Both the position numbers and the translations under genes were made by a program. A DNA stretch of 34,249 nt from Synergistaceae bacterium. Its GTDB lineage: Bacteria > Synergistota > Synergistia > Synergistales > Synergistaceae. Below are positions 1-34,249 of the stretch, one piece after another. A model generated the notes under the pieces. That model had not been told where the DNA came from. It did not search any database and saw only the letters and a program-made list of their open reading frames with translations. The DNA is taken from NCBI GenBank assembly GCA_030539135.1, contig JAUNSQ010000002.1:1-34249 (forward strand), written 5' to 3'. How positions within the stretch are numbered: the first letter of the stretch is position 1; every line of letters starts with the position of its first letter.

Positions 1-229
1 GTTTTATTTTATTGAGAAGGTTGTAGACAGTGTCAGTGTCGCAGATATCGCCCTTAATAAATGAAAATTTATCAGATGGCAGACCGTCTAGAGAAGCTAG
101 ATTGCCGGCGTAAGTCAGCTTATCCAGCACGACGATTTTGTGCCCAATGGAAACAAGATAATGGACGAGATTGCTTCCGATGAATCCTGCCGCGCCTGTG
201 AGAAGATATGTCTTGCAACTTGTGTTCAT
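1..229 (-). CDS. rfbB: dTDP-glucose 4,6-dehydratase, N-terminal part (gene runs off the window start)
   Basis: Reverse-strand translation from CAT at 227-229 gives MNTSCKTYLLTGAAGFIGSNLVHYLVSIGHKIVVLDKLTYAGNLASLDGL..FIKGDICD. This shows a GxxGxxG Rossmann motif plus the LDKLTYAGN and GDIcD signatures typical of RfbB/RmlB. It is absent from the ORF track because it is truncated. Confidence 0.8.
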   Translation of the reverse strand, partial: MNTSCKTYLLTGAAGFIGSNLVHYLVSIGHKIVVLDKLTYAGNLASLDGLPSDKFSFIKGDICDTDTVYNLLNKIK

Positions 230-285
230 GTCAACATCTCCAAATCTGATGTTATTAATGTTTTAGATTATAACATGCGACAACG

Positions 286-1101
286 TTAATGTATCTTATA
301 CACTGCCATTCCTATCCATTCTTTGATCCCGAGGCATGTTGCCATAAGCGAGCCAGCGTCGGGCAGGAGGTTCGGTATGCCTTTTTGCCTTGTGTTTGTC
401 AATGTGCCGGAAGAATATGGATATAGCTTTACTTCTGGAATGTATCTTTGGGCGCAGTAGACGGAGCGCGGCATGTGGAACGCGTTAGTGACGAGGACGA
501 CGGAGGAAAAACTGTTGAGCGATGGTGGAGCAGTTGTTGAGCGGACGTTGAGCGATTGTTTAGTGGCGGAGGAGCGGTCGTTGAGCAGTTGTTTGGTGTA
601 GAGCAGGTTCTCTTTTGTTGTACGGGATTTTTTGTCAAGATATGTTTTGCCGGTCCAGCCGATTTTTCTTGCGCAGTCTTCCATGACCTCGGCTTCAGAT
701 TTATCGTCGAGCCCGTAGACGTTGCCGCCGGAAAGTATGAGAGGGCAGTTGAGTTCTCTCGCTATCTTCACGCCGCATACGACTCTTTCAAGCGCGAAGA
801 CGCCAGGCTGTGGTCTGCCGTCGACATCGTAAGTCGACCCGCCGGATAGGACTAATACAGCGCATGGAGTTCTTTTTGGCGGAAGCTGCCTGGAATACAT
901 ATTTTCGAGCGGGCCTGTGATGCAGTGCGCGCCAAACGGTGCGCTCATGAACCATAGCGCGGCGGAGAATACGATCAAAAGCAACGCGAGTATTTTCTTG
1001 CGCGGCTTCCGCCATGCAAGATATGCGAAGAGGATTAAGACGATGCACAAAAGCCCAGGAGGAACTACAAGGCTTCCCGCGAGTTTATAAAGGTAGAACA
1101 T
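286..1101 (-). CDS. DUF218 (YdcF/ElyC/SanA-like) membrane-anchored protein
   Basis: 271-aa ORF with N-terminal TM helices. Core motifs are VLVLSGG, ILSGGNVYG and LVTNAFHMPRS, characteristic of DUF218. It carries an internal degenerate tandem repeat (see repeat feature). Confidence 0.75.
   Translation of the reverse strand: MFYLYKLAGSLVVPPGLLCIVLILFAYLAWRKPRKKILALLLIVFSAALWFMSAPFGAHCITGPLENMYSRQLPPKRTPCAVLVLSGGSTYDVDGRPQPGVFALERVVCGVKIARELNCPLILSGGNVYGLDDKSEAEVMEDCARKIGWTGKTYLDKKSRTTKENLLYTKQLLNDRSSATKQSLNVRSTTAPPSLNSFSSVVLVTNAFHMPRSVYCAQRYIPEVKLYPYSSGTLTNTRQKGIPNLLPDAGSLMATCLGIKEWIGMAVYKIH
499..597 (-). repeat. In-frame degenerate tandem repeat (three units of about 33 nt) inside the DUF218 gene
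   Basis: Minus-strand units are ACCAAACAACTGCTCAACGACCGCTCCTCCGCC, ACTAAACAATCGCTCAACGTCCGCTCAACAACTGCT and CCACCATCGCTCAACAGTTTTTCCTCCGTC. They encode TKQLLNDRSSA, TKQSLNVRSTTA and PPSLNSFSSV. Confidence 0.7.
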
Positions 1102-1254
1102 GGTCGATTATCGTCACTCCCTTGCGCGTGTAGTCAATGTGATTAGCAGAACAACAGGGATTGGAAATGAATTCGTTTGATAGATGCCGCTCGGAAGAGT
1201 ATCATAAATCCGTATAGAAAAAGTTTTGCGATTTATAAAAGGACGGCGGGATTT

Positions 1255-2442
1255 ATGGATGAAGTTCGCAGACGCAGCTGGGCTGAGATAGACCTTGGCG
1301 CGGCGGAATATAATTTTAAACAGATCAAGGCGGTGTTGAAGCCCGGCGTGAGGTTTTGCTGCGTCGTCAAGGCGGACGCGTATGGCCACGGGGCAGTCGA
1401 GCTGGCGAAGCTTTACGAGTCGCTCGGCGCAGACTGGTTCGCGGTCTCCAACATCGAAGAGGCGCTGCAGCTGCGGTTGTCGGATGTCAGTCTCCCAATA
1501 CTCGTCCTTGGCTACACTCCTGTTGGCTGCGCTGAGTTGCTTGCCAAGTACAATATCTCCCAGTGTATGTACTCATACGATTACGCGAAGGCGCTTTCTA
1601 GCGCGGCAGTCGCGGCGAAGGTCTCTGTCAGCGTCCATGTCAAATTCGACACGGGCATGGGGCGTATAGGTTTTCGCAGCAAGGGCGACGAGCACGATGA
1701 GCTCGACCTTGCGCTTGCGGCCTGCGGATTGCCTGGAATAATGGTCGAGGGAGCATTCACGCATTTTGCGGTGGCCGATGAGAGCGATAACGGAGAGGCT
1801 TTCACGCGTTGCCAGTATCAGAACTTTGTCGCGGGGACGAAATATCTTGAGGATAACGGCGTGCGGATAAGGATAAAGCATTGCGCGAACAGCGCGGCTA
1901 TCTTTGATTACCCCGAATACCAGCTCGATATGGTCCGCGCGGGCGTCATCCTGTACGGAGTGAAGCCGTCGGATGCGGTAAAAAATCTCCCAGCGCTCAA
2001 ACCCGTTATGACGCTCCGTTCTGTCATTTCTCACATAAAAACTGTCTATCCGGGCGAATCGATAAGCTACGGGTGCGTATTCAAAGCAGAGAGACCGATG
2101 AGGGTCGCTACGATACCAATAGGATATGCGGACGGATTTTGGCGGGCGAACTACAAGCCTCCGTACTCTTTGTTGGTCAACGGATACGACGTGCCGATAC
2201 TTGGCAAGGTGTGTATGGATCAGCTTATGGTCGATGTTACGGACGCTCGGTGTGAGGTTGGCGACATCGTCACAGTATTTGGTTCGGAGCCGGGGCATAC
2301 CGCCGACGATATCGCGAGTGTTAACGGCACGATAAATTATGAGGTGCTGTGTGCGGTAGGGGCTCGTGTGCCGCGCGCTTATGTCAGGGACGGGAAGACG
2401 TTAGCGTGGCGTGACCATCTCTACGGCGACGAGTCAGTTTAA
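1255..2442 (+). CDS. alr: alanine racemase
   Basis: Begins MDEVRRRSWAEIDLGAAEYNF and contains the PLP-lysine motif VVKADAYGHG plus a C-terminal YGxxxxxxIPIGYADG-type motif (ATIPIGYADGF). ATG at 1255 is preceded by AAAGGA. The track ORF start at 1177 (TTG) looks like an N-terminal over-extension. Confidence 0.9.
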   Translation: MDEVRRRSWAEIDLGAAEYNFKQIKAVLKPGVRFCCVVKADAYGHGAVELAKLYESLGADWFAVSNIEEALQLRLSDVSLPILVLGYTPVGCAELLAKYNISQCMYSYDYAKALSSAAVAAKVSVSVHVKFDTGMGRIGFRSKGDEHDELDLALAACGLPGIMVEGAFTHFAVADESDNGEAFTRCQYQNFVAGTKYLEDNGVRIRIKHCANSAAIFDYPEYQLDMVRAGVILYGVKPSDAVKNLPALKPVMTLRSVISHIKTVYPGESISYGCVFKAERPMRVATIPIGYADGFWRANYKPPYSLLVNGYDVPILGKVCMDQLMVDVTDARCEVGDIVTVFGSEPGHTADDIASVNGTINYEVLCAVGARVPRAYVRDGKTLAWRDHLYGDESV

Positions 2443-2546
2443 CTGAAGAAAATTTTGGACCACGCCGCGTGAAGGTATATTACTTCCTGTTCCGACGGCG
2501 ATGGTGTATTATTTAGATGTAAAGAACGTGATTGGCAGGTGTTGAT

Positions 2547-3494
2547 ATGTTTCAGCTGAAGAAGACGGCTCTCGTTACCGGCGGCGCTGGGTTCATAGGT
2601 TCCCATACGACAGATGCGCTCATCGCGCAGGGGTGGAAAGTCATAGTGGTCGACGACCTCTCGTCTGGTAACTTGGACAACCTCAGGCATCTTAGGGGAA
2701 ATCCGTGTTTTAGCTTTATGCGTGGGGATATCTGCGACGTAGAGCTGATGAAGCGCCTGCTCCACGGGGCTGATGAAGTGTTTCATTTTGCCGCGCAGGT
2801 ATCGGTACCGCTCTCAATAGATGACCCAGAAGGGTGTTATAGAGTAAATATCGACGCTTTCAAGAACCTGCTTCTCCTGTGCAAGGAACGGAAGCTGCCG
2901 GTGTTTTACGCGAGCTCGGCCGCCGTCTACGGCAACAGGGGCGACGGCGTGAGAGACGAAGAAGAGGCTCCGCGTCCGCTCTCACCTTTTGGCGCGAGCA
3001 AGGCGATAGACGAAATGCTGGCTTCCGCGGCGTGGAATTCATGGGGCGTGCCGGCGGTTGGTTTCCGTTTCTTTAACGTATACGGCCCGAGGCAAAATCC
3101 GAACGGCGCTTACGCCTCTATCATACCGAAGTTTTGCAGCGTGATGGCGTGTGGTTCTACGCCGGTTATCTATGGCGACGGGGAGCAGACGCGCGATTTT
3201 ATCCATGTAAAGGACGTTGCCGCCATAATCGTTAAGATGTCAGATATGGCGAAGGAAAACGGCGGCAGGGTATTCAACGTGGCGACAGGGGTGAGCATAA
3301 GCGTCAACGCGTTGCTGAAGGCTATCTCCGATAAGATATCGATACCGCCGAAGGCCGACTACAAACCTGCCCGTGCCGGCGACATCGTCAGCAACGCTGC
3401 GGACATCTCGCGGCTCAAGTCGGCGCTCAAGGATATAAAATTTACTGATATCAACGAGGGGCTCGTCGATACTGTAGAGTGGTATAAAGCGTAG
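2547..3494 (+). CDS. NAD-dependent extended-SDR sugar-nucleotide epimerase (WbpP/TviC-like UDP-GlcNAc 4-epimerase family)
   Basis: Contains TGGAGFIGSH, YASSAAVYG, FRFFNVYGPRQNPNGAYASIIPKF and GDGEQTRDF. The expected SPYxxxK catalytic motif reads SPFGASK (TTT codon at 2988-2990). Confidence 0.85.
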   Translation: MFQLKKTALVTGGAGFIGSHTTDALIAQGWKVIVVDDLSSGNLDNLRHLRGNPCFSFMRGDICDVELMKRLLHGADEVFHFAAQVSVPLSIDDPEGCYRVNIDAFKNLLLLCKERKLPVFYASSAAVYGNRGDGVRDEEEAPRPLSPFGASKAIDEMLASAAWNSWGVPAVGFRFFNVYGPRQNPNGAYASIIPKFCSVMACGSTPVIYGDGEQTRDFIHVKDVAAIIVKMSDMAKENGGRVFNVATGVSISVNALLKAISDKISIPPKADYKPARAGDIVSNAADISRLKSALKDIKFTDINEGLVDTVEWYKA

Positions 3495-3682
3495 CGGAAC
3501 TAATATATATGTTTGCCCTCCGCCATTCCCGGGACCAAACGAACTGGGTCTATTATTGGCCCAAAATAGATTGCAAAATATTTAAAGGCCGCGCTTCCCT
3601 AAAAATAATATACAAGTGATGTCTTTCTCATAAACAGCGTTTGTGCTGATGGAATGATACGTCGTGATTATTGCCGACTGTA

Positions 3683-4048
3683 TTATTTATCCGGTTCGCC
3701 CGAGCCGTGTATGGAGCATCTAACAATCTTATTGTTATCGGGGTCCATGGAATAGACGCCGCCGGACGGGCATTTTGATTTATCGTTGGTTATCATCTTC
3801 TGATATCCGTCGGAGATAAATCTATCCAAGTTATAGTCTTCAGGCGCCAGCCCAGCTGAAAATCTGTACGCGTCGAGCGCGACCCCTATCGCCACGCGGT
3901 TGCCGTAGCATGCCACGGCTTTCGCCTTGTCGTCAGAGGGCCCCAGAACTAGATAGAGCGCGCCGCCCAGCGCGCCGATAATGACCAATACTACCAGCAG
4001 CTCAACAAGCGTAAATCCTCTGTGCGTTTTGCGTTGTATCTTTGTCAT
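3683..4048 (-). CDS. prepilin-type N-terminal cleavage/methylation domain protein (type IV pilin / pseudopilin-like)
   Basis: MTKIQRKTHRG|FTLVELLVVLVIIGALGG is a class III signal peptide. AGGAGG lies 7 nt upstream of the ATG at 4048. The C-terminal motif is CPSGG..C..HG. No pilus-assembly genes are adjacent. Confidence 0.8.
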   Translation of the reverse strand: MTKIQRKTHRGFTLVELLVVLVIIGALGGALYLVLGPSDDKAKAVACYGNRVAIGVALDAYRFSAGLAPEDYNLDRFISDGYQKMITNDKSKCPSGGVYSMDPDNNKIVRCSIHGSGEPDK

Positions 4049-4279
4049 AGGCGTTCCTCCTGATGATATATGCCTTTCGGCGGCGTATGCGGCTCGTGCG
4101 GCCGCGCCATCTTTTGTGTCCATTATATATTACAACGTGAAAAATGGGAGAAAGTTGAAAGAGATCGTGGGGAGGGCGATGCTACAGCGGTTAAGTATTT
4201 TGCGCCTTTTTTACACGAAGTATTTTCGGTTATCATGCTTTTACATAGTCAGACTAATGGAAAGCGAGCGTGACGGCCT

Positions 4280-5740
4280 TTGGAAAACGTAACCTATCTT
4301 ATATTGTTTATCTCGGCGATATTGCTCTTCTGTATCGCGTTCAGCCGCTTTCTTTCCAAGGCCGGTATTCCCGTGCTTGTCTTCTTCATCTTTGCCGGTA
4401 TGTTCATGGGTTCGGATGGCCTAGGCGGGATATATTTTGACAATGCGGCGGCCGCCAGCACGATAGGCAACTTTGCCATCTGCTACATTCTTTTCGCGGG
4501 CGGTATGGCCACCAGCTGGAAGTCGGCGCGCGGCGTGCTTGTCCCCGGGGCGCTGCTGGCCACGTGGGGGGTGCTGCTGACGGCGTTCCTCGTTGGCGTC
4601 TCAGCCCATTATCTCGTTGGACTGACGCTTATGCAGGGCCTGCTGCTTGGCGCCGTTGTCTCGTGTACCGATGCCGCCTCGGTCTTTTCTATCCTGCGTT
4701 CGAAGAGTATGAACCTGAAGGGCGACGTTGCTCCGCTGCTTGAGCTGGAGAGCAGCAGCAACGACCCCACAGCGTACATGCTGACTATCACGATAGTCAG
4801 CCTCATAAATTCCCCGGACAGCGGGTTAATGCGCTTTGCCGGAATGTTTCTGGCGCAGTTCGCGCTCGGCGGCGCGCTGGGGTTTGCGCTCGGTTTCGCC
4901 GGGGCTTGGATCATCAACAGGATAAAGCTCAACAGCGACGGTATGTATCCCGTTGTCGCCGTGACGATCGCTGCGCTCGTTTATACGATAATACAGACGC
5001 TGCATGGCAACGGCTTTCTCGGGATATACATAGCGGGCATGGTGATGGGGAACGTCAAATTAGTCCAGAAGGGCGTGCTCGTGCGCTTCTTCGACGGGTT
5101 TTCATGGCTGATGCAGATATTAGTCTTCGTTACGCTGGGGCTGCTTGTCTTCCCCATGCAGCTGCCGTCGGTATGGCTGCCGGCGGTGGTCACCTCGCTG
5201 CTGTTGATGTTCGTTATCCGCCCGGTCACCGTATTTTTCACCCTCATACCGTTCAATTATCAAACGAAAGCCAAGCTCCTTATTTCATGGGTAGGTTTCC
5301 GCGGAGCGTCGTCGATAGTCTTTGCCACCTATGCGCTGACCGAGAATATCGCGCAGGGAGACGTCATCTTCAATATGGTATTCATAATATCGCTCACATC
5401 GGTCATAGTACAAGGTTCTCTCCTTGCTCCGCTCGCGGCGATGCTGGATCAATTGGACACGGAGGATTCGACTCTAGTGGCGCGCAGTTTTACGGACTTT
5501 GAAGAAGACTTTCCTGGCACGCTTTACGAACTCAAAGCAGGGCAAGGTTCCAAGGCGGTTGGCCTGTTCGTAAAAGAACTTGATTTCCCGGACGAAGTTC
5601 GCATCATCATTATCAAACGCGGCGGCAGTGCTCTGACGCCGACTGGCAATACGAAACTGGAGGTCGGCGATGTCCTGACGGTTTCCGCAAAGGGGCAGCA
5701 GGAACTGCTCAGCCTGCGGACGAGGCTTGGTCTAAGCTAG
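4280..5740 (+). CDS. K+/H+ (cation:proton) antiporter, NhaP2/CvrA-like, with a C-terminal TrkA-C domain
   Basis: About 11-12 TM helices, with GMFMGSDGLGGIYFDN and ESSSNDP motifs typical of CPA1 NhaP2. The soluble C-terminal tail (GDVLTVSA) resembles TrkA-C. TTG start. Confidence 0.8.
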   Translation: MENVTYLILFISAILLFCIAFSRFLSKAGIPVLVFFIFAGMFMGSDGLGGIYFDNAAAASTIGNFAICYILFAGGMATSWKSARGVLVPGALLATWGVLLTAFLVGVSAHYLVGLTLMQGLLLGAVVSCTDAASVFSILRSKSMNLKGDVAPLLELESSSNDPTAYMLTITIVSLINSPDSGLMRFAGMFLAQFALGGALGFALGFAGAWIINRIKLNSDGMYPVVAVTIAALVYTIIQTLHGNGFLGIYIAGMVMGNVKLVQKGVLVRFFDGFSWLMQILVFVTLGLLVFPMQLPSVWLPAVVTSLLLMFVIRPVTVFFTLIPFNYQTKAKLLISWVGFRGASSIVFATYALTENIAQGDVIFNMVFIISLTSVIVQGSLLAPLAAMLDQLDTEDSTLVARSFTDFEEDFPGTLYELKAGQGSKAVGLFVKELDFPDEVRIIIIKRGGSALTPTGNTKLEVGDVLTVSAKGQQELLSLRTRLGLS

Positions 5741-6062
5741 CCGTTCACCGACAGCGCAGGGGATAGTATTATTTTATATCGGGCAGCTTGTCGCTGCCTT
5801 TATGCTTCCACTGGCTGGACGTGTTTTTCGTGCTCATATATGTTTCGGGCGGAGTAATGAGGGTCGCCAGCTTTTGAATTTTTTCTCGTTTGCAGTTATA
5901 ATAACACCACAACGTGTAGCTATAACAGCGTAAGTCCAGTTGTTAGAGCTGCGCGTTTTTTTAATATACGTATATAAATTGTTTATATCTATAAACACTG
6001 TATTAAATAACGATTTTTTGCGAATATTTAGAAAGAGTAACAATGGCACGGAGGTGTTTCAA

Positions 6063-6626
6063 ATGACGGAACAAACGGCGGCAAAATTTAACCATCCTTA
6101 CAAGGTCGACGATTACGTGGTTTATCGCCGCAGCGGGGTATGTCGCATAGTCGATATCCGCAGGGAGAATTTCAGCAGCCTTGGCGAAAAGGAATATTAC
6201 GTGATGAAGGCGCTGTGCGACGAACGTTCAAAGTTTTATGTGCCGGCAGACCTCGACGTGGTGGAACATTGTATACGCAGAGTGCTCTCGCCCGACGAGG
6301 TAAAGACCGCTATAGCGCGGGCTGAATCTCTGGACGACAGATGGGACGACGACAGCGACACGCGCACCGCGAATTTTGGCAGGATACTTGCCGGCGGCAG
6401 CAGCGCGGAGGCGTTATGGGTGCTGAAGGCGCTGTCGCTCTATAAGAAAAAGCTCAAGGGCGAGAATAAAAAATTCTATGACAGCGATAGTAAATTACTC
6501 AACGAAGCCGAAAGGATAGTCACGGAGGAATTTTCTTTTGTGCTTGGGATAAAGAGGGAGGATGTCATCCCATATATTTTGAGCTGCATCGATGGCAATA
6601 ACGCAGCAGGCAATATGATTTTTTAG
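6063..6626 (+). CDS. CarD/CdnL-family (CarD_CdnL_TRCF domain) transcription factor-like protein
   Basis: YKVDDYVVYRRSGVCRIVDIR..EYYVMK...FYVP matches the Tudor-like RNAP-interacting domain pattern. GGAGG precedes the ATG at 6063. The track start at 5940 lies in an AT-rich non-coding tract. Confidence 0.7.
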   Translation: MTEQTAAKFNHPYKVDDYVVYRRSGVCRIVDIRRENFSSLGEKEYYVMKALCDERSKFYVPADLDVVEHCIRRVLSPDEVKTAIARAESLDDRWDDDSDTRTANFGRILAGGSSAEALWVLKALSLYKKKLKGENKKFYDSDSKLLNEAERIVTEEFSFVLGIKREDVIPYILSCIDGNNAAGNMIF

Positions 6627-6635
6627 ATACGGAGC

Positions 6636-6956
6636 ATGGATATGACAAGAGAAGACGCGTTGGAGCTCATAGAGCGGATACCGTATATAACGACGTACGC
6701 CGCGCTCAATGAAAAATTTCGGACGGACTGTTACAGAAAGGCCGTAGCGAAGGACGACCCAGTCGAATGGATAAAGTCGATAAAGACGTTTTACATTTTG
6801 AAGAACCAGATATCCGGCAAGAAGATCGGAGAGACGGAGCCGCAGTATGCCGCGAAGGCCAAGGAACGGCTGCATTCGCTTTTGGCGGAGTCGCTTGGTA
6901 TCAAAACGGACGAGGTCGAGGCGTTCGTGAAGTCGCATCTTGAAAGCAAGATGTGA
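6636..6956 (+). CDS. hypothetical protein; stand-alone paralogue of the C-terminal domain of the preceding CarD-like protein
   Basis: Residues RTDCYRKAVAKDDPVEWIKSIKTFYILKNQISGKK...LLAESLGIKTDEVEAFV align by eye with RTANFGRILAGGSSAEALWVLKALSLYKKKLKGEN...FSFVLGIKREDVIPYI of the upstream gene. There is a 9-nt gap to the upstream gene. The start could instead be the second ATG at 6642. Confidence 0.6.
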   Translation: MDMTREDALELIERIPYITTYAALNEKFRTDCYRKAVAKDDPVEWIKSIKTFYILKNQISGKKIGETEPQYAAKAKERLHSLLAESLGIKTDEVEAFVKSHLESKM

Positions 6957-7004
6957 TTTTGAGAAGAGGCGTTCGATATCAAACAGAACGAAGCCAGAGT
7001 ATAT

Positions 7005-7157
7005 ATGAAGGAACACGAGTGTAGGCTGTGCAAATATTTCGGTGAATGCGGGCATACCGAATGCCGCTTTGACGAAGAAACGTCGGAGGCGCGCCGCCGA
7101 GCGAAGGTCACGGGAACCGAAGTGGAAAAGTTACAGGCGAAGCTCTGTGTGAAATAA
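7005..7157 (+). CDS. candidate 50-aa Cys-rich small protein (below the ORF-track cut-off)
   Basis: Translates as MKEHECRLCKYFGECGHTECRFDEETSEARRRAKVTGTEVEKLQAKLCVK, with a CxxCx5Cx4C cluster followed by a charged helix. It is on the same strand as, and 48 nt after, the upstream gene, and is followed by a terminator-like hairpin. The SD is weak. Confidence 0.35.
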   Translation: MKEHECRLCKYFGECGHTECRFDEETSEARRRAKVTGTEVEKLQAKLCVK

Positions 7158-7200
7158 CCCGCGAAAAACAAGAAACAATATAGAGGAACAACGAGTTGTG

Positions 7201-7244
7201 CGAGCCACGTAAATCCGGTTGTGATACGCGCGGCTCGTTTTTTT
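7201..7244 (+). terminator. putative intrinsic terminator closing the CarD-like gene group
   Basis: CGAGCC (7201-06) pairs with GGCTCG (7232-37), with 3 further pairs inside, followed by TTTTTTT (7238-44). The loop is long. Confidence 0.45.
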
Positions 7245-7271
7245 GTGCGAACAGATAAGGAGAACACCATA

Positions 7272-7757
7272 ATGTCAGAAGAAAATACAGCAACAATAAA
7301 TCCTGAAAAATACGATTACGGCAAAGGCGGCGCGTACTATGTCACGGTCTGTGTCAAGGGCGGGCAGAATATCCTGTGGAAATACGCCTCAAATGTGGAC
7401 GCTGACAGCGCGGATAACACGCCACCGTTGTCAGGGCAGGGCGAACATGTCGCCGAGGCCGTCAAGTCCGTGTTTGACGAAAACAAAAACGCCGTACTGG
7501 ACAAGATGGTCGTCATGCCCAACCACATTCATTTGACGCTTTTCGTCACATTGGAGAAGGCGCAGAAGTCCGCCGTGATAAAGAGGACAGTATCAAACAT
7601 AATGGGACAAATCAAGCGCGCCACGTCGAAAGACGCGGCGTGGCAGGAATCGTATTATGACAGGCTCGTTCACGACGCCGCGCAGTATCGGAAGATATGC
7701 GAGTATATAGAAGCGAACCCGTCAAAGTGGACGGAAGACTGCTACTTCAGGGAATAA
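7272..7757 (+). CDS. IS200/IS605-type Y1 (HUH) transposase-like protein, RAYT-like
   Basis: HUH motif MPNHIHL, and the Y1 region WQESYYDRLVHDAAQYRKICEYIEANPSKW, which is the typical WQxxFyDhiiR...YIxxNP pattern. AAGGAG precedes the ATG at 7272. I saw no terminal hairpins and no tnpB. Confidence 0.75.
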   Translation: MSEENTATINPEKYDYGKGGAYYVTVCVKGGQNILWKYASNVDADSADNTPPLSGQGEHVAEAVKSVFDENKNAVLDKMVVMPNHIHLTLFVTLEKAQKSAVIKRTVSNIMGQIKRATSKDAAWQESYYDRLVHDAAQYRKICEYIEANPSKWTEDCYFRE

Positions 7758-7759
7758 AC

Positions 7760-8782
7760 TTATAGGTCGAGCTTCATATCTCCGTCTTTTATCAGCCCGG
7801 TCCGTCTCATTATATCGGCGATGACGAGCGTCGTTATCGCCGGAAGGATAAAATGCATCAGGGCAATTTGGAACAAGACGCTTGTCGAGGAGCCCATCGC
7901 GTCTATCGCCCCGAACTGTCCGACGAGGCCGCTTGTGCCCATGCCGGCTCCGGAAGGGATGTTGGTCATCTTGAATACGAGCGTCGATATCGGCCCAAGT
8001 ATCGCGCTTGCAAGCGTCGGTGGGACCCATATCATAGGATGGCGGACGATGTTCGGCATCTGGAGCATGGAGGTTCCTATGCCCTGAGATAGGAGCCCAG
8101 AGATCCCGTTCTCGCGAAAGCTCATGACCGCAAAGCCGATCATCTGCGTCGAGCAGCCTACCGTTGCGGCTCCTGCCGCGATGCCGGACAGGTTGAGCGC
8201 AACGGCTATTGCCGCGCTCGAAATCGGGAGAGTCAGTATCATGCCCATAACGGCGGAGACTATCGCCCCCATAGGCCCGGGCTGGAGCTCCGTGGCTCGC
8301 ATTATTATGAGGCCAAGCCCTGTCATCATAGCGCTCAGCGTCGGCCCTGCGAGCTTTGCTATCCCCATCCCTGCTATTATCGTCCCAGCGGGAGTGGCTA
8401 TTATGTCTATCTTTGTTTCCTTGGAGATGATCTTGCCAAATTCAGCTGCGAAGACCGCGCCGATGAAAGCGCCGACGGGGCCGCCCCAAGTGTTCCCCGC
8501 CAGCCCGACGGCTACGCAGGAGAATACGACCATCTGTGGGGCTCTAAGGGCCTGCGCTATTGCGACCGCGATGGCTGGGCCGACCATGGAGCTCGCGAGT
8601 CCGCCGAATTCGACTAAGATAGGGACGCCGGCCTTTGTCCCGATGGTTTTTAGGATAAGCCCCGTGATAAGTGACGCGAAAAGCCCGACGCCCATAGCGC
8701 CCAGCGCGTCGACAAAGTATCGTTTAAAAGAAAATTCCATGCCCTTGCGTTCAAGAAATGCGGAAACTGTATTATTTTGCAA
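7760..8782 (-). CDS. polytopic membrane protein, PTS EIIC-like (PTS_EIIC_2-type) transporter
   Basis: 340 aa, Gly/Ala-rich, about 10 TM helices. The N-terminal FKRYFVDALGAMGVGLFASLITGLILKTIG resembles stand-alone 'PTS subunit IIC' proteins. TTG start with AAGGGG upstream. No EIIA/EIIB genes are nearby. Confidence 0.55.
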   Translation of the reverse strand: MQNNTVSAFLERKGMEFSFKRYFVDALGAMGVGLFASLITGLILKTIGTKAGVPILVEFGGLASSMVGPAIAVAIAQALRAPQMVVFSCVAVGLAGNTWGGPVGAFIGAVFAAEFGKIISKETKIDIIATPAGTIIAGMGIAKLAGPTLSAMMTGLGLIIMRATELQPGPMGAIVSAVMGMILTLPISSAAIAVALNLSGIAAGAATVGCSTQMIGFAVMSFRENGISGLLSQGIGTSMLQMPNIVRHPMIWVPPTLASAILGPISTLVFKMTNIPSGAGMGTSGLVGQFGAIDAMGSSTSVLFQIALMHFILPAITTLVIADIMRRTGLIKDGDMKLDL

Positions 8783-8816
8783 TCTTATGACCCCTTATGG
8801 AGTAAATTTGCGTGCA

Positions 8817-8845
8817 ATTGTAGCCAGTTGGAGCGATGCTGTCAA
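8817..8845 (-). promoter_or_regulatory. sigma70-like promoter for the EIIC-like gene
   Basis: Minus strand reads TTGACA (8845-8840), a 17-nt spacer, then TACAAT (8822-8817). Confidence 0.5.
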
Positions 8846-8880
8846 AATAGTGAAATGTCTGTCAAAGAATTGCGGACATA

Positions 8881-8905
8881 AAAAATGGCGAAGCTGCGCC
8901 TCGCC
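8881..8905 (-). terminator. putative terminator after the SemiSWEET-like gene
   Basis: Minus strand reads GGCGAGGCGCAGCTTCGCC followed by ATTTTTTAT. Confidence 0.4.
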
Positions 8906-8924
8906 GTTAAGTCTGACCTATTCT

Positions 8925-9218
8925 CTAGCCGAGATGCGGCAGAGGACGGCCCTCCTCTATACGGTAGTTTCTGTAATAGAGAAAGATGTCGCAGATGACG
9001 AGTGTCATATCAAAGGTGTATGGGACAAGAAGGTACGGATGTCCGCTGCCGAGAAGGACCTTAATTATCCCGGAAAAATAGCCTATCACGATAATAATAA
9101 GGAAGAGGAGGCTCTTGCCCTTCCTTGTCCTGCCCGTCCACGATTTATAGAGAGCGGGCGGCCAGGCGGCCGCGAAGCATATCAGCATAAGCGTTTCAAA
9201 TAAATTGCTCAAAAGCAT
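8925..9218 (-). CDS. small 3-TM membrane protein, PQ-loop/SemiSWEET-like (tentative)
   Basis: 97 aa. AAWPPALYKSWTGRTRKGKSLLF resembles the PQ-loop motif (xxPQxxKxxRxKSxxGxS), with PP in place of PQ. AGGAG lies upstream of the ATG at 9218. The 173-aa track ORF is an over-extension. Confidence 0.6.
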   Translation of the reverse strand: MLLSNLFETLMLICFAAAWPPALYKSWTGRTRKGKSLLFLIIIVIGYFSGIIKVLLGSGHPYLLVPYTFDMTLVICDIFLYYRNYRIEEGRPLPHLG

Positions 9219-9292
9219 TTCTTGTTTGCTCCTTCTACAACAAATTTCTCGGTGATGATAACACGATTTATCTTTTCTTGTACAGGATGGCA

Positions 9293-9320
9293 TCGACTGG
9301 AAAAAATTTTTGCGAGTCGA
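9293..9320. promoter_or_regulatory. imperfect 28-bp palindrome, candidate operator in the divergent Rrf2 / SemiSWEET-like intergenic region
   Basis: TCGACTGGAAAAAATTTTTGCGAGTCGA has outer arms TCGACT/AGTCGA around an A6T5 centre. Confidence 0.25.
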
Positions 9321-9333
9321 GTAATATTTGTGC

Positions 9334-9362
9334 TTGACGAAGTGTAAGAAGTGGAATAACAT
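9334..9362 (+). promoter_or_regulatory. candidate promoter of the Rrf2 regulator gene
   Basis: TTGACG (9334-39), a 17-nt spacer, then TAACAT (9357-62). Confidence 0.35.
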
Positions 9363-9411
9363 ATCCATTATTCTTTTATCAATAGGCAATTTGCGCAAAA
9401 GGAGGCGTGAG

Positions 9412-9909
9412 ATGAATCCGATAGTCGATCTTCCGGAACCGCTCATATTGGGGCTGCACGCTCTAGGCTATATAGCGCGTGAACCGGGAAAATGCTTTAC
9501 CACTCAGCAGGTGGCGGCGGGGCTCGAAACGCCGGAACCTCACCTTTCCAAAGTGCTTCAACGTCTTAACAAGAGCGAACTTATCAAATCTGTGCGCGGC
9601 CCCGGCGGCGGGTACAAGCTCAACTGCGTCCCTAAAGAGACTCCGCTCCGCGTAGTCTTCGAAGTACTCGGCGGCGCGTTCACGCCTCGCGGATGCGGAA
9701 TGGACGGCTGCAAGGGCAAACCGTGTTTCATTGGCGATATGCTTGATGAGTTGACTATGGCGTTTATACGCTACCTCGAGTCGCGTACCCTTGAGGATTT
9801 TATTAAGTATTACGACGAAAAAATTCAGGTTGAGATAGAGATATCCGTCATCACGCCTAGCTTGGGGCAGACGCATCCGAATTTCGCGCACCTGAAGAAG
9901 AAATCCTAA
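9412..9909 (+). CDS. Rrf2-family transcriptional regulator with a three-Cys putative Fe-S site
   Basis: The wHTH region is LGLHALGYIAREPGKCFTTQQVAAGLETPEPHLSKVLQRLNKSELIKSVRGPGGGYKL. The Cys cluster is CGMDGCKGKPC. AAAGGAGG precedes the ATG at 9412. Confidence 0.85.
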   Translation: MNPIVDLPEPLILGLHALGYIAREPGKCFTTQQVAAGLETPEPHLSKVLQRLNKSELIKSVRGPGGGYKLNCVPKETPLRVVFEVLGGAFTPRGCGMDGCKGKPCFIGDMLDELTMAFIRYLESRTLEDFIKYYDEKIQVEIEISVITPSLGQTHPNFAHLKKKS

Positions 9910-9983
9910 GAAAAGCAAAGAACCAAATGGCATTTATAAATTTATAAATTAAAACAAACTAATTAAAGAGAGGGTCTTTCCGT

Positions 9984-11249
9984 ATGAAATTGAAGAGGTT
10001 TTTCACAGCAGCACTTGTTATCGCCGCGCTTATGATACCAGTCGCGGCAAACGCCGAGGGCTTCGGCGTCTATGAATGGAGCGCCAGCGGATCCGGTATG
10101 GGCGAGGCGTATATGTTCGGCGAAGAGGACCCTGCCGTCCTCGCTTACAACCCGGCGGCCATCACGAAGCTCAACGGGCGTTATTTCAGCGCCGGCGTCA
10201 GCTTCTTTGACCCGCATGACAGCAACAGGTTCAACTTTGCGGACGGGACTTCCACATCGTACAACAACAACTACAGCACCGCGACGGCTCCATATCTTTA
10301 CTATGTGGACAAGGCGGGAGAAAACGCATGGTGGGGCGTGGCCCTGTTCGCGCGCTATGGCAACAACCTTGAATACGACACAAAATGGCCGGGACGTTAC
10401 GATACTATCTTCTCAGGGATCAAAGGCTTTACGGTACAGCCGACATACGCTTGGAAGTTTGGCAAAGGCTGGTCGGCCGCGGTCGGGCTCGATATCAACA
10501 TGGTCAACTTGGAAATGCAGAAGGCAAATTATACAGGGACTCCTTATGATATATATTCCAAAATCGACGGAACGAGCTATGCCATAGGCGGCGTCGTAGC
10601 CATCAATTATGACTTCAACCCCAACACGTCCGCGGGCTTGGTCTATCGCACAAGGATAAAGCACAACATGGATGCGGACGCTGATTTTTCAAGCCGTATA
10701 CCGTCCGGCAATTTCTCGACGCAGGCACATGGCAGCGTAACGCTCCCAGATTCGCTCACGTTCGGCGTCAGCCATAAGTTCAACGAGGGCAGAACTCGCG
10801 TTGAAGCCGACGTCGTATGGACAAATTGGACGACGTATGACGCTTTGAACCTTCACTTCGACCACGCTGTCGGCGTCAATCCAATGACGGGACAGCCAAT
10901 CTACGATGTCAACTCGATCAAGGACTGGAAAGCGGCATGGCGCATCAACCTCGGTGTCGAGCACAAGCTCAGTAAGAGGTGGAGCATACTTCTCGGATAT
11001 GTTTGGGATCAGAGCCCTGTTCCCGACAACAGGATGGACTTCACTGTTCCGACAGGCGACAGACATCGTGGAAGTATAGGCTTCAAATACCGTCCGAATG
11101 AAAACTCCGAATGGTCTATCGCTTATACCGCGATCGTACCCGCCGAGAGGACCGTGTACCCGACGGCAGGCGCAAACTTCCAGAGCGCTACCACATACGA
11201 CGGCTTGACGCAGGTCGTAGCGATCGGCTACACGATGAAACTTAAATAG
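9984..11249 (+). CDS. outer-membrane FadL/TodX (OMPP1) family hydrophobic-compound transport protein
   Basis: Signal peptide is MKLKRFFTAALVIAALMIPVAANA|EGF. It contains GxGMGxA...NPA motifs, alternating beta-strand patterns and an aromatic C-terminus (YTMKLK). Confidence 0.8.
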   Translation: MKLKRFFTAALVIAALMIPVAANAEGFGVYEWSASGSGMGEAYMFGEEDPAVLAYNPAAITKLNGRYFSAGVSFFDPHDSNRFNFADGTSTSYNNNYSTATAPYLYYVDKAGENAWWGVALFARYGNNLEYDTKWPGRYDTIFSGIKGFTVQPTYAWKFGKGWSAAVGLDINMVNLEMQKANYTGTPYDIYSKIDGTSYAIGGVVAINYDFNPNTSAGLVYRTRIKHNMDADADFSSRIPSGNFSTQAHGSVTLPDSLTFGVSHKFNEGRTRVEADVVWTNWTTYDALNLHFDHAVGVNPMTGQPIYDVNSIKDWKAAWRINLGVEHKLSKRWSILLGYVWDQSPVPDNRMDFTVPTGDRHRGSIGFKYRPNENSEWSIAYTAIVPAERTVYPTAGANFQSATTYDGLTQVVAIGYTMKLK

Positions 11250-11276
11250 CATTTGAGTTTTTTAATTCACTGGTAT

Positions 11277-11326
11277 AACAACAAACAGGGAAGATCTCCA
11301 TAAGAGGAATCTTCCCTGTTGTGTTT
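11277..11326 (+). terminator. long hairpin / probable terminator after the FadL-like gene
   Basis: AACAACAAACAGGGAAGAT pairs with ATCTTCCCTGTTGTGTT, giving a stem of about 18 bp. The U-tract is weak. Confidence 0.45.
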
Positions 11327-11335
11327 GGCTTCAAA

Positions 11336-11377
11336 GGCTCCCTCTTGAGGGGGCTCCGCCGAAGGCGGTGGAGGAGT
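11336..11377 (+). repeat. left copy of the structured element of about 42 nt flanking the DUF559 gene
   Basis: GGCTCCCTCTTGAGGGGGCTCCGCCGAAGGCGGTGGAGGAGT. The first 16 nt are identical to the reverse complement of 11800-11815. The internal hairpin is CCGCC-GAA-GGCGG. Confidence 0.7.
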
Positions 11378-11755
11378 TTATTTCTTTGCGCTTTGCGCAG
11401 CTGTCCTCTTTATAACTTCCTTGTTTATCTCATCGCACACAGCAAAGAAATTTTTGTTGATTTCGATGTTTGAAAAACGAATGACCTTTAAACCAACCTT
11501 CTCTAAAAATTCAGTCCTTGTTATATCATACTCAAACGACTCTTCCACATAATGCTGTCCGCCGTCAATTTCTATAACTAGTTTTGCGGTGCAGCAGTAG
11601 AAGTCTGCGATGTATCTGTCTATGGTTTTTTGCCTTTGAAATCTCACGTTATACGTTGATAAGAAGTCATACCACAAATGACGTTCTTCTTTCGTCATTT
11701 CTTTACGCAGCTTTTTTGCGAATGGGATTATTTGTTTATCATAACGTAAAGGCAA
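11378..11755 (-). CDS. DUF559 (Vsr/restriction-endonuclease-like fold) domain protein
   Basis: Contains ARKLRKxMTxxExxLW-type N-terminus (AKKLRKEMTKEERHLWYDFL), FRRQ-type motif (FQRQKTI), ADFYC..KLVIEIDGGQH and VIRFSNIEI. TTG start with GAGGGAG upstream. Confidence 0.8.
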   Translation of the reverse strand: MPLRYDKQIIPFAKKLRKEMTKEERHLWYDFLSTYNVRFQRQKTIDRYIADFYCCTAKLVIEIDGGQHYVEESFEYDITRTEFLEKVGLKVIRFSNIEINKNFFAVCDEINKEVIKRTAAQSAKK

Positions 11756-11762
11756 AAGAAAA

Positions 11763-11815
11763 CACTCCCTCAGTCGCTTCGCGCCAGCTCCCTCAAGAGG
11801 GAGCCTATAGCGCGG
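11763..11815 (-). repeat. right (inverted) copy of the structured flanking element
   Basis: Minus strand reads GGCTCCCTCTTGAGGGAGCTGGCGCGAAGCGACTGAGGGAGTG. The plan matches the left copy: a GCTCCCTC..GAGGGAGC hairpin, then a small GAA-loop hairpin (CGC-GAA-GCG), then GAGGGAG. Confidence 0.7.
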
Positions 11816-11818
11816 CGC

Positions 11819-12394
11819 TTATTCGCCTTGATTTTTCAATAACAGAGCACAGATGAGAGTAAGATACTCCGGTATCTTATTGTCCTTCATCCAGAGGATA
11901 TCGAGGCCGAGTATTTCTTTGGCGATTTTCGTAACGTCTCCTCCGACGGATTCCAGTGAGTAGCGCATCTTCTCAGGATGGCGGCAGGGGAGCCCGTCGA
12001 CCCGCGCGCATACGGGGCATATCTCGCACTGTCCGGCGAAGAGATATGTGCTGCCGGGGTTGGCTCGTTCTTCTTTAAGCAATGTCTTTGTCAGCTTTGC
12101 CTTCTCTATGTCCACAATAGCGGTCACTTCCGGCGGGACTTGAAAATCTTTGCATTTAAGCCCGCGAGTCGTCCTGCGGTCGATCTTTATCTTGACCCCT
12201 ATGAGGCGGATGTCGTCGTACGATTTAAGGAATCCAAGCACGTCGAAATCGTGCGGCGTACACGACCAGTTTTTCCCATAGTAGCAGCATGCCGTGCAGA
12301 ACCCCTGAAAGTATTCGACGTTGACATAATCCTTGATGAACTCCTGCATTGAACAGCGCCCCGTTATCACGGAGGCGGTATATTTTATGTTCAT
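11819..12394 (-). CDS. DUF2284-type predicted metal-binding protein
   Basis: Contains CTACCYYGKNWSCTPH and CEICPVCAR...PCRHP Cys motifs, as expected for DUF2284. Confidence 0.65.
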   Translation of the reverse strand: MNIKYTASVITGRCSMQEFIKDYVNVEYFQGFCTACCYYGKNWSCTPHDFDVLGFLKSYDDIRLIGVKIKIDRRTTRGLKCKDFQVPPEVTAIVDIEKAKLTKTLLKEERANPGSTYLFAGQCEICPVCARVDGLPCRHPEKMRYSLESVGGDVTKIAKEILGLDILWMKDNKIPEYLTLICALLLKNQGE

Positions 12395-12618
12395 TTACGA
12401 TCTCCAATTCCTATTGACGTATGGCGTAATTGTATCAGTAATTAGTAAATATAGATAATGCTCGCGCAAAATGGGCCGTGCAAAAGTAATTTTCACCGCA
12501 ATGTGAATATCGTTTGTTTTTCAGGGCAAATAGGTATTGTTTTTTTTTATCATTGATACTAATGTATGACCATGAGCACATATTGAGAATGCAGAGGCAT
12601 TAAGGAGGATATTTTTTT

Positions 12619-14280
12619 ATGGCTACACAGGGATATTTTACTGATCTTGAGAGCTTCAAAAAACTTAACCCGAACCAGTTAAGAACGACTATCGAATCGG
12701 CTTTTTACGGCAATAACGTTCAGCCGGTGAAGGACCTGCGCGAGGTATATAACCTTGCGAAGAACAGCCCCGGCACGATAGAACTTACAAGTATGCCGGT
12801 GTTCAGGCCGCTCGACCAGGGTCTTCCCAAGGGCGCCAACGTCCTGTTGTTCAACGATGGCACAGTCTTTGGACGCTGCGCCGCGGCGCGCCGTATCGTG
12901 GGATATCCAGACGTTTCTATCCCGGACTACGCGACTATCCTGCGCGAGGCGGTATATAAGGCCAGATATCGCAAGTTCTATTCCGCGGAAGCGGTCATTG
13001 GGCTTGACGAAGATTTCATGGTAAAGGCCAATATAATGATGCCGGAAGGCTTCGAGAACAATCTTTACAGCTGGATGGTGAACTTCCAGCACATGAACCG
13101 CGAATATCACGCGCGTTACCTAAAATCGCGCGAGCTGAAGAACGACGGAGATATCTTCGTCTTCGCCGACCCCGACTGGAGCGACCCGAACTTCCCGCTC
13201 GGCCTTGCGTTCTTCGCGCCTGAGCAGAACTGCGCCGCCATACTCGGCATGAGATACTTCGGAGAATTCAAGAAGGGTACGCTGACTCTGGCTTGGGGCA
13301 TCGCGGCAAGGAACGGTTACGCTTCATGCCACGGCGGACTCAAACGCTACACGCTCAAGGATGGCAGCAATAAGAAATACGTCCTCGCCGCTTTTGGGCT
13401 CTCCGGCTCCGGCAAGTCGACCATCACGCACGCCAAACACGGCGGCAAATACGACGTTCTCGTCCTGCACGACGACGCGCTTGTCATCAATGTCAAAGAA
13501 AAATACGCTATCGCGCTCGAACCGGCGTACTTCGACAAGATGCAGGATTATCCGATTGGATGCGAGGACAACAAATACCTGCTCACATTGCAGAACTGCG
13601 GAGCCACGTGCTACGCGGACGGCACAACGACCGTCGTCAGCGAAGATATTCGCAACGGCAACGGGCGCGCCGTCAAATCGCGCTACTGGTCGCCTAACAG
13701 GGTCGACCGTATCGACGAGCCTCTCAACGCTATCTGCTGGCTCATGAAGGATCCGACACTGCCGCCAGTCGTGAAGCTCACTGGCCCGTCGCTCGCTTCC
13801 GTCATGGGCGCTACGCTCGCCACGCGCCGCACGTCGGCGGAACGCCTCGCTCCCGGAGTAGACCCGGACGCGCTGGTCATAGAGAGCTACGCGAACCCGT
13901 TCAGGACATATCCGCTTGCGGTCGATTATGAGCGTTTCCGCGCACTGTTTGAAGACGGCGTGGAGTGCTACATACTCAACACCGGCTCGTTCATGGACAA
14001 GAAGGTCCCAAAGGAGACGACCCTTTCGATACTCGAATCCATCGTCGAAGGTAAGGCCGACTTCAAACCTATCGGCGGCATCCCCGGAATCGAAGCTATG
14101 GACCTCCCGGGATTTGAGGTCAACTTCTCGGATAAGGCGTACAAAGATCAGTTCGTGAACCGTATCAACGACAGGCTCAAGTTCGTAGAGTCGCGCAAGA
14201 CAGAGAGAAGCGGCATCGACGCTCTGCCGGCCGACGCTTCGGAAGCCCTGCAGAAGGTGCTGGATTTCATAAAGAAGTAA
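12619..14280 (+). CDS. pckA: phosphoenolpyruvate carboxykinase (ATP)-like, divergent
   Basis: The P-loop FGLSGSGKSTI matches PckA GLSGTGKTT. Also MRYFGEFKKG (vs GTWYGGEMKKG), ASCHGG (vs ASMHCS), LPPVVKLTG (vs LPPVSRLT) and YILNTG (vs YLVNTG). AAGGAGG precedes the ATG. Confidence 0.7.
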   Translation: MATQGYFTDLESFKKLNPNQLRTTIESAFYGNNVQPVKDLREVYNLAKNSPGTIELTSMPVFRPLDQGLPKGANVLLFNDGTVFGRCAAARRIVGYPDVSIPDYATILREAVYKARYRKFYSAEAVIGLDEDFMVKANIMMPEGFENNLYSWMVNFQHMNREYHARYLKSRELKNDGDIFVFADPDWSDPNFPLGLAFFAPEQNCAAILGMRYFGEFKKGTLTLAWGIAARNGYASCHGGLKRYTLKDGSNKKYVLAAFGLSGSGKSTITHAKHGGKYDVLVLHDDALVINVKEKYAIALEPAYFDKMQDYPIGCEDNKYLLTLQNCGATCYADGTTTVVSEDIRNGNGRAVKSRYWSPNRVDRIDEPLNAICWLMKDPTLPPVVKLTGPSLASVMGATLATRRTSAERLAPGVDPDALVIESYANPFRTYPLAVDYERFRALFEDGVECYILNTGSFMDKKVPKETTLSILESIVEGKADFKPIGGIPGIEAMDLPGFEVNFSDKAYKDQFVNRINDRLKFVESRKTERSGIDALPADASEALQKVLDFIKK

Positions 14281-14307
14281 GAAATAGAATTATCATTGTC
14301 AGCAAAA

Positions 14308-14337
14308 GGGCGGAAGGACATCATGGTCCTTTCGCCT
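14308..14337. terminator. bidirectional terminator between the convergent pckA-like and symporter genes
   Basis: GGGCGGAAGGAC-ATCATG-GTCCTTTCGCCT forms a 12-bp stem including G-U pairs. T-rich runs sit on both sides. Confidence 0.6.
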
Positions 14338-14381
14338 TTATCATGTTTTAACGTAATTAATATTAGCTGAGAGAATCGAGT

Positions 14382-15809
14382 TCACTTATCCTCCTTCGCT
14401 CTATTTGCGAATAGTATGAAGAGCAGCAGCGATAGAGCGCACCCCGGCAGTATCGGGTGCAGAGCGCCGACGACTCCGGGGGCGGCAATGCCCGTCATGC
14501 CCATTGACGTGGATTTGTAAGCGAACAGATACCAGAGTATCGAGCCGATAAATCCGCCGACCGATGAGAACATTGCCGCCCTTGCCCCAGCCTGCGGCCC
14601 CCTCGCTATGAGCATCAGGTACGGTACGATGATGGCGCAGGCTAGCAGAGTCCAACTGGTGGTGCAAATAAGGGCGATTATCGAGGAACTCTTGAGCGCG
14701 AACAGTCCGCTTGAAAACGTGCAGAGTACGACTACTATCCTCCAAGACCATCCCTCAAGGTTTTTGCCGAACACATCGCGCCCAAGGCTGCCGCTGGCTA
14801 TGTGCAGCAGAGCTGACGCGGTGGAGAGCGAAGCTGAGACGATAGCCAGCGCGAACAGCTGCTGCCCGAAGGCCGGGAGGAGCTGGCCGACCAGCATCGG
14901 CATCACAATATCAGGGTTCGTGATGTTCGGGCCGAGCAGCAGGCGCGAGAGCGCGCTTGCGAAGTACGCGCCGCCTACGACGACCGATAGCGCCAACATA
15001 GCCAGAGGGGCGGTCTTCCTTGTTTCGTTCAGGCTTTTGAGCGCAAAATGCCTTTGTATCAGTTGCGGCTGCGCCCAGATACCGACAGACGTTACGAGTG
15101 TCAGGAATATGATATTAAGTCCGGCCGGGCCGCCGCTCAGTGCCATAAAGCCGTTGTTGGCGGCCGGCGTCGGAGGCAGCGCGGCGAGCGCCTTCATCCC
15201 TGCGACAGGGCCGCCCACGGCCTTGAGCAGAGCTATAAGCAGAGCTCCGATCCCTATCGTCATGATAAGCCCCTGCGCAGCCTCGGTATAGAGCACTCCG
15301 CGCAATCCGCCCCATACGACGCTCATCCCTACGATGACCGCTAGAAGTATCAGCGCTGTGTTGACCGGTATCGCGATAACTCCCGCCAGCATGACCGCCG
15401 CCCCCTTAAATACTGCCGAGCCGTAGACGACCAGCAGAATAGTCGATATCGCTCCGAGGAAGACCTGCAGCGCGTGGGTCTCGTAGGCTTTTGAGAGCAG
15501 TTCCGCGGGAGTGCGCGAGTTCAGCTTCCTCTGCCAAAGGCGCGTCGGCCAAGCGAGGTAACGGTACACGAACCACGTGCCGAACCATACATTGCCCGCC
15601 GCTATCAGCAGCATCTGCATCCCGAAAAGGTAGCACAGCCCGCCGAAGCCGACCAGCGCGACCGCGGAGACGTATGTCGCAACGTAGGCGAGAGCCTGCA
15701 CCATGACGCTGACCTTTCCCGGCAGCAACGCGTCGCTGCCGCGCGAGAACTTGGCTATACCGATAAGAAGAAGAGCGTACGCGATCCAAAGAGGGATGAA
15801 GGTAAACAT
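14382..15809 (-). CDS. sodium:solute symporter family (SSF) transporter, substrate unknown
   Basis: 475 aa with about 13 TM helices. The N-terminal pattern (YVATYVSAVALVGFGG...G) is typical of SSF (PutP/PanF-like). Confidence 0.75.
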   Translation of the reverse strand: MFTFIPLWIAYALLLIGIAKFSRGSDALLPGKVSVMVQALAYVATYVSAVALVGFGGLCYLFGMQMLLIAAGNVWFGTWFVYRYLAWPTRLWQRKLNSRTPAELLSKAYETHALQVFLGAISTILLVVYGSAVFKGAAVMLAGVIAIPVNTALILLAVIVGMSVVWGGLRGVLYTEAAQGLIMTIGIGALLIALLKAVGGPVAGMKALAALPPTPAANNGFMALSGGPAGLNIIFLTLVTSVGIWAQPQLIQRHFALKSLNETRKTAPLAMLALSVVVGGAYFASALSRLLLGPNITNPDIVMPMLVGQLLPAFGQQLFALAIVSASLSTASALLHIASGSLGRDVFGKNLEGWSWRIVVVLCTFSSGLFALKSSSIIALICTTSWTLLACAIIVPYLMLIARGPQAGARAAMFSSVGGFIGSILWYLFAYKSTSMGMTGIAAPGVVGALHPILPGCALSLLLFILFANRAKEDK

Positions 15810-15810
15810 C

Positions 15811-15915
15811 TTATTTGACCGCGGCTCTCTTGATTATCATAAAGGCCGACCACGCCGCGCTCCAAAGAAGAGAAGCTCCCGAGAACACTACCCACATATC
15901 CGTTGATGAAAACAT
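15811..15915 (-). CDS. 34-aa single-TM peptide translationally coupled to the symporter (candidate small subunit)
   Basis: MFSSTDMWVVFSGASLLWSAAWSAFMIIKRAAVK. AAAGGGG lies upstream of the ATG at 15915. Its stop codon is 1 nt from the symporter ATG. Confidence 0.55.
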   Translation of the reverse strand: MFSSTDMWVVFSGASLLWSAAWSAFMIIKRAAVK

Positions 15916-15979
15916 TTGTAAAACCCCTTTCCGTATTTGAAAACCCTTGTTCGAATTTTTATAAAAACGCGCGCATAAC

Positions 15980-16013
15980 AAAAAGACCGCCATCCCTCAG
16001 GACGGCGGTCTTC
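15980..16013 (-). terminator. intrinsic terminator inside the 5' leader of the symporter operon (attenuator)
   Basis: Minus strand reads GAAGACCGCCGUCC-UGAG-GGAUGGCGGUCUUUUU, a 14-bp stem with a tetraloop and a U-run. It lies between the promoter/leader ORF and the first structural gene. Confidence 0.75.
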
Positions 16014-16039
16014 GAAATGTGCGGCTATTTTATACTAGC

Positions 16040-16147
16040 TTACCGGAATTCGCAGAAAACACCATTTGCCCCGAGGCGCTGTGAGCAGCGAGGATAAGAG
16101 TAAACATAATAATAATTGAACGCAAAGCTGTTATTCCGCATACACAT
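16040..16147 (-). CDS. Tyr-rich leader peptide (35 aa; 33 aa if it starts at the second ATG, 16141)
   Basis: MCMRNNSFAFNYYYVYSYPRCSQRLGANGVFCEFR. GAAGGAGG lies 3 nt upstream of the first ATG and 9 nt upstream of the second. Five Tyr codons fall within seven positions, with 2 Phe just upstream. Confidence 0.55.
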   Translation of the reverse strand: MCMRNNSFAFNYYYVYSYPRCSQRLGANGVFCEFR

Positions 16148-16186
16148 GTGCCTCCTTCAAAGGTGTTTTTCGTTTCATTGACGGGA

Positions 16187-16215
16187 ATTCTACACCCACT
16201 TTAGCGTGGTGTCAA
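16187..16215 (-). promoter_or_regulatory. near-consensus sigma70 promoter of the Tyr-leader/symporter transcript
   Basis: Minus strand reads TTGACA (16215-16210), exactly 17 nt, then TAGAAT (16192-16187). Confidence 0.6.
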
Positions 16216-16260
16216 GTGTGAGTGGTAAAACCTACAAGTGGTAAAGTATTTCATATAGCA

Positions 16261-16293
16261 AATTAAAATAGGAGAGGCGTTTGCCCCTCCTAT
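16261..16293 (-). terminator. terminator of the nitroreductase gene
   Basis: Minus strand reads ATAGGAGGGGCAAACGCCTCTCCTAT followed by TTTAATTT. Confidence 0.6.
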
Positions 16294-16310
16294 AGCTGTC
16301 TGTATCGTCT

Positions 16311-16850
16311 TTATTCCACGAACCTTGCTATTTCTTCGAGAGGTTTGCGTTTCTTGGGGCGGACGGTTCCGTCCGTCGGATGCCCGAGCGCTACGACGAC
16401 ACGTATCGTCTGACCGGAGGGGATGTCTAGGAGCCTCTTGACCTCGTCTTCGTCGAACGTTCCCATGATGCAGGAAGCGAGCCCAAGCTCCGCGGCCCTG
16501 AGGGTTATGCAGACGACGGCGGCTCCGAGGTCTCCCTGCGCGAACTGCTTGCAGCTCCACTTTTCAAGAACGGCTGGCATGAGCCTTGGGCATTCCTCTT
16601 CGCATACTACGATGAGGGCCGGTACGTTCTCGGAGAATTTGTTTCCGTCCACGCACTGCAAAAGCTCCGAGAGCTTATGTCTCTTTTCGGCGTTCGTTAC
16701 GACTACGAAGTTCCACGGCTGGCTGTTGCATCCCGACGGGGCCAGACGCGCAGCGTCAAGGCACGCGTTTATCTCTTCCTTCGTCACGGGCGCGCCGTCG
16801 TATGAGCGGCAGCTTTGGCGCGTTGCCATCAGTTCCATAAAATCTTTCAT
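16311..16850 (-). CDS. nitroreductase-family flavoprotein
   Basis: Contains RQSCRSY, APSGCNSQPW, and VVALGHP near the C-terminus. AAGGAGAG SD. Confidence 0.85.
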   Translation of the reverse strand: MKDFMELMATRQSCRSYDGAPVTKEEINACLDAARLAPSGCNSQPWNFVVVTNAEKRHKLSELLQCVDGNKFSENVPALIVVCEEECPRLMPAVLEKWSCKQFAQGDLGAAVVCITLRAAELGLASCIMGTFDEDEVKRLLDIPSGQTIRVVVALGHPTDGTVRPKKRKPLEEIARFVE

Positions 16851-16907
16851 CGATATCTCTCCTTGCCATTTAGATTTTCTAAAAGTATACAGCTTTTGCT
16901 ATTTCCA

Positions 16908-18269
16908 TTAAATCCTTATTTTGTGCCATTTCCCATATTTTAGGTATAGCAGCCCGATGACTATCGAGACGGAAGAGGCCAGCGGAGCGGCGAAGCCGAC
17001 TGTAAAGAGGCTCGCCCCGTCAAGCCCGCTCAGTATCCACGTGGCGGGGACCCTTATCAGGAACGCCGCGAGGAGGTTGTTCGCCATGCTGAACGGCGTG
17101 TGTCCGCAGCCGTTGAAAAATCCGTTGAGGCAGAAGACGAAGCATACGAGCACGCAGTCGAGGCTGAACGACCTGAAGTATAACGCGGCGGCCGCGATGA
17201 GTTCCCTGTCGGGCGTGAATACTCGCGTGAGTATATGCGGGCAGAAGAACAGTATGGCATAAGATACGACGCCGAACGCGAGCGACACGGCTATGCCGAC
17301 GTAGAGCGCGGTTCGAGCGCGCTTTGGCCTGCGAGCGCCCATATTCTGGGCGACGACGGCGGATATCGCGGCGGAGAAGGCCGTTGGCGGCAGCATCGTG
17401 AAGCCGTTTATCCTTCCCGATACGCCGATAGCCGCAGAGGCTACGACGCCTCCCATCTGGTTGACCGTAGCCATAATGAACATGAATGAGACCGTGGTAA
17501 GCGACATCTGGGCGGACATTGGCAGCCCGAGCACGAACAGCTTCTTGACCTTATCCGCGTCCATCCTGAAACTTTTTAGCTTGAAGTCAAATCTGTTGAA
17601 AGACTGCTTCTTAAGAAACACGACCGCGAGCAGCGCGCTCAGCCCCTGCGAGAGTATCGTGGCCAGCGCCGCTCCTCCGGCGCCCATGCCGAAGCGCCCT
17701 ACGAGCAGGAGGTCTCCGAAGACGTTGCATACGCACGCGATGGCTACGAACAGCAGCGGGCTCTTCGAGTCTCCGAAGCCGCGGAGCATGGCGCTGAGTG
17801 CGTTATACGCGAACATGAAGAGTATGCCAGCGACGTTGACGTATATATACGCCTCCGCCTGCGCGACCGCCTCGGGCGGAGTTTTCAGAACGGCGACGAG
17901 CGGCTTCACCGCAAAGAGCAGCGCGACCGTTAGAACTGCCCCAATGATCGCGAAGAGGGTGAACATTGTAGCGATGGTGCTCTTTATTTCTTTATCGTTA
18001 CCCGCGCCGAAATATTGTCCTATGAGTATCGTTCCGCCCATGGACATCCCGATAACGAGGCCGTTTATGAACATCATGAACTGGCTGCCTATAGCTACTG
18101 CCGAGAGCCCGGCTGCGTTCGTGAATTGTCCGACTATTATCATATCCGCCGCTCCATAGAGAGCTTGGAGCAGGTTTGCCAGCATGTATGGGATAGCGAA
18201 TTTGATCAGCAGCGGAGCGATGCGCCCTTCGGTAAGGTCCTGCTGCTTGAACGAGAACGCGCCGCTCAA
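16908..18269 (-). CDS. MATE-family efflux transporter
   Basis: 453 aa with 12 TM helices. The N-terminal LIKFAIPYMLANLLQALYGAADMIIVGQ is the canonical MATE signature. TTG start. Confidence 0.85.
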   Translation of the reverse strand: MSGAFSFKQQDLTEGRIAPLLIKFAIPYMLANLLQALYGAADMIIVGQFTNAAGLSAVAIGSQFMMFINGLVIGMSMGGTILIGQYFGAGNDKEIKSTIATMFTLFAIIGAVLTVALLFAVKPLVAVLKTPPEAVAQAEAYIYVNVAGILFMFAYNALSAMLRGFGDSKSPLLFVAIACVCNVFGDLLLVGRFGMGAGGAALATILSQGLSALLAVVFLKKQSFNRFDFKLKSFRMDADKVKKLFVLGLPMSAQMSLTTVSFMFIMATVNQMGGVVASAAIGVSGRINGFTMLPPTAFSAAISAVVAQNMGARRPKRARTALYVGIAVSLAFGVVSYAILFFCPHILTRVFTPDRELIAAAALYFRSFSLDCVLVCFVFCLNGFFNGCGHTPFSMANNLLAAFLIRVPATWILSGLDGASLFTVGFAAPLASSVSIVIGLLYLKYGKWHKIRI

Positions 18270-18385
18270 TTTAGCGTCGTCCTGTAGGTGCGAGCGATAT
18301 TTGTATTGGGTCCTTTTAGAATGTATATCATGTCGTCAATTTAACACCGTTCTGAGGTGTTTGCAATCGTAAAACCAACGAAATA

Positions 18386-18409
18386 GGGCCCGCGTATACG
18401 CGCGGGCCC
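18386..18409 (-). terminator. GC-rich hairpin terminator after hom
   Basis: GGGCCCGCG-TATACG-CGCGGGCCC forms a 9-bp GC stem. On the minus strand it is followed by TATTTCGTTGGTTTT. Confidence 0.6.
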
Positions 18410-18429
18410 ATTCAATATTTTATCGGTTC

Positions 18430-19443
18430 TTATGCCATCGCTATGACGTCTGTCAGAAGCGCCTGGGCCGTTTCCGTGCGCCCCGCGCCGGGGCCTATCA
18501 GCGTCACGTCGCCTAGGTTGTCCGTCGTTATCGTGACGGCGTTCGTCGCTCCCTCGACAGAGGCCAGAGGGTGCGAGATATGTATCTCCTTGGGCTGCAC
18601 ATAGGCGTACAGGCCGAGCGGAGTTACCTCAAGGCCCGCTATCAGCTTGACGCGATACCCGGCGGCCAGTGATTCTTTGATCTTCTCAGGGGTCACGTCG
18701 GTTATTCCCGTCCTCTTGACGTCGCCCACATGGATGATTTTATCGAAAGCTATCTTTGCGAGGATAGCGACCTTGCCCGCCGCGTCCCAGCCTTCTACGT
18801 CGCCCGACGGATCTGCCTCTGCGTAGCCGAGTTCGGTAGCTTTCTCAAGCGCCTCGGCGTATGTCATGCCGTTTGTCATCTGCGATAGGATATAGTTCGT
18901 TGTGCCGTTGAGTATGCCCTCGATCTTTTGTATCGCGCATCCAGCCATTCCGTGGCGCAGCATGTCGATGAGAGGCGTCCCGCTCATGACGACGCCCTCG
19001 TAGCGCAGTTTTGCGCCGCATTCTTCAGCTAGCTTTTGAAGTTCGTCGGCCGCGACCGCGACGGGGCCCTTGTTCGTCATCGTAACGTTTATGCCGCGCG
19101 ATAAGGCTGCCTTTATATGGCTGAGCCCCGGTTCGCCTGTTTTGAGGTCCGTCGGCGTGACTTCCGCCAAGATCGTGGCCTCTGATTTTTCAAGCGTTTC
19201 GACGAAAGAACCGTCAAATTGCGGAAAACCTTTGAAAGAATTTTTTTTGTGGAGCATATCGAGCGCGGCCGCCAAGTCTATGCCGTTCGGGTCGACTACC
19301 GTGCCTTTCATAAGGTCGGTAACCATTGTGACCTCAAATTTGAAGCCGTATTTTTCGTCAAGCAAAGCGCGTTTCTTGTGAAGCAGTTCGAGGAACGCAG
19401 TCCCAACATTGCCGCATCCGGCGAGCGCGATTTTGTTTATCAA
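18430..19443 (-). CDS. hom: homoserine dehydrogenase (short form, no ACT domain)
   Basis: Contains IALAGCGNVG, NGTTNYIL, LGYAEADPSGDVEGWDAAGK and GPGAG. TTG at 19443 has AAGGAG 9 nt upstream. The track ORF extends to the ATG at 19500, which overlaps a TATACT -10-like box. Confidence 0.8.
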   Translation of the reverse strand: MINKIALAGCGNVGTAFLELLHKKRALLDEKYGFKFEVTMVTDLMKGTVVDPNGIDLAAALDMLHKKNSFKGFPQFDGSFVETLEKSEATILAEVTPTDLKTGEPGLSHIKAALSRGINVTMTNKGPVAVAADELQKLAEECGAKLRYEGVVMSGTPLIDMLRHGMAGCAIQKIEGILNGTTNYILSQMTNGMTYAEALEKATELGYAEADPSGDVEGWDAAGKVAILAKIAFDKIIHVGDVKRTGITDVTPEKIKESLAAGYRVKLIAGLEVTPLGLYAYVQPKEIHISHPLASVEGATNAVTITTDNLGDVTLIGPGAGRTETAQALLTDVIAMA

Positions 19444-19516
19444 TGCTACCAGCTCCTTGGAAAAGGGGTATGAAAAATTAATATCAGAGTAGTATAGCAT
19501 AAATCGGCTGATACGA

Positions 19517-19546
19517 CAGAGCGGCGTCCTGCGGGACGCCGCTCTG
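19517..19546 (-). terminator. perfect 13-bp hairpin after the DEAD-box helicase gene (no clear U-tract)
   Basis: CAGAGCGGCGTCC-TGCG-GGACGCCGCTCTG. Confidence 0.4.
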
Positions 19547-19568
19547 AGCTTTGGCTGTTATTATTACG

Positions 19569-21401
19569 CTATTTTGAGAAGCGTCTCCTCTTAGGGCGTT
19601 CGGTTGTTTCGCCTCTGCCCGAGCGCTGCCCGTCGTGCCTTGAGTAGTCTCTGCGGGCCGGTCTGCCCTCGGAACGACGCTGGCCGTCGTCTCTTCTGCC
19701 CTCGCGGCGTCCGAAACTTCCGGGTTCGGTGTTCTTGACCGCTCCGGTAGGAAGTCCTTCGCGTTCCAGTCTGTCCTTGCGGGCTTCAAACAGCGCCGCG
19801 CCTCTCGACGAGAGCTCTACTGTCGCGCTGTGGTCGCGGAGCTTTATGTTGCCCACATCGTCGCGGCCCACGCCTATGCAGCGGCATATCATGCCGAGAA
19901 GAGGGCCGACCTCCCATCCGTCCTGGCGTCCCGCCGTGAACTGAATGGATATCCCGCCTTCCATCTCGCGCAGCCTGTAACGCTCCCTTGCGCCTGCCGC
20001 GCCGTGAGAGTCTCCTCTTTCGGAGGAGCGCCCGCCGCTTGGCCTCTGAGCCTTGTTGCGGTTCATCTCCGCCGCGACGTCCTCGCGTATCGAGTAGCCG
20101 GACGGCTGGTCGCCGTATGCCTTGGCAAGCAGCCCAGAGACGAGCATCACCGCGTCGTCGCGAGTGAGGAGCTCCTCGGCCCATGGCTGGAATTCGTTCG
20201 ACTCAAGCGCGGGGTCGAGGGTCGTCTTCTCGAAGCGCACGCGCGACTGTCCCTCTATCTCGTCGGCGTCCGGCGCGGGCTGCCAATCCATCTTCATCTT
20301 GGAACCCGCGTTCTGCGCCATAAATTTGAACTGGCGGGCTTCGCGTGATGTGAGGAGCAGCATATTGCTGCCCTCGTGTCCGGCGCGGCCCGTGCGTCCG
20401 CTGCGGTGTACGAAGGATTCGAGGTTCTGCGGAAGGCCGAACTGGATGACGTGGCTTACAGCGTCTATGTCAAGCCCGCGAGCGGCCACGTCCGTCGCTA
20501 CGAGTATCGAGACCCTTCCGCCGCGGAGTGCGTTGAGCGCGTTGTTCCTCTCGCGCTGGCTCATATCGCCGTGGATGGCCGTTGCGCGGAAACCGTTGTC
20601 GCAGAGTTTGTCCGCGATGTCCTGCGTCTCGGCCCTTGTGCCGCAGAAGAGCAGCGCGCGGCTGGGGGCTTCCCAGATGAGGACGTTAGTCAGCCCTTCA
20701 AAGCGTCTGCGCGATGGGATGATGTACGCCTTCTGCGTGATGTCTTCGTGCGACGTTATGTCGGATACCAGAGATATCTTTATCGGTGCGTCGAGGTAGC
20801 GTTTAGCGAGTGAAAGCACCTCCGCCGGCATTGTGGCGGAGAAGAGCCATGTCCTCTCCGAATGCGGCATGGCTTCAAGTATCGACTCAAGTTCCTCGCG
20901 GAAGCCCATGTCGAGCATGTTGTCGCCCTCGTCGAGAACGATGCTGTCCACGGAGTCGCCCTTGAACGTTCCGCGCTTGATATGGTCGAGAAGACGCCCA
21001 GGCGTGCCTACGACGACGTTAGCGCCGTCGCGCAGCGAACGTATTTGACGCTCCATATCGAGCCCGCCAACAAGAGTCGCCACCTTAACGCCGCAGTCGG
21101 CCCCGACCCATGCGAATTCGCGCGCGGTCTGCTGCGCAAGTTCGCGTGTTGGAGAGAGCACGAGTATTTGCGGCTCTCTTCTCTTCGTGTCCATGATGTT
21201 GATGAGCGGCAGCGCGAAAGCCAGCGTTTTGCCCGAGCCAGTCTTTGCCTGTACGATTATGTCGCTGTCGATGAGGCTTTCGTCTTCGAGCACGCGCACC
21301 TGTACCGGCATCGGCGTCTCAAAACCTTTTTTCTCGAGTGCATGGAGCAGCTCGCTCCGCAGATCAAAGTCTGCGAACTTTACATTTGTTTCCTGTGTCA
21401 T
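19569..21401 (-). CDS. DEAD-box ATP-dependent RNA helicase with a DbpA-type RNA-binding domain and an RG-rich tail
   Basis: Q-motif region FETPMPVQ; motif I AKTGSGKT; motif II reads DEGD; SAT; HRSGRTGRAG. The C-terminus is RREGRRDDGQRRSEGRPARRD... Confidence 0.9.
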   Translation of the reverse strand: MTQETNVKFADFDLRSELLHALEKKGFETPMPVQVRVLEDESLIDSDIIVQAKTGSGKTLAFALPLINIMDTKRREPQILVLSPTRELAQQTAREFAWVGADCGVKVATLVGGLDMERQIRSLRDGANVVVGTPGRLLDHIKRGTFKGDSVDSIVLDEGDNMLDMGFREELESILEAMPHSERTWLFSATMPAEVLSLAKRYLDAPIKISLVSDITSHEDITQKAYIIPSRRRFEGLTNVLIWEAPSRALLFCGTRAETQDIADKLCDNGFRATAIHGDMSQRERNNALNALRGGRVSILVATDVAARGLDIDAVSHVIQFGLPQNLESFVHRSGRTGRAGHEGSNMLLLTSREARQFKFMAQNAGSKMKMDWQPAPDADEIEGQSRVRFEKTTLDPALESNEFQPWAEELLTRDDAVMLVSGLLAKAYGDQPSGYSIREDVAAEMNRNKAQRPSGGRSSERGDSHGAAGARERYRLREMEGGISIQFTAGRQDGWEVGPLLGMICRCIGVGRDDVGNIKLRDHSATVELSSRGAALFEARKDRLEREGLPTGAVKNTEPGSFGRREGRRDDGQRRSEGRPARRDYSRHDGQRSGRGETTERPKRRRFSK

Positions 21402-21575
21402 TGTTGGATTTCCTCCCCTAATTTGCGCCGTTGCCGAAATCCCTGCGTATGGCGCAACAAGAGTAAGGCAGTTGAAAAGTTCTATCCCAATATTACAAGC
21501 CCGCGATAGGCTGAAGGTCTTTCCGCAACAGCGAACGGTCTTTGACCGTTATTGTGGCAAAGCCACAGTTGAGAC

Positions 21576-21603
21576 ATTATGATGGCTAATCGAAAAAAGT
21601 CAA
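21576..21603 (-). promoter_or_regulatory. candidate promoter giving a 5' UTR of about 170 nt for the helicase
   Basis: Minus strand reads TTGACT (21603-21598), a 16-nt spacer, then CATAAT (21581-21576). Confidence 0.4.
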
Positions 21604-21616
21604 GGGCGGATTGGCC

Positions 21617-22954
21617 TTATTCAGGCTTATATATCTCCATATCCTGCGGGAGTATCAGATCCATGACGATTGCCACGACGAAGACGACGGCTACGCAGTT
21701 TCCTGAGAAGACGTCCTTCACCATCTGGGGGAATATCTTCCATATCCCCATCTCGCTGGCGGTCGTGAACCCTATCCCAATGGCGAGCGATAGAGCCGCT
21801 ATCGTGATATTGCGCTGAGTGAACCCTGCGTCCGACAGCATACGTATCCCGCTGACCATTATCGAGCCGAAGAGCATTATCGTGCAGCCGCCTAGCACGG
21901 ACTCTGGCAGAGAGTTGAACAGCGCCCCGATCACAGGGACGAACCCCGCGAGTATCATGCAGACCGCGCCGGTCATTATCGTGAAGCGGTTGACTACCTT
22001 TGTCATAGCTATGAGCCCGACGTTCTGGCTGAACGACGTTACCGGGGTGCAGCCGAAAAGCCCTGATATCGAACTGGCGAAGCCGTCGCAGGCGAGAGAG
22101 CCGGATATCTCTTTATCAGTTATCTCCCTCTCCAGACCCATCGCCACCATCGCGGTAGTGTCTCCTATCGTCTCCGTTGCGGAGACGAGAAATATTATCG
22201 CGACGGATATTATTGCGTTTATGTTAAAGACGGGCGTAAAGGGCATGAGTTTCGGCACGGATATTATCCCGTGTCCCATTATGCCGGATATGTCCACGAT
22301 GCCGAGACACAGCGCTGCGGCGTACCCCACGAAAAGTCCCACGAGCACGGAAAGCTGTTTTAGATGACCCTTAGCGAAGATGTTGAACGCGATGCACGTT
22401 GCAAGCGTTATGGCGCCGAGCGTAAGGTTCTGCGCAGAGCCGAACGAGCTCGTATAGCCGCCGCCGAACGACCTCGCCCCGATGCCGAGCAGCGAATACC
22501 CTATGGCGGTAACGACGGACGCCGCGACGATGGGCGACACGATCTTTCTCCAATATTTAGCGCAGAGTCCGAGAGTGCCCTCAAACATCCCTCCGACGAT
22601 AACGGCTCCTATGACCGCCGGATAACCGTAATTAGCTCCGACGTAGCTGAGTATCGTCACAAACGTGAAACTGACGCCCATGACTATCGGCAGACGAGCG
22701 CCGACGCGCCAGATGGGGTAAAGCTGTATGAGAGTCCCTATACCGGCGGCGAACATGGAGTTCTGGAGCAGCATAGTCATATCCGAGGCTGGGAGTTTGC
22801 AGGCGGACCCCACGACCGCGATCGGAGCGAGGTTGGCTACGAACATGGCGAGCACGTGCTGCAGCCCGAAAGGTATCGCCTTCAAAAGCGGGACTCTGCC
22901 GTCCAAGCGGTAGATATTTTCTATAGATGCGTTCTGTTGTTTATGCTGGCTCAT
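21617..22954 (-). CDS. NCS2-family nucleobase (uracil/xanthine-type) permease
   Basis: Contains GLQHVLAMFVANLAPIAVV and FSQNVGLIAMT motifs. 445 aa with about 13 TM helices. Confidence 0.85.
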   Translation of the reverse strand: MSQHKQQNASIENIYRLDGRVPLLKAIPFGLQHVLAMFVANLAPIAVVGSACKLPASDMTMLLQNSMFAAGIGTLIQLYPIWRVGARLPIVMGVSFTFVTILSYVGANYGYPAVIGAVIVGGMFEGTLGLCAKYWRKIVSPIVAASVVTAIGYSLLGIGARSFGGGYTSSFGSAQNLTLGAITLATCIAFNIFAKGHLKQLSVLVGLFVGYAAALCLGIVDISGIMGHGIISVPKLMPFTPVFNINAIISVAIIFLVSATETIGDTTAMVAMGLEREITDKEISGSLACDGFASSISGLFGCTPVTSFSQNVGLIAMTKVVNRFTIMTGAVCMILAGFVPVIGALFNSLPESVLGGCTIMLFGSIMVSGIRMLSDAGFTQRNITIAALSLAIGIGFTTASEMGIWKIFPQMVKDVFSGNCVAVVFVVAIVMDLILPQDMEIYKPE

Positions 22955-23022
22955 AAGATGTCCCTCCGTGTTAATTTAAGTAAATATATCATACTATCTG
23001 TCTTGACGGATGAAAATTTCGT

Positions 23023-23051
23023 TTGACACACGGCTGAAAAGATGGTAATAT
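23023..23051 (+). promoter_or_regulatory. near-consensus sigma70 promoter of the Ile-leader/OFOR transcript
   Basis: TTGACA (23023-28), exactly 17 nt, then TAATAT (23046-51). Confidence 0.6.
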
Positions 23052-23083
23052 CCCGCGTATTCTGAGAGAGGGAGGGCGTTGCT

Positions 23084-23158
23084 ATGTTGCGCAAGTCATT
23101 CAATAACAACATCATTATTATAATTAACGCGGCTCCTCCTCGCAGGATCGGCGTCTAG
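23084..23158 (+). CDS. Ile-run leader peptide (24 aa)
   Basis: MLRKSFNNNIIIIINAAPPRRIGV. GGGAGGG lies 7 nt upstream of the ATG. There are five consecutive Ile codons (ATC ATT ATT ATA ATT, 23111-23125) and a sixth near the end. Confidence 0.65.
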   Translation: MLRKSFNNNIIIIINAAPPRRIGV

Positions 23159-23180
23159 CGCCGTTTGTCCAAGCGAGTAA

Positions 23181-23216
23181 GGGAGCCTTTCACGATTGTG
23201 AGGGGCTCCTTTTTTT
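23181..23216 (+). terminator. intrinsic terminator (attenuator) upstream of the OFOR operon
   Basis: GGGAGCCUUUCAC-GAUU-GUGAGGGGCUCC forms a 12-13 bp stem followed by UUUUUUU. It sits 29 nt upstream of the gamma-subunit ATG. Confidence 0.8.
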
Positions 23217-23244
23217 GTGGTTTAAATCAAAGGAGGAGTTTCAA

Positions 23245-23823
23245 ATGGAAAAAGGCAAGACGATCGAAGTACGCTGGCACGGACGCGGGGGACAGGGAGC
23301 GAAGAGCGCTTCCGCGATACTAGCTGAGGTGCTGTTTGAGGGAGGAAAACACGTGCAGGCTTTCCCGGAGTACGGAGCGGAGCGTCAGGGTGCGCCGATG
23401 CGAGCCTATAACAGGGTCTCCGACAGGCCCATACGCCGCCGCTGCGGGGTCCAGAACCCAAATATAGTCGTCGTCGTAGACCCGACGATGGTCGAGAGCG
23501 CAAACCCATGCGAGGGCTGCGCGAAGGACGCCGTATATCTCGTGAACACGCCGGAGGACGCGAAGACCCTGCGCGAGAGGATGCACCTCTCACAGCGCGC
23601 GAAAGTGCTGGCGGTAGACGCTACGAAGATAACGCTCGAGGAGCTTGGGCAGAACAGGCCGAACGCGCCGATACTCGGAGCGCTGTCGAGGATATTCACG
23701 GACGTATCCGTAGATAATTTCGCCGACCACTTCACGAAGAAGATGAAGAAGCTGCCGCAGAACGTCATAGACGCGAACCGCAGGGCGATACTCAGAGGCC
23801 GCGAAGAGGCGGTGCTGGCATGA
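23245..23823 (+). CDS. 2-oxoacid:ferredoxin oxidoreductase, gamma subunit (POR/VOR family)
   Basis: Contains GRGGQGAKSASAILAE...AFPEYGAERQGAP. AAAGGAGG SD. Confidence 0.85.
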   Translation: MEKGKTIEVRWHGRGGQGAKSASAILAEVLFEGGKHVQAFPEYGAERQGAPMRAYNRVSDRPIRRRCGVQNPNIVVVVDPTMVESANPCEGCAKDAVYLVNTPEDAKTLRERMHLSQRAKVLAVDATKITLEELGQNRPNAPILGALSRIFTDVSVDNFADHFTKKMKKLPQNVIDANRRAILRGREEAVLA

Positions 23824-24164
23824 GCGAACCGCAGTGCTGGCAGGACGTCGCTCCCGGGACTGTCGCTTTCGGCGCGACCGCGCTGGAAGTGGAGACCGGG
23901 CTTTGGCGGAGCGTGCGTCCTGTCTTCGACCTCAATAAATGCGTGTCATGTATGAAATGCTGGTTCCAGTGCCCGGATATGTCAGTCAAACTGGGCGAAG
24001 GCGGCAAGGTTTGCGGAGCAGACCTCTTCTTCTGCAAGGGCTGCGGGATATGCGCTTCCGTCTGTCCGGTGAAAGCCGTAACGATGCGTCCCGAATCAGA
24101 TTTCAGCGACGAACGTGATAAACATGGCGCGAACCCCGGAGGCGTGGCCGACCATGTCAAATAA
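23820..24164 (+). CDS. 2-oxoacid:ferredoxin oxidoreductase, delta subunit (2x[4Fe-4S] ferredoxin-type)
   Basis: Contains CVSCMKCWFQCP and CKGCGICASVCP. ATGA overlap with the gamma subunit gene. Confidence 0.85.
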   Translation: MSEPQCWQDVAPGTVAFGATALEVETGLWRSVRPVFDLNKCVSCMKCWFQCPDMSVKLGEGGKVCGADLFFCKGCGICASVCPVKAVTMRPESDFSDERDKHGANPGGVADHVK

Positions 24165-25347
24165 GAGACGCGAGATGACCTCGGGAAACTTGGCTTTCGC
24201 CGAGGCGATGAGGCAGATAAATCCAGACGTCGTAGCCGCGTACCCTATAACCCCGTCCACCGATATCCCCGTCCGCTTCGCCGAATTTGTCGCGAACGGG
24301 CAGGTAGATTCCGAATATGTTGCGGTCGAGAGCGAGCACTCCGCGATAACGGCATGCGTGGGCGCGTCCGTCGCCGGCGCGCGCGTCATGACCGCGTCGA
24401 GCGCCAACGGAGTCGCGCTGATGCATGAGATATTCCCTATAGCTTCGGCCTTTAGGGCCCCGATCGTATTTGGCCTTGTGAACAGATGCCTCGGAGCGCC
24501 GGTCAATATCCACTGCGACCATTCGGACAGCATGGCCGAGCGAGATTCTGGGTGGATACAGATATACTGCGAGGACGCGCAGGAAGTCTACGACAGCGTG
24601 CTTCTCGCGGTCAGGCTGGCGGAGCATAAGAAGGTGCTTACTCCTGTGTTCGTCTGTCAGGACGGATTTATAACGAGCCATTGTTTTGAGCCTGTGGAAT
24701 TCCTCGCCGACGACGCGGTGAAAAAATTTGTCGGCGTCCGCGACCCGCAGTACCCCCTGCTTGACGTTGACAACCCCGTTTCATACGGCTCGTTCACGAT
24801 GTCCGAATACTATTTTGAGATCAAACGCAATCAGATAGAGGGCATCAACAACGTGCCGAAAGTATATCGCGAACTGTCGGCGGAGTTGGCGAAAGAGACC
24901 GGCCGCGAATATCCGATGGTCGACGCTTACAGGGCCGACGACGCGGACTATCTGATAATCATCATGTCCTCCGCGTCGGGAGTCGTCAAGGACGTCGTCG
25001 ATGAGATGCGCGAGGACGGCGTAAAGGCAGGATGTCTGCGCGTGAGGTTTTTCCGCCCGTTTCCGAAGGACGACTTGATGCGCCTTGTGAACGGCAAGAA
25101 GGGAGTCGCCGTTCTTGACAGGTGCCTTAGCATCGGAGGTTCGGCCCCGCTTGCCGCGGAGGTCAAGGCCGCGCTCTATGGGCTTGAACGCCGCGTGCCT
25201 GTGCAGGAATATGTGTTCGGCCTCGGAGGCCGCGATTTCTATCCAAAGGACGCCATCGACGTGTTCTGCAAGCTGGCCGATGATAATTACAGCCCGTCAG
25301 TGCGTTACATAGGCCTCCGCGAGAAGGAGGAAGAAAATGTCTATTGA
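24154..25347 (+). CDS. 2-oxoacid:ferredoxin oxidoreductase, alpha subunit
   Basis: Contains GNLAFAEAMRQINPDVVAAYPITPSTDI. The start is uncertain (ATG at 24154 or 24175); the track start at 24115 is probably too early. Confidence 0.85.
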   Translation: MSNKRREMTSGNLAFAEAMRQINPDVVAAYPITPSTDIPVRFAEFVANGQVDSEYVAVESEHSAITACVGASVAGARVMTASSANGVALMHEIFPIASAFRAPIVFGLVNRCLGAPVNIHCDHSDSMAERDSGWIQIYCEDAQEVYDSVLLAVRLAEHKKVLTPVFVCQDGFITSHCFEPVEFLADDAVKKFVGVRDPQYPLLDVDNPVSYGSFTMSEYYFEIKRNQIEGINNVPKVYRELSAELAKETGREYPMVDAYRADDADYLIIIMSSASGVVKDVVDEMREDGVKAGCLRVRFFRPFPKDDLMRLVNGKKGVAVLDRCLSIGGSAPLAAEVKAALYGLERRVPVQEYVFGLGGRDFYPKDAIDVFCKLADDNYSPSVRYIGLREKEEENVY

Positions 25348-26266
25348 TCTCAAGGAACTCATAAAGAAGCCGAACCCCCTTACTCAGGGGCATCGCATGT
25401 GCCCGGGCTGCGGAGCGCCGACGGCGATACGCCAAGCTCTCATGGCTGTGGACGACCCAGTAGTTATCGTGGGGGCCACGGGGTGCATGGAGGTATCGAC
25501 GACTGTATATCCATACAGCGCGTGGCGCGTCCCGTTCATGCACGTGGCTTTTGAGAACGCGGGGGCTGGAATATCCGGCGTGCAGGCCGCGCATAAGGTA
25601 TTGAGCAGACAGGGCCGCGCGAAAGAGGGTATTAAATTCGTCGCGTTCGGCGGTGACGGGGGAACGTACGATATCGGGCTTCAGTCGCTCTCAGGCGCGC
25701 TAGAACGCGGGCATGACTTTACGTACATCTGCTACAACAATCAGGGCTACATGAACACGGGGGCGCAGAGGAGCAGCGCTACGCCGCTGAACGCGAGCGC
25801 GACCACCTCGCCCGCCGGGAGCGTCATCCCCGGAAAATTGCAGAGGGCGAAAGACCTTACGGAGATCGTAGCGGCACACAACATACCTTATGTTGCGCAG
25901 ACGACGTTGCACGACCCTATGGACCTCATAAAGAAAGTCAAGAGGGCCGTAGAGACGCCCGGCCCGGCGTTCGTCAACGTGCTCGTCCCGTGCGTCCTCT
26001 TCTGGAAGATAGACCAAGGCGACCAGATGAAGATATGTCAGTTGGCCGCCGACAGCCGTTTCTGGCCCGTGTACGAGGTCGCGGGCGGGAAATACAGCCT
26101 ATCATACAAGCCGAAGAAGGACGTCCCGCTTGAGGACTTTCTTCGCGCGCAGGGCAGATACTCGCACCTCTTCAAAAAGGGCAGGGAGCGCATGGACCTC
26201 GTAGCGGCCGCGCAGGCCGACGTTGACGAGAGCTGGAAGAAACTGCTTGTGAAGTGCGCGCTCTAA
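25337..26266 (+). CDS. 2-oxoacid:ferredoxin oxidoreductase, beta (TPP-binding) subunit
   Basis: Contains GHRMCPGCG and FGGDGGTYDIG...NNQGYMNTG. Confidence 0.85.
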   Translation: MSIDLKELIKKPNPLTQGHRMCPGCGAPTAIRQALMAVDDPVVIVGATGCMEVSTTVYPYSAWRVPFMHVAFENAGAGISGVQAAHKVLSRQGRAKEGIKFVAFGGDGGTYDIGLQSLSGALERGHDFTYICYNNQGYMNTGAQRSSATPLNASATTSPAGSVIPGKLQRAKDLTEIVAAHNIPYVAQTTLHDPMDLIKKVKRAVETPGPAFVNVLVPCVLFWKIDQGDQMKICQLAADSRFWPVYEVAGGKYSLSYKPKKDVPLEDFLRAQGRYSHLFKKGRERMDLVAAAQADVDESWKKLLVKCAL

Positions 26267-26306
26267 TGATAAGTTTTGCGAAATATCCGCTTTGTATAAA
26301 TTTGCG

Positions 26307-26335
26307 TTGTGTTTTACAAAAATATGTGATATTAT
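26307..26335 (+). promoter_or_regulatory. candidate extended -10 promoter of the Trp-leader/trpB transcript
   Basis: TTGTGT (26307-12), a 17-nt spacer, then TGaTATTAT (extended -10; hexamer at 26330-35). Confidence 0.4.
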
Positions 26336-26367
26336 CCACGCAATCTTGAGATTTAGGGGAAATTTTT

Positions 26368-26427
26368 ATGGTATCAGTTCTTGCGAACGACATGAATAAA
26401 ACAAACTGGTGGTGGCTTCGCGCTTAG
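26368..26427 (+). CDS. Trp-run leader peptide (19 aa)
   Basis: MVSVLANDMNKTNWWWLRA. AGGGGA lies 8 nt upstream of the ATG. There are three consecutive UGG codons at 26407-26415. Confidence 0.65.
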   Translation: MVSVLANDMNKTNWWWLRA

Positions 26428-26460
26428 AATGCCCGCCGGTTTCCCTGTGTATTGATGTAA

Positions 26461-26499
26461 GGGCTCGGACGGGTAAAACGTCGGAGCCCTTTTTATTTT
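26461..26499 (+). terminator. intrinsic terminator T1 (attenuator) upstream of trpB
   Basis: GGGCUCGGACG-GGUAAAA-CGUCGGAGCCC (10 bp, one G.G mismatch) followed by UUUUUAUUUU. Confidence 0.75.
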
Positions 26500-26506
26500 G
26501 GAAGAG

Positions 26507-26544
26507 ATGAAAGGGGAGGAAACAAACCCCTTTCATTTTTTTAT
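26507..26544 (+). terminator. second intrinsic terminator T2 in the trpB leader
   Basis: AUGAAAGGGG-AGGAAACAAA-CCCCUUUCAU forms a perfect 10-bp stem followed by UUUUUUUA. Confidence 0.65.
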
Positions 26545-26595
26545 ATATCGAATACAGCTGAGATAAGCTGAGAAAAGACTGAGGAGGAAACAATC

Positions 26596-27792
26596 ATGAC
26601 AACAAGGACAGCAGGTTTTCCAGAGGGAAAAATGTACGGGAATTTCGGCGGCATGTACGTGCCGAAGGAACTAGAGCCGATAATGACGGAGATCGCCGCG
26701 GAATACGAGAAGTGCAAGGCCGACCCTACGTTCAAAGAAGAATATCTAAGGCTCATGAAGGAATATGTCGGCCGCCCGTCCGCGCTGACAGAATGCGGGA
26801 ACCTTTCAAAAGAGACAGGAGGCGCGCGTATCTTCCTAAAGCGCGAAGACCTGAACCATACCGGAGCGCACAAGATAAACAACTGCATCGGACAGGCCCT
26901 TCTTGCCCGCCGCATGGGAAAGAAAAAGATAATAGCCGAGACTGGAGCCGGGATGCACGGAGTCGCCGCCGCGACCGTAGCCGCCCTGATGGGCATGGAG
27001 TGCGACATCTATATGGGAGCTGTGGACGTGGCGCGTCAGGCTCCGAACGTACTGCGCATGAAGGCTCTGGGGGCGCGGGTCGTATCCGTCGAGGCGGGAC
27101 AGAAGACATTGAAGGAGGCCGTCGACGCGGCGCTCGGCGCGCTGTGCGAGGACACGTCGCTCTTCTACCTCATAGGCTCTGCGGTGGGGCCGCACCCGTA
27201 TCCGGCGATGGTGCAGGACTTCCAGCGGATAATAGGCGACGAGGCGAGGGCGCAGATGCTTGAGCGCGAAGGCCGTCTGCCCGACGCGGTAGTCGCTTGC
27301 GTAGGCGGCGGGAGCAACGCGATAGGGGCTTTCACGGCTTTCATAAACGACAAAGGCGTGAGGCTCATCGGAGTCGAGCCTTCCGGCCGCGGGCTGACCT
27401 ATGGCAACCACGCCGCGTCTCTCACGATGGGCAGGCCCGGCGTTCTTCACGGATTTAAGAGCTATGTGCTGACGAAGGACGACGGCGAACCCGCGGAAGT
27501 ATATTCGATAGCGGCGGGGCTCGATTATCCGTCAGTTGGCCCCGCTCACGCCGCGCTCAAAGAGAGCGGCCGCGGCGAGTATATAGGCGCGAGCGACGCG
27601 GAGGCGTTAGACGCCTTCAAGCTCCTCTGCCGCACCGAGGGCATAATCCCCGCGCTTGAAAGCTCGCACGCCTTGGCAGGGGCTCTCAAAGCAGCGAAGA
27701 CCATGAAGGCGGGAGACATCATCCTAGTCAACCTCTCCGGCCGCGGCGACAAAGATATGGAGACCATCGCGAAATTAGGGATATTGGATTAA
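26596..27792 (+). CDS. trpB: tryptophan synthase beta chain (TrpB1-type), stand-alone
   Basis: Contains [15 protein letters not shown] (PLP lysine), [16 protein letters not shown] and SGRGDKD. GAGGAGG SD. No trpA or other trp genes are in the window. Confidence 0.9.
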
Positions 27793-27830
27793 GCGACGAT
27801 AGGCCAAACTATACATTTGCTGTTTATATG

Positions 27831-27857
27831 GGCGCGGGTATTTCTGCCGCGTCCTTT
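27831..27857 (+). terminator. weak terminator-like hairpin after trpB
   Basis: GGCGCGG (27831-37) pairs with CCGCGTC (27847-53), followed by CTTTG. Confidence 0.35.
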
Positions 27858-27931
27858 GTGATATGTTCCACGATGCTCGCTTTTGTGCTAATATTTTATA
27901 GATACAATCGGTTGCATTGCGAGGTGGTCGA

Positions 27932-28510
27932 ATGAAAGTTACTATGAGCGACGTGGCGAAGGCCGCGGGAGTCGATAAAGCTACCGTCAGCCGGGCCTTG
28001 AAGGGCGACCCCCGGATATCCGAGAAGACCAGGGCGCTTGTCATGGACAGCGTGCGCACGCTTGGCTACAGACCCGACCTCAACGCCCGCCACCTTTCGA
28101 CGAACCGCAGCGGCTTCATCGGCCTGCTGCTCAGGGAGCTCAACGCGCCCGGAAGCATCGAGTTCATCTCCGGGCTTGACCGAGCTATTTCCAATTCCGA
28201 ATATGACCTTCTCATAAAGTGCACCGACGGCGACCCGCGCAGGGCCGCGCGCGAGCTTGCCAAACTGTCCGACAGGGACATCGAGGGTTTGATATGGGAA
28301 GATTCGGAGAACTTGCCTAAGGATATTTCCGTGCCATTGCTGACCATCGGATTTAAGCACAGTGGTTCAATATCATTGCTGTCCGAGGACGGTGGGCGGC
28401 TCCTGACATTTGAGACGGGAGCTCTAGCCGGGAGGCTGCTGCTGAACGCGATAATGGGGCGGCCTGTCCCGACCCACGAGGTCATCATCAGAAATTCCAA
28501 AGGGGAATAA
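27932..28510 (+). CDS. LacI-family HTH regulator, unusually short (192 aa)
   Basis: The HTH is MKVTMSDVAKAAGVDKATVSRALKGDPRISEKTRALVMDSVRTLGYRPDLNARHL. This is followed by only about 130 aa of sugar-binding-like domain, whereas normal family members have about 270 aa. Confidence 0.8.
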   Translation: MKVTMSDVAKAAGVDKATVSRALKGDPRISEKTRALVMDSVRTLGYRPDLNARHLSTNRSGFIGLLLRELNAPGSIEFISGLDRAISNSEYDLLIKCTDGDPRRAARELAKLSDRDIEGLIWEDSENLPKDISVPLLTIGFKHSGSISLLSEDGGRLLTFETGALAGRLLLNAIMGRPVPTHEVIIRNSKGE

Positions 28511-28516
28511 TATATT

Positions 28517-30235
28517 TTGACGATATTATTTTCACCGCATAGAAATCATCTCATAAGAATATTTTCATTTGCCGTGCTGTTCGCAGCGGCAATATTTGTT
28601 TTAGCGCCAGCCGCCCGTGCGGAGCGGAGGTTCGATCCGGCGAAGGTATACGGCCCCCGCATCGATAAGCTGTGCATGGTCATCATCAGAAATTCCGACT
28701 CACAGATACTCGCCGCGCAGAAGGGCGACATAGATATATTGGGCGATATCGTGCTGCCTTCGGATATCGACAGACTCAGCCGCGACCCAAATCTGAACAT
28801 GTCGCTTGCCCGAGGGTTTCACGCTTTCTTTCTGCTGATGAACAACAAGACCGCGCCGTGGAACGATAAATACGTGCGCCAAGCCGCCGCCGCGGCCATC
28901 GACCGCAACAATATGGTGAGAACGATATATTCCGGGTACTGCGAACCGATAAACAGCTGGCTTCCTCCCGTCTCCCCTTGGGCGATACCCGAGAGCGGGA
29001 AAAATATCTTTGACCGCGGGCTTGCGCGTGAAAAGCTCAAATCTGCGGGGTATTCATGGAACTTGGCTGGGACGCTTGTGGCTCCAAACGGCAAGGCTAT
29101 TCCCAAACTCAAACTGATGACGCCTCTGGCGCGCGTCGCCCCGACGACGGCGGAGCTCGCGGAGCAGATAGCCGATTCTCTGCGGGCGGTGGGCTTTCCC
29201 GTAGAGGTAGAGCCTATGGATTTCTCGGCGATGCTCGCCAAGCTGAACGACAAAAAATATTCCTTGGCCGTACTTGCGTGGGGTATGGGGCGCAACCCTG
29301 ACTCGCTGTACTCGTTCTACCACAGCTCGATGGACATGCCCGGAGGACAAAATCTCACGGGCACGCATGACAAGCAGCTTGACAATACGCTCGACCGCCT
29401 GCGCTTCGCGAAGAACAAGCAGGACGCTGAGAGGGCGTCGTCGGAGGCGCAGCATCTGCTGGCAGACCTGGTGCCGTCCGTCCCTATATACAGCCGCTTC
29501 TCAGTCGCGGCCGTCTCAAAAAAGTGGAAGAACGTGCTGATGACGGACAAGATAACCGCGGACAACATGTGGACGCTGATGATGGCGGAGCCAAAGGACG
29601 GGAAGAAACGGCCGCTGAACATGGCGCTCGCCGAGGAGCCGCGCAACATGAACCCGTTTGTAGCGAGCAGCGCTTACACGTGGCAGGTGCTTGGAATGAT
29701 ATACGAAGGGATGATAGGGACCGACCCGTTCACTCTGAAAGATATGCCGGCTCTGGCGGAGTCATGGAGCGTCGAGACCGTTGGCGGCGGGGCGGACGCC
29801 CGCACAGTCCTCAATTTCAAAATCAAAAAGGGGCTGAAGTGGAACGACGGGACGCCTCTGACCGCGCATGACGCAAAGGCCACTATAGACTTCCTGAAAA
29901 AGAATAAAGTGCCGCGATATTTCGACGCGGTGAAGAATGTTAAATCGACAGCTGCCTACGACGACGGGCGGCTCGTCGTCCAGATGGACGGCGTCAGCTA
30001 TTGGCATCTGGACAATATAGGCGGCATGATAGTCATGCCGGCGCGGGTGTTGGAGAAGATAAAGGACTGGCAGAACTGGAACCCGCTGGATAAGAGCGCG
30101 AAGTTCGGACCTTACGGACTTATAGGCTGCGGCCCGTTCATGCTTGAGGAATACAAGACCGGCGAATACGTTATGATGAAGCGCAATCCGTATTACAGGA
30201 TGCTCGCCGGTCCGAGAGGCGGCGCGGCGAAATGA
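28517..30235 (+). CDS. ABC transporter substrate-binding protein, family 5 (Opp/Dpp/Nik-type), circularly permuted
   Basis: Signal peptide ends ..AVLFAAAIFVLAPAARA|E. Residues ~45-345 look like the C-terminal two-thirds of DppA-type SBPs (VRQAAAAAIDRNNMV...). Residues ~360-560 look like the canonical N-terminal third (NMNPF...IYEGM...PALAESWSV...KKGLKWNDGTPLTAHD...GCGPFML). TTG start. Confidence 0.85.
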   Translation: MTILFSPHRNHLIRIFSFAVLFAAAIFVLAPAARAERRFDPAKVYGPRIDKLCMVIIRNSDSQILAAQKGDIDILGDIVLPSDIDRLSRDPNLNMSLARGFHAFFLLMNNKTAPWNDKYVRQAAAAAIDRNNMVRTIYSGYCEPINSWLPPVSPWAIPESGKNIFDRGLAREKLKSAGYSWNLAGTLVAPNGKAIPKLKLMTPLARVAPTTAELAEQIADSLRAVGFPVEVEPMDFSAMLAKLNDKKYSLAVLAWGMGRNPDSLYSFYHSSMDMPGGQNLTGTHDKQLDNTLDRLRFAKNKQDAERASSEAQHLLADLVPSVPIYSRFSVAAVSKKWKNVLMTDKITADNMWTLMMAEPKDGKKRPLNMALAEEPRNMNPFVASSAYTWQVLGMIYEGMIGTDPFTLKDMPALAESWSVETVGGGADARTVLNFKIKKGLKWNDGTPLTAHDAKATIDFLKKNKVPRYFDAVKNVKSTAAYDDGRLVVQMDGVSYWHLDNIGGMIVMPARVLEKIKDWQNWNPLDKSAKFGPYGLIGCGPFMLEEYKTGEYVMMKRNPYYRMLAGPRGGAAK

Positions 30236-31209
30236 GCCGTTCGTGGCTGATACGCAGGATATTGTCCTCGCTTGCCGTGCTGGCCGCCGTGCTAGTGCTG
30301 AACTTCCTGCTGTTCCGCATAATGCCCGGCGACGCCGTAAGCACGATAATCGACCCGAACTTCTCGCCTGAGGCCAAGGCGCGTCTGCGCGAGCTTTACG
30401 GGCTTGACAAGCCTATGCTCGAACAGTTCTTCATATACATAAAGCAGATGCTGACGTTTAGCTTCGGGCTGTCGTTCCTGAGCAGGAAGCCCGTATGGGA
30501 CGAACTGTTTTCGCGTCTGCCGTCCACTCTCATACTTATGAGCCTGTCGATGATATTCTCCGCGGCCTTGGGGATATGGCTCGGCATAAAGGCCGCTGTC
30601 AAACGCGGAACGCTCCTTGAGAGGGCGGTGCTCAGGCTTGGCGCGGTTACGGCGTCTTTCCCGGGATTTTTTGTCCAGCTTGTGCTTATAATGCTCTTCG
30701 CCAGGATATTCCCAATTTTCCCTCTGCGCGGCACGCTTTCCGTGCCTCCGCCCACCGGTATATTCGCGTACTTGTGCGACTACGCCATGCACATGGCTCT
30801 CCCTGTGTTCTCTCTGACGCTTATGGGCTTCGGAGGCTGGGCTTTGTTCGTGCGCAATATGATGGTGCGCGCTCTCTCCGAGGACTATATCATAATGGCG
30901 CGCGCGAGGGGGCTCTCGGAGAGCAGGGTGATATACGGACACGCCTTTAGAGCGATACTTCCCCCCATTCTTACGATACTGCTTATGTCCGTTCCCGGGC
31001 TCGTGTCGGGGGCTGTTATAACAGAAACGGTATTCTCGCTTTACGGCGTAGGCACGTTCCTGCTCGAAGCCGTGTCCGGTCATGATTACCCGTCTGCGGG
31101 GGCCGCGTTCTATCTGCTTGCTCTGATAACCGTCGTCTGCAACCTGCTCGCCGATATCGTCTACGGCATGGTAGACCCCCGCGTGCGCATAGAGGGGCGC
31201 AACCAATGA
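30232..31209 (+). CDS. ABC transporter permease (DppB/OppB-like)
   Basis: Begins RRILSSLAVLAAVLVLNFLLFRIMPGD and shows a BPD_transp_1 EAA-loop pattern. ATGA overlap with the SBP gene. Confidence 0.85.
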   Translation: MSRSWLIRRILSSLAVLAAVLVLNFLLFRIMPGDAVSTIIDPNFSPEAKARLRELYGLDKPMLEQFFIYIKQMLTFSFGLSFLSRKPVWDELFSRLPSTLILMSLSMIFSAALGIWLGIKAAVKRGTLLERAVLRLGAVTASFPGFFVQLVLIMLFARIFPIFPLRGTLSVPPPTGIFAYLCDYAMHMALPVFSLTLMGFGGWALFVRNMMVRALSEDYIIMARARGLSESRVIYGHAFRAILPPILTILLMSVPGLVSGAVITETVFSLYGVGTFLLEAVSGHDYPSAGAAFYLLALITVVCNLLADIVYGMVDPRVRIEGRNQ

Positions 31210-32384
31210 GCGGGCTGCTTCGGCGCAAATCGGTGATAGCTTTTATCATGATATGTATTGTCGGCTTTGCTGGCCCGGCGTTCATTGGCGGCCATCCGCA
31301 CGACGCCGTCGGCGCGCCCTTCGCGAGGCCGATATGGTGGAACGCGAAACTATCCTCTACGGTAAAAATAAATTTGGATGAAAAGGGAGCTAAACTTGAA
31401 TGGACGAAACTCCCACCAGCGATCTTCTCCCTAACCGGCGAGATAAAGGCTGACCCGAATAGCGCCGTATCGATAATCTGGCGCACGCCGAAGGGCGAAT
31501 ACAAACTCGCCGGGATGACCGGGCGGCCGTCCTACTGGCTCAACATGGACGGGCGCGACATGATATTCAAGCAGTCGCTGGGGCTTCCTCTTATCGGCAA
31601 AAGCGTAGAATACCTTTTCCCGTGCACGGGCAAATATTCCCTGTCGATAGACGGAGCTTCCGCCGCCGACCTGACGCTCTCTCTTCCGGGCGCGAGACAC
31701 GGACTGCTCGGGACTGACCAGAGAGGCCGCGACGTTTTTACAATGTTTATCTACGGGATAAGGACTTCGCTCATCGTCGGCATTTGCGCCACGATAATAG
31801 CCTGCGTGCTGGGGCTTGGCTTTGGGCTCGCCGCGGGCTACGTCGGCGGCATGACCGACGCGCTGATAATGCGCTCGGTCGATATCCTGCTCTCTATCCC
31901 GACGCTGCCGATACTTATGGTGCTTGCCGGGATATGGGGCAAGGGGCTTTGGCAGCTTGTGCTCATACTATCCATATTCTCATGGATGGGCACCGCGCGT
32001 TCCGTGCGCTCAATGGTCCTCACAGTTCGCGAAAGTCCTTGGGTAGAGGGGCTTAGGGCGCTTGGAGCGAAGCGCGGCTACATACTTTGGCGGCATCTGG
32101 TGCCGGAGACGGCCCCGATAATGCTGGCCAACCTCGCGCTCGGCGTACCCGGAGCGATACTTTCTGAGGCGGGGCTCGCCTTCCTTGGCCTGTCAGACCC
32201 GCGCCTCATATCGTGGGGGCGCATGCTCCATGAGGCCCATTCTTTTGGGGCGTTCACCGAAGGCGCGTGGTGGCTGCTGCTGCCTCCCGGCATCGGCGTA
32301 GTCGCGGTATGCCTTATATTTATGGATATCGGGCGTTATCTCGAAGAGAAGATCGACCCGCGACTTGGAGGCGGACGCCCATGA
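31206..32384 (+). CDS. ABC transporter permease (DppC/OppC-like) with an extracytoplasmic insert of about 130 aa after TM1
   Basis: TM1 spans residues ~10-28 and the canonical LGTDQRGRDVF motif appears only at residue ~170. The C-terminal core is typical of DppC. Confidence 0.85.
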   Translation: MSGLLRRKSVIAFIMICIVGFAGPAFIGGHPHDAVGAPFARPIWWNAKLSSTVKINLDEKGAKLEWTKLPPAIFSLTGEIKADPNSAVSIIWRTPKGEYKLAGMTGRPSYWLNMDGRDMIFKQSLGLPLIGKSVEYLFPCTGKYSLSIDGASAADLTLSLPGARHGLLGTDQRGRDVFTMFIYGIRTSLIVGICATIIACVLGLGFGLAAGYVGGMTDALIMRSVDILLSIPTLPILMVLAGIWGKGLWQLVLILSIFSWMGTARSVRSMVLTVRESPWVEGLRALGAKRGYILWRHLVPETAPIMLANLALGVPGAILSEAGLAFLGLSDPRLISWGRMLHEAHSFGAFTEGAWWLLLPPGIGVVAVCLIFMDIGRYLEEKIDPRLGGGRP

Positions 32385-33136
32385 TAGAATTTCGCGACCT
32401 AACCGTGCGTTATGCTGGTTCCGCGAGCGACGCCGTCAAGGGCGTGTCGTTCACGCTTGAGGACGGGACGTTCACAGGGCTCATCGGCGAATCCGGGAGC
32501 GGCAAGAGCACAATTGTAGGCTCCGCGCTTCGGATACTGCCAAGGGATACGTCTGTAAAAGGAAATATCATTATTGACGGCAAGGACTTGCTCGCTCTCG
32601 GCGAGGAAGAACTCCGTCGCGTTCGTTGGAAAGATATGGCGCTTGTTCCGCAGGGGGCGATGAATTCCTTTACCCCTGTTATTACGATTGGGAGACATAT
32701 AACGGAAACGATATCAACGCACGAAACGGAATGCCGGGCCGATATGAATGAGACAATAGACAGGCTGCTCAATGAAGTCGGCCTTGACGCGCCGGTGAAA
32801 GACAAATACCCTCACGAGCTGTCCGGCGGGCAGAAGCAGCGCGCCGCTATCGCGCTCGCTCTGTCGTGTTCTCCAAGCCTGCTGTTCGCCGACGAACCTA
32901 CCACCGCCCTTGACGTAGTGACTCAGGCCGGAGTGCTGAAACTGCTGGCTGGACTCCAGGAGAAGAAATCTCTGACGGTTCTGCTGGTTACGCACGACCT
33001 CCCCTTGGCCGCGTCGGTCTGCGGCAGGCTGCTTGTCATGAAAGACGGCGAGATAGTCGAGAGCGGGACGCCGCGCGAGATAATCACCGACCCGCGCCAT
33101 GAGCATACGAAAGCCCTCGTCAGGTCGATGCTTTAA
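32381..33136 (+). CDS. ABC transporter ATP-binding protein (DppD/OppD-like)
   Basis: Walker A GESGSGKST, signature LSGGQKQR, Walker B LLFADEPTTALD. ATGA overlap with the upstream gene. Confidence 0.9.
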   Translation: MIEFRDLTVRYAGSASDAVKGVSFTLEDGTFTGLIGESGSGKSTIVGSALRILPRDTSVKGNIIIDGKDLLALGEEELRRVRWKDMALVPQGAMNSFTPVITIGRHITETISTHETECRADMNETIDRLLNEVGLDAPVKDKYPHELSGGQKQRAAIALALSCSPSLLFADEPTTALDVVTQAGVLKLLAGLQEKKSLTVLLVTHDLPLAASVCGRLLVMKDGEIVESGTPREIITDPRHEHTKALVRSML

Positions 33137-33143
33137 GGTGGAC

Positions 33144-33941
33144 ATGATGGACATATCGCGGGAAATACTGAACGTAAAAAATCTAAGCGTGAGATTCAAA
33201 TCGAAGAACGGCCTAGTTCACACGGCGGTCGATGACATATCGCTGACGCTGCGAGACGGCGACGTGACGGCGCTCGTAGGCGAATCCGGCAGCGGAAAGA
33301 CGACGCTTGCGCGCGCAGTGATGGGCCTTGTTGAGAGGGCGGCCGGCACGGTCAGCCTGTTTGGGAAAGACACCTCCGCCCTGAATGCGGAGGAGTTCAA
33401 CGAGCTGCGCCGCATGTGCGGCTACATACCGCAAGACCCTTATGGGGCCATCCCTCCCGGACTGTCGGCGCTTGACGCCGTGACAGAACCGGCCGTCATA
33501 GCGCGCAGGTACGCGAGGTACGCGAGGGACGAAAGGGAGCTTAGGGCGCGCCTGCTGTTAAAGGAGCTGGGGCTTGACGACGAAAGGATATTGAGATCGC
33601 GGGCCGTGGGGCTTTCAGGCGGACAGAGGCAGAGGGTAGAGATAGCCCGAGCGCTGATGCTGTCGCCAAAGCTGCTGATCTGCGACGAGCCGACGTCGAT
33701 GCAGGACGTCTCGACGCGCGGGGAGATAATCGAAGTTCTATACAAGCGGGTCTCAGAGGGCATGTCGATGATATTCATAACGCACGACCTCTTGTTAGCC
33801 GGCCGCGCCGCGAAATCTATTCTTGTTATGAAAGACGGGCGGCTCTGCGAATACGGAAGCGCCTCAGACGTGCTGAACCGCCCTAAGCACGAATATACAA
33901 GGGCCCTGCTTGACGCCGTGCCGAGAAATAAATTTATCTAA
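33144..33941 (+). CDS. ABC transporter ATP-binding protein (DppF/OppF-like)
   Basis: Walker A GESGSGKTT, signature LSGGQRQR, Walker B LLICDEPTSMQD. TAAGGTGG SD. Confidence 0.9.
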   Translation: MMDISREILNVKNLSVRFKSKNGLVHTAVDDISLTLRDGDVTALVGESGSGKTTLARAVMGLVERAAGTVSLFGKDTSALNAEEFNELRRMCGYIPQDPYGAIPPGLSALDAVTEPAVIARRYARYARDERELRARLLLKELGLDDERILRSRAVGLSGGQRQRVEIARALMLSPKLLICDEPTSMQDVSTRGEIIEVLYKRVSEGMSMIFITHDLLLAGRAAKSILVMKDGRLCEYGSASDVLNRPKHEYTRALLDAVPRNKFI

Positions 33942-34002
33942 GGCCGTTTATCTGTTAAAATCATGTGGAAGAAATTAAACTTGTTGCTAAGGGGTGGTAG
34001 TA

Positions 34003-34249
34003 TTGTCATTTTTTAAAGAGTTTAAAGAATTCGCTATGCGCGGGAACGTCCTGGACCTCGCGGTCGGCGTCATAATCGGCGGAGCGTTCGGCAAGATAGT
34101 CTCGTCCCTCGTGTCCGATATCCTGATGCCGCCGCTGGGGATGCTGATGGGCGAGGTCGACCTTTCAAACATGTTCATCAATTTGTCAGGGACCCACTTC
34201 AAGACCCTGGCCGAGGCAAAAGCGGCAGGCGCGCCCGTCATCAGCTACG
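34003..34249 (+). CDS. mscL: large-conductance mechanosensitive channel, N-terminal part (runs off the window end)
   Basis: (M)[45 protein letters not shown] is nearly identical in pattern to E. coli MscL ([46 protein letters not shown]). TTG start after AAGGGGTGG. Confidence 0.9.

Follow-up and report, generated by a model that had tools for sequence, protein, structure and literature searches.

The leader region upstream of a sodium:solute symporter (SSF) gene in the window (the whole stretch of 34,249 nt that was analysed) is very probably a ribosome-mediated attenuator with Tyr regulatory codons. It would control a two-gene operon that encodes a 34-aa membrane peptide and the symporter. 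Promoter, Shine-Dalgarno sequence, mini-ORF, terminator, peptide gene and SSF gene follow one another in that order on the minus strand, on which all features given below lie. The first-pass annotation had described a nitroreductase terminator (16261-93), a promoter TTGACA-17-TAGAAT (16215-16187), a mini-ORF (16147-16040) with five Tyr in seven codons, a 14-bp stem with a tetraloop and a U-run, and the peptide and SSF genes downstream. All of these elements are present, and only the start codon of the mini-ORF needs revision. An Ile-codon leader and a Trp-codon leader, each with a terminator, are also found in the 34-kb window, so the organism uses leader-peptide attenuation.

The leader is separated from the upstream gene by the terminator of the latter (16293-16268, 11 pairs). 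The sigma-70-type promoter TTGACA-17-TAGAAT (16187..16215) is near-consensus, with 11 of 12 positions matching, and in most orthologues TTGACA and TATNAT-like boxes are similarly placed, about 60-85 nt from the leader start. The first structural gene (15811..15915) encodes the 34-aa single-helix peptide MFSSTDMWVVFSGASLLWSAAWSAFMIIKRAAVK, which has no Pfam or NCBIfam match, and its stop lies 1 nt before the ATG of the transporter. A homologous small ORF (M..D.W.. ..WS) stands upstream of the transporter in all loci. The second gene (14382..15809) encodes an SSF transporter of 475 aa (PF00474 at 1e-28). Its best NCBIfam match is panF, at 92 bits, which is far under the 328-bit cut-off; judged by such matches, the transporter belongs to an uncharacterised SSF subfamily. 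Orthologues of this transporter occur throughout the Synergistota.

The leader ORF (16040..16147, with the stop codon at 16042-16040) is preceded by GAAGGAGG, which holds a Shine-Dalgarno GGAGG that can be read directly from the sequence (16151..16155). Read from the ATG at 16147, its product is MCMRNNSFAFNYYYVYSYPRCSQRLGANGVFCEFR, and depending on the start it has 33 or 35 codons. The spacing to GGAGG is only 3 nt for the ATG at 16147 and 9 nt for the in-frame ATG at 16141 (GGAGG-N9-ATG), with which the start codons of the orthologues align. Because of this spacing and this alignment, the ATG at 16141 is the likelier start, which would yield the 33-aa peptide MRNNSFAFNYYYVYSYPRCSQRLGANGVFCEFR. 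The Shine-Dalgarno, frame and stop of the mini-ORF thus stand as first annotated, and the change of start leaves the finding as it was. In the leader alignment, AGGAGG is nearly invariant. A short ORF with its own Shine-Dalgarno and start codon, placed between the promoter and the first structural gene, is a mark of leader-peptide attenuators.

The regulatory codon run Y-Y-Y-V-Y-S-Y (TAT TAT TAT GTT TAC TCT TAT; 16094..16114) has five Tyr in seven codons. It is the sole instance of at least five TAY in seven in-frame codons in all six frames of the window, and any such run was found in only 2 of 200 shuffled windows. Across 43 distinct leaders, the ORF frame holds 225 TAY triplets and the two remaining frames hold 21 and 29, and TAT (154) and TAC (71) swap between orthologues. 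Tyr is the commonest residue of the leader peptides, at 14.6%, while conservation across the nine N-terminal codons is only about 50% at each of the three positions, that is, this end is free to vary. Judged from this alignment, the Tyr codons are under selection at the codon level, and a cluster of regulatory codons that is kept as codons is a further mark of attenuators. One orthologue (L019) has lost the Tyr run and kept the terminator.

As attenuators require, the leader ORF is followed, ahead of the structural genes, by an intrinsic terminator. It begins 26 nt past the leader stop codon and is composed of GAAGACCGCCGUCC-UGAG-GGAUGGCGGUCUUU followed by a U-run (15976..16013), with the 14-bp stem and tetraloop at 16013-15982 and the U-run extending to about 15976. 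The fold has an energy of -24.8 kcal/mol (z = -7.1), equalled by none of 200 shuffles. The stem also covaries, with double changes at 5 pairs (17 cells), a level reached by 0 of 500 shuffles. The terminator was found in about 26 of the 26 leaders analysed.

The layout is widely conserved. The comparison covered about 50 orthologous leaders (54 when identical DNAs are counted separately; 43 distinct DNAs, all but one from Synergistota); orthologous loci were drawn from 46 species-level genomes, and the layout was judged where enough upstream DNA was available. All 54 have an open frame whose stop precedes the terminator by 8-45 nt, and nearly all orthologous leaders have a start linked to a Shine-Dalgarno. 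Nearly every orthologous locus has Shine-Dalgarno, ORF, Tyr run, stop and terminator, even where transporter identity falls to 55-60%. A further 20 metagenomic leaders have the same layout, and the same transporter follows in 19 of the 19 that have downstream DNA. Apart from the Tyr run, the leader peptide differs wholly between groups; in distant groups the RNA sequence has been replaced and the peptide logic kept. A comparison of orthologous leaders had been suggested in the first-pass annotation; in it the run proved conserved and the terminator covarying, and the mini-ORF did not turn out to be unconserved.

Outside the Tyr clade, two transporter loci branch off whose leaders are rich in Phe instead, FAFFAFTFT in L042 and LFFGFFNFT in L046. 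The Phe leader L042 and a Tyr leader, L043, come from one metagenome-assembled genome (MAG). Phe-rich leaders in a sister clade support sensing that is specific to the amino acid, as far as codon content can indicate it. The same attenuation might nonetheless operate with a sensor that is not Tyr-specific, responding to a general aromatic (Phe and Tyr) shortage or to a Phe shortage, in which case the symporter would be a general carrier of aromatic amino acids or aryl acids. This is improbable, even though F-A-F-N immediately precedes the run in the window leader and F is mixed into the run in L009, L017 and L039. The leaderless paralogue L030, found directly behind a phenylacetate-CoA ligase (PaaK) family gene, would fit aryl-acid or aromatic metabolism generally, and the Phe-Tyr-Phe leader AroR of C. 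glutamicum answers to Phe and not to Tyr (PMC11802643). However, Tyr greatly outnumbers Phe in every main-clade leader, and many runs are without Phe (L003, L005, L026-L032). The existence of a separate clade with pure Phe runs argues, therefore, that the Tyr and Phe signals are kept apart.

Downstream of the Tyr run, conservation is of a different kind. The codons GCC UCG GGG show no change at any of the three codon positions and GUG UUU UCU hardly any; in the blocks GCCUCGGGG and GGUGUUUUCU, too, every codon position is fixed or almost so. On this alignment, the segment termed region 2 is under selection at the RNA level. Region 2 (16049..16074) lies in the last 11 leader codons and is the predicted 5' strand of an antiterminator, UCGGGGC-aaau-GGUG-uuu-UCU-g-CGAA. 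Its partner, region 3, consists of the terminator 5' arm, UUC just upstream and part of the loop.

The alternative pairings were examined by constrained folding of the leader, as the first-pass annotation had advised. With a ribosome mask over the Tyr run, region 2 of the window pairs with 16016-15997, giving an antiterminator hairpin of -22.0 kcal/mol. The antiterminator appears in the minimum free energy structure (MFE) of most leaders under this mask and is abolished when the mask is placed at the stop codon. The pairing holds in 86% of cells versus 34-60% for slid registers, and in the variable part of the 5' arm (columns 194-196 of alignment A2) it is kept in 48 of 51 cells. From a truncated alignment, RNAalifold returned UGGUG:CGCCG and UCU:GGA as the antiterminator core. 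The GGUG:CGCC core of the tentative antiterminator first proposed is therefore recovered, but its energy is no better than that of shuffles. The ddG gained by adding the 5' arm, compared with 200 dinucleotide shuffles per leader, has a mean z of about -0.5 over 26 leaders and is not significant; the window hairpin itself has z = -1.2, with 22 of 200 shuffles equally good. The pairing is rich in G-U, covariation is almost absent where it overlaps the terminator, both strands being near-invariant in the alignable group, and in distant groups a partner for the 5' arm is less consistently predicted. As its energy is not significant, the region 2:region 3 antiterminator is therefore proposed from the folding models rather than claimed as established.

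Two further pairings involve region 2. Directly past the last Tyr codon, hairpin A (16069..16093) pairs CCUCG (16093-16089) with CGGGG (16073-16069), with a fold energy of -8.1 kcal/mol; a nested local stem, CGCUG/CAGCG, also forms within it in the window. Every cell of hairpin A pairs in 17 sequences, the sole changes being U-G to C-G, and at this position distant groups have hairpins of different sequence, e.g., CUCCGG:CCGGAG or CCCG:CGGG. Hairpin A is a candidate pause hairpin or 1:2 hairpin. The 5'-UTR segment AAAACACCUUUG (16158..16169) can pair with CAAAUGGUGUUUU in region 2 and does so in the full-leader MFE. In 10 of 10 group-A leaders, the MFE contains both the terminator and a pairing of the 5' UTR and Shine-Dalgarno with the region-2 zone. 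For this duplex, z is -1.9 in the window, where 13 of 300 shuffles are as good, and averages -0.76 over 19 leaders; AAAACACCUUUG is a candidate anti-antiterminator and closing helix. The GCCUCGGGG block has three possible partners, namely hairpin A, the Shine-Dalgarno and the terminator top. The last of these pairings holds in the window, L001, L004 and L017, and fails in L009 and L012.

Such a structure raises the question of whether the leader RNA is instead a ligand- or protein-binding element, for example a riboswitch or a site recognised by an RNA-binding antiterminator protein, with the mini-ORF incidental or auxiliary. A domain of about 90 nt, closed by the long-range helix between the 5' UTR and region 2, stands before the terminator and gives a riboswitch-like outline, and the invariance of GCCUCGGGG and GGUGUUUUCU at codon positions would suit a binding element. 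Even so, this reading is very unlikely. The 5' half of the enclosed domain is unconserved as nucleotides, yet it remains an open frame, whose length varies; the TAY triplets are locked to that frame and vary synonymously; and the peptide logic survives replacement of the RNA sequence in distant groups. Rfam searches gave no real match for the whole window at the gathering score, and no family match in the leader even at E = 10. In 15700-16400 at E <= 10, there was no Trp_leader, His_leader, Leu_leader, Thr_leader or Phe_leader. PyrR, RNAI and DUF3800-I scored 16-20 bits there, which is noise caused by the terminator. A T-box was rejected, with no RF00230 match at any threshold used, as was a metabolite riboswitch, with no match to any Rfam class and a 5' half kept only as an open frame. 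A riboswitch or T-box fold, named in the first-pass annotation as the finding that would speak against attenuation, was thus not found by the Rfam search.

A slightly weaker alternative still is that the product of the mini-ORF is a micropeptide or, like TnaC, an arrest peptide responsive to free tyrosine, so that the transporter would be induced by abundant tyrosine. Synergistota ferment amino acids, and substrate induction of a transporter would therefore make sense. A Pro codon lies past the run in most leaders (YP, AP, TP, GP), and in group A the C-terminal half is conserved as a peptide (PRC..ASG.LVFS). However, the conserved C-terminal codons do not vary at synonymous positions either, which points to a constraint on RNA rather than on peptide. 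Sensors of the TnaC type have conserved residues for ligand-dependent arrest and Rho-dependent termination downstream. Here, the Tyr run is the only part of the peptide that is conserved between groups, and the terminator is intrinsic, 26 nt past the stop, and not a Rho site, so the leader does not belong to that class. The swap of Phe for Tyr in the sister clade also fits codon sensing. A queuosine-related reading, based on the Tyr, Asn, His and Asp codons that some leaders have close to the run, was dropped because only Tyr is universal.

Ribosome-mediated attenuation would then operate as follows. Transcription would start at about 16180, and a ribosome would load at GGAGG and the AUG at 16141 and trail the polymerase. 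When Tyr-tRNA is well charged, the ribosome would reach the stop codon (16042-16040), covering the 3' half of region 2 (UCU, CGAA). Hairpin A would re-form behind it, and region 3 would be free to form the 14-bp terminator (16013-15982), releasing a leader RNA of about 200 nt. When charged Tyr-tRNA is scarce, the ribosome would stall within 16114-16094 and sequester CCUCG, the 5' strand of hairpin A. This would leave region 2 (16074-16049) able to pair with the emerging terminator 5' arm (-22 kcal/mol), and the polymerase would read through into the peptide and symporter genes. Without translation, the 5' UTR and Shine-Dalgarno would pair with region 2 and the terminator would form. The default state would be off, because an untranslated leader lets the terminator form.

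Gene neighbourhoods, whose members include PEP carboxykinase, a MATE pump and chaperones, give no metabolic hint on the substrate of the symporter. An indirect link to aromatic compounds is offered by the leaderless paralogue L030 through its place behind the PaaK-family gene. Given that the operon appears to be attenuated through Tyr codons, the transporter is therefore most likely an importer of tyrosine (an aromatic amino acid), induced by tyrosine shortage; this assignment is drawn solely from the regulation.

Regulation may also take place at the promoter. The inverted repeat CACTTgacaccacgctaAAGTG (16197..16218) overlaps the -35 box and spacer and is a possible operator. It is the sole match to ACTT-N12-AAGT in the 34-kb window, and the repeat recurs at orthologous promoters, either over the -35 box, with its arms 12 nt apart, or as cgcTTTAgttgcgAAAAgtg immediately past the -10 box. 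It resembles the HisR motif (PMC9413887) and could be an operator for a repressor of the TrpR family (HisR-like). Searches by tblastn with approximate TrpR and YerC queries found no TrpR-family gene in the 34-kb window. It is tempting to speculate, albeit tentatively, that Tyr-codon attenuators (Phe in the sister clade) are a phylum-wide feature of Synergistota, that the SSF transporter and its peptide form Na+-coupled importers of Tyr and Phe, and that repression by a TrpR-family (HisR2-like) protein acts at the promoter in Synergistaceae, giving dual control in the style of the trp operon.

Leader-peptide attenuation is a 45-year-old paradigm, with Trp, His, Phe, Leu, Thr and Ile/Val, and lately Cys and Pro, as its regulatory amino acids. 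Neither a Tyr-run leader, which the first-pass annotation had set outside the textbook examples, nor any leader of Synergistota is described in Rfam 15 or the searched literature. Literature searches on Tyr-codon leaders, Synergistetes attenuators and attenuated amino acid transporters returned only AroR, the Acholeplasma aroF uORF and BmrB. Read as an attenuator, the system is of the classical ribosome-mediated type; its regulatory amino acid and its phylum are new, and what it controls is a transporter. If confirmed, it would add a specificity and a phylum to leader-peptide attenuation, and attenuation in the amino-acid fermenters of Synergistota would govern uptake as well as synthesis. It also suggests testable substrates for an uncharacterised SSF subfamily and the small peptide that accompanies it, namely Tyr in the main clade and Phe in its sister. 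With L043 and L042, a Tyr leader and a Phe leader occur naturally in a single genome, where their specificity can be compared directly.

The textbook ribosome-mediated attenuator is E. coli trpL (Rfam Trp_leader, RF00513), which is accompanied by a TrpR operator at the trp promoter. The window leader shares with trpL a short ORF led by a Shine-Dalgarno with clustered regulatory codons, a small hairpin at or beside those codons, a downstream segment that pairs with either the small hairpin or the terminator 5' arm (predicted here), and a stop codon at such a position that the ribosome, on terminating, would mask this segment. Like the TrpR operator at trp, a putative repressor operator may sit at the window promoter. 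Unlike trpL, these leaders have Tyr as the regulatory residue, with 4-8 codons versus 2 in trpL, and the target is a transporter rather than a biosynthetic operon, in Synergistota. The predicted antiterminator is much richer in G-U pairs than that of trpL, and the window leader matches none of the leader families of Rfam in sequence or structure.

The leaders of pheA and pheST (pheL) also have runs of aromatic codons in a leader peptide followed by a terminator, and the Phe-leader loci L042 and L046 combine homologous transporters with the same layout as the window. Known Phe leaders control Phe biosynthesis or Phe-tRNA synthetase (PMC11802643, PMC3082878). They do not govern transport, and the run in the window is of Tyr. 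Outside the Proteobacteria, leader peptides with aromatic codons are found in the aroR-aroF leader of C. glutamicum, whose Phe-Tyr-Phe has a single Tyr codon and is reported to be unresponsive to Tyr (PMC11802643), and in the Acholeplasma aroF uORF motif uORFC-13-1 (PMC8632094). Unlike the window leader, both control DAHP synthase, without a Tyr run or a transporter target.

Ribosome-mediated attenuation also precedes a transporter gene in mgtL-mgtA of Salmonella. Related to mgtL is mgtCBR (PMC3641672), and in Bacillus subtilis BmrB-BmrCD has ribosome-mediated attenuation before transporter genes (PMC4191407). As proposed for the window, translation of a leader ORF in BmrB-BmrCD and mgtL-mgtA decides between terminator and antiterminator upstream of a transporter. 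However, the signals there are antibiotic-slowed ribosomes or Pro-codon and Mg2+ effects, and not starvation for the presumed substrate. The Tyr T-boxes of Firmicutes (tyrS and tyrosine genes; RF00230) resemble the proposed switch in their signal, scarce or uncharged tRNA-Tyr, and in read-through of an intrinsic terminator; they differ from it in binding the tRNA directly, without translation.

The leader and its operon lie on the minus strand, behind a nitroreductase-family gene (16850-16311) with its own terminator (16293-16268). A promoter, TTGACA-17-TAGAAT (16215-16187), matches the consensus at 11 of 12 positions. Downstream of it are GAAGGAGG and a mini-ORF with its end at 16040, in which lies the tyrosine run Y-Y-Y-V-Y-S-Y (16114-16094). 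Folding places a terminator, a 14-bp tetraloop hairpin with a U-run, at 16013-15982 (-24.8 kcal/mol, z = -7.1; 0 of 200 shuffles as stable). Next come a 34-codon gene for a single-helix peptide (15915-15811), whose stop lies one base before the symporter gene, and the gene for a 475-aa SSF sodium:solute symporter (15809-14382). The symporter matches PF00474, and its best NCBIfam match is panF, far under the panF cut-off. Since the next gene, for PEP carboxykinase, is convergent, the operon comprises leader, peptide and symporter. Promoter, mini-ORF, terminator, peptide gene and SSF gene had all been noted in the first-pass annotation, and all were located here.

The run is the sole occurrence, in six frames of the whole window, of at least five tyrosine codons (TAT or TAC; TAY) in seven, and any such run appeared in only 2 of 200 shuffled windows. 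The gap to GGAGG is 3 nt from the ATG at 16147 and 9 nt from the in-frame ATG at 16141, which aligns with the start codons of orthologous leaders; because of this spacing and alignment, 16141 is the likelier start. In the window and in all loci compared, a small single-helix peptide of about 31-37 aa (M..D.W.. ..WS) always lies just before the symporter, abutting its start. No Pfam or NCBIfam family was found for this peptide, which is probably an accessory subunit.

Almost all relatives of the transporter belong to Synergistota (Synergistaceae, Cloacibacillus, Synergistes and Thermovirgaceae). The 46 loci compared come from genomes that each stand for a different species, and nearly all that have enough upstream DNA share one layout. 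A promoter comes first, then an SD-led ORF of 30-41 codons, variable at its N-terminus and with a run rich in Tyr. Its stop codon lies 8-45 nt ahead of a strong intrinsic terminator, which is followed by the genes for the small peptide and the transporter. Examples are the leaders of loci L001, MPADMFKNVSYYYAYSYPRCDHASGLLVFSAKSESA; L009, MGKALFNNNYYYYFYAYPRTYDASGFLVFSSK; L028, beginning MQRTQKRGQLGSYVYSYMYAPRRC...; L031 and L035, with the internal parts ...GKGQAYLYAYAPVQ... and ...GSLYRYYYAYHGP...; and L039, from a Thermovirga whose transporter is 56% identical, MATSQAFVFNYYYYLYFTPHR.... When metagenomes were scanned for a word conserved in the leader, 20 more true leaders appeared. Where downstream DNA is present, 19 of 19 precede the same transporter, which assigns the leader to this gene. 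One locus, L019, has a degenerate leader, MSLFRFESCFNCSCS (2686-2733), without the Tyr run; it keeps an operator-like repeat and a weakened terminator, and may thus have lost attenuation.

Selection acts differently on the two halves of the ORF. Across 54 leaders (43 distinct DNAs), the ORF frame has 225 TAY triplets and the other two frames have 21 and 29; at the same position one orthologue may have TAT and another TAC (154 and 71 in all), and tyrosine is the commonest leader residue (14.6%). When 17 sequences of the window's group are aligned, conservation over the first nine codons is about 50% at each of the three positions, which means that the frame stays open while its sequence is free to vary. 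Changes in the Tyr codons are all synonymous, whereas GCC UCG GGG is invariant, and GUG UUU UCU nearly so, at all three codon positions. The run is thus selected as codons and the 3' half as RNA, which is the prediction of a leader-peptide attenuator.

The terminator was found in all analysed leaders and it covaries: in the alignment used for pair counts (A2), five pairs changed on both sides, in 17 cells, which none of 500 shuffles reached. A second element, hairpin A, begins at the codon after the last Tyr and pairs CCUCG (16093-16089) with CGGGG (16073-16069). All cells (100%) pair, and the only changes are from U-G to C-G. More distant groups have a small G+C hairpin of other sequence at this place (CUCCGG:CCGGAG and CCCG:CGGG). 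The comparison of symporter leaders proposed in the first-pass annotation thus finds the Tyr run in nearly all loci; together with the codon-frame counts and the terminator covariation, it supports the attenuator that had been proposed.

If a ribosome is taken to cover the Tyr run and the RNA to end at the terminator loop, most leaders have a minimum free energy fold in which the terminator 5' arm is bound by the 3' part of the ORF; a ribosome mask at the stop codon precludes this helix. The candidate antiterminator in the window (-22.0 kcal/mol) joins region 2 (16074-16049), within the last 11 leader codons, to the 5' arm: UCGGGGC (16074-68) with GUCCUGA (16003-15997), GGUG (16063-60) with CGCC (16007-04), UCU (16056-54) with AGA (16011-09), and CGAA (16052-49) with UUCG (16016-13). 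Its helix core is the tentative antiterminator of the earlier reading, and RNAalifold on the cut alignment independently returned UGGUG:CGCCG and UCU:GGA. On A2 it pairs in 86% of cells versus 34-60% in slid registers. Pairing is kept in 48 of 51 cells at columns 194-196, where the 5' arm varies in a way that preserves the terminator, largely because region 2 has U there, a partner for either G or A. In sequence, region 2 resembles the terminator 3' arm copied with C-to-U wobble changes. The energy gain, however, is no better than in dinucleotide shuffles (mean z about -0.5, window z = -1.2), true covariation is seen only at column pair 148/188, in the lower helix and outside the terminator, and the partner is less consistent in distant groups. 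For these reasons the antiterminator is graded as plausible.

Full-length folds contain both the terminator and a helix between the 5'UTR/SD and region 2: AAAACACCUUUG (16169-16158) with CAAAUGGUGUUUU (16068-16056) in the window, and likewise in 10 of 10 leaders of its group (duplex z = -1.9 in the window, -0.76 on average). This helix is a candidate anti-antiterminator, through which untranslated leaders would terminate by default. A conserved riboswitch or T-box, which the first-pass annotation had named as the alternative, was sought with Rfam 15: the whole window gave no match at gathering score, and at E <= 10 the leader gave terminator-driven noise only, with no T-box, riboswitch or known leader family.

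The leader is probably a Tyr-codon leader-peptide attenuator, and we infer that it switches in response to charged tRNA. With abundant Tyr-tRNA, a ribosome at the stop (16042-40) would cover UCU and CGAA; hairpin A would re-form behind it, the terminator would form and transcription would stop. With scarce Tyr-tRNA, a ribosome stalled at 16114-16094 would hold CCUCG, and region 2 could pair with the nascent 5' arm, giving read-through into the peptide and symporter genes. Without translation, the 5'UTR would pair with region 2 and transcription would terminate.

Two Phe-rich leaders with terminators, in L042 (MHVLRQFAFFAFTFTRVQ..., FAFFAFTFT; 2589-2693) and L046 (...ALFFGFFNFTRRP..., LFFGFFNFT; 2547-2672), precede transporters of a clade outside all Tyr-leader transporters. 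L042 shares a MAG with L043, a locus with a Tyr leader; L046 comes from a Desulfovibrionaceae contig, and its leader has no clear SD. A leaderless paralogue (small peptide plus SSF; L030, 86-2925) immediately follows a gene of the phenylacetate-CoA ligase (PaaK) family (TIGR02155, 505 bits); its MAG also has L027, another Tyr-leader locus. The Phe-leader clade and this paralogue link the transporter family with aromatic compounds and speak for amino-acid specificity being encoded in the leader. The remaining transporter neighbourhoods are uninformative. Import of tyrosine by the symporter is favoured by a small margin.

An inverted repeat, CACTT-N12-AAGTG, unique in the window, lies at the promoter (16218-16197). 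Operator-like CACTT-N10/12-AAGTG is also present about 55 nt before the leader start in L009, L017, L018, L020 and L022. In orthologues the repeat lies over the -35 box in one subgroup and just after the -10 box in a Cloacibacillus-like subgroup, whose form, cgcTTTAgttgcgAAAAgtg, is close to the TrpR-family HisR motif cacTTTAnnnnnnTAAAgtg. This motif is reported for Firmicutes and Synergistetes, and HisR2 paralogues are linked to tyrosine genes (PMC9413887). No TrpR-family regulator gene was found within the window. Dual control by repressor and attenuator is possible. Just upstream of the -35 box (16221-16245), TTTACCACT occurs twice, the copies 16 nt apart, and a related word, GTTTTAYCAYTTGTA, precedes the -35 box in L004, L005, L012 and L014; the repeat could be a UP element or further operator half-sites.

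The organism uses the leader-peptide mechanism elsewhere too. On the plus strand, an Ile leader, MLRKSFNNNIIIIINAAPPRRIGV (23084-23158), with a strong SD and a terminator (23181-23210), directly precedes 2-oxoacid:ferredoxin oxidoreductase genes (gamma 23245-23823, alpha 24115-25347, beta 25337-26266). CCUC/Pro-Arg codons come right after its run, as in the Tyr leader. A Trp leader, MVSVLANDMNKTNWWWLRA (26369-26428), with a terminator (about 26460-26499) and a second hairpin and T-run (about 26509-26541), lies upstream of trpB (26596-27792).

No leader with a Tyr run was found in Rfam or in the literature searched, and the present one is relevant to specialists in bacterial gene regulation and transport. 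According to a 2010 survey, which added Firmicutes, leader peptides had until then been known only from Proteobacteria and Actinobacteria (PMC2965389). Ribosome-mediated attenuation of transporters by other signals has precedents such as BmrB-BmrCD (PMC4191407). The Tyr leader would work in the manner of the trp, phe and his leaders. It has the structural features looked for, a statistically firm antiterminator excepted, and does not match the Rfam models of those leaders. Its nearest counterparts are AroR of C. glutamicum (Phe-Tyr-Phe), which is reported to respond to Phe and not to Tyr (PMC11802643), and the aroF uORF of Acholeplasma, which has Phe codons (PMC8632094).

Follow-up and report, generated by a model that had tools for sequence, protein, structure and literature searches.

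Do three short ORFs, each carrying a run of one amino acid, act as leader-peptide attenuators, and which genes do they control? The window analysed here is a 34,249-nucleotide stretch of DNA from a Synergistaceae bacterium. It contains a Tyr, an Ile and a Trp leader ORF, each with a Shine–Dalgarno (SD) sequence on the 5′ side and an intrinsic terminator on the 3′ side. An earlier note on this DNA had proposed these three units, with a transporter, a 2-oxoacid:ferredoxin oxidoreductase (OFOR) and an orphan TrpB as targets. All three were found in the sequence, with some coordinates refined, and the targets also agree: the transporter is a symporter of the SSS family, encoded together with a 34-aa membrane ORF, the OFOR has four subunits, and trpB stands without trpA. 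As judged from sequence comparison, the three are genuine conserved leader-peptide attenuators, with support graded by element. The predicted antiterminator is well supported for Ile, has good support for Trp and moderate support for Tyr, which the earlier note had also treated as the less clear case. The attenuation mechanism is textbook, and the unusual part is the targets.

Occurrence and conservation of the leaders

Intergenic DNA was scanned for an SD, an ORF of 8–45 codons with a same-residue run, and a hairpin of −9 kcal/mol or lower with a U tract. In the intergenic DNA of the window, exactly three matches were obtained, namely the Tyr, Ile and Trp leaders, and no match was obtained in any of 10 dinucleotide-preserving shuffles. 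In 83 kb of Synergistota intergenic DNA, 29 matches were detected versus about 1.3 per shuffle. The earlier note had named a chance-level frequency and a lack of conservation in sister genomes as outcomes that would speak against the leaders. The shuffles do not indicate the former, and all three leaders are conserved in relatives, with synonymous exchange within the Ile and Tyr runs. In diverged lineages, the common feature besides the stems is the in-frame single-amino-acid run, with an SD and a start codon 7–9 nt after it. The sequences following the runs show no pairwise similarity among the three leaders. Thus, the grammar common to the three is convergent. Leaders are lost or degraded in some relatives (the Trp leader in locus L084, the Tyr leader in L168 and L167, and a Cys paralogue, without terminator, in L177), and the elements are therefore dispensable.

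The Ile attenuator

The features of the Ile element and the OFOR operon are as follows.

23023..23051, plus strand: promoter TTGACA-17-TAATAT with TG extension
23084..23158, plus strand: leader ORF MLRKSFNNNIIIIINAAPPRRIGV and stop codon, IIIII; Ile codons 23111..23125
23131..23143, plus strand: segment 2 (antiterminator 5′ strand), GGCUCCUCCUCGC, codons 16–20 of 24
23149..23163, plus strand: small conserved hairpin CGGCGUCUAGCGCCG, leader stop codon in the loop, nested in the antiterminator
23173..23216, plus strand: antiterminator 3′ strand (23173..23187) overlapping the terminator (stem 23181..23210, U tract to 23216)
23245..26266, plus strand: four-subunit OFOR operon, target of the Ile leader
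23245-23823, plus strand: OFOR gamma
23820-24164, plus strand: OFOR delta
24115-25347, plus strand: OFOR alpha
25337-26266, plus strand: OFOR beta

The OFOR is closest to Por subunits and scores below every NCBIfam equivalog cut-off. In 33 related Synergistaceae genomes, an intact SD-preceded ORF with 4–6 consecutive Ile codons is located upstream of the same four-subunit OFOR, and the codons ATT, ATC and ATA are interchangeable within the run. The Ile codons fall in an unstructured AU-rich stretch, outside any segment-1 stem. Segment 2 pairs with 23173..23177 and 23182..23187. This antiterminator has 95.8% of its cells paired in the alignment, versus at most 49% when slid, and shows compensatory changes (CG to UA or the reverse in six sequences, GC to UA or the reverse in one). 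Its truncated fold has −34.5 kcal/mol (z = −4.2). The stop-codon hairpin is 98.5% paired; three pairs are invariant and three vary on one side only. In the terminator helix, 91% of the cells are paired, and 8 of 13 pairs are changed on both sides, a count reached by 6 of 500 shuffles. For the whole structure, none of 500 shuffles reached its paired fraction (93.5%), its both-side-changed cells or its covariation score. Where an A in the terminator 5′ arm is changed to G, the terminator partner becomes C, and the antiterminator partner tolerates a G-U pair. A strand that has two alternative partners would be expected to change in this way, and this counts for a switch between terminator and antiterminator. 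For the "no ribosome" state, in which the SD region would pair with segment 2, no covariation support was found. In one relative, a binding-protein gene is preceded by a Cys-codon paralogue of the Ile attenuator sequence.

The Trp attenuator and trpB

26327..26335, plus strand: extended −10 TGaTATTAT, probable leader promoter, read from the sequence
26368..26427, plus strand: leader ORF MVSVLANDMNKTNWWWLRA and stop codon, WWW; Trp codons 26407..26415 (segment 1)
26430..26446, plus strand: segment 2 (UGCCCGCCGG..CCCU), starting at 26430/26431, 3–4 nt past the stop codon
26460..26499, plus strand: terminator T1, stem 26461..26489, U tract 26490..26499, −21.9 kcal/mol
26506..26542, plus strand: second terminator T2 (GAUGAAAGGGG..CCCCUUUCAU and U6), between T1 and trpB
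26596..27792, plus strand: trpB (tryptophan synthase beta), monocistronic, TIGR00263, 573 bits, above the cut-off

A strong promoter had been claimed for each leader. This applies to Trp only loosely: the consensus scan detected no sigma-70 promoter with at least 9/12 matches. Elements similar to the extended −10 are present in relatives, as TG-n-TA(Y)(Y)AT in L081, L083 and L084 and in the looser form TGTTACTAT in L082. Five further loci, in which TrpB identity goes down to 63%, have a WW or WWW leader upstream of a monocistronic trpB, and these leaders end in GWWRGF, NCWWCA, NCWWCV, NFWWRRP and MWWWQP. Segment 2 has two possible partners, the Trp codons (1:2) and the terminator 5′ arm (2:3). 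The leaders of the window and the relatives all fold into 1:2 plus 3:4. With the terminator 3′ arm withheld, the 2:3 helix has −20.0 kcal/mol here and −17.6 to −25.1 kcal/mol in five diverged relatives, with z = −1.6 to −3.0 in five of six. The earlier note had placed the antiterminator 5′ strand within the last leader codons for Ile and just beyond the stop codon for Trp; the positions listed agree with this, and both strands pair with the terminator 5′ arm.

T2 is strong, and the simple attenuation model leaves it unexplained. It has a counterpart in L081, L085 and L087, and a relay pairing with the T1 3′ half is possible. In the window, no other terminator separates the Trp leader from the OFOR beta stop codon (26266), so T1 and T2 probably end the OFOR transcript too. 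No trpA follows trpB, the next gene encoding a LacI-type protein; L081 and L083 share the monocistronic trpB. The Trp leader accompanies trpB into other genomic contexts.

The Tyr attenuator and the symporter operon

16187..16215, minus strand: promoter TTGACA-17-TAGAAT, 11/12 consensus matches
16040..16147, minus strand: leader ORF MCMRNNSFAFNYYYVYSYPRCSQRLGANGVFCEFR and stop codon, YYYVYSY, 35 codons
16049..16075, minus strand: segment 2 (antiterminator 5′ strand), CUCGGGGCAAAUGGUGUUUUCUGCGAA, leader codons 25–33
15977..16013, minus strand: intrinsic terminator, stem 16013..15982 (14 pairs) and U tract
15811..15915, minus strand: 34-aa membrane mini-protein MFSSTDMWVVFSGASLLWSAAWSAFMIIKRAAVK, first gene after the attenuator, read from the sequence
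14382..15809, minus strand: sodium:solute symporter (SSS) family, 475 aa, PF00474, target of the Tyr leader

The promoter has counterparts (TTGACA..TATTAT/TATCAT) in L161–L165 and L174. Translation probably starts at the second ATG (16141; 33 codons), which is well spaced from the GGAGG SD, 9 nt past it, and is kept in relatives. The run is retained in seven lineages, with TAT and TAC exchanged, upstream of the small membrane ORF and the SSS symporter; it reads YYYAYSY, YYYYAYAY, YYYYFYAY, YYYYSY or YYYYYTF in L161–165, L170, L172 and L174. An overlapping Ile-reading frame at this locus is closed in L165. The terminator arms are compensatory across lineages in the alignment (GUCC/GGAU, AACC/GGUU, GAUC/GAUC, GCCC/GGGC). 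The consensus antiterminator helix with 16013..15996, built from and tested on the same seven sequences, is 88.5% paired versus at most 63% when slid, with four pairs changed on both sides; its energy is not below that of shuffled sequence (z −2.0 to +0.7).

The 34-aa membrane ORF has no Pfam match. It is located directly upstream of the symporter in every relative examined, and is a probable small subunit of the symporter. The symporter resembles TIGR00813/PanF and scores below the cut-offs. Its homologues show 58–84% identity, and the few with a source name belong to Synergistaceae, Synergistes or Cloacibacillus.

Proposed mechanism

The ORFs with their codon runs, the terminators and the alternative pairings are observed, as are their conservation and covariation; from these we infer that the leaders are translated and that termination is conditional. 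They very probably represent three independent classical ribosome-mediated attenuators, each sensing the charging of one tRNA species. A constitutive promoter would give a short leader RNA. When charged Tyr-, Ile- or Trp-tRNA is scarce, the ribosome would stall on the matching codon run, leaving segment 2 free to pair with the terminator 5′ arm, and with this pairing RNA polymerase would read into the gene. Segment 2 is located in the last ORF codons for Ile and Tyr, and directly past the stop codon for Trp. An unimpeded ribosome would pass over segment 2 or rest on it. The terminator hairpin with its U tract would then form, ending transcription. In the case of Trp, without a ribosome, the Trp codons would pair with segment 2, as in the E. 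coli-type 1:2 / 2:3 / 3:4 layout.

The ribosome geometry was derived from the coordinates, with an assumed footprint of about 12 nt 3′ of the A-site codon. According to this geometry, segment 2 is free when the ribosome is stalled at Ile codons 10–12 or, in the other two leaders, at any of the Trp or Tyr codons. Once at the stop codon, the ribosome covers the whole Trp segment 2 and only the proximal part of the Ile and Tyr segments 2. For Ile and Tyr, termination must therefore depend on kinetics.

Alternative explanations

The terminators could instead be made conditional by a trans-acting RNA-binding protein, by uncharged tRNA in a T-box-like manner or by a small ligand, the mini-ORFs being incidental. 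The leader RNAs are indeed structured (z = −3.7, −2.4 and −3.8), and the sequence after the run is better conserved than the N-terminal peptide sequence. However, no Rfam family was matched, T-box, riboswitch and known leader families included, at the gathering threshold and also at E up to 10. The in-frame run with synonymous exchange, the SD and the start are kept across diverged lineages, and three amino acids with three unrelated sequences would need three different unknown factors. This explanation is unlikely. It is also quite improbable that the peptides are nascent arrest peptides of the TnaC or RAPP type, or act in trans, with the Ile C-terminus (NAAPPRRIGV) being functional rather than stalling being tRNA-limited. 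In 33 genomes, the Ile tail AAP(P/S)R(R/G)(I/N)G(V/A) hardly varies, and it includes Pro-Pro; the trans-acting leader peptide peTrpL is known (PMC7298713). But the tail is conserved at third codon positions too, this conservation coincides with the nucleotides that are paired in the antiterminator and the stop-codon hairpin, and its variable positions (CCU/CCC; CCU to UCU, Pro to Ser) are in an unpaired internal loop. The Tyr and Trp tails are not conserved as peptides, and the retention of 4–6 identical codons would be left unexplained.

Only a very slight probability is given to the hairpins being ordinary end-of-operon terminators of upstream genes, with chance mini-ORFs. The lack of another terminator after OFOR beta would suit this explanation, but it is already contradicted by the conservation data. 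The Ile element is located in a divergent promoter region with no plus-strand gene upstream, a separate terminator (16293..16268) serves the gene that precedes the Tyr element, the Trp leader moves with trpB, and the combination is absent from the window shuffles.

Comparison with known systems

Like the E. coli trpL attenuator (Rfam Trp_leader RF00513), the Trp leader is a short SD-preceded ORF with consecutive Trp codons in a segment 1 that pairs with segment 2, segment 2 pairs alternatively with the terminator 5′ arm, and it is covered by a ribosome at the stop codon. In contrast to trpL, it has no sequence or covariance-model similarity, contains three Trp codons instead of two, controls a single stand-alone trpB instead of trpEDCBA, and is followed by a second terminator after the first; in several relatives, its stop codon is in a small nested hairpin.

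In the enterobacterial ilvL and ivbL leaders, Leu, Val and Ile codons are mixed. Corynebacterium has a branched-chain amino acid leader in its ilvB-II uORF (PMC10272879), and the S. aureus ilv-leu attenuator peptide is leucine-rich (PMC5794164). The Ile leader shares with these the codon-run peptide, the terminator/antiterminator and the link to branched-chain amino acid supply. They control acetohydroxyacid synthase or ilv-leu operons, whereas the Ile leader has Ile codons only, outside a segment-1 stem, and controls a ferredoxin-dependent 2-oxoacid oxidoreductase. The Tyr leader resembles pheL-type leaders and the Phe/Tyr-encoding uORFs that adjoin shikimate-pathway genes (Stav et al., 2019; PMC6429828) in being an aromatic-rich ORF signalling aromatic amino acid supply. 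Unlike these, it is Tyr-only (5/7 residues in the window, 5–6 Tyr within 6–8 residues in run-keeping relatives), and its target is a transporter operon, not a biosynthetic gene. A full-text literature search for tyrosine codons with leader peptide and attenuator found no paper.

Firmicutes T-box riboswitches likewise sense tRNA charging, and salvage genes and amino acid transporters are among their targets. They bind the uncharged tRNA itself, with no part played by translation, whereas in the three leaders it is a translated run of codons that is conserved, and no T-box model matches these leaders. Chlamydia trpRBA combines Trp-responsive control with tryptophan synthase genes for indole salvage (PMC7755916), as proposed here, but its control is by the repressors TrpR and YtgR and trpA is retained, whereas in the window trpB stands alone behind a classical leader peptide.

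Clustering and biological meaning

The earlier note had taken three leaders in 11 kb as a general density. The density does not carry over to relatives, in which trpB and the symporter sit away from the OFOR. At this site the trpB cassette has been inserted, and the clustering is thus particular to this genome. Apart from the leaders already known, a surrogate scan, which mostly re-samples one genomic neighbourhood, gave a single credible one, with a Cys run, in L033.

For the three targets, the presumed substrates and direction of regulation are as follows. Tyr starvation would induce the two-component sodium:solute symporter, which probably imports tyrosine or a tyrosine precursor. Ile starvation would induce the POR-like four-subunit OFOR, which is sensible only if the enzyme works in the anabolic direction; by reductive carboxylation, it would convert propionyl-CoA to 2-oxobutyrate, or 2-methylbutyryl-CoA to 2-oxo-3-methylvalerate. 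Its description as a "salvage" enzyme follows from this presumed direction. Trp starvation would induce the stand-alone TrpB, which would form Trp from indole and serine. The attenuators most likely turn on the transporter, the OFOR and the lone trpB upon shortage of the matching amino acid.

Gene setting and the three leaders

According to the relatives of its OFOR (2-oxoacid:ferredoxin oxidoreductase) alpha subunit, the window is placed in Synergistaceae, phylum Synergistota. Among the best 66 genome loci, nearly all labels are Synergistaceae, Synergistales, Cloacibacillus or Synergistes, and the top amino-acid identities are 86–87%. The gene map is as follows.

14382–15809, minus strand: SSS-family (sodium:solute) symporter
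Minus strand: nitroreductase-like gene, MATE exporter, homoserine dehydrogenase, DEAD-box helicase and xanthine permease
23245–26266, plus strand: four-subunit OFOR
26596–27792, plus strand: trpB, with no trpA after it
Plus strand: LacI-type protein and Opp/Nik-type ABC transporter

The short LacI-type HTH protein (197 aa, 27917..28510) precedes a 572-aa family-5 (Opp/Nik-type) substrate-binding protein (28517..30235). The profile matches of the latter lie in permuted order, the C-terminal model half being matched by residues 47–345 and the N-terminal half by residues 360–560. A gene pair of similar size (ORFs of 195 and 567 aa) is located at the same position in L009, a locus from a related genome. 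A 553-aa protein encoded at 12619..14280 shows a weak match to PEPCK_ATP (47.7 bits), and it is kept beside the symporter in three related loci (L161, L163 and L164).

The earlier note claimed that three amino-acid-specific leader-peptide attenuators, for Tyr, Ile and Trp, lie within 11 kb on uptake and salvage genes. The three mini-ORFs are real. Each has a Shine–Dalgarno (SD) site and a terminator in the window sequence, the distance from the SD to the start codon is 7–9 nt in all three, and relatives retain the ORF together with its SD and start codon. A strong promoter was claimed for all of them; two leaders have near-consensus promoters, whereas the Trp leader has an extended −10 alone (TGaTATTAT, 26327–26335), which recurs in relatives. 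A scanner set to find an SD and an ORF of 8–45 codons containing a run of one residue, with a stable U-tract hairpin in range, detected exactly these three combinations in the intergenic DNA of the window and none in 10 dinucleotide-preserving shuffles, and the combination is thus beyond chance. The runs are also conserved in relatives, in 33 loci for Ile, seven lineages for Tyr and five loci for Trp.

The isoleucine leader

Among the loci with a gamma subunit of at least 74% identity, 33 OFOR loci have, in the same position, an ORF that follows an SD and contains 4–6 consecutive Ile codons, and the common tail of these leaders is (N/S)AAP(P/S)R(R/G)(I/N)G(V/A)*. The leader is absent in the more distant Synergistales Thermovirga, Aminivibrio and Acetomicrobium (59–65% identity). 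In the 34-sequence alignment, the peptide differs in both length and sequence toward its N terminus, and ATT, ATC and ATA are swapped freely within the run; the nucleotides 3' of the run are nearly invariant, third codon positions included. The Pro to Ser and CCU/CCC changes in the tail lie in an unpaired internal loop, an argument for RNA pairing rather than peptide function as the reason for the tail's conservation.

The terminator helix together with the stop-codon hairpin is 93.5% paired, and its covariation score was reached by none of 500 shuffles. In the case of the terminator helix alone, 91% of the cells pair, and changes on both sides are found in 8 of 13 pairs. In the antiterminator, formed by GGCUCC..CUCGC with GCGAG..GGAGCC, pairing reaches 95.8%, compared with 49% or less when the partner is slid, and compensation is seen as CG/UA exchange in six sequences and GC/UA exchange in one. 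When the terminator 3' arm is withheld, the antiterminator fold has an energy of −34.5 kcal/mol (z = −4.2). Where the strand shared by both structures changes from A to G, its terminator partner becomes C and its antiterminator partner remains U, forming a G–U pair. This is the pattern expected of a strand with two alternative partners.

A small conserved hairpin (23149..23163) carries the stop codon of the Ile leader in its loop. The stop codon also lies in the loop of a small GC-rich hairpin in several Trp leaders (for example L082 and L083, loci of TrpB relatives), and GCGUCUAGCG occurs in both kinds. The stop-codon hairpin could serve for pausing or reflect a design habit common to both kinds; the whole Ile and Trp leader sequences have no significant similarity. 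Pairing of the SD region with segment 2 (the antiterminator 5' strand) was considered as an anti-antiterminator of the Ile leader. It is present in the minimum-free-energy fold; in the alignment it is 65% paired, no different from shuffles, with no covariation support, and we infer it from the fold only. A covariance model, R1, was built from the Ile sequence 3' of the codon run and searched over 1.94 Mb. It recovered 34 of 34 Ile leaders at 81–103 bits and a Cys-run paralogue, treated below, at 15.4 bits. No further strong member was found in the 1.94 Mb, the remaining weak matches being gene-end terminators.

The tyrosine leader and its symporter

The Tyr leader ORF is on the minus strand at 16147..16040. 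Its second ATG, at 16141, has proper SD spacing and is the start that relatives keep. By tracing homologues of the symporter protein to contigs, a Tyr-rich leader before a small ORF and the symporter was located in seven lineages. The runs are YYYVYSY in the window, and YYYAYSY, YYYYAYAY, YYYYFYAY (two lineages), YYYYSY and YYYYYTF. Decay of the leader is also seen, with dispersed Tyr codons in the related locus L167 (2160..2430) and no leader in L168 (2020..2500). A reading of TATTATTAT in the +1 frame as Ile codons (ATT ATT) was rejected: in the related loci L165 and L162 that frame has no start or is closed by a stop, and TAC breaks it. The exchange of TAT and TAC, together with the closure of the overlapping Ile frame in some lineages, establishes the leader frame as Tyr.

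The terminator arms show compensatory changes across lineages. In the consensus antiterminator, CUCGGGGC..UGGU.UUU, inside codons 25–31, pairs with the terminator 5' arm and loop. Pairing amounts to 88.5%, compared with 63% or less in slid registers, and four pairs are compensated, the consensus itself being derived from the same few sequences; the energy of the helix shows no excess over shuffles. The Tyr antiterminator pairing is a plausible model.

A conserved hydrophobic membrane ORF of 34 aa (15915..15811, minus strand) lies between the Tyr terminator and the symporter. Its stop codon is 1 nt before the symporter ATG, and it is called as a gene in some relatives only. No Pfam family matches the mini-protein, which probably serves as a small subunit of the transporter. 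For the symporter, tyrosine or a precursor carrying a hydroxyphenyl group would be a fitting substrate. In a full-text search, no open-access paper was found that joins tyrosine codons with a leader peptide and attenuator. Phe/Tyr uORFs near shikimate genes have been described (Stav et al., 2019; PMC6429828).

The tryptophan leader and the second terminator

In a metagenome scan, six close TrpB relatives were found (80–87% identity), the next being at 63%. Four of the six have a Trp leader before trpB, ending in ..GWWRGF*, ..NCWWCA*, ..NCWWCV* and ..NFWWRRP*. As for the remaining two, L084 has lost the Trp codons from the corresponding leader region (about 3160..3490), and L086 is cut by the contig end. 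The locus at 63% identity, L087, has a leader ending in ..MWWWQP*. The runs in the five loci are therefore of 2–3 Trp codons. The gene trpB is monocistronic in relatives too.

Each Trp leader folds such that the Trp codons pair with the segment just 3' of the stop codon (1:2 pairing), followed by the terminator (3:4 pairing). With the terminator 3' arm withheld, the post-stop segment pairs with the terminator 5' arm (2:3 pairing) at −17.6 to −25.1 kcal/mol in six sequences. In five of the six this energy is 1.6–3.0 SD better than shuffles (z = −1.6 to −3.0), and the 2:3 pairing is made by sequences that differ between lineages. The layout is that of E. coli trpL.

Between the Trp attenuator, whose terminator we call T1, and trpB, a second strong hairpin with a U6 tract, T2, is located at 26506..26542. 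Counterparts of T2 are present in the related trpB loci L081, L085 and L087, and no promoter is evident in the 53 nt between T2 and trpB. The T1 3' half (segment 4) with its U tract can pair with the T2 5' half at −14.3, −17.0, −14.9 and −18.5 kcal/mol, the first three well beyond shuffles. Against 640 unrelated terminator 5' halves, the true partner ranks in the top 5–14% in each of the four lineages. As read from the folds, the base interrupting the U tract is A in the window and G in L081, and the partner in the T2 5' arm matches (U and C, respectively). In the model suggested by these pairings, segment 4, freed upon antitermination, would block T2, and T2 would catch read-through upon termination. 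The Trp module would then be a two-stage device in which T1 and a fail-safe T2 are switched together. The evidence does no more than suggest this relay, since similar behaviour would be expected of any A-tract-flanked terminator that follows a U tract.

Proposed mechanism and class of the leaders

The geometry was computed from the coordinates, assuming that the ribosome footprint covers about 12 nt on the 3' side of the A site. A ribosome stalled at Ile codons 10–12, at any Trp codon or at any Tyr codon would leave segment 2 free, so that the antiterminator would form and read-through would follow. A ribosome on the stop codon would cover segment 2 of the Trp leader wholly, and that of the Ile and Tyr leaders in part only. 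Given this partial cover, termination at the Ile and Tyr leaders would have to rely on the ribosome having unwound segment 2 during synthesis of the terminator. Under the same geometry, poor charging of the cognate tRNA would raise expression of the target.

The three leaders show the defining features of classical leader-peptide attenuation that sequence can address. The cluster for the regulatory amino acid is kept as codons, with synonymous exchange in the 33 Ile loci and the seven Tyr lineages. In each case the leader ORF is separated from the target gene by an intrinsic terminator, which is supported by covariation for Ile, by compensatory arm changes for Tyr and by diverged yet intact stems for Trp. 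A mutually exclusive antiterminator uses the terminator 5' arm, with moderate support in the case of Tyr. Under the assumed footprint, the coordinates give a spacing in which stalling would free, and completion would occlude, segment 2. By mechanism, as read from these features, the three leaders belong to the classical leader-peptide attenuator class.

The attenuators belong to no described family. At the gathering threshold, no Rfam leader family (Trp_leader, Thr_leader, Leu_leader, His_leader, Phe_leader and others) matched the whole window, and at E values up to 10 over the three leader regions neither a leader family nor anything relevant was detected. No T-box riboswitch (stem I, specifier loop and T-box sequence; RF00230) matched in the window or in the three regions. 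A common origin of the Ile, Trp and Tyr leaders was rejected, the pairwise local alignments being no better than shuffles. Literature searches found no description of leader-peptide attenuators in Synergistetes. The mechanism is that of textbooks, yet the elements are undescribed, and leaders of 19–35 codons are missed by gene callers. What is unusual is the targets (OFOR, a transporter operon and a lone trpB), the specificity for a single amino acid (Ile, Tyr) and the codon-swapped Cys paralogue.

The cysteine-run paralogue and the portable trpB cassette

Apart from the anchored Ile leaders, a scan of 1.1 Mb of Synergistota loci gave chance-level matches and a single new element that is convincing; the scanner recovered 20 of the 33 Ile leaders in relatives, and the 1.1 Mb largely re-samples one neighbourhood, so that the scan is not a genome-wide count. 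The new element, in the related locus L033 (400..501, minus strand; terminator to about 357), is the leader MSQTFPSVHESGSRFCCCCCLGCVRSSRSDIGG*, in which five Cys codons follow one another; it has a TTGACA promoter and a terminator of its own and lies upstream of a periplasmic binding-protein gene. An NCBIfam search of the 90-aa fragment of this target gave no match, and its family, NMT1, was assigned via the full-length homologous gene in another related locus, L177. There (900..1120) the promoter and a WCCC leader are kept and the terminator is lost. The RNA 3' of the Cys run is homologous to that of the Ile leader (local alignment z = 12.5; none of 500 shuffles as good), whereas the Ile, Trp and Tyr sequences of the window are mutually unrelated. 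The downstream RNA sequence of an attenuator is thus reusable with a different codon run (Ile to Cys). The Cys leader before a binding-protein gene also supports the earlier proposal that this lineage attaches attenuators to uptake genes.

The clustering of three leaders did not extend as a wider pattern and is local to the window genome. Synteny of the three leaders was expected in relatives; the 80 OFOR loci all lack trpB, the symporter and the xanthine permease. The LacI-type gene comes directly after the OFOR in L009 and L001, and in L081 the trpB leader sits behind an unrelated gene. These contexts indicate that the leader and trpB form a portable cassette inserted in the window. When window 26267..27916 is compared with L009 (12119..12300) and L001 (12150..12315), the Trp leader with trpB is seen as an insertion between the OFOR beta and LacI-type genes. 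L001 has a separate terminator after OFOR beta and the window has none, so the Trp attenuator terminators probably end the OFOR transcript too. A tentative extension, to which we give rather little weight, is that in Synergistaceae small portable attenuators serve as plug-in amino-acid sensors on scavenging, not biosynthetic, genes and may evolve by duplication and codon-run swap. The leads toward it are the Cys-run paralogue, the Ile module on the OFOR and the possible two-stage Trp switch.

Proposed functions of the target genes

The OFOR is nearest to Por subunits, yet it falls below every PorABCD/Vor equivalog cut-off. The alpha subunit scores 476 bits against a cut-off of 550 (PorA_Arch) and 348 against 646 (2-ketoisovalerate:ferredoxin oxidoreductase alpha, PRK08366). 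The beta and gamma subunits score 335 against 405 and 188 against 270, respectively (NCBIfam equivalogs). The sole models whose cut-offs are exceeded, TIGR02175 and TIGR02179, describe broad subfamilies. Induction by Ile starvation would be illogical for a catabolic enzyme, and we therefore infer that the OFOR is an anabolic 2-oxoacid synthase. The favoured candidate product is 2-oxobutyrate from propionyl-CoA, since the sequence is POR-like and the codon run has Ile alone; 2-oxo-3-methylvalerate from 2-methylbutyryl-CoA is the alternative candidate. To our knowledge, the Ile route by reductive carboxylation of propionyl-CoA or 2-methylbutyryl-CoA is long known with no gene assigned. That anaerobes use 2-methylbutyrate to make Ile is physiologically established (PMC10658910). 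A preprint on R. rubrum (10.1101/614065) contained nothing usable on OFOR-dependent synthesis of Ile.

The attenuators provide labels for genes whose assignment is beyond the reach of homology by itself. The POR-like OFOR, marked by its Ile module, would be the dedicated enzyme of the reductive-carboxylation route to Ile; a POR-like OFOR that Ile starvation is predicted to induce offers a concrete candidate for isoleucine keto-acid synthesis in anaerobes. The Tyr leader ties a two-component SSS transporter to tyrosine. TrpB alone can condense indole with serine, and the tie of a stand-alone TrpB to Trp starvation suggests indole salvage. For the Synergistaceae of gut, rumen and digester, the design fits the topping up of amino acids from fermentation end-products and indole.

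Follow-up and report, generated by a model that had tools for sequence, protein, structure and literature searches.

An isoleucine-codon leader peptide as a probable attenuator of a 2-oxoacid:ferredoxin oxidoreductase operon in Synergistaceae

The DNA analysed here (the window) comprises 34,249 nt of a Synergistaceae genome (GCA_030539135.1, contig JAUNSQ010000002.1) and carries a four-gene operon for a 2-oxoacid:ferredoxin oxidoreductase (OFOR) in the order gamma-delta-alpha-beta, preceded by a leader region. Upstream of this region, an NCS2 permease gene (21617-22954) lies on the opposite strand, divergent from the leader region. The features of the leader region and the operon are as follows.

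23023-23051, forward strand: sigma-70-type promoter, with TTGACA (23023-28), a 17-nt spacer and a TG-extended TAATAT (23046-51)
23059-23081, forward strand: region 1, the 5' UTR, in which GGGAGGG (23070-76) is the leader ribosome-binding site
23084-23158, forward strand: leader ORF of 24 codons (ATG 23084-86, TAG 23156-58), product MLRKSFNNNIIIIINAAPPRRIGV
23111-23125, forward strand: five Ile codons in a row (ATC ATT ATT ATA ATT), the putative regulatory codons
23131-23148, forward strand: region 2, the 5' strand of the predicted antiterminator (GGCUCCU, CUCGC, GGAU), within leader codons 16-22
23149-23163, forward strand: small hairpin whose loop contains the leader stop codon
23167-23187, forward strand: region 3, the 3' strand of the predicted antiterminator (GUCC, GCGAG, GGGAGCC), of which 23179-87 is common to the terminator 5' arm
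23179-23216, forward strand: intrinsic terminator with a 13-15 bp stem (23179-93 with 23198-212), a GAUU loop and U7 (23210-16)
23230-23238, forward strand: ribosome-binding site of the first structural gene, AAGGAGGAG, conserved in the alignment
23245-23823, forward strand: OFOR gamma subunit (PF01558; TIGR02175, PorC_KorC, 179.7 bits, above the cutoff of 81.1)
23820-24164, forward strand: OFOR delta subunit, 2x[4Fe-4S] ferredoxin-like (Fer4; TIGR02179, PorD_KorD, 90.2 bits, above the cutoff of 60.05)
24154-25347, forward strand: OFOR alpha subunit (PF01855 and PF17147; start at 24154 or 24175)
25337-26266, forward strand: OFOR beta subunit, thiamine pyrophosphate-binding (PF02775)

The start of the gamma gene had been placed at 23245 in an earlier annotation made from the nucleotide sequence alone (here referred to as the first-pass annotation), and an ATG is indeed found there. 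The gamma and delta subunits pass subfamily models of the pyruvate/2-ketoisovalerate family, which do not separate pyruvate-type (POR) from valine-type (VOR) enzymes. For all four subunits, POR models outscore VOR models, and the best model per subunit is an NCBIfam Por equivalog with a score below its cutoff, namely PorC (188; cutoff 270), PorD (88.5; cutoff 120), PorA (PorA_Arch, 476 bits; cutoff 550) and PorB (PRK11865, 335 bits; cutoff 405). The VOR equivalogs reach 348 for alpha (cutoff 646), 265 for the beta-type subunit (cutoff 405) and 70 for delta (cutoff 166). The nearest solved structure is PDB 9bt4, the four-subunit pyruvate:ferredoxin oxidoreductase (PFOR) of methanogens, with 287 bits for alpha (chain B) and 275 bits for beta (chain C). 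By these scores, the enzyme appears to resemble POR more than VOR oxidoreductases. It has the same subunit set as the anabolic POR of methanogens, which works in the carboxylating direction; it differs in that its scores lie under the equivalog cutoffs. No acyl-CoA-forming enzyme or aminotransferase is co-transcribed with the operon, and annotating the remainder of the window with Pfam revealed no ilv genes.

The promoter recognized in the first-pass annotation is present as described. With its TG extension it scores 10/12, it is the top promoter-like site across 21500-31000, and its -35 and -10 hexamers occupy conserved positions in approximately 32 homologous loci (alignment A1). Transcription would start at around 23058. 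The proposed ribosome-binding site and 24-codon leader ORF also hold, both at this locus, where GGGAGGG precedes the ATG at 23084 by 7 nt, and across 34 aligned homologues, where the spacing between a ribosome-binding site and an in-frame start is 3-11 nt (6-11 nt in nearly all); the sequence of one homologue (L033) starts at a contig end, with its ribosome-binding site outside the visible part. These leader ORFs comprise 24-29 codons and have a common stop position and an N-terminus that varies in both length and sequence.

The five consecutive Ile codons, likewise confirmed, form the single (ATH)5 occurrence in the 34-kb window on both strands, and none was found in 100 dinucleotide-preserving shuffles. 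Homologous leaders contain runs of 4-6 Ile codons that vary synonymously only (ATT 108, ATA 59, ATC 20, ATG never). The run retains Ile but not particular codons and so bears the signature of selection on translating Ile codons. ATT makes up 58% of the leader Ile codons versus 5-15% in genes, where it is the least-used Ile codon (17/314 in the window and 14.5% in the homologous OFOR genes). The distance from the last Ile codon to GGCUCC is fixed at 8 or 11 nt in all homologues.

Downstream of the Ile run, the RNA can adopt two mutually exclusive folds. The first-pass annotation had described a terminator of 12-13 bp followed by U7 at 23181-23216; the hairpin and the U-tract stand, and the stem length was a slight underestimate. 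With an energy of -23.4 kcal/mol, this stem is the longest in the scan, 7 of its 15 pairs show changes on both sides (compensatory), 90.7% of cells are paired, and 23058-23244 folds with z = -4.04 against shuffles. The competing antiterminator consists of the two helices originally proposed, in which GGCUCCU (23131-37) pairs with GGGAGCC (23181-87) and CUCGC (23139-43) with GCGAG (23173-77). Both were borne out, in that they form the minimum-free-energy fold of a transcript truncated 5' of the terminator 3' arm, and RNAalifold applied to truncated homologues predicted the antiterminator independently. Pair counts, which are biased towards the structure because alignment A5 was fitted to the model, give 98.5% of 736 cells paired for the antiterminator (versus 37-51% with the partner slid), 100% of 46 distinct sequences paired for its helix 1 and 98% of cells for the stop-codon hairpin. 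Three antiterminator pairs are changed on both sides; support for the antiterminator is mostly conserved pairing with few compensatory changes. Where the terminator has exchanged an A-U for a G-C pair, the base opposite in the antiterminator is still U, giving a U-G pair, so that both folds are preserved. Within region 2, CGCGGCTCC is invariant even at synonymous sites, with the encoded residues varying (R/G/W, I/N/D, V/A/D), a sign of constraint at the RNA level. The stop-codon hairpin exists as predicted but extends one base further on each side than the original limits of 23150-62; nearly all its changes in homologues are one-sided, and it may serve as a pause hairpin.

A third pairing is less certain. 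Region 1 pairs with region 2 in the minimum-free-energy fold and could thus act as an anti-antiterminator; this duplex beats mononucleotide shuffles in 37 leaders (mean z = -2.7), and its column-wise pairing is only 63%, one cause being the shifting of the purine-rich 5' UTR by MAFFT. The refolding with masking suggested in the first-pass annotation was carried out on the truncated transcript, with all RNA 5' of the ribosome masked as well and with ribosome footprints set to assumed sizes. Masks ending at 23123-29, corresponding to a stall at Ile1-3, allowed the antiterminator to form, 5 of the 12 antiterminator pairs formed with a stall at Ile5, and none formed with a ribosome at the stop codon. 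Folding of the full-length RNA with a footprint-only mask was dropped because regions 1 and 2 paired across the ribosome, which is sterically unrealistic. At equilibrium, full-length RNA invariably folds into the terminator; the switch would thus depend on co-transcriptional kinetics, which are modelled here by truncation and masking only.

The same element precedes the same four-gene OFOR operon in more than 50 independent sequences, which rules out chance. The survey of relatives kept 80 of the 181 loci found (all at least 48% identical). The leader occurs in 33 of the 34 Synergistaceae genome loci with an alpha identity of at least 72% and available upstream DNA, and additionally on at least 18 metagenome contigs, always directly 5' of the gamma gene; in the metagenome pattern scan, at least 120 loci matched, and 101 chance matches in GC-rich DNA were filtered out by requiring the Ile run. 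The alignment of upstream regions of relatives, as suggested initially, thus revealed within Synergistaceae a conserved Ile run and compensatory changes in the terminator, and the predicted switch is conserved across gut and digester members of the family. Cultured relatives exist in Cloacibacillus and Synergistes. In sister groups (Thermovirgaceae, Aminivibrio, Acetomicrobium), the OFOR orthologues are not preceded by the leader, and orthologues in other Synergistales families (60-71% identity) have plain promoters. Upstream of more distant orthologues, neither leaders with non-consecutive Ile codons nor any ORF preceded by a ribosome-binding site were found, and Rfam searches on 15 leaderless OFOR loci yielded tRNAs downstream only, with no T-box or other element.

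A covariance model (R1), built solely from OFOR-linked leaders, also matches leaders before IlvA-like Ser/Thr dehydratase genes in Aminiphilus-like Synergistota (L170 and L201-L208). The matches are full-length, with E-values of 1e-12 for L207 (Aminiphilus sp.), 6e-10 for L204 and 1e-8 for L170 and L201. The IlvA-linked leaders belong to the same RNA family as the OFOR leader and, like it, contain an Ile run, an AAPPR segment, the stop-codon hairpin, a GCGAG...GGGGCC region 3, a terminator and the same promoter layout. They differ in having four Ile codons, azlCD upstream (a family annotated as branched-chain amino-acid transport) and hosts with higher GC, and their target converts threonine to 2-oxobutyrate, the reaction with which canonical Ile synthesis begins. 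A second R1 match, 5' of azlCD in L201-L203, was considered as a third target class and rejected, as it is a degenerate duplicate in which the leader stop codon is missing and a truncated 5' piece of the ilvA-like gene comes next; in L204-L206, no leader was found before azlC. A generic scan of the surveyed loci for further run-type leaders found only the Ile family; its ribosome-binding-site pattern missed the Trp leader of the window. This Trp leader (NWWW) precedes a lone trpB, and Trp leaders precede trpE in L204 and L205; a Trp-leader family accompanies the Ile-leader family in the same genomes.

The leader region thus contains its own ribosome-binding site and start codon, tandem regulatory codons, a terminator, an antiterminator that shares bases with it, and a spacing that fits ribosome geometry. 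Given these verified parts and the comparative and folding evidence, its reading as an attenuator appears well supported. It is probable that the leader, by ribosome-mediated transcription attenuation, senses the charging of tRNA-Ile and controls the four-gene POR/VOR-family OFOR operon. In the proposed mechanism, transcription begins near 23058, and a ribosome would bind at the leader ribosome-binding site, initiate at ATG 23084 and translate the 24 codons. When Ile-tRNA is plentiful, the ribosome would reach the UAG at 23156 and, with its presumed footprint, cover region 2 (23131-48) and the stop-codon hairpin; region 3 would then remain unpaired, the 15-bp terminator with U7 would form, and transcription would end at around 23216. 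When Ile-tRNA is scarce, the ribosome would stall at the first codon of the five-codon Ile run (23111-25), in which most codons are ATT, the least-used Ile codon. Region 2 would be freed and would pair with region 3 once it is made, sequestering the base of the terminator stem so that the polymerase reads into the operon. If the leader is untranslated, region 1 (the 5' UTR with the ribosome-binding site) could pair with region 2 and favour termination. The expectation of the first-pass annotation that stalling leads to read-through and translation up to the stop codon to termination is strongly supported by the comparative and folding results.

Searches of the whole window against Rfam at gathering thresholds gave 0 matches to any family, the Leu, Thr, His and Trp leaders and the T-box included, and at E <=10 the 22900-23300 stretch yielded noise only (snoRNA and caiA matches explained by the ribosome-binding site and hairpin). 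In its architecture, the element resembles the enterobacterial attenuators, i.e., the trp/his paradigm and, in E. coli, ilvGMEDA (ilvL), ilvBN (ivbL) and leu, which share a translated leader, tandem regulatory codons, a terminator before the first gene and an exclusive antiterminator whose 5' strand lies between the regulatory codons and the leader stop. The leu leader, with its rare CUA codons, offers a parallel to the poorly used ATT. As in IlvL (...IIIPPCGAALGRGKA), the codons that follow the run and encode the GC-rich stem specify Pro/Ala/Gly/Arg residues. Unlike these systems, the present element occurs in Synergistota rather than Proteobacteria, lacks any sequence or Rfam relationship to them, has an Ile-only run instead of mixed Ile/Val/Leu codons, uses the 5' UTR and ribosome-binding site rather than leader coding sequence as region 1, and targets a POR/VOR-family OFOR instead of ilv/leu genes. 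Ile T-box riboswitches, which control ilv-leu operons in Firmicutes, are alike in that uncharged tRNA-Ile leads to antitermination of Ile-related genes, but they bind the tRNA directly and need no leader translation, and no T-box match was found here.

Leader-peptide attenuators also exist outside the Proteobacteria, e.g., that of ilvBNC in Corynebacterium. His-codon leaders have been predicted in the Bacillus cereus group, Peptostreptococcaceae and Erysipelotrichales (PMC9413887), a study in which Synergistetes were analysed for the HisR repressor only and no leader was reported for them. As here, such leaders were predicted by a cognate codon run and alternative terminator/antiterminator hairpins, and the mechanism is widespread; in contrast to the OFOR operon, the targets of the His-codon and Corynebacterium leaders are canonical biosynthesis or transport genes. 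In the genome surveys of the Breaker laboratory, the sole Synergistetes genome is that of Thermovirga lienii, from a family without the leader. The literature searched contained neither an earlier description of the element nor an amino-acid-responsive attenuator on any OFOR, and to our knowledge no such attenuator is known. The predicted leader-peptide attenuator family, absent from Rfam and with at least two target classes, appears to be new, and no report of the mechanism in Synergistota was found.

Four other explanations were considered. Two of them concern the leader itself. That the ORF arose by chance, next to an unremarkable terminator or insulator between divergent genes, has a negligible probability: a simple scan does find 9 terminator-like sites versus 8.7 in shuffles, but the whole module is kept with an intact frame in the more than 50 sequences, (ATH)5 is expected 0 times, and no gene needs a terminator here, as the upstream NCS2 permease diverges on the opposite strand. 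The explanation is effectively refuted. It is also very unlikely that the Ile codons are no sensor and that the leader acts via nascent-peptide or polyproline arrest at AAPPR (perhaps EF-P-dependent), or as an untranslated RNA that binds a protein or ligand. Pro-Pro is a slow-translating motif, and the peptide motif N/S/D-AAPP(S)-R is conserved between Synergistaceae and Aminiphilus-like genomes. The Ala and Pro codons, however, hardly vary at their synonymous positions, which points to a constraint on the RNA and not on the peptide; Pro is replaced by Ser in the Cloacibacillus/Caccocola group, the residues after Arg vary, and the Ile run displays the opposite pattern, i.e., a kept amino acid with varying codons. 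A ligand- or protein-binding RNA is further disfavoured as neither the T-box nor any other Rfam family matches.

The remaining two accept the attenuator and concern the enzyme. The OFOR might be a catabolic or central POR-type enzyme, with the Ile run responding generally to amino-acid supply or to the capacity for translation and raising oxidative 2-oxoacid metabolism in starvation, unrelated to Ile synthesis. The leaderless orthologues with plain promoters at 60-71% identity, the single copy of the enzyme per Synergistaceae genome among the 80 loci kept, its POR-like character and the lack of biosynthetic partner genes in the operon all fit this idea. It is nevertheless improbable, since a 15-bp terminator with U7 before a central energy enzyme, relieved by Ile starvation alone, is hard to rationalize; moreover, more than 50 sequences have a run made up of Ile codons alone, an IlvA-like threonine dehydratase adjoining azlCD is controlled by leaders of the same family, and Trp leaders of the same lineage control trp biosynthesis genes. 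A somewhat stronger, though still doubtful, candidate is a VOR-like enzyme that salvages environmental 2-methylbutyrate by converting 2-methylbutyryl-CoA to 2-oxo-3-methylvalerate, which is transaminated to Ile. Ile-specific salvage would fit a leader with Ile codons only and no Val/Leu run, the gamma and delta subunits pass models common to POR and VOR, a lone trpB under a Trp leader (indole salvage) follows a similar logic of salvaging fermentation end-products, and rumen organisms are reported to form Ile by reductively carboxylating 2-methylbutyrate (Monticello 1984, cited in a passage of PMC7476758). Against it stand the higher POR than VOR scores for the four subunits (alpha 476 versus 348 bits, beta 335 versus 265), the PFOR as nearest solved structure, and the homologous leader that elsewhere controls a 2-oxobutyrate-forming enzyme and not a branched-chain one.

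Synergistaceae are amino-acid fermenters, and their OFORs are normally oxidative. The leaderless orthologues of sister families look like ordinary, possibly catabolic, OFORs, and the regulated OFOR is not a recognized Ile-biosynthetic enzyme. Its regulation by Ile starvation would argue for an anabolic, carboxylating role in Ile synthesis. The first-pass annotation had proposed such a role in the form of VOR-type carboxylation of 2-methylbutyryl-CoA. The role in Ile synthesis gains independent support from the homologous leader that controls the IlvA-like threonine dehydratase, while the specific reaction found no support of its own, given the POR-leaning scores, the match to 9bt4 and the 2-oxobutyrate made by the sister target. 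With less certainty than the attenuator itself, it is suggested that the OFOR is induced by Ile starvation and runs reductively to supply an Ile precursor, the most likely reaction being propionyl-CoA + CO2 + reduced ferredoxin to 2-oxobutyrate, with 2-methylbutyryl-CoA to 2-oxo-3-methylvalerate as the alternative. The resemblance to POR and the parallel with threonine dehydratase make the 2-oxobutyrate route at least as likely as the 2-methylbutyryl-CoA route. Ferredoxin-dependent carboxylation of propionyl-CoA to 2-oxobutyrate is described as an Ile route in anaerobes in a passage of PMC7476758 that cites Buchanan 1969, Monticello 1984 and Eikmanns 1983, and a '2-oxobutyrate synthase' activity of POR-type enzymes is attributed there to Buchanan 1969.

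Tentatively, and with slightly less than even confidence, it is proposed that a POR-type OFOR has been recruited in Synergistaceae as a dedicated, Ile-starvation-induced 2-oxoacid synthase that replaces the IlvA-like dehydratase in its slot under a shared leader family. It would be the first OFOR under amino-acid-specific translational sensing. Together with the lone trpB under a Trp leader, it would suggest a way of life in which amino acids are regenerated from end-products of fermentation, such as indole and either propionate or 2-methylbutyrate; both of these acids are plentiful in gut, rumen and digester habitats. If true, this would be a non-orthologous replacement revealed by a common attenuator. 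OFORs are notoriously hard to assign by homology, and the leader may offer a sequence-based clue to the direction and role of such an enzyme in vivo. Its presence may also flag Ile-linked genes when Synergistota metagenomes are annotated.

The operon for the four subunits of a 2-oxoacid:ferredoxin oxidoreductase (OFOR) is preceded by an element with the layout of a classical attenuator. The promoter, RBS, leader ORF, five Ile codons, and gamma start proposed in the first-pass annotation are all present at the sites claimed, as are the terminator hairpin and its U7 tract, with a stem that measures 13-15 bp rather than 12-13 bp.

Features of the leader region, the OFOR operon, and the downstream trpB region (basis in brackets)
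21617-22954, minus strand: NCS2 permease gene, upstream neighbour
23023-28 and 23046-51, plus strand: promoter, TTGACA, 17 nt, TG-extended TAATAT (score 10/12)
23070-76, plus strand: leader RBS, GGGAGGG (sequence)
23084 (ATG) to 23156-58 (TAG), plus strand: leader ORF MLRKSFNNNIIIIINAAPPRRIGV (sequence)
23111-25, plus strand: five Ile codons of the leader ORF (sequence)
23179-93 with 23198-212, plus strand: terminator stem, 13-15 bp, then T7 (hairpin scan)
23230-38, plus strand: gamma RBS, with the gamma ATG at 23245 (sequence)
23245-23823, plus strand: OFOR gamma (passes the 'pyruvate/2-ketoisovalerate family' subfamily model)
23820-24164, plus strand: OFOR delta (passes the same subfamily model)
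~24154-25347, plus strand: OFOR alpha (pyruvate-type, POR, model best, below equivalog cutoff)
25337-26266, plus strand: OFOR beta (POR model best, below equivalog cutoff)
26369-26428, plus strand: candidate Trp leader ORF MVSVLANDMNKTNWWWLRA, three consecutive Trp codons at 26408-16 (NWWW)
~26461-26498 and ~26510-26545, plus strand: two terminator-like hairpins with T-runs after the Trp leader
26596-27792, plus strand: lone trpB, downstream of the Trp leader candidate

The promoter is the top promoter-like site of 21500-31000 in a promoter scan, and the terminator has the longest stem found in the hairpin scan. The 34-kb window, searched on both strands, holds a single (ATH)5 motif, against none in 100 shuffles; 23058-23244 folds with z = -4.04. 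Since the NCS2 permease gene diverges from the element, there is no upstream gene in need of a terminator here.

In a genome scan with the OFOR alpha subunit, 80 of 181 relatives were taken as loci. Among the matches listed, the leader is present in 33 of the 34 Synergistaceae loci with alpha identity of at least 72% and upstream DNA, and neither the element nor any Rfam element was found at 71% or below, a set that includes Thermovirgaceae, Aminivibrio, Acetomicrobium, and non-Synergistota. The sole exception among the 34, L030 (an OFOR locus on JAITNX010000047.1), lacks leader ORF and terminator, and what remains ~130 nt ahead of the gamma gene is the promoter plus the initial ~20 nt of the 5' UTR; judged from its sequence, it looks like a natural deletion, and the operon should be constitutive there.

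Across homologous loci, the -35 and extended -10 hexamers keep their positions. In the 34 aligned leaders, the RBS lies 3-11 nt (mostly 6-11) upstream of an in-frame start (one row starts at the contig end, its RBS not visible), and the ORF spans 24-29 codons with a freely varying N-terminus and 4-6 consecutive Ile codons. The last Ile codon stands a fixed 8 or 11 nt from GGCUCC, and the stop codon always falls within a small hairpin's loop. Changes within the Ile run are synonymous only (ATT 108, ATA 59, ATC 20, ATG 0), whereas CGCGGCTCC after the run shows no change even at synonymous sites and the residues encoded in the tail vary (R/G/W, I/N/D, V/A/D). These opposite patterns argue that selection acts on the run at the level of translated Ile codons and on the tail at the level of RNA. 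Both a conserved Ile run and compensatory changes, which an orthologue alignment had been proposed to reveal, were found in the leader-bearing OFOR operons. ATT accounts for 58% of leader Ile codons, 5% of those in 13 window ORFs, and 14.5% of those in the OFOR genes of homologous loci. In genes, ATA is the commonest Ile codon (54% in the 13 window ORFs, 46% in homologous loci) and ATT the rarest; among the OFOR genes surveyed in L001-L079, four loci (L012, L014, L017, and L020) use ATC nearly exclusively. Ile codon preference is unusual and variable inside one family.

In the antiterminator, GGCUCC (23131-36) pairs with GGAGCC (23182-87) and (C)UCGC (23139-43) with GCGA(G) (23173-77), surrounding the stop-codon hairpin (23149-63). 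Read by eye as GGCUCCU/GGGAGCC plus CUCGC/GCGAG, it was recovered both by truncated folding and by RNAalifold on 25 homologues cut before the terminator 3' arm, the latter independently of the window's fold. Across 46 distinct sequences, pairing is intact in 98.5% of 736 cells versus 37-51% with slid partners, helix 1 is paired in 100%, and three pairs have changes at both partners, all from an alignment fitted to the model, which biases the pairing counts towards the structure. The terminator comprises 15 pairs, 7 with both-side changes, and 90.7% of its cells are paired in the alignment. Where a terminator pair changes from A-U to G-C, the antiterminator partner remains U and a U-G pair results, so both folds are preserved.

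Under the proposed mechanism, a ribosome short of Ile-tRNA would stall near the start of the Ile run, so that region 2 (the antiterminator 5' strand, 23131-48) pairs with region 3 (the 3' strand, 23167-87), tying up the base of the terminator stem and allowing read-through. With ample Ile-tRNA, the ribosome would reach the stop codon and cover region 2 and the hairpin, and the terminator would form; this scheme presumes the ribosome footprints, the kinetics of folding, and any pause at the stop-codon hairpin. Masked folding, proposed for comparing the two structures, gives a switch on shortened transcripts, but in the full transcript at equilibrium the terminator wins (-23.4 kcal/mol). In transcripts ending at 23190 or 23197, which approximate the co-transcriptional state, the antiterminator is the minimum-free-energy fold when 23131 onward is free (stall at Ile1-3), is reduced to 5/12 pairs by a stall at Ile5, and is unable to form with the ribosome at the stop codon. 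Pairing of region 1 (5' UTR and RBS, 23059-81) with region 2 exceeds that of shuffles (mean z = -2.7, 37 leaders), with a weak column-wise pairing of 63% in the alignment; this suggests that region 1 may be an anti-antiterminator favouring termination if the leader is untranslated. A U-rich stretch (GUUUG, GUAUU, or GUUUU) follows the stop-codon hairpin in all homologues (hairpin and stretch at 23149-23170, plus strand, in the window). Together, the two resemble a hairpin-dependent RNA polymerase pause signal, and pausing there could keep transcription in step with translation of the leader.

In metagenomes, at least 120 loci match the region 2 motif; 19 of the matches listed are true leaders, 18 of them directly upstream of an OFOR gamma gene. 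The nineteenth (L170, from a GC-rich organism) precedes a gene for a 317-aa Ser/Thr dehydratase that has the IlvA-like catalytic domain only. Homologues of this dehydratase at 98%, 87%, and 63% identity, the last from Aminiphilus sp. (family Aminiphilaceae), all have the same kind of leader, e.g., MAKKFCPMVSSHANMAIIIIADAAPPRGNGD and MSDMHQSTTRFTCSFCSAIIIITSAAPPRRTGA, and azlCD lies upstream of the gene in the closer ones. A covariance model built solely from OFOR-linked leaders matches the dehydratase leaders full length (E 1e-8 to 1e-12), and no match was found in loci without a leader. One attenuator family thus governs threonine dehydratase or this OFOR. Threonine dehydratase catalyses the committed step to Ile and yields 2-oxobutyrate.

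In three Aminiphilus-like dehydratase loci (L201-L203), a degenerate second Ile leader (~4402-4488; run VIII or MIII, stop codon lost) lies upstream of azlCD, and the following 150 nt hold a terminator and then a truncated 5' end copy of an ilvA-like gene; from its sequence, this looks like a remnant of duplication or rearrangement around azlCD. In two further loci of this kind (L204/L205), an NWWW leader, MTLMRDALYVQNWWWQT, like that before the window's trpB, stands upstream of the trpE operon. In loci related to the window, no trpB occupies the place of the window's lone copy. The Trp leaders before trpB and trpE indicate that leader-peptide attenuation of biosynthetic genes is used in this lineage.

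The conserved gene unit is the four OFOR genes only, with differing flanks in 33 related genomes. A LacI-family gene (27917-28510, plus strand; 197 aa, short, HTH domain and partial sensor domain) is directly followed by an SBP_bac_5 gene (28517-30235, plus strand; 572 aa, two matched stretches whose order is swapped with respect to the family profile), and the pair is kept 3' of the operon in many loci. An ORF at 7221-7757 (plus strand) weakly matches the IS200-like (Y1) transposase family (E = 6e-6).

The description of the enzyme as POR/VOR-type stands as regards a four-subunit OFOR of that family, but all four subunits score highest with POR models, below equivalog cutoffs, and clearly lower with valine-type (VOR) models. 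Among solved structures, the four-subunit pyruvate:ferredoxin oxidoreductase 9bt4 is nearest, followed by oxalate oxidoreductase. If the OFOR runs reductively and supplies an Ile precursor, as we infer, its induction by Ile starvation is readily understood. OFORs are mostly catabolic in amino-acid fermenters, and this, together with orthologues in sister families without the leader and an operon that holds no partner genes, points against an anabolic role. For a reductive, Ile-supplying OFOR, two documented anaerobic routes fit, namely, propionyl-CoA + CO2 to 2-oxobutyrate (PMC7476758, citing Buchanan 1969, Monticello 1984, Eikmanns 1983) and 2-methylbutyryl-CoA + CO2 to 2-oxo-3-methylvalerate, as the first-pass annotation had proposed. 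The analysis tilts towards the former, because of the POR-like scores, the PFOR-like nearest structure, and the threonine dehydratase parallel.

The element would work in the same way as the ilv, leu, trp, and his leader attenuators, although neither sequence nor Rfam relates it to them; what sets it apart is the phylum (Synergistota), an Ile-only run, the target gene, and a region 1 located within the 5' UTR. No prior report of this leader was found in the literature: the one comparative paper naming both Synergistetes and leader peptides concerns HisR (PMC9413887), and a Breaker-lab genome survey included Thermovirga lienii, a member of a leaderless family. The element is genuine and well conserved, the regulatory tie of an attenuator to an OFOR is unusual, and this association yields a testable metabolic hypothesis.

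What the first reader, a model, noticed from the sequence alone, without database searches (positions are those of the whole stretch)
26307..26595. WWW leader-peptide attenuator controlling a stand-alone trpB
The mini-ORF MVSVLANDMNKTNWWWLRA (26368-26427) is preceded by an SD and carries three consecutive UGG codons. Trp is normally the rarest residue.

Four RNA segments behave like the classical trpL regions 1-4:
- A: GGUGGUGG (26408-15), the Trp codons themselves.
- B: GCCCGCCGG (26431-39).
- C: GGGCUCGGACGGGU (26461-74).
- D: CGUCGGAGCCC (26479-89).

Their pairings:
- A can pair with B (U10.G38, G11-C37, G12-C36, U13.G35, G14-C34, G15-C33).
- B can pair with C: G31.U74, C32-G73, C33-G72, C34-G71, G35-C70, with A69 bulged, then C36-G68, C37-G67, G38-C66, G39.U65. 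This is the antiterminator.
- C:D followed by U5AU4 is the terminator.

The target is unusual. It is not a trp operon but a lone TrpB1-type gene, with no trpA, trpC, trpD, trpE, trpF or trpG within 7 kb on either side. My inference is an indole (plus serine) salvage module, switched on by Trp starvation in an organism that may lack the rest of the pathway.
Basis: partly seen in the sequence, partly recalled or inferred. Interest (0 to 1): 0.7.

Follow-up and report, generated by a model that had tools for sequence, protein, structure and literature searches.

The report
Tryptophan-sensing leader controlling lone trpB
A short tryptophan-rich leader peptide with switchable RNA hairpins most likely turns on a solitary tryptophan synthase beta gene when tryptophan runs low; this is a textbook mechanism in a new bacterial group, controlling an enzyme that seems to work without its usual partner.

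Summary
The mini-ORF MVSVLANDMNKTNWWWLRA* (26368-26427) holds the only TGGTGGTGG in the window. Segments A-D sit at the stated coordinates and pair as described.

The interpretation as a trpL-type ribosome-mediated attenuator is well supported:
- Thirteen distinct Synergistaceae/Cloacibacillus leaders upstream of orthologous trpB keep an 18-20 codon ORF. Each has 2-4 consecutive UGG codons, 1-3 codons before the stop.
- All keep the three mutually exclusive helices 1:2, 2:3 and 3:4, and the terminator stem shows compensatory changes.
- One relative has lost start codon, Trp codons, stop codon, segment 2 and most of terminator 1 together.

No Rfam family matches the region.

It is present in 9 of 13 leaders.

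trpB is solitary in every locus, with different neighbours each time. All lone TrpBs contain no Trp. They also lack the helix-6 residues N171, R175 and W177, which are invariant in trpA-linked enzymes. This argues for a TrpA-independent enzyme that makes tryptophan from indole.

Lone trpBs of this type in other lineages carry a Trp T-box or other Trp-rich leaders.

Whether the genome lacks the other trp genes could not be tested. One Synergistaceae genome is reported to be a Trp prototroph.

Verdict: a new member of a known kind, of moderate interest.

The parts
26307..26335 (+). Putative promoter: -35 TTGTGT (26307-12), 17-nt spacer, extended -10 TGaTATTAT (26327-35). Transcription would start near 26341-43.
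   Evidence: Read from the sequence. An equivalent TTGC..-17 nt-..TGnTAtnAT arrangement sits upstream of the leaders in relatives. The consensus scan did not call it because the -35 is weak. Inferred.
26355..26360 (+). Shine-Dalgarno (AGGGGA) of the leader ORF.
   Evidence: Twelve of 13 orthologous leaders have GGGG/GGAGG 6-10 nt before the ATG.
26368..26427 (+). Leader ORF MVSVLANDMNKTNWWWLRA*, ending in a UAG stop.
26407..26415 (+). Three consecutive UGG (Trp) codons, the sensor. They form part of segment 1 (26402-26415).
26431..26442 (+). Segment 2 (GCCCGCCGGUUU). It pairs either with segment 1 or with segment 3. It starts 4 nt after the stop codon, so a terminating ribosome would cover it.
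   Evidence: The CCCGCCGGUU box is nearly invariant in relatives.
26443..26463 (+). Inner helix of the antiterminator (CCCU 26443-46 with AGGG 26460-63) and its loop, which holds a conserved CUGUGU motif.
26461..26474 (+). Segment 3, the 5' arm of terminator T1. In the antiterminator it pairs with segment 2.
26479..26499 (+). Segment 4, the 3' arm of T1 (26479-89), plus the U5AU4 tract (26490-99).
   Evidence: Ten of 13 T1 pairs show compensatory changes across 13 leaders.
26506..26542 (+). Second intrinsic terminator T2: stem 26506-16 / 26527-37, U7 at 26536-42. Its 5' arm is complementary to the T1 3' arm plus U tract.
   Evidence: Present in 9 of 13 leaders.
26581..26587 (+). Shine-Dalgarno (GAGGAGG) of trpB.
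26596..27792 (+). trpB: TrpB1-type tryptophan synthase beta, 398 aa, no Trp residues, with variant COMM helix 6 (D171, G175, L177 in E. coli numbering).
   Evidence: TIGR00263 scores 573 bits against a cutoff of 392. Other evidence.

Best explanation
This is a ribosome-mediated (leader-peptide) transcription attenuator that reads the supply of charged tRNA-Trp and controls a monocistronic trpB.

**Proposed mechanism.** Transcription starts about 25 nt upstream of a 19-codon leader ORF.
- Trp plentiful: the ribosome runs to the UAG stop and covers segment 2 (26431-42). Segment 3 then pairs with segment 4, and RNA polymerase stops at T1. Any escapers stop at T2.
- Trp-tRNA scarce: the ribosome stalls on the three UGG codons. 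Segment 2 stays free and pairs with segment 3, so T1 cannot form.
- The freed segment 4 with its U tract can then pair with the purine-rich 5' arm of T2, letting polymerase pass both terminators into trpB.
- No translation: 1:2 and 3:4 both form, which gives termination.

**The regulated enzyme.** It is a TrpB1-type beta subunit with no Trp residues, so it can be made during Trp starvation. It has lost helix-6 residues that contact TrpA. It most likely condenses free indole with serine on its own.

**Shown versus inferred.**
- Shown: the sequence elements, their conservation, and the energetics and covariation of the helices.
- Inferred: the promoter, stalling-dependent read-through, the T2 relay and the enzyme's independence from TrpA.
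For: **The element itself.**
- Elements lie at the stated coordinates.
- It holds the only TGGTGGTGG in the window.
- Fold z-score is -5.1.

**Conservation across 13 distinct leaders.**
- All have 2-4 consecutive UGG codons 1-3 codons before the stop, while the rest of the peptide varies.
- Every leader can form 1:2 (-13 to -22 kcal/mol), 2:3 (-16 to -28) and 3:4 (-19 to -28) (L172 was read by hand).
- In seven leaders tested, 2:3 beats shuffled controls (2-29 of 300 shuffles as good). For the two leaders with a divergent segment 2, the cognate segment 3 pairs best.
- RNAalifold recovers 1:2 and T1, with 10 of 18 pairs showing compensatory changes, all ten in T1.

**Link to trpB rather than to upstream genes.**
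- The leader travels with trpB into unrelated neighbourhoods, some with divergent upstream genes.
- In L084 the start codon, UGG run, stop, segment 2 and T1 (-11.3 vs -27.4 kcal/mol) have all decayed, while the promoter and the trpB ribosome-binding site are kept.

**The enzyme.**
- All 19 lone TrpBs examined have zero Trp, against 1.2% locally.
- Variant helix-6 TrpBs: 0 of 31 loci hold trpA. Canonical TrpBs: 133 of 133 loci with enough sequence do.
- The discriminating positions 20, 171, 175, 177, 282 and 293 lie in or near elements that contact TrpA (PMC8187860).

**Same logic in other lineages.**
- A Trp T-box with specifier UGG precedes lone trpB in Clostridia MAGs.
- Trp-rich leaders precede lone trpB in L072 and L089.
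Against: - There are no expression data. All structures are predicted.
- At equilibrium T1 is as stable as, or more stable than, the antiterminator, as in other attenuators, so the switch must be kinetic.
- T2 is a problem for the simple model. The proposed relay (T1 3' arm with T2 5' arm, -14 to -17 kcal/mol) shows no cognate preference over non-cognate pairs. It may just reflect generic CCCUUUU/AAAGGG complementarity.
- One leader (L169) has no obvious Shine-Dalgarno.
- Two related loci (L003, L084) manage without a working leader.
- The trpA-linked comparison set is almost entirely Proteobacteria, so the helix-6 contrast is confounded with phylogeny. E. coli and the LBCA reconstruction do share N171, R175 and W177.
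- A Synergistaceae genome is reported to be a Trp prototroph, so a TrpA may exist elsewhere in this genome.
Confidence: 0.8

Rival explanations
1. The attenuator is real, but trpB is not a salvage gene. It would be the beta subunit of a complete, dispersed de novo pathway, with trpA and trpE-G, D, C, F elsewhere and perhaps carrying the same leader. It would simply be transcribed separately.
For: - PMC9026213 Table S5 scores Synergistes sp. 3_1_syn1 (family Synergistaceae) as a Trp prototroph.
- trp genes are split into several operons in many bacteria, for example S. meliloti (PMC6614838).
Against: - The lone TrpBs have replaced N171, R175 and W177 and vary at position 20. These are invariant in 137 trpA-linked TrpBs and lie in the helix that contacts TrpA.
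- No trpA lies within 10 kb in about 30 loci.
- Position 175 is hypervariable (A/E/G/K/T...), as expected for a surface no longer under constraint.
Confidence: 0.2
2. The mini-ORF is fortuitous. T1 and T2 are ordinary tandem terminators of the upstream por operon, and trpB has its own unregulated promoter.
For: - porB ends at 26266 and no other terminator lies between it and T1.
- In L085 a second copy of the promoter core lies downstream of T2.
Against: - The leader ORF, UGG run, segment 2 and terminators stay with trpB in loci whose upstream genes are unrelated or divergently oriented.
- The UGG run is conserved while the peptide varies.
- No promoter-like site lies between T2 and trpB in the window.
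- The elements decay together in L084.
Confidence: 0.03
3. Read-through is controlled by a factor other than the ribosome: a TRAP-like protein, uncharged tRNA (T-box) or a metabolite-binding riboswitch.
For: Such systems do control trp genes in Firmicutes. The nearest non-Synergistaceae lone trpBs use a Trp T-box.
Against: - No Rfam family reaches even E = 0.1 on 26200-26700.
- The 10 GAG/UAG triplets are scattered, not the 9-11 regularly spaced repeats TRAP needs.
- The conserved features are a translatable ORF with a Shine-Dalgarno and tandem UGG codons.
Confidence: 0.03
4. In addition to acting in cis, the terminated leader transcript (about 150-200 nt, ending at T1 or T2) serves as a trans-acting small RNA or yields a functional peptide, as reported for rnTrpL and peTrpL in Sinorhizobium.
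For: - There is precedent in PMC6614838.
- Tandem strong terminators would give a stable, defined small transcript.
Against: - There are no data on this.
- The peptide sequence outside the W run is poorly conserved.
- No target complementarity was looked for.
Confidence: 0.08

Closest known systems
E. coli / Salmonella trpL attenuator (Rfam Trp_leader RF00513)
   Same: - A short translated leader with tandem UGG codons near its end.
- Four segments giving 1:2, 2:3 (antiterminator) and 3:4 (terminator plus U-run).
- The stop codon is close enough to segment 2 for a terminating ribosome to mask it.
   Different: - No sequence or structure homology: no Rfam hit.
- Two to four UGG codons instead of two.
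- A second terminator follows in 9 of 13 leaders.
- It controls one gene (trpB) rather than trpEDCBA.
- It occurs in Synergistota; the literature searches returned no description of a Trp leader-peptide attenuator for this phylum.
Chlamydia trachomatis trpRBA indole-salvage operon with TrpL-type attenuation (PMC7755916)
   Same: Genes that make Trp from indole are placed under Trp-dependent attenuation in an organism living where indole is available.
   Different: - Chlamydia keeps trpA as an allosteric partner (PMC8376405).
- It also uses the TrpR and YtgR repressors.
- Here trpB is alone and no repressor site was identified.
Trp-specific T-box leaders (RF00230) upstream of lone trpB in Clostridia MAGs (L004, L088)
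   Same: - The same regulated gene type: lone trpB with the helix-6 variant and no Trp residues.
- The same signal (uncharged tRNA-Trp) and the same output (terminator or antiterminator).
   Different: The sensor is a direct tRNA-mRNA contact rather than a stalled ribosome. The RNAs are unrelated.
TrpB2 'indole rescue' paralogues and orphan trpB genes (Mycoplasma californicum, PMC4081997; protists, PMC12483993)
   Same: A beta subunit encoded without an adjacent alpha subunit and proposed to use free indole.
   Different: - This protein is TrpB1-type. TIGR00263 scores 573 bits, while the TrpB2 model TIGR01415 scores 171 against a cutoff of 519.
- It comes with a dedicated Trp sensor.
Stand-alone-active TrpBs studied for allostery (LBCA TrpB, Pelodictyon plTrpB; PMC11917138)
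   Same: - LBCA TrpB is the best PDB match (522 bits).
- The lone TrpBs share the LBCA-type Ser at E. coli position 190 (LBCA S187).
   Different: - Only 1 of the 6 'Res6' residues is shared.
- LBCA and plTrpB keep N171, R175 and W177 and have TrpA partners.
- Activity of the Synergistaceae enzyme is untested.

Membership tests
Leader-peptide (ribosome-mediated) transcription attenuators | A short ORF with a ribosome-binding site and a run of codons for the regulating amino acid | tested here: met
   AGGGGA lies 7 nt before the ATG. The 19 codons include UGG x3 at codons 14-16.
Leader-peptide (ribosome-mediated) transcription attenuators | The regulatory codon run is conserved among relatives while the rest of the peptide drifts | tested here: met
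   Thirteen distinct peptides all have WW, WWW or WWWW 1-3 codons before the stop.
Leader-peptide (ribosome-mediated) transcription attenuators | An intrinsic terminator between the leader ORF and the structural gene | tested here: met
   T1 is -19 to -28 kcal/mol with a U-run in all 13 leaders. Ten of 13 stem pairs show compensatory changes.
Leader-peptide (ribosome-mediated) transcription attenuators | An antiterminator (2:3) mutually exclusive with the terminator, and 1:2 sequestering the regulatory codons | tested here: met
   - 2:3 is -16 to -28 kcal/mol and uses 6-15 nt of the T1 5' arm.
- It is better than shuffles in 7 of 7 leaders tested.
- The cognate pair is best for L081 and L002.
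- 1:2 is -13 to -22 kcal/mol.
Leader-peptide (ribosome-mediated) transcription attenuators | Geometry: a ribosome at the stop masks segment 2, while a ribosome stalled on the regulatory codons leaves it free | tested here: met
   Segment 2 starts 4 nt after the UAG and 16 nt after the last UGG. In relatives it starts 2-4 nt after the stop. This assumes a footprint of about 12-15 nt 3' of the A site.
Leader-peptide (ribosome-mediated) transcription attenuators | Amino-acid-dependent read-through in vivo or in vitro | not testable with these tools
   No expression data are available.
Rfam Trp_leader (RF00513) | A match to the covariance model | tested here: not met
   There is no hit at the gathering threshold, nor up to E = 10 on 26200-26700.
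T-box leader (RF00230) | A match to the model with a specifier loop and T-box sequence | tested here: not met
   Absent in the window and in all Synergistaceae loci. Present in L004 and L088 with specifier UGG.
TRAP-regulated trp leader | Nine to eleven (G/U)AG triplets separated by 2-3 nt | tested here: not met
   Ten triplets are scattered irregularly over 255 nt.
TrpB1 tryptophan synthase beta (TIGR00263) | A score above the curated cutoff, and the PLP-binding lysine | tested here: met
   The score is 573 bits against 392. HTGAHK aligns with the K87 motif.
TrpB1 tryptophan synthase beta (TIGR00263) | The canonical TrpA-contacting COMM helix 6 (N171, R175, W177, S178) and an adjacent trpA | tested here: not met
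   The window has D171, G175, L177 and C178. No trpA is in the window or in any locus with this variant: 0 of 31, against 133 of 133 for the canonical form.
TrpB2 (TIGR01415) | A score above the curated cutoff | tested here: not met
   The score is 171 bits against 519.
Indole-salvage module in a Trp auxotroph | The genome lacks trpA, trpC, trpD, trpE, trpF and trpG | not testable with these tools
   Only the 34 kb window and 10 kb flanks of relatives could be read, and none holds another trp gene. A related genome is reported to be prototrophic.

The most novel reading that the evidence does not exclude
The lone trpB genes define a natural, TrpA-independent branch of TrpB1 enzymes.
- They carry a remodelled COMM helix 6, contain no Trp, and have Ser at position 190.
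- The branch spreads through anaerobes: Synergistaceae, Clostridia, Halanaerobiales and others.
- It has been wired at least three separate times to sensors of uncharged tRNA-Trp: the Synergistaceae WW(W) leader, the different Trp-rich leaders of L072 and L089, and Trp T-boxes.
- In the Synergistaceae version, two terminators in series would be opened by a relay. The antiterminator frees the 3' arm of T1, which then sequesters the 5' arm of T2.
Probability: 0.4. Interest if true: 0.6.

Novelty: new member of a known kind. Interest (0 to 1): 0.42.

Why it matters
- **Reach of the mechanism.** Leader-peptide attenuation is a textbook mechanism. This extends it to Synergistota with a family that no Rfam model detects, so such elements are currently invisible to annotation.
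- **What it controls.** The target is a beta subunit that appears to have given up its alpha partner. Natural stand-alone TrpB1 enzymes are actively sought for biocatalysis and for studies of allostery. A 2025 screen of 6373 sequences found a single candidate (PMC11917138).
- **Ecology.** A Trp-starvation-induced enzyme that turns indole into Trp in amino-acid-fermenting gut and digester bacteria would be a sink for microbial indole.
- **Tandem terminators.** If relayed, they would be a simple way to lower basal read-through without losing inducibility.

Tried and rejected
- **Rfam scans** of the window and of the leader at E <= 10 gave nothing relevant.
- **The consensus promoter/terminator scan** missed all elements because its loop and stem rules were too strict.
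- **An exact look-up of the window's TrpB** found it not on record, so the source genome could not be identified.
- **MAFFT alignments of the leaders** put the T1 arms in different registers. I therefore did not use the count of structure pairs for the 2:3 helix. I used per-sequence constrained folds, shuffles and cognate versus non-cognate swaps instead.
- **My automatic T1 finder** picked the antiterminator in L172. I corrected this by eye.
- **A first tblastn with one Pseudomonas TrpA** found nothing, even in Firmicutes loci. This is what led to the discovery that those trpBs are also lone.
- **A first motif script** had an index error; it was fixed.
- **Weak 'TrpA' HMM hits** in L002, L081 and L168 are alternative-frame artefacts inside trpB.
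- **The T2 relay** showed no cognate preference, so it is kept only as an inference.
- **The LBCA 'Res6' stand-alone signature** is matched at only 1 of 6 positions.
- **Literature searches** for Synergistetes or Cloacibacillus trp genes returned nothing specific.
- **The Trp sheet of PMC9026213 Table S2** is truncated before 'S'.
- **No route was found** to search a Synergistaceae genome for trpA or trpE.

Full report
**1. Observation**

- An AGGGGA Shine-Dalgarno (26355-60) precedes ATG 26368.
- The ORF reads MVSVLANDMNKTNWWWLRA and stops at UAG 26425-27.
- The three UGG codons (26407-15) are the only TGGTGGTGG on either strand of the 34 kb window, where 0.08 are expected.
- Trp makes up 1.2% of residues in 26 window ORFs.
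- Segments B (26431-39), C (26461-74) and D (26479-89), and the U5AU4 tract (26490-99), are at the stated positions.
- The 259-nt leader folds far better than shuffles: -84 against -61.2 +/- 4.5 kcal/mol, z = -5.1.

Three corrections apply.
- The A:B register is ambiguous because UGG repeats. The minimum-energy fold uses 26402-15 with 26431-42.
- A likely promoter is TTGTGT-17 nt-TGaTATTAT (26307-35).
- A second intrinsic terminator, T2 (26506-42: GAUGAAAGGGG...CCCCUUUCAU followed by U7), lies between T1 and trpB and was not in the finding.

**2. Gene context**

- ORF 26596-27792 is a TrpB1-type tryptophan synthase beta: TIGR00263 at 573 bits against a cutoff of 392. The TrpB2 model is far below its cutoff.
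- Upstream lies a four-subunit 2-oxoacid:ferredoxin oxidoreductase (porCDAB, 23215-26266).
- Downstream lie a truncated LacI-family gene and an Opp-type ABC transporter.
- Nothing else in the window is a trp gene.

**3. Relatives**

- Scans of species-representative genomes and of metagenomes, followed by look-ups of homologues, place the gene in Synergistaceae (Cloacibacillus porcorum, Cloacibacillus sp., Synergistes sp., many MAGs). TrpB identities to the window's TrpB run from 75 to 92%, then drop to about 60% for the next relatives.
- In every locus trpB is monocistronic, and the neighbours differ from locus to locus. They include LrgB, a beta-lactamase-fold gene, V-ATPase, UvrAB, GGDEF, ZnuA, a transposase and restriction systems.
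- The leader and trpB therefore move as a self-contained unit.

**4. The leader is conserved as a leader**

- Thirteen distinct leader peptides were recovered.
- All are 18-20 residues long, and 12 of 13 have a Shine-Dalgarno.
- All carry 2, 3 or 4 consecutive UGG codons 1-3 codons before the stop, which is UAG in 12 of 13.
- Examples: MISVPANNMINKTSWWWLRV, MPICRFYSINTNIKGWWRGF, MKSALSLTTKKYFYWWWL, MRSFTDLTNKNFNWWWSV, MSKVSANTTLKNCWWWWR, MERSHDIDRFSLNGFWWWR.
- Apart from the W run the peptides diverge, which is the signature of a regulatory leader.

**5. The three alternative helices are conserved**

- Every leader can form 1:2 (-13 to -22 kcal/mol), 2:3 (-16 to -28) and the T1 hairpin 3:4 (-19 to -28) followed by a U-run (L172 was corrected by eye).
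- RNAalifold on the 13 sequences recovers 1:2 and T1. Ten of 18 pairs show compensatory changes, all ten in T1.
- In seven leaders tested, the 2:3 energy beats dinucleotide shuffles of the upstream segment (2 to 29 of 300 shuffles as good).
- In the two leaders whose segment 2 has diverged (L081 CUCCACGG, L002 CCACCCAACGG), the cognate segment 3 pairs best.
- Segment 2 begins 2-4 nt after the stop codon, so a terminating ribosome would mask it, while a ribosome stalled at UGG leaves it free.

**6. A natural knock-out**

L084 carries a leader clearly homologous to those of L083, L164 and L170. It has lost the start codon, the UGG run, the stop codon and the CCCGCCGG box. Three bases of the T1 3' arm are deleted, giving -11.3 against -27.4 kcal/mol. 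The promoter and the trpB ribosome-binding site remain conserved. Joint decay is what a functional unit predicts, because losing the sensor alone would shut trpB off.

**7. The second terminator**

- T2 is present in 9 of 13 leaders.
- If it were unregulated it would block induced transcripts as well.
- In all five leaders examined, the 3' arm of T1 plus its U tract can pair with the purine-rich 5' arm of T2 at -14 to -17 kcal/mol. T2 itself is -15 to -22.
- Formation of 2:3 could therefore relay to T2. However, non-cognate combinations pair equally well, so this may be generic CCCUUUU/AAAGGG complementarity.
- I treat the relay as an inference, with roughly a one-in-three chance of being functional.

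**8. Rivals for the RNA**

- No Rfam family matches.
- There is no T-box and no regular (G/U)AG array for TRAP.
- The idea that T1 and T2 merely terminate the por operon fails. The elements follow trpB into loci with unrelated or divergent upstream genes.

**9. Is this TrpB really stand-alone?**

Genome-wide absence of trpA and trpE-G could not be tested. A published reconstruction scores Synergistes sp. 3_1_syn1 as a Trp prototroph and Pyramidobacter piscolens as an auxotroph (PMC9026213 Table S5).

The protein itself is informative. I compared 26 distinct lone TrpBs (Synergistaceae, Clostridia, Halanaerobiales and three others) with 137 distinct trpA-linked TrpBs.
- Positions invariant in the linked set and different in the lone set include E. 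coli numbering 171 (N to D), 175 (R to A/E/G/K/T...), 177 (W to L/F/Y), 20 (variable), 282 (to F), 293, and 190 (T to S).
- Of loci with the variant helix 6, 0 of 31 hold trpA. Of loci with the canonical helix and enough sequence, 133 of 133 do.
- Helix 6 of the COMM domain is the beta element that contacts alpha loops 2 and 6, and residues 171, 175 and 20 are named contacts (PMC8187860).
- Ser at position 190 is the residue of the stand-alone-active LBCA enzyme, but only 1 of its 6 signature residues is shared (PMC11917138).
- All 19 lone TrpBs examined contain no Trp.
- Caveat: the linked set is almost all Proteobacteria. E. coli and LBCA agree with it at 171, 175 and 177.

**10. The same logic recurs elsewhere**

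- The nearest non-Synergistaceae relatives (Clostridia MAGs L004 and L088, about 60% identity) are also lone. They carry a T-box whose specifier is UGG.
- Two other lone trpBs carry unrelated Trp-rich leaders followed by a terminator. L072 has MKIINNNNWWTTFLW*, with an antiterminator overlapping the stop. L089 has ...NNWWIVW....

**11. Comparison with known systems, and verdict**

- Functionally this is a trpL-type attenuator. It is not a member of Rfam RF00513.
- The literature searches returned no description of it. Orphan trpB genes have been noted (PMC4081997), and Trp attenuation of salvage genes is known in Chlamydia (PMC7755916).
- I rate it a new member of a known kind, of moderate interest. 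The value lies mostly in the apparently TrpA-independent TrpB1 clade it controls and in the tandem-terminator layout.

Noticed in passing
window 26506-26542: A second intrinsic terminator (T2) lies between T1 and trpB. It is present in 9 of 13 orthologous leaders and absent in the L082/L083/L164/L170 group. Its 5' arm is complementary to the T1 3' arm plus U tract.
   Followed up: partly
window 26503-26525 and 26571-26593: A 23-nt direct repeat at 78% identity. The T2 5' arm and loop (AGAGATGAAAGGGGAGGAAACAA) resembles the trpB Shine-Dalgarno region (AGAAAAGACTGAGGAGGAAACAA).
   Followed up: no
L084 3205-3495: A decayed homologue of the L083/L170 leader. The start codon, UGG run, stop, segment 2 and most of T1 are lost together, while the promoter and trpB ribosome-binding site are kept.
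   Followed up: yes
L003 (DAISYG010000034, labelled Casimicrobiaceae) 9875-11179: It holds a Synergistaceae-type lone trpB (75% identity, helix-6 variant) with no leader, directly after a UPF0149 gene. The contig GC of 54% matches Synergistaceae contigs, so the bin label may be wrong.
   Followed up: partly
TrpB proteins of all fetched loci (window 26596-27792 and L001-L174): There is a strict split. TrpBs with D171, non-R175 and L/F/Y177 (E. coli numbering) never have trpA in the locus (0 of 31). TrpBs with N171, R175 and W177 always do (133 of 133). The lone type also has S190, V192 and usually F282, and contains no Trp.
   Followed up: yes
L004 4751-4994 and L088 1493-1735: A Trp-specific T-box (specifier UGG) lies upstream of lone trpB in Clostridia MAGs. 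It is followed by a 4-codon mini-ORF with a strong Shine-Dalgarno (ATG TGG CAA AAA TGA, MWQK*) before trpB.
   Followed up: partly
L072 8251-8345; L089 upstream of about 5995: Unrelated Trp-rich leader peptides precede other lone trpB genes: MKIINNNNWWTTFLW* plus a terminator with an antiterminator overlapping the stop (L072), and MNKLVNIKLNNWWIVWENVNHLYKFVML* (L089).
   Followed up: partly
L002 about 640-660, L085 about 1888-1900, L172 about 420-435: A conserved ATGACYTGAAAG (mini-ORF M-T-stop) lies between T2 and trpB in the three leaders with long T2-to-trpB spacers. L085 also has a second copy of its promoter core (1867-1886 against 1608-1627, 90% identity) downstream of T2.
   Followed up: no
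L005 about 9760-9960: Upstream of a Halanaerobiales lone trpB there is a GAG/UAG-rich stretch followed by a terminator-like hairpin. It might be a TRAP-type leader. No T-box is present.
   Followed up: no
window 27917-28510 and 28517-30235: The LacI-family ORF is truncated (197 aa: the HTH plus a partial sensor domain). The next ORF (572 aa) matches SBP_bac_5 families in permuted order: residues 47-340 match the C-terminal half of the models and residues 360-560 match the N-terminal half. This suggests a rearrangement or pseudogenes.
   Followed up: no
window 7221-7757: A weak IS200/Y1-transposase-like ORF overlaps the end of a PTS EIIC gene on the other strand.
   Followed up: no
leader stop codons in 13 loci: The leader stop codon is UAG in 12 of 13 leaders (UAA in L169), and it sits in the loop of the 1:2 hairpin. 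No reason was established.
   Followed up: no

Follow-up and report, generated by a model that had tools for sequence, protein, structure and literature searches.

Cluster C solute-binding proteins are among the best-studied bacterial transport receptors and are widely used as biosensor scaffolds; to our knowledge, the order of their chain has been treated as fixed. Artificial circular permutation of binding proteins has been done in protein engineering. The locus analyzed here lies in a window (the whole stretch of DNA under analysis) of 34,249 nucleotides from a Synergistaceae bacterium, and it raises the question of whether a receptor of this class can exist naturally with its two parts in the swapped order. 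An earlier note on this DNA had claimed that the encoded protein starts with the canonical C-terminal block and continues in frame with the canonical N-terminal part. From the sequence comparisons and the predicted structure, we consider the protein to be, with a probability of about 0.86, a genuine, functional and naturally circularly permuted cluster C (family 5, Opp/Dpp/Nik-type) solute-binding protein. The features of the locus are presented in Table 1.

Table 1. Coordinates of the candidate permuted binding-protein gene, its parts and the neighboring genes in the window.
Feature	Position	Strand	Remarks
Short LacI-family gene, 197 aa	27917..28510	+	HTH and only the start of the sugar-binding domain; directly precedes the binding-protein gene
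Permuted family-5 (cluster C) solute-binding protein gene	28517..30235	+	572 aa, TTG start
Signal peptide (residues 1-35)	28517..28621	+	Putative cleavage after A-R-A; read off the sequence
C block (residues 45-356)	28649..29584	+	Equivalent to DppA precursor 236-518
Junction (residues 341-366, LMTDKITADNMWTLMMAEPKDGKKRP)	29537..29614	+	Canonical C-terminal tail, short linker, canonical N-terminal strand
N block (residues 357-563)	29585..30205	+	Equivalent to the canonical N-terminal ~200 residues, DppA precursor 27-233; NPxY motif at its end
Variable C-terminal tail (residues 564-572)	30206..30232	+	Low model confidence; includes the non-conserved GPR
DppB/OppB-like permease, 325 aa	30232..31209	+	Pfam BPD_transp_1_N and BPD_transp_1; ATGA overlap with the binding-protein stop
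OppC/DppC-like permease, unusually long, 392 aa	31206..32384	+	Pfam BPD_transp_1 on residues 203-383 only
DppD-like ATPase	32381..33136	+	Pfam ABC_tran; L003 orthologue of 253 aa
DppF-like ATPase with oligo_HPY C-terminal region	33144..33941	+	Pfam ABC_tran and oligo_HPY; L003 orthologue of 265 aa

We analyzed the block order with profiles, PDB sequences and a reference protein. The Pfam SBP_bac_5 model (PF00496) recognized the protein with 210.8 bits (E = 4e-62), above its curated cut-off of 32.4 bits, in two stretches, the best of which covered residues 47-270 and corresponded to profile positions 146-363 of 368. With the NCBIfam models, residues 47-335 were aligned to positions 192-480 of NikA and residues 360-560 to positions 32-215 of CntA. 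The PDB chain 8upi was matched twice and out of order (query 370-560 to chain 18-207, query 47-199 to chain 213-366), the same two-part pattern was observed with 5isu and 1xoc, and no PDB sequence match crossing the junction was found. On the E. coli DppA precursor, the C block was aligned to residues 236-518 and the N block to residues 27-128 and 208-233. Residues ~45-356 correspond to the C-terminal ~300 residues of DppA, OppA and NikA and residues ~357-563 to their N-terminal ~200, and all comparisons gave two non-collinear stretches instead of the canonical collinear order of family 5, in which the first part of domain I and the extra domain precede the remainder of domain I, domain II and the C-terminal strand. 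The claim of a swapped order is borne out by the HMM, PDB and DppA alignments: the two non-collinear partial HMM matches that it predicted were obtained with Pfam, NCBIfam and the PDB sequences, and the single collinear alignment over the native sequence that the earlier note had named as refuting was not found. As claimed, the protein starts with the C block of DppA, but the cut is at about DppA precursor 233/236 and not at ~250.

When the sequence was de-permuted in silico, single stretches over nearly the entire length were recovered (for instance, 3-505 on 8are 14-511 and 11-497 on 5isu 21-475), and the scores increased from 81, 77 and 70 bits to 96, 91 and 84 bits. At NPYYRML/VYGPRIDKL, the de-permuted sequence passes straight into the contiguous canonical NPDYWHKGLPHLDKI, and the two native ends meet at a single point of the parent fold. 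The AlphaFold2 model of the protein was compact and confident (pLDDT 91.2, pTM 0.86), with a pLDDT of 93-96 over residues 341-370, which include the junction. Sequential Foldseek searches aligned 290-340 columns of the ~500-residue chains (TM ~0.45-0.54), with a ~300-residue segment, from the C block, matched to NikA, DppA and AppA at a probability of 1.00 and an rmsd of 2.7-5 Å. No solved structure with this topology was found by Foldseek, the longest alignment being of ~340 columns.

The C block holds the second part of domain I, the whole of domain II and the canonical C-terminal strand. After the Sec-type signal peptide, the chain begins at the equivalent of DppA precursor ~236, runs through the remainder of domain I and then domain II to the canonical C-terminal strand, enters the canonical N-terminal strand through a short, conserved and well-ordered linker, and finishes past the hairpin that canonically precedes residue ~236. 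The cut would lie in a loop of domain I and both hinge crossovers between the lobes would be retained, so that the Venus-flytrap function should persist. The protein would still hold a periplasmic ligand between its lobes and may pass it on to the permeases (30232-32384) and ATPases of the same transcript.

The gene itself appears to be in working order. Its TTG start codon is placed ~10 nt 3' of AAAGGGGA, and the signal peptide consists of a hydrophobic stretch (residues 14-32) followed by ARA and then ERR, in agreement with an AxA motif. An equivalent hydrophobic N-terminal leader was aligned in 57/57 homologues examined and the reading frame is unbroken, in agreement with the description of an intact gene with a signal peptide in the earlier note. 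Translational coupling had been claimed as well, and the overlap of the binding-protein stop with the permease start (aaATGAgc) is consistent with it. The C-terminal tail is the least constrained part, with a pLDDT <50 for residues 567-572 and a conservation of 0.26. As judged from sequence, the gene is intact and its product probably functional.

In the window, the permuted gene opens a Dpp/Opp operon of five genes with stop and start codons that overlap, and it is the only binding-protein gene of this operon. For the DppD-like ATPase, the listed reading frame opens at 32267, but translation probably begins with the ATG at 32381, in overlap with the stop codon of the permease; for the DppF-like ATPase, the frame opens at 33099 with a probable start at 33144. 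The second permease is enlarged (392 residues, compared to 300 aa for E. coli DppC): a TM scan predicted an extracytoplasmic loop of ~155 residues between TM1 and TM2 (~31269-31733), compared to ~40 canonically. Residues 30-386 of this permease are 38% identical (BLASTP) to residues 180-550 of its counterpart at the Bacillota locus L007, and the insert is also common to the archaeal locus L001. The same operon layout was observed at Synergistaceae, Bacillota, Geothermarchaeales, Bathyarchaeia and Methanomethylicia loci. Upstream, the LacI-family gene matched Pfam LacI at residues 9-54 (57 bits) and, weakly, Peripla_BP_1 at residues 67-127, and a 195-aa LacI-like counterpart is present at the same place in the Synergistaceae loci L003 and L004. 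More generally, POR genes and a short LacI-like gene are found near the Synergistota loci and unrelated genes near the archaeal ones; the neighboring genes gave no consistent hint of the ligand at the Synergistota and archaeal loci.

Like DppA, OppA and NikA of E. coli and AppA of B. subtilis, with which it shares conserved motifs and homology along nearly the entire mature chain, the protein is exported by a signal peptide and encoded as the first gene before DppB/C permeases and DppD/F ATPases with oligo_HPY. Unlike the canonical cluster C proteins, it is permuted, the cut falling near DppA precursor 233/236 and a conserved linker bridging the former termini, and its OppC-like partner bears a large external insertion. 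In addition, it remained below the cut-offs of all the NCBIfam equivalogs compared: DppA (NF043070) gave 58.6 bits for a cut-off of 1005, NikA 111 for 393, SapA 102 for 560, CntA 64 for 800 and Opp4A, the best of them, 113 for 650. DppA clamps its ligand with R383 and D436 in precursor numbering (PMC12136057). In our alignment, of ~20% identity and hence approximate in its mapping, R383 is aligned to K199 beside a clade-specific insertion and D436 falls in a one-residue deletion (W255-G-M-G-R-N-P-D262). Orthology to DppA, OppA or NikA was rejected on the basis of these scores and of the non-conserved ligand residues. A peptide or peptide-like ligand, held differently from the dipeptides of DppA, is only a guess because the DppA clamps are not conserved.

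The window consists of one metagenome-style contig, and an error of assembly or gene calling could have joined pieces of one or two normal binding-protein genes in the wrong order. However, a full-length collinear match with the same order was found in 79 species-level genomes of Synergistota, and the order recurs in >100 protein clusters (90% identity) from NCBI, JGI, ENA and Logan assemblies. The junction has a mean column conservation of 0.69-0.77 compared to 0.62 for the whole protein, with T347, N350 and W352 invariant in 57 homologues, and the flanking synteny is conserved. With the junction recurring in 79 genomes and >100 clusters of independent assemblies, misassembly, which the earlier note had named as the other refuting outcome, was rejected, and we give an artefact of this kind practically no chance. 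The gene might also be a decaying fusion of the 3' part of one gene with the 5' part of a neighboring paralogue, without a single folded receptor as its product. Opp operons often contain binding-protein genes in tandem, and fusions do happen, as in the Methanophagales protein P0208, an in-frame N-C-N-C protein of 1016 aa with halves 68% identical. Against such a pseudogene stand the intact reading frame, the signal peptide grafted directly on the new N-terminus in all the homologues, a mean column identity of 62% with many invariant residues throughout the phylum, the mature length of ~530 aa, which is exactly that of one binding protein, the compact AlphaFold2 model with its pTM of 0.86 and the lack of any other binding-protein gene in the operon. 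We regard this explanation as very improbable, and a functional permuted receptor remains the preferred reading.

The distribution of the order extends beyond this genome. The search for same-order homologues proposed in the earlier note retrieved them from many Archaea and two bacterial phyla, with >100 full-length homologues at 45-84% identity. The same block order is present in Bacillota, Bathyarchaeia, Geothermarchaeales, Methanomethylicia and Thorarchaeota, the taxa being assigned by the profile search for Bathyarchaeia and Synergistaceae and by cluster look-ups for Bacillota, Geothermarchaeales, Methanophagales, Methanomethylicia and Thorarchaeota. Among 150 representatives, 73 carried the C-N order at full length and 108 were aligned across the C-to-N junction; the same-order representatives were drawn from several archaeal phyla, Bacillota and Synergistota. 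The permutation is, as judged by these alignments, not a one-off of this genome, and the protein is one member of an old family with representatives in both Archaea and Bacteria. The cut point, called type A, is identical in all 73 representatives, and a second cut point (type B) was observed in other proteins. Of the distant relatives of types A and B, the majority possess a signal peptide at the N-terminus and, at the C-terminus, an extension finishing in a TM helix and a basic tail. In this they resemble the anchored archaeal binding proteins of the di/oligopeptide class (Sulfolobus and Pyrococcus sugar/peptide binders), which have a C-terminal membrane anchor; neither extension nor anchor is present in the window protein or in its relatives from Synergistota and Bacillota. 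We know of no report of the permuted order in characterized archaeal binding proteins. The Thorarchaeota copies have no adjacent permeases; some members of the family may not belong to a transporter.

We then considered whether the permuted order arose once or several times. The several-origins explanation proposes independent events in Synergistota, Bacillota and Archaea, by convergence on a domain I loop that tolerates cuts. Consistent with it, permutation may recur, as type B exists and its members were scattered among the canonical sequences of a de-permuted NJ tree (a clan in 0/200 bootstraps); moreover, the split of permuted type A from canonical sequences reached 138/200 bootstraps (69%), a moderate support for a single origin in a tree that is crude for sequences of 25-35% identity. 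On the other hand, the one cut point is shared by all 73 type A representatives, the W-T-x-L-N...GG junction motif is also present in archaeal and Bacillota members, and an independent rare character goes along with the order. All the type A operons examined (6/6, from five lineages) combine a DppB-like permease, two ATPases and an OppC-like permease with a homologous external insertion of 110-270 residues, which the type B and N-C-N-C operons lack. Several independent origins appear improbable, and we infer that the type A order arose once. Tandem binding-protein genes would likely have been fused in frame, the outer N and C parts being lost later, and the same lineage would have gained the large external insertion in its OppC-like permease; the whole operon would then have spread among Archaea, Bacillota and Synergistota by inheritance or transfer.

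Duplication followed by trimming, as proposed earlier, is still the most plausible origin in our analysis. This route is plausible because tandem gene copies (permuted genes at L007 and L088) and an N-C-N-C fusion protein exist elsewhere. P0208 groups with the canonical proteins in the NJ tree and not with the type A clan; it is no close relative of that clan and demonstrates the viability of such a fusion, but no more. By contrast, the GPR tripeptides that had been read as a relic at both termini give no support to this origin. At the N-terminus, G-P-[RK] is conserved (P47 is invariant) and represents the canonical 'P-x-l-d' strand start, whereas the C-terminal GPR was found in 1/116 full-length homologues, namely the window protein alone. 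The tripeptides as duplication scars were rejected, and their presence at both ends is a coincidence.

The nearest precedent belongs to another class of binding proteins. Treponema pallidum Tp0684 (TpMglB-2) has been described as a 'Type Ic / Cluster Bc' circularly permuted glucose-binding protein, conserved in a family, which retains ligand binding with a conformational change and in which the permutation shifts three N-lobe strands and needs a fourth hinge crossover (PMC4990184). Both are natural circular permutations of an ABC-transporter binding protein. In contrast to TpMglB-2, which is of cluster B (type I, MglB-like), the window protein is of cluster C and shows no sequence relationship to it: no Peripla_BP family match was found in Pfam and its PDB matches were all cluster C. 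Its cut within domain I presumably leaves the number of lobe crossovers unchanged. A search of the full-text literature, mostly outside subscription journals, yielded no report of a permuted cluster C or family 5 binding protein, only TpMglB-2 and engineered permutants. The large family is apparently undescribed.

A wider reading is that the type A protein and the insertion-bearing OppC-like permease form a distinct, ancient and mainly archaeal subclass of Opp/Dpp importers, in which receptor topology and docking partner changed together and whose operon later entered Bacillota and Synergistota, and that cluster C was permuted more than once (type A and type B cuts, N-C-N-C fusions, multi-module giants). 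We propose it tentatively, at somewhat less than even odds. If it is true, the superfamily would be a natural test bed for the limits of topology on the Venus-flytrap receptor. A large family with another chain order, and possibly a second cut point, indicates which loops tolerate new termini and bears on protein engineering. Profile pipelines give two partial matches for these proteins and label them 'ABC transporter substrate-binding protein'; therefore, the class is invisible in current databases and the transfer of substrates from DppA, OppA or NikA is unsafe. The strict link with the enlarged OppC loop suggests a co-evolution of receptor topology and the docking surface of the translocator, and the spread over Archaea, Bacillota and Synergistota points to inter-domain transfer of the operon in anaerobic communities.

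The match of the Pfam profile SBP_bac_5 to the 572-aa binding protein (210.8 bits) fell into two stretches, of which the best aligned residues 47-270 with profile positions 146-363 of 368. Likewise, the NCBIfam NikA model aligned residues 47-335 with positions 192-480 and the CntA model residues 360-560 with positions 32-215. In a PDB sequence search, the same chains were matched twice in reversed order (for 8upi, query 370-560 with chain 18-207 and query 47-199 with chain 213-366; again in 5isu and 1xoc), and no match among all PDB sequences spanned residues ~345-365. With the E. coli DppA precursor as reference, the C block of this family (residues 45-356) aligned with 236-518 and the N block (residues 357-563) with 27-128 and 208-233, an alignment that places the permutation cut at about 233/236 of DppA. 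As a control, we joined residues 358-563 and then 44-357 in silico. The de-permuted sequence aligned in a single near-full-length stretch (3-505 with 8are 14-511; 11-497 with 5isu 21-475) continuing straight across the former termini, and PDB-chain scores of 81, 77 and 70 bits became 96, 91 and 84 bits. Collinearity regained on de-permutation is the signature of circular permutation. The swapped order relative to DppA/OppA proposed in an earlier note, and the two non-collinear SBP_bac_5-type matches it expected, are what we observed.

Homologues sharing the swapped order were numerous: more than 100 were full-length (45-84% identity) and came from independent assemblies. Scanning a single genome for each species gave 79 loci with a collinear full-length match, nearly all from named Synergistota (Synergistaceae, Pyramidobacter, Cloacibacillus, Synergistes, Aminobacteriaceae, Aminivibrio, Acetomicrobium). 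The signal peptide reported earlier was found in all 57 aligned homologues, directly before the G-P-[RK]-I block. The junction (...KNV.T..TADN.WTL..EP.DG..RPL...) was conserved above the protein average, and T347, N350 and W352 were invariant. AlphaFold2 with the homologue alignment gave a pLDDT of 91.2 (93-96 at the junction) and a pTM of 0.86, with disorder confined to the extreme termini. Sequential Foldseek alignments covered 290-340 columns of the ~500-residue NikA, DppA and AppA chains (TM ~0.45-0.54, probability 1.00), and Foldseek found no chain of the same block order. Since the junction recurs across independent assemblies and the 79 loci and is conserved, a misassembly is rejected; full-length homologues, signal peptide, junction conservation and the confident model lead us to reject a pseudogene as well. 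The permuted protein is real and under selection. However, the GPR tripeptides at both termini, read in the earlier note as a relic of duplication, did not hold up: of 116 full-length homologues, the window protein alone has the C-terminal one, and its closest relative ends in ...RMLSNPKGGGWK; G-P-[RK] at the N-terminus is a conserved feature with which the canonical strand begins.

By Pfam content, the gene stands first in a Dpp/Opp-type ABC importer operon. Its TTG start codon lies ~10 nt downstream of AAAGGGGA, and its stop overlaps the ATG of the permease gene (aaATGAgc), in line with the coupling noted earlier. As mechanically listed, the ATPase ORFs reach 118 and 38 nt into the genes before them; orthologues of 253 and 265 aa suggest that the true starts are 32381, where an ATGA overlaps the permease stop, and 33144. 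The short LacI-like gene ends 7 nt ahead of the binding-protein start and encodes an HTH domain with only ~60 residues from the beginning of the ligand-binding domain; it is not a fresh truncation, since a 195-aa counterpart is kept at this position in other Synergistaceae. Elsewhere the window, which is syntenic with Synergistaceae contigs, has ordinary chromosomal genes (alanine racemase, Na+/H+ exchanger, FadL-like porin, MatE, homoserine dehydrogenase, DEAD helicase, 2-oxoacid:ferredoxin oxidoreductase subunits, TrpB).

Features of the window and of related loci
Feature	Location	Strand	Remarks
Permuted binding-protein gene	window 28517-30235	+	572 aa, ORF present as described
DppB-like permease	window 30232-31209		same operon
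OppC-like permease	window 31206-32384		same operon; insertion ~31269-31733
Two ATPase genes	window 32267-33136; 33099-33941		listed ORFs; one with oligo_HPY region
LacI-family gene	window 27917-28510		197 aa, directly upstream of binding-protein gene
TrpB-like PLP enzyme gene	window 26596-27792		between 2-oxoacid:ferredoxin oxidoreductase and LacI-like genes; missing here in syntenic Synergistaceae loci L003, L004
553-aa protein	window 12619-14280		PEPCK_ATP its only match, weak and partial (47.7 bits, residues 104-480); possibly a divergent kinase-like protein
359-aa ORF	window 8124-9203		no Pfam match; overlaps opposite-strand 340-aa ORF (7760-8782)
OppC-like permeases with insertion	L003 10678-11871; L007 10910-12577; L001 7549-9000; L087 8857-10296; L089 9200-10684		Synergistaceae (L003), Bacillota (L007), archaeal (L001)
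Type B gene	L005 5685-7409
P0208 gene	L006 947-3997		Methanophagales
Three tandem SBP_bac_5 genes	L088 837-9216		Thorarchaeota; 585, 1060, 1071 aa

When 1.84 billion representative proteins were searched exhaustively, 164 matched below 1e-30, and the best 150 of these were re-analysed with phmmer and block HMMs. The alignment crossed the C-to-N junction in 108 of these 150; 73 were full-length with the C-N order of the window protein (type A), 13 had a C2-N-C1 order (type B), for which a second cut point lies within domain II at roughly query residue 185-215, and 22 were canonical (N-C). Beyond Synergistota, a handful of named type A sequences came from Bacillota, Geothermarchaeales, Bathyarchaeia, Methanomethylicia/Verstraetearchaeota and Thorarchaeota, the archaeal members giving the same non-collinear Pfam pair. 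Most of the distant members carry a C-terminal extension, lacking in Synergistota and Bacillota proteins, that ends in a TM helix and basic tail; some end in Dockerin_1. Most of the 13 type B proteins (P0145, P0157, P0167, P0172, P0173, P0193, P0222, P0230, P0232, P0241, P0247, P0251, P0261) have a C-terminal TM anchor, and one type B gene belongs to an ABC operon whose permeases have normal lengths. Among giant or decorated relatives (P0191, 2586 aa; P0200, 2427 aa; P0143, 4308 aa; P0179; P0205), one joins a permuted module to a Peptidase_S8 subtilase and PKD-like domains, others combine two permuted modules with PKD/Big domains, and several have a C-terminal Dockerin_1; P0143 and P0200 contain two permuted modules each. 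Among the Thorarchaeota tandem genes, the 1071-aa one encodes the type A protein P0218; no permease or ATPase genes adjoin the three, whose products may serve as orphan receptors at the surface and not as parts of a transporter.

The 1016-aa P0208 joins two complete canonical binding proteins in frame (N-C-N-C), and its halves share 68% identity over 486 residues; the duplication model of permutation predicts such an intermediate, of which P0208 is a living example. Its gene comes first in a Dpp-type operon that is otherwise normal, and the protein's cluster has 26 near-identical members. In a crude NJ tree of de-permuted sequences (n=110, 470 columns, 200 bootstraps), 73 type A and 2 type B proteins were split from 22 canonical, 11 type B and the N-C-N-C protein (138/200); type B formed no clan and was scattered among canonical proteins. 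Type A proteins share the junction motif W-[TS]-x-L-N...GG. Adjoining their genes, in 6 of 6 operons from five lineages, are OppC-like permeases of 392, 397, 483, 555, 479 and 494 aa, with an extracytoplasmic insertion of 110-270 residues between TM1 and TM2 that is homologous across Synergistota, Bacillota and archaeal operons and has no Pfam match. It is absent from the type B operon, the N-C-N-C operon and E. coli DppC (permeases of 280-300 aa). Judged from these sequences, the shared motif and the long permease further favour a single type A origin, and since the homologous insertion tracks type A genes, the operon was apparently passed on as a whole, by inheritance or transfer.

From the DppA block mapping and the DppA domain boundaries known from the literature, the cut would fall in a domain I loop that follows the conserved hairpin G-x-G-P-[FY]...N-P-x-Y, with the old termini connected through a short ordered linker and both lobe-to-lobe crossovers kept. 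Because both crossovers would be retained, the permuted protein should still close on its ligand and dock on its permeases, as DppA does on DppBC (PMC12136057). The equivalent of DppA D436 falls within a one-residue deletion, and R383 aligns with K199, which adjoins a conserved clade-specific insertion (T-P-L-A-R-V-A-P-T-T). The window protein approached none of the NCBIfam curated equivalog thresholds. Weak hints at a peptide ligand come from the subtilase fusion seen in one relative and from the fermentation of amino acids by Synergistota.

TpMglB-2 of Treponema pallidum is also a natural permutant, but it is a cluster B glucose receptor, whereas the window protein belongs to cluster C; in TpMglB-2 the permutation brings in a fourth hinge crossover (PMC4990184). 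We found no other natural precedent, and no report of permuted cluster C binding proteins in the literature searched, a partial coverage of the field. Overall, the window protein is homologous to family 5 binding proteins but lacks their collinear order, and it is a member of a sizeable, cross-domain and apparently undescribed class.
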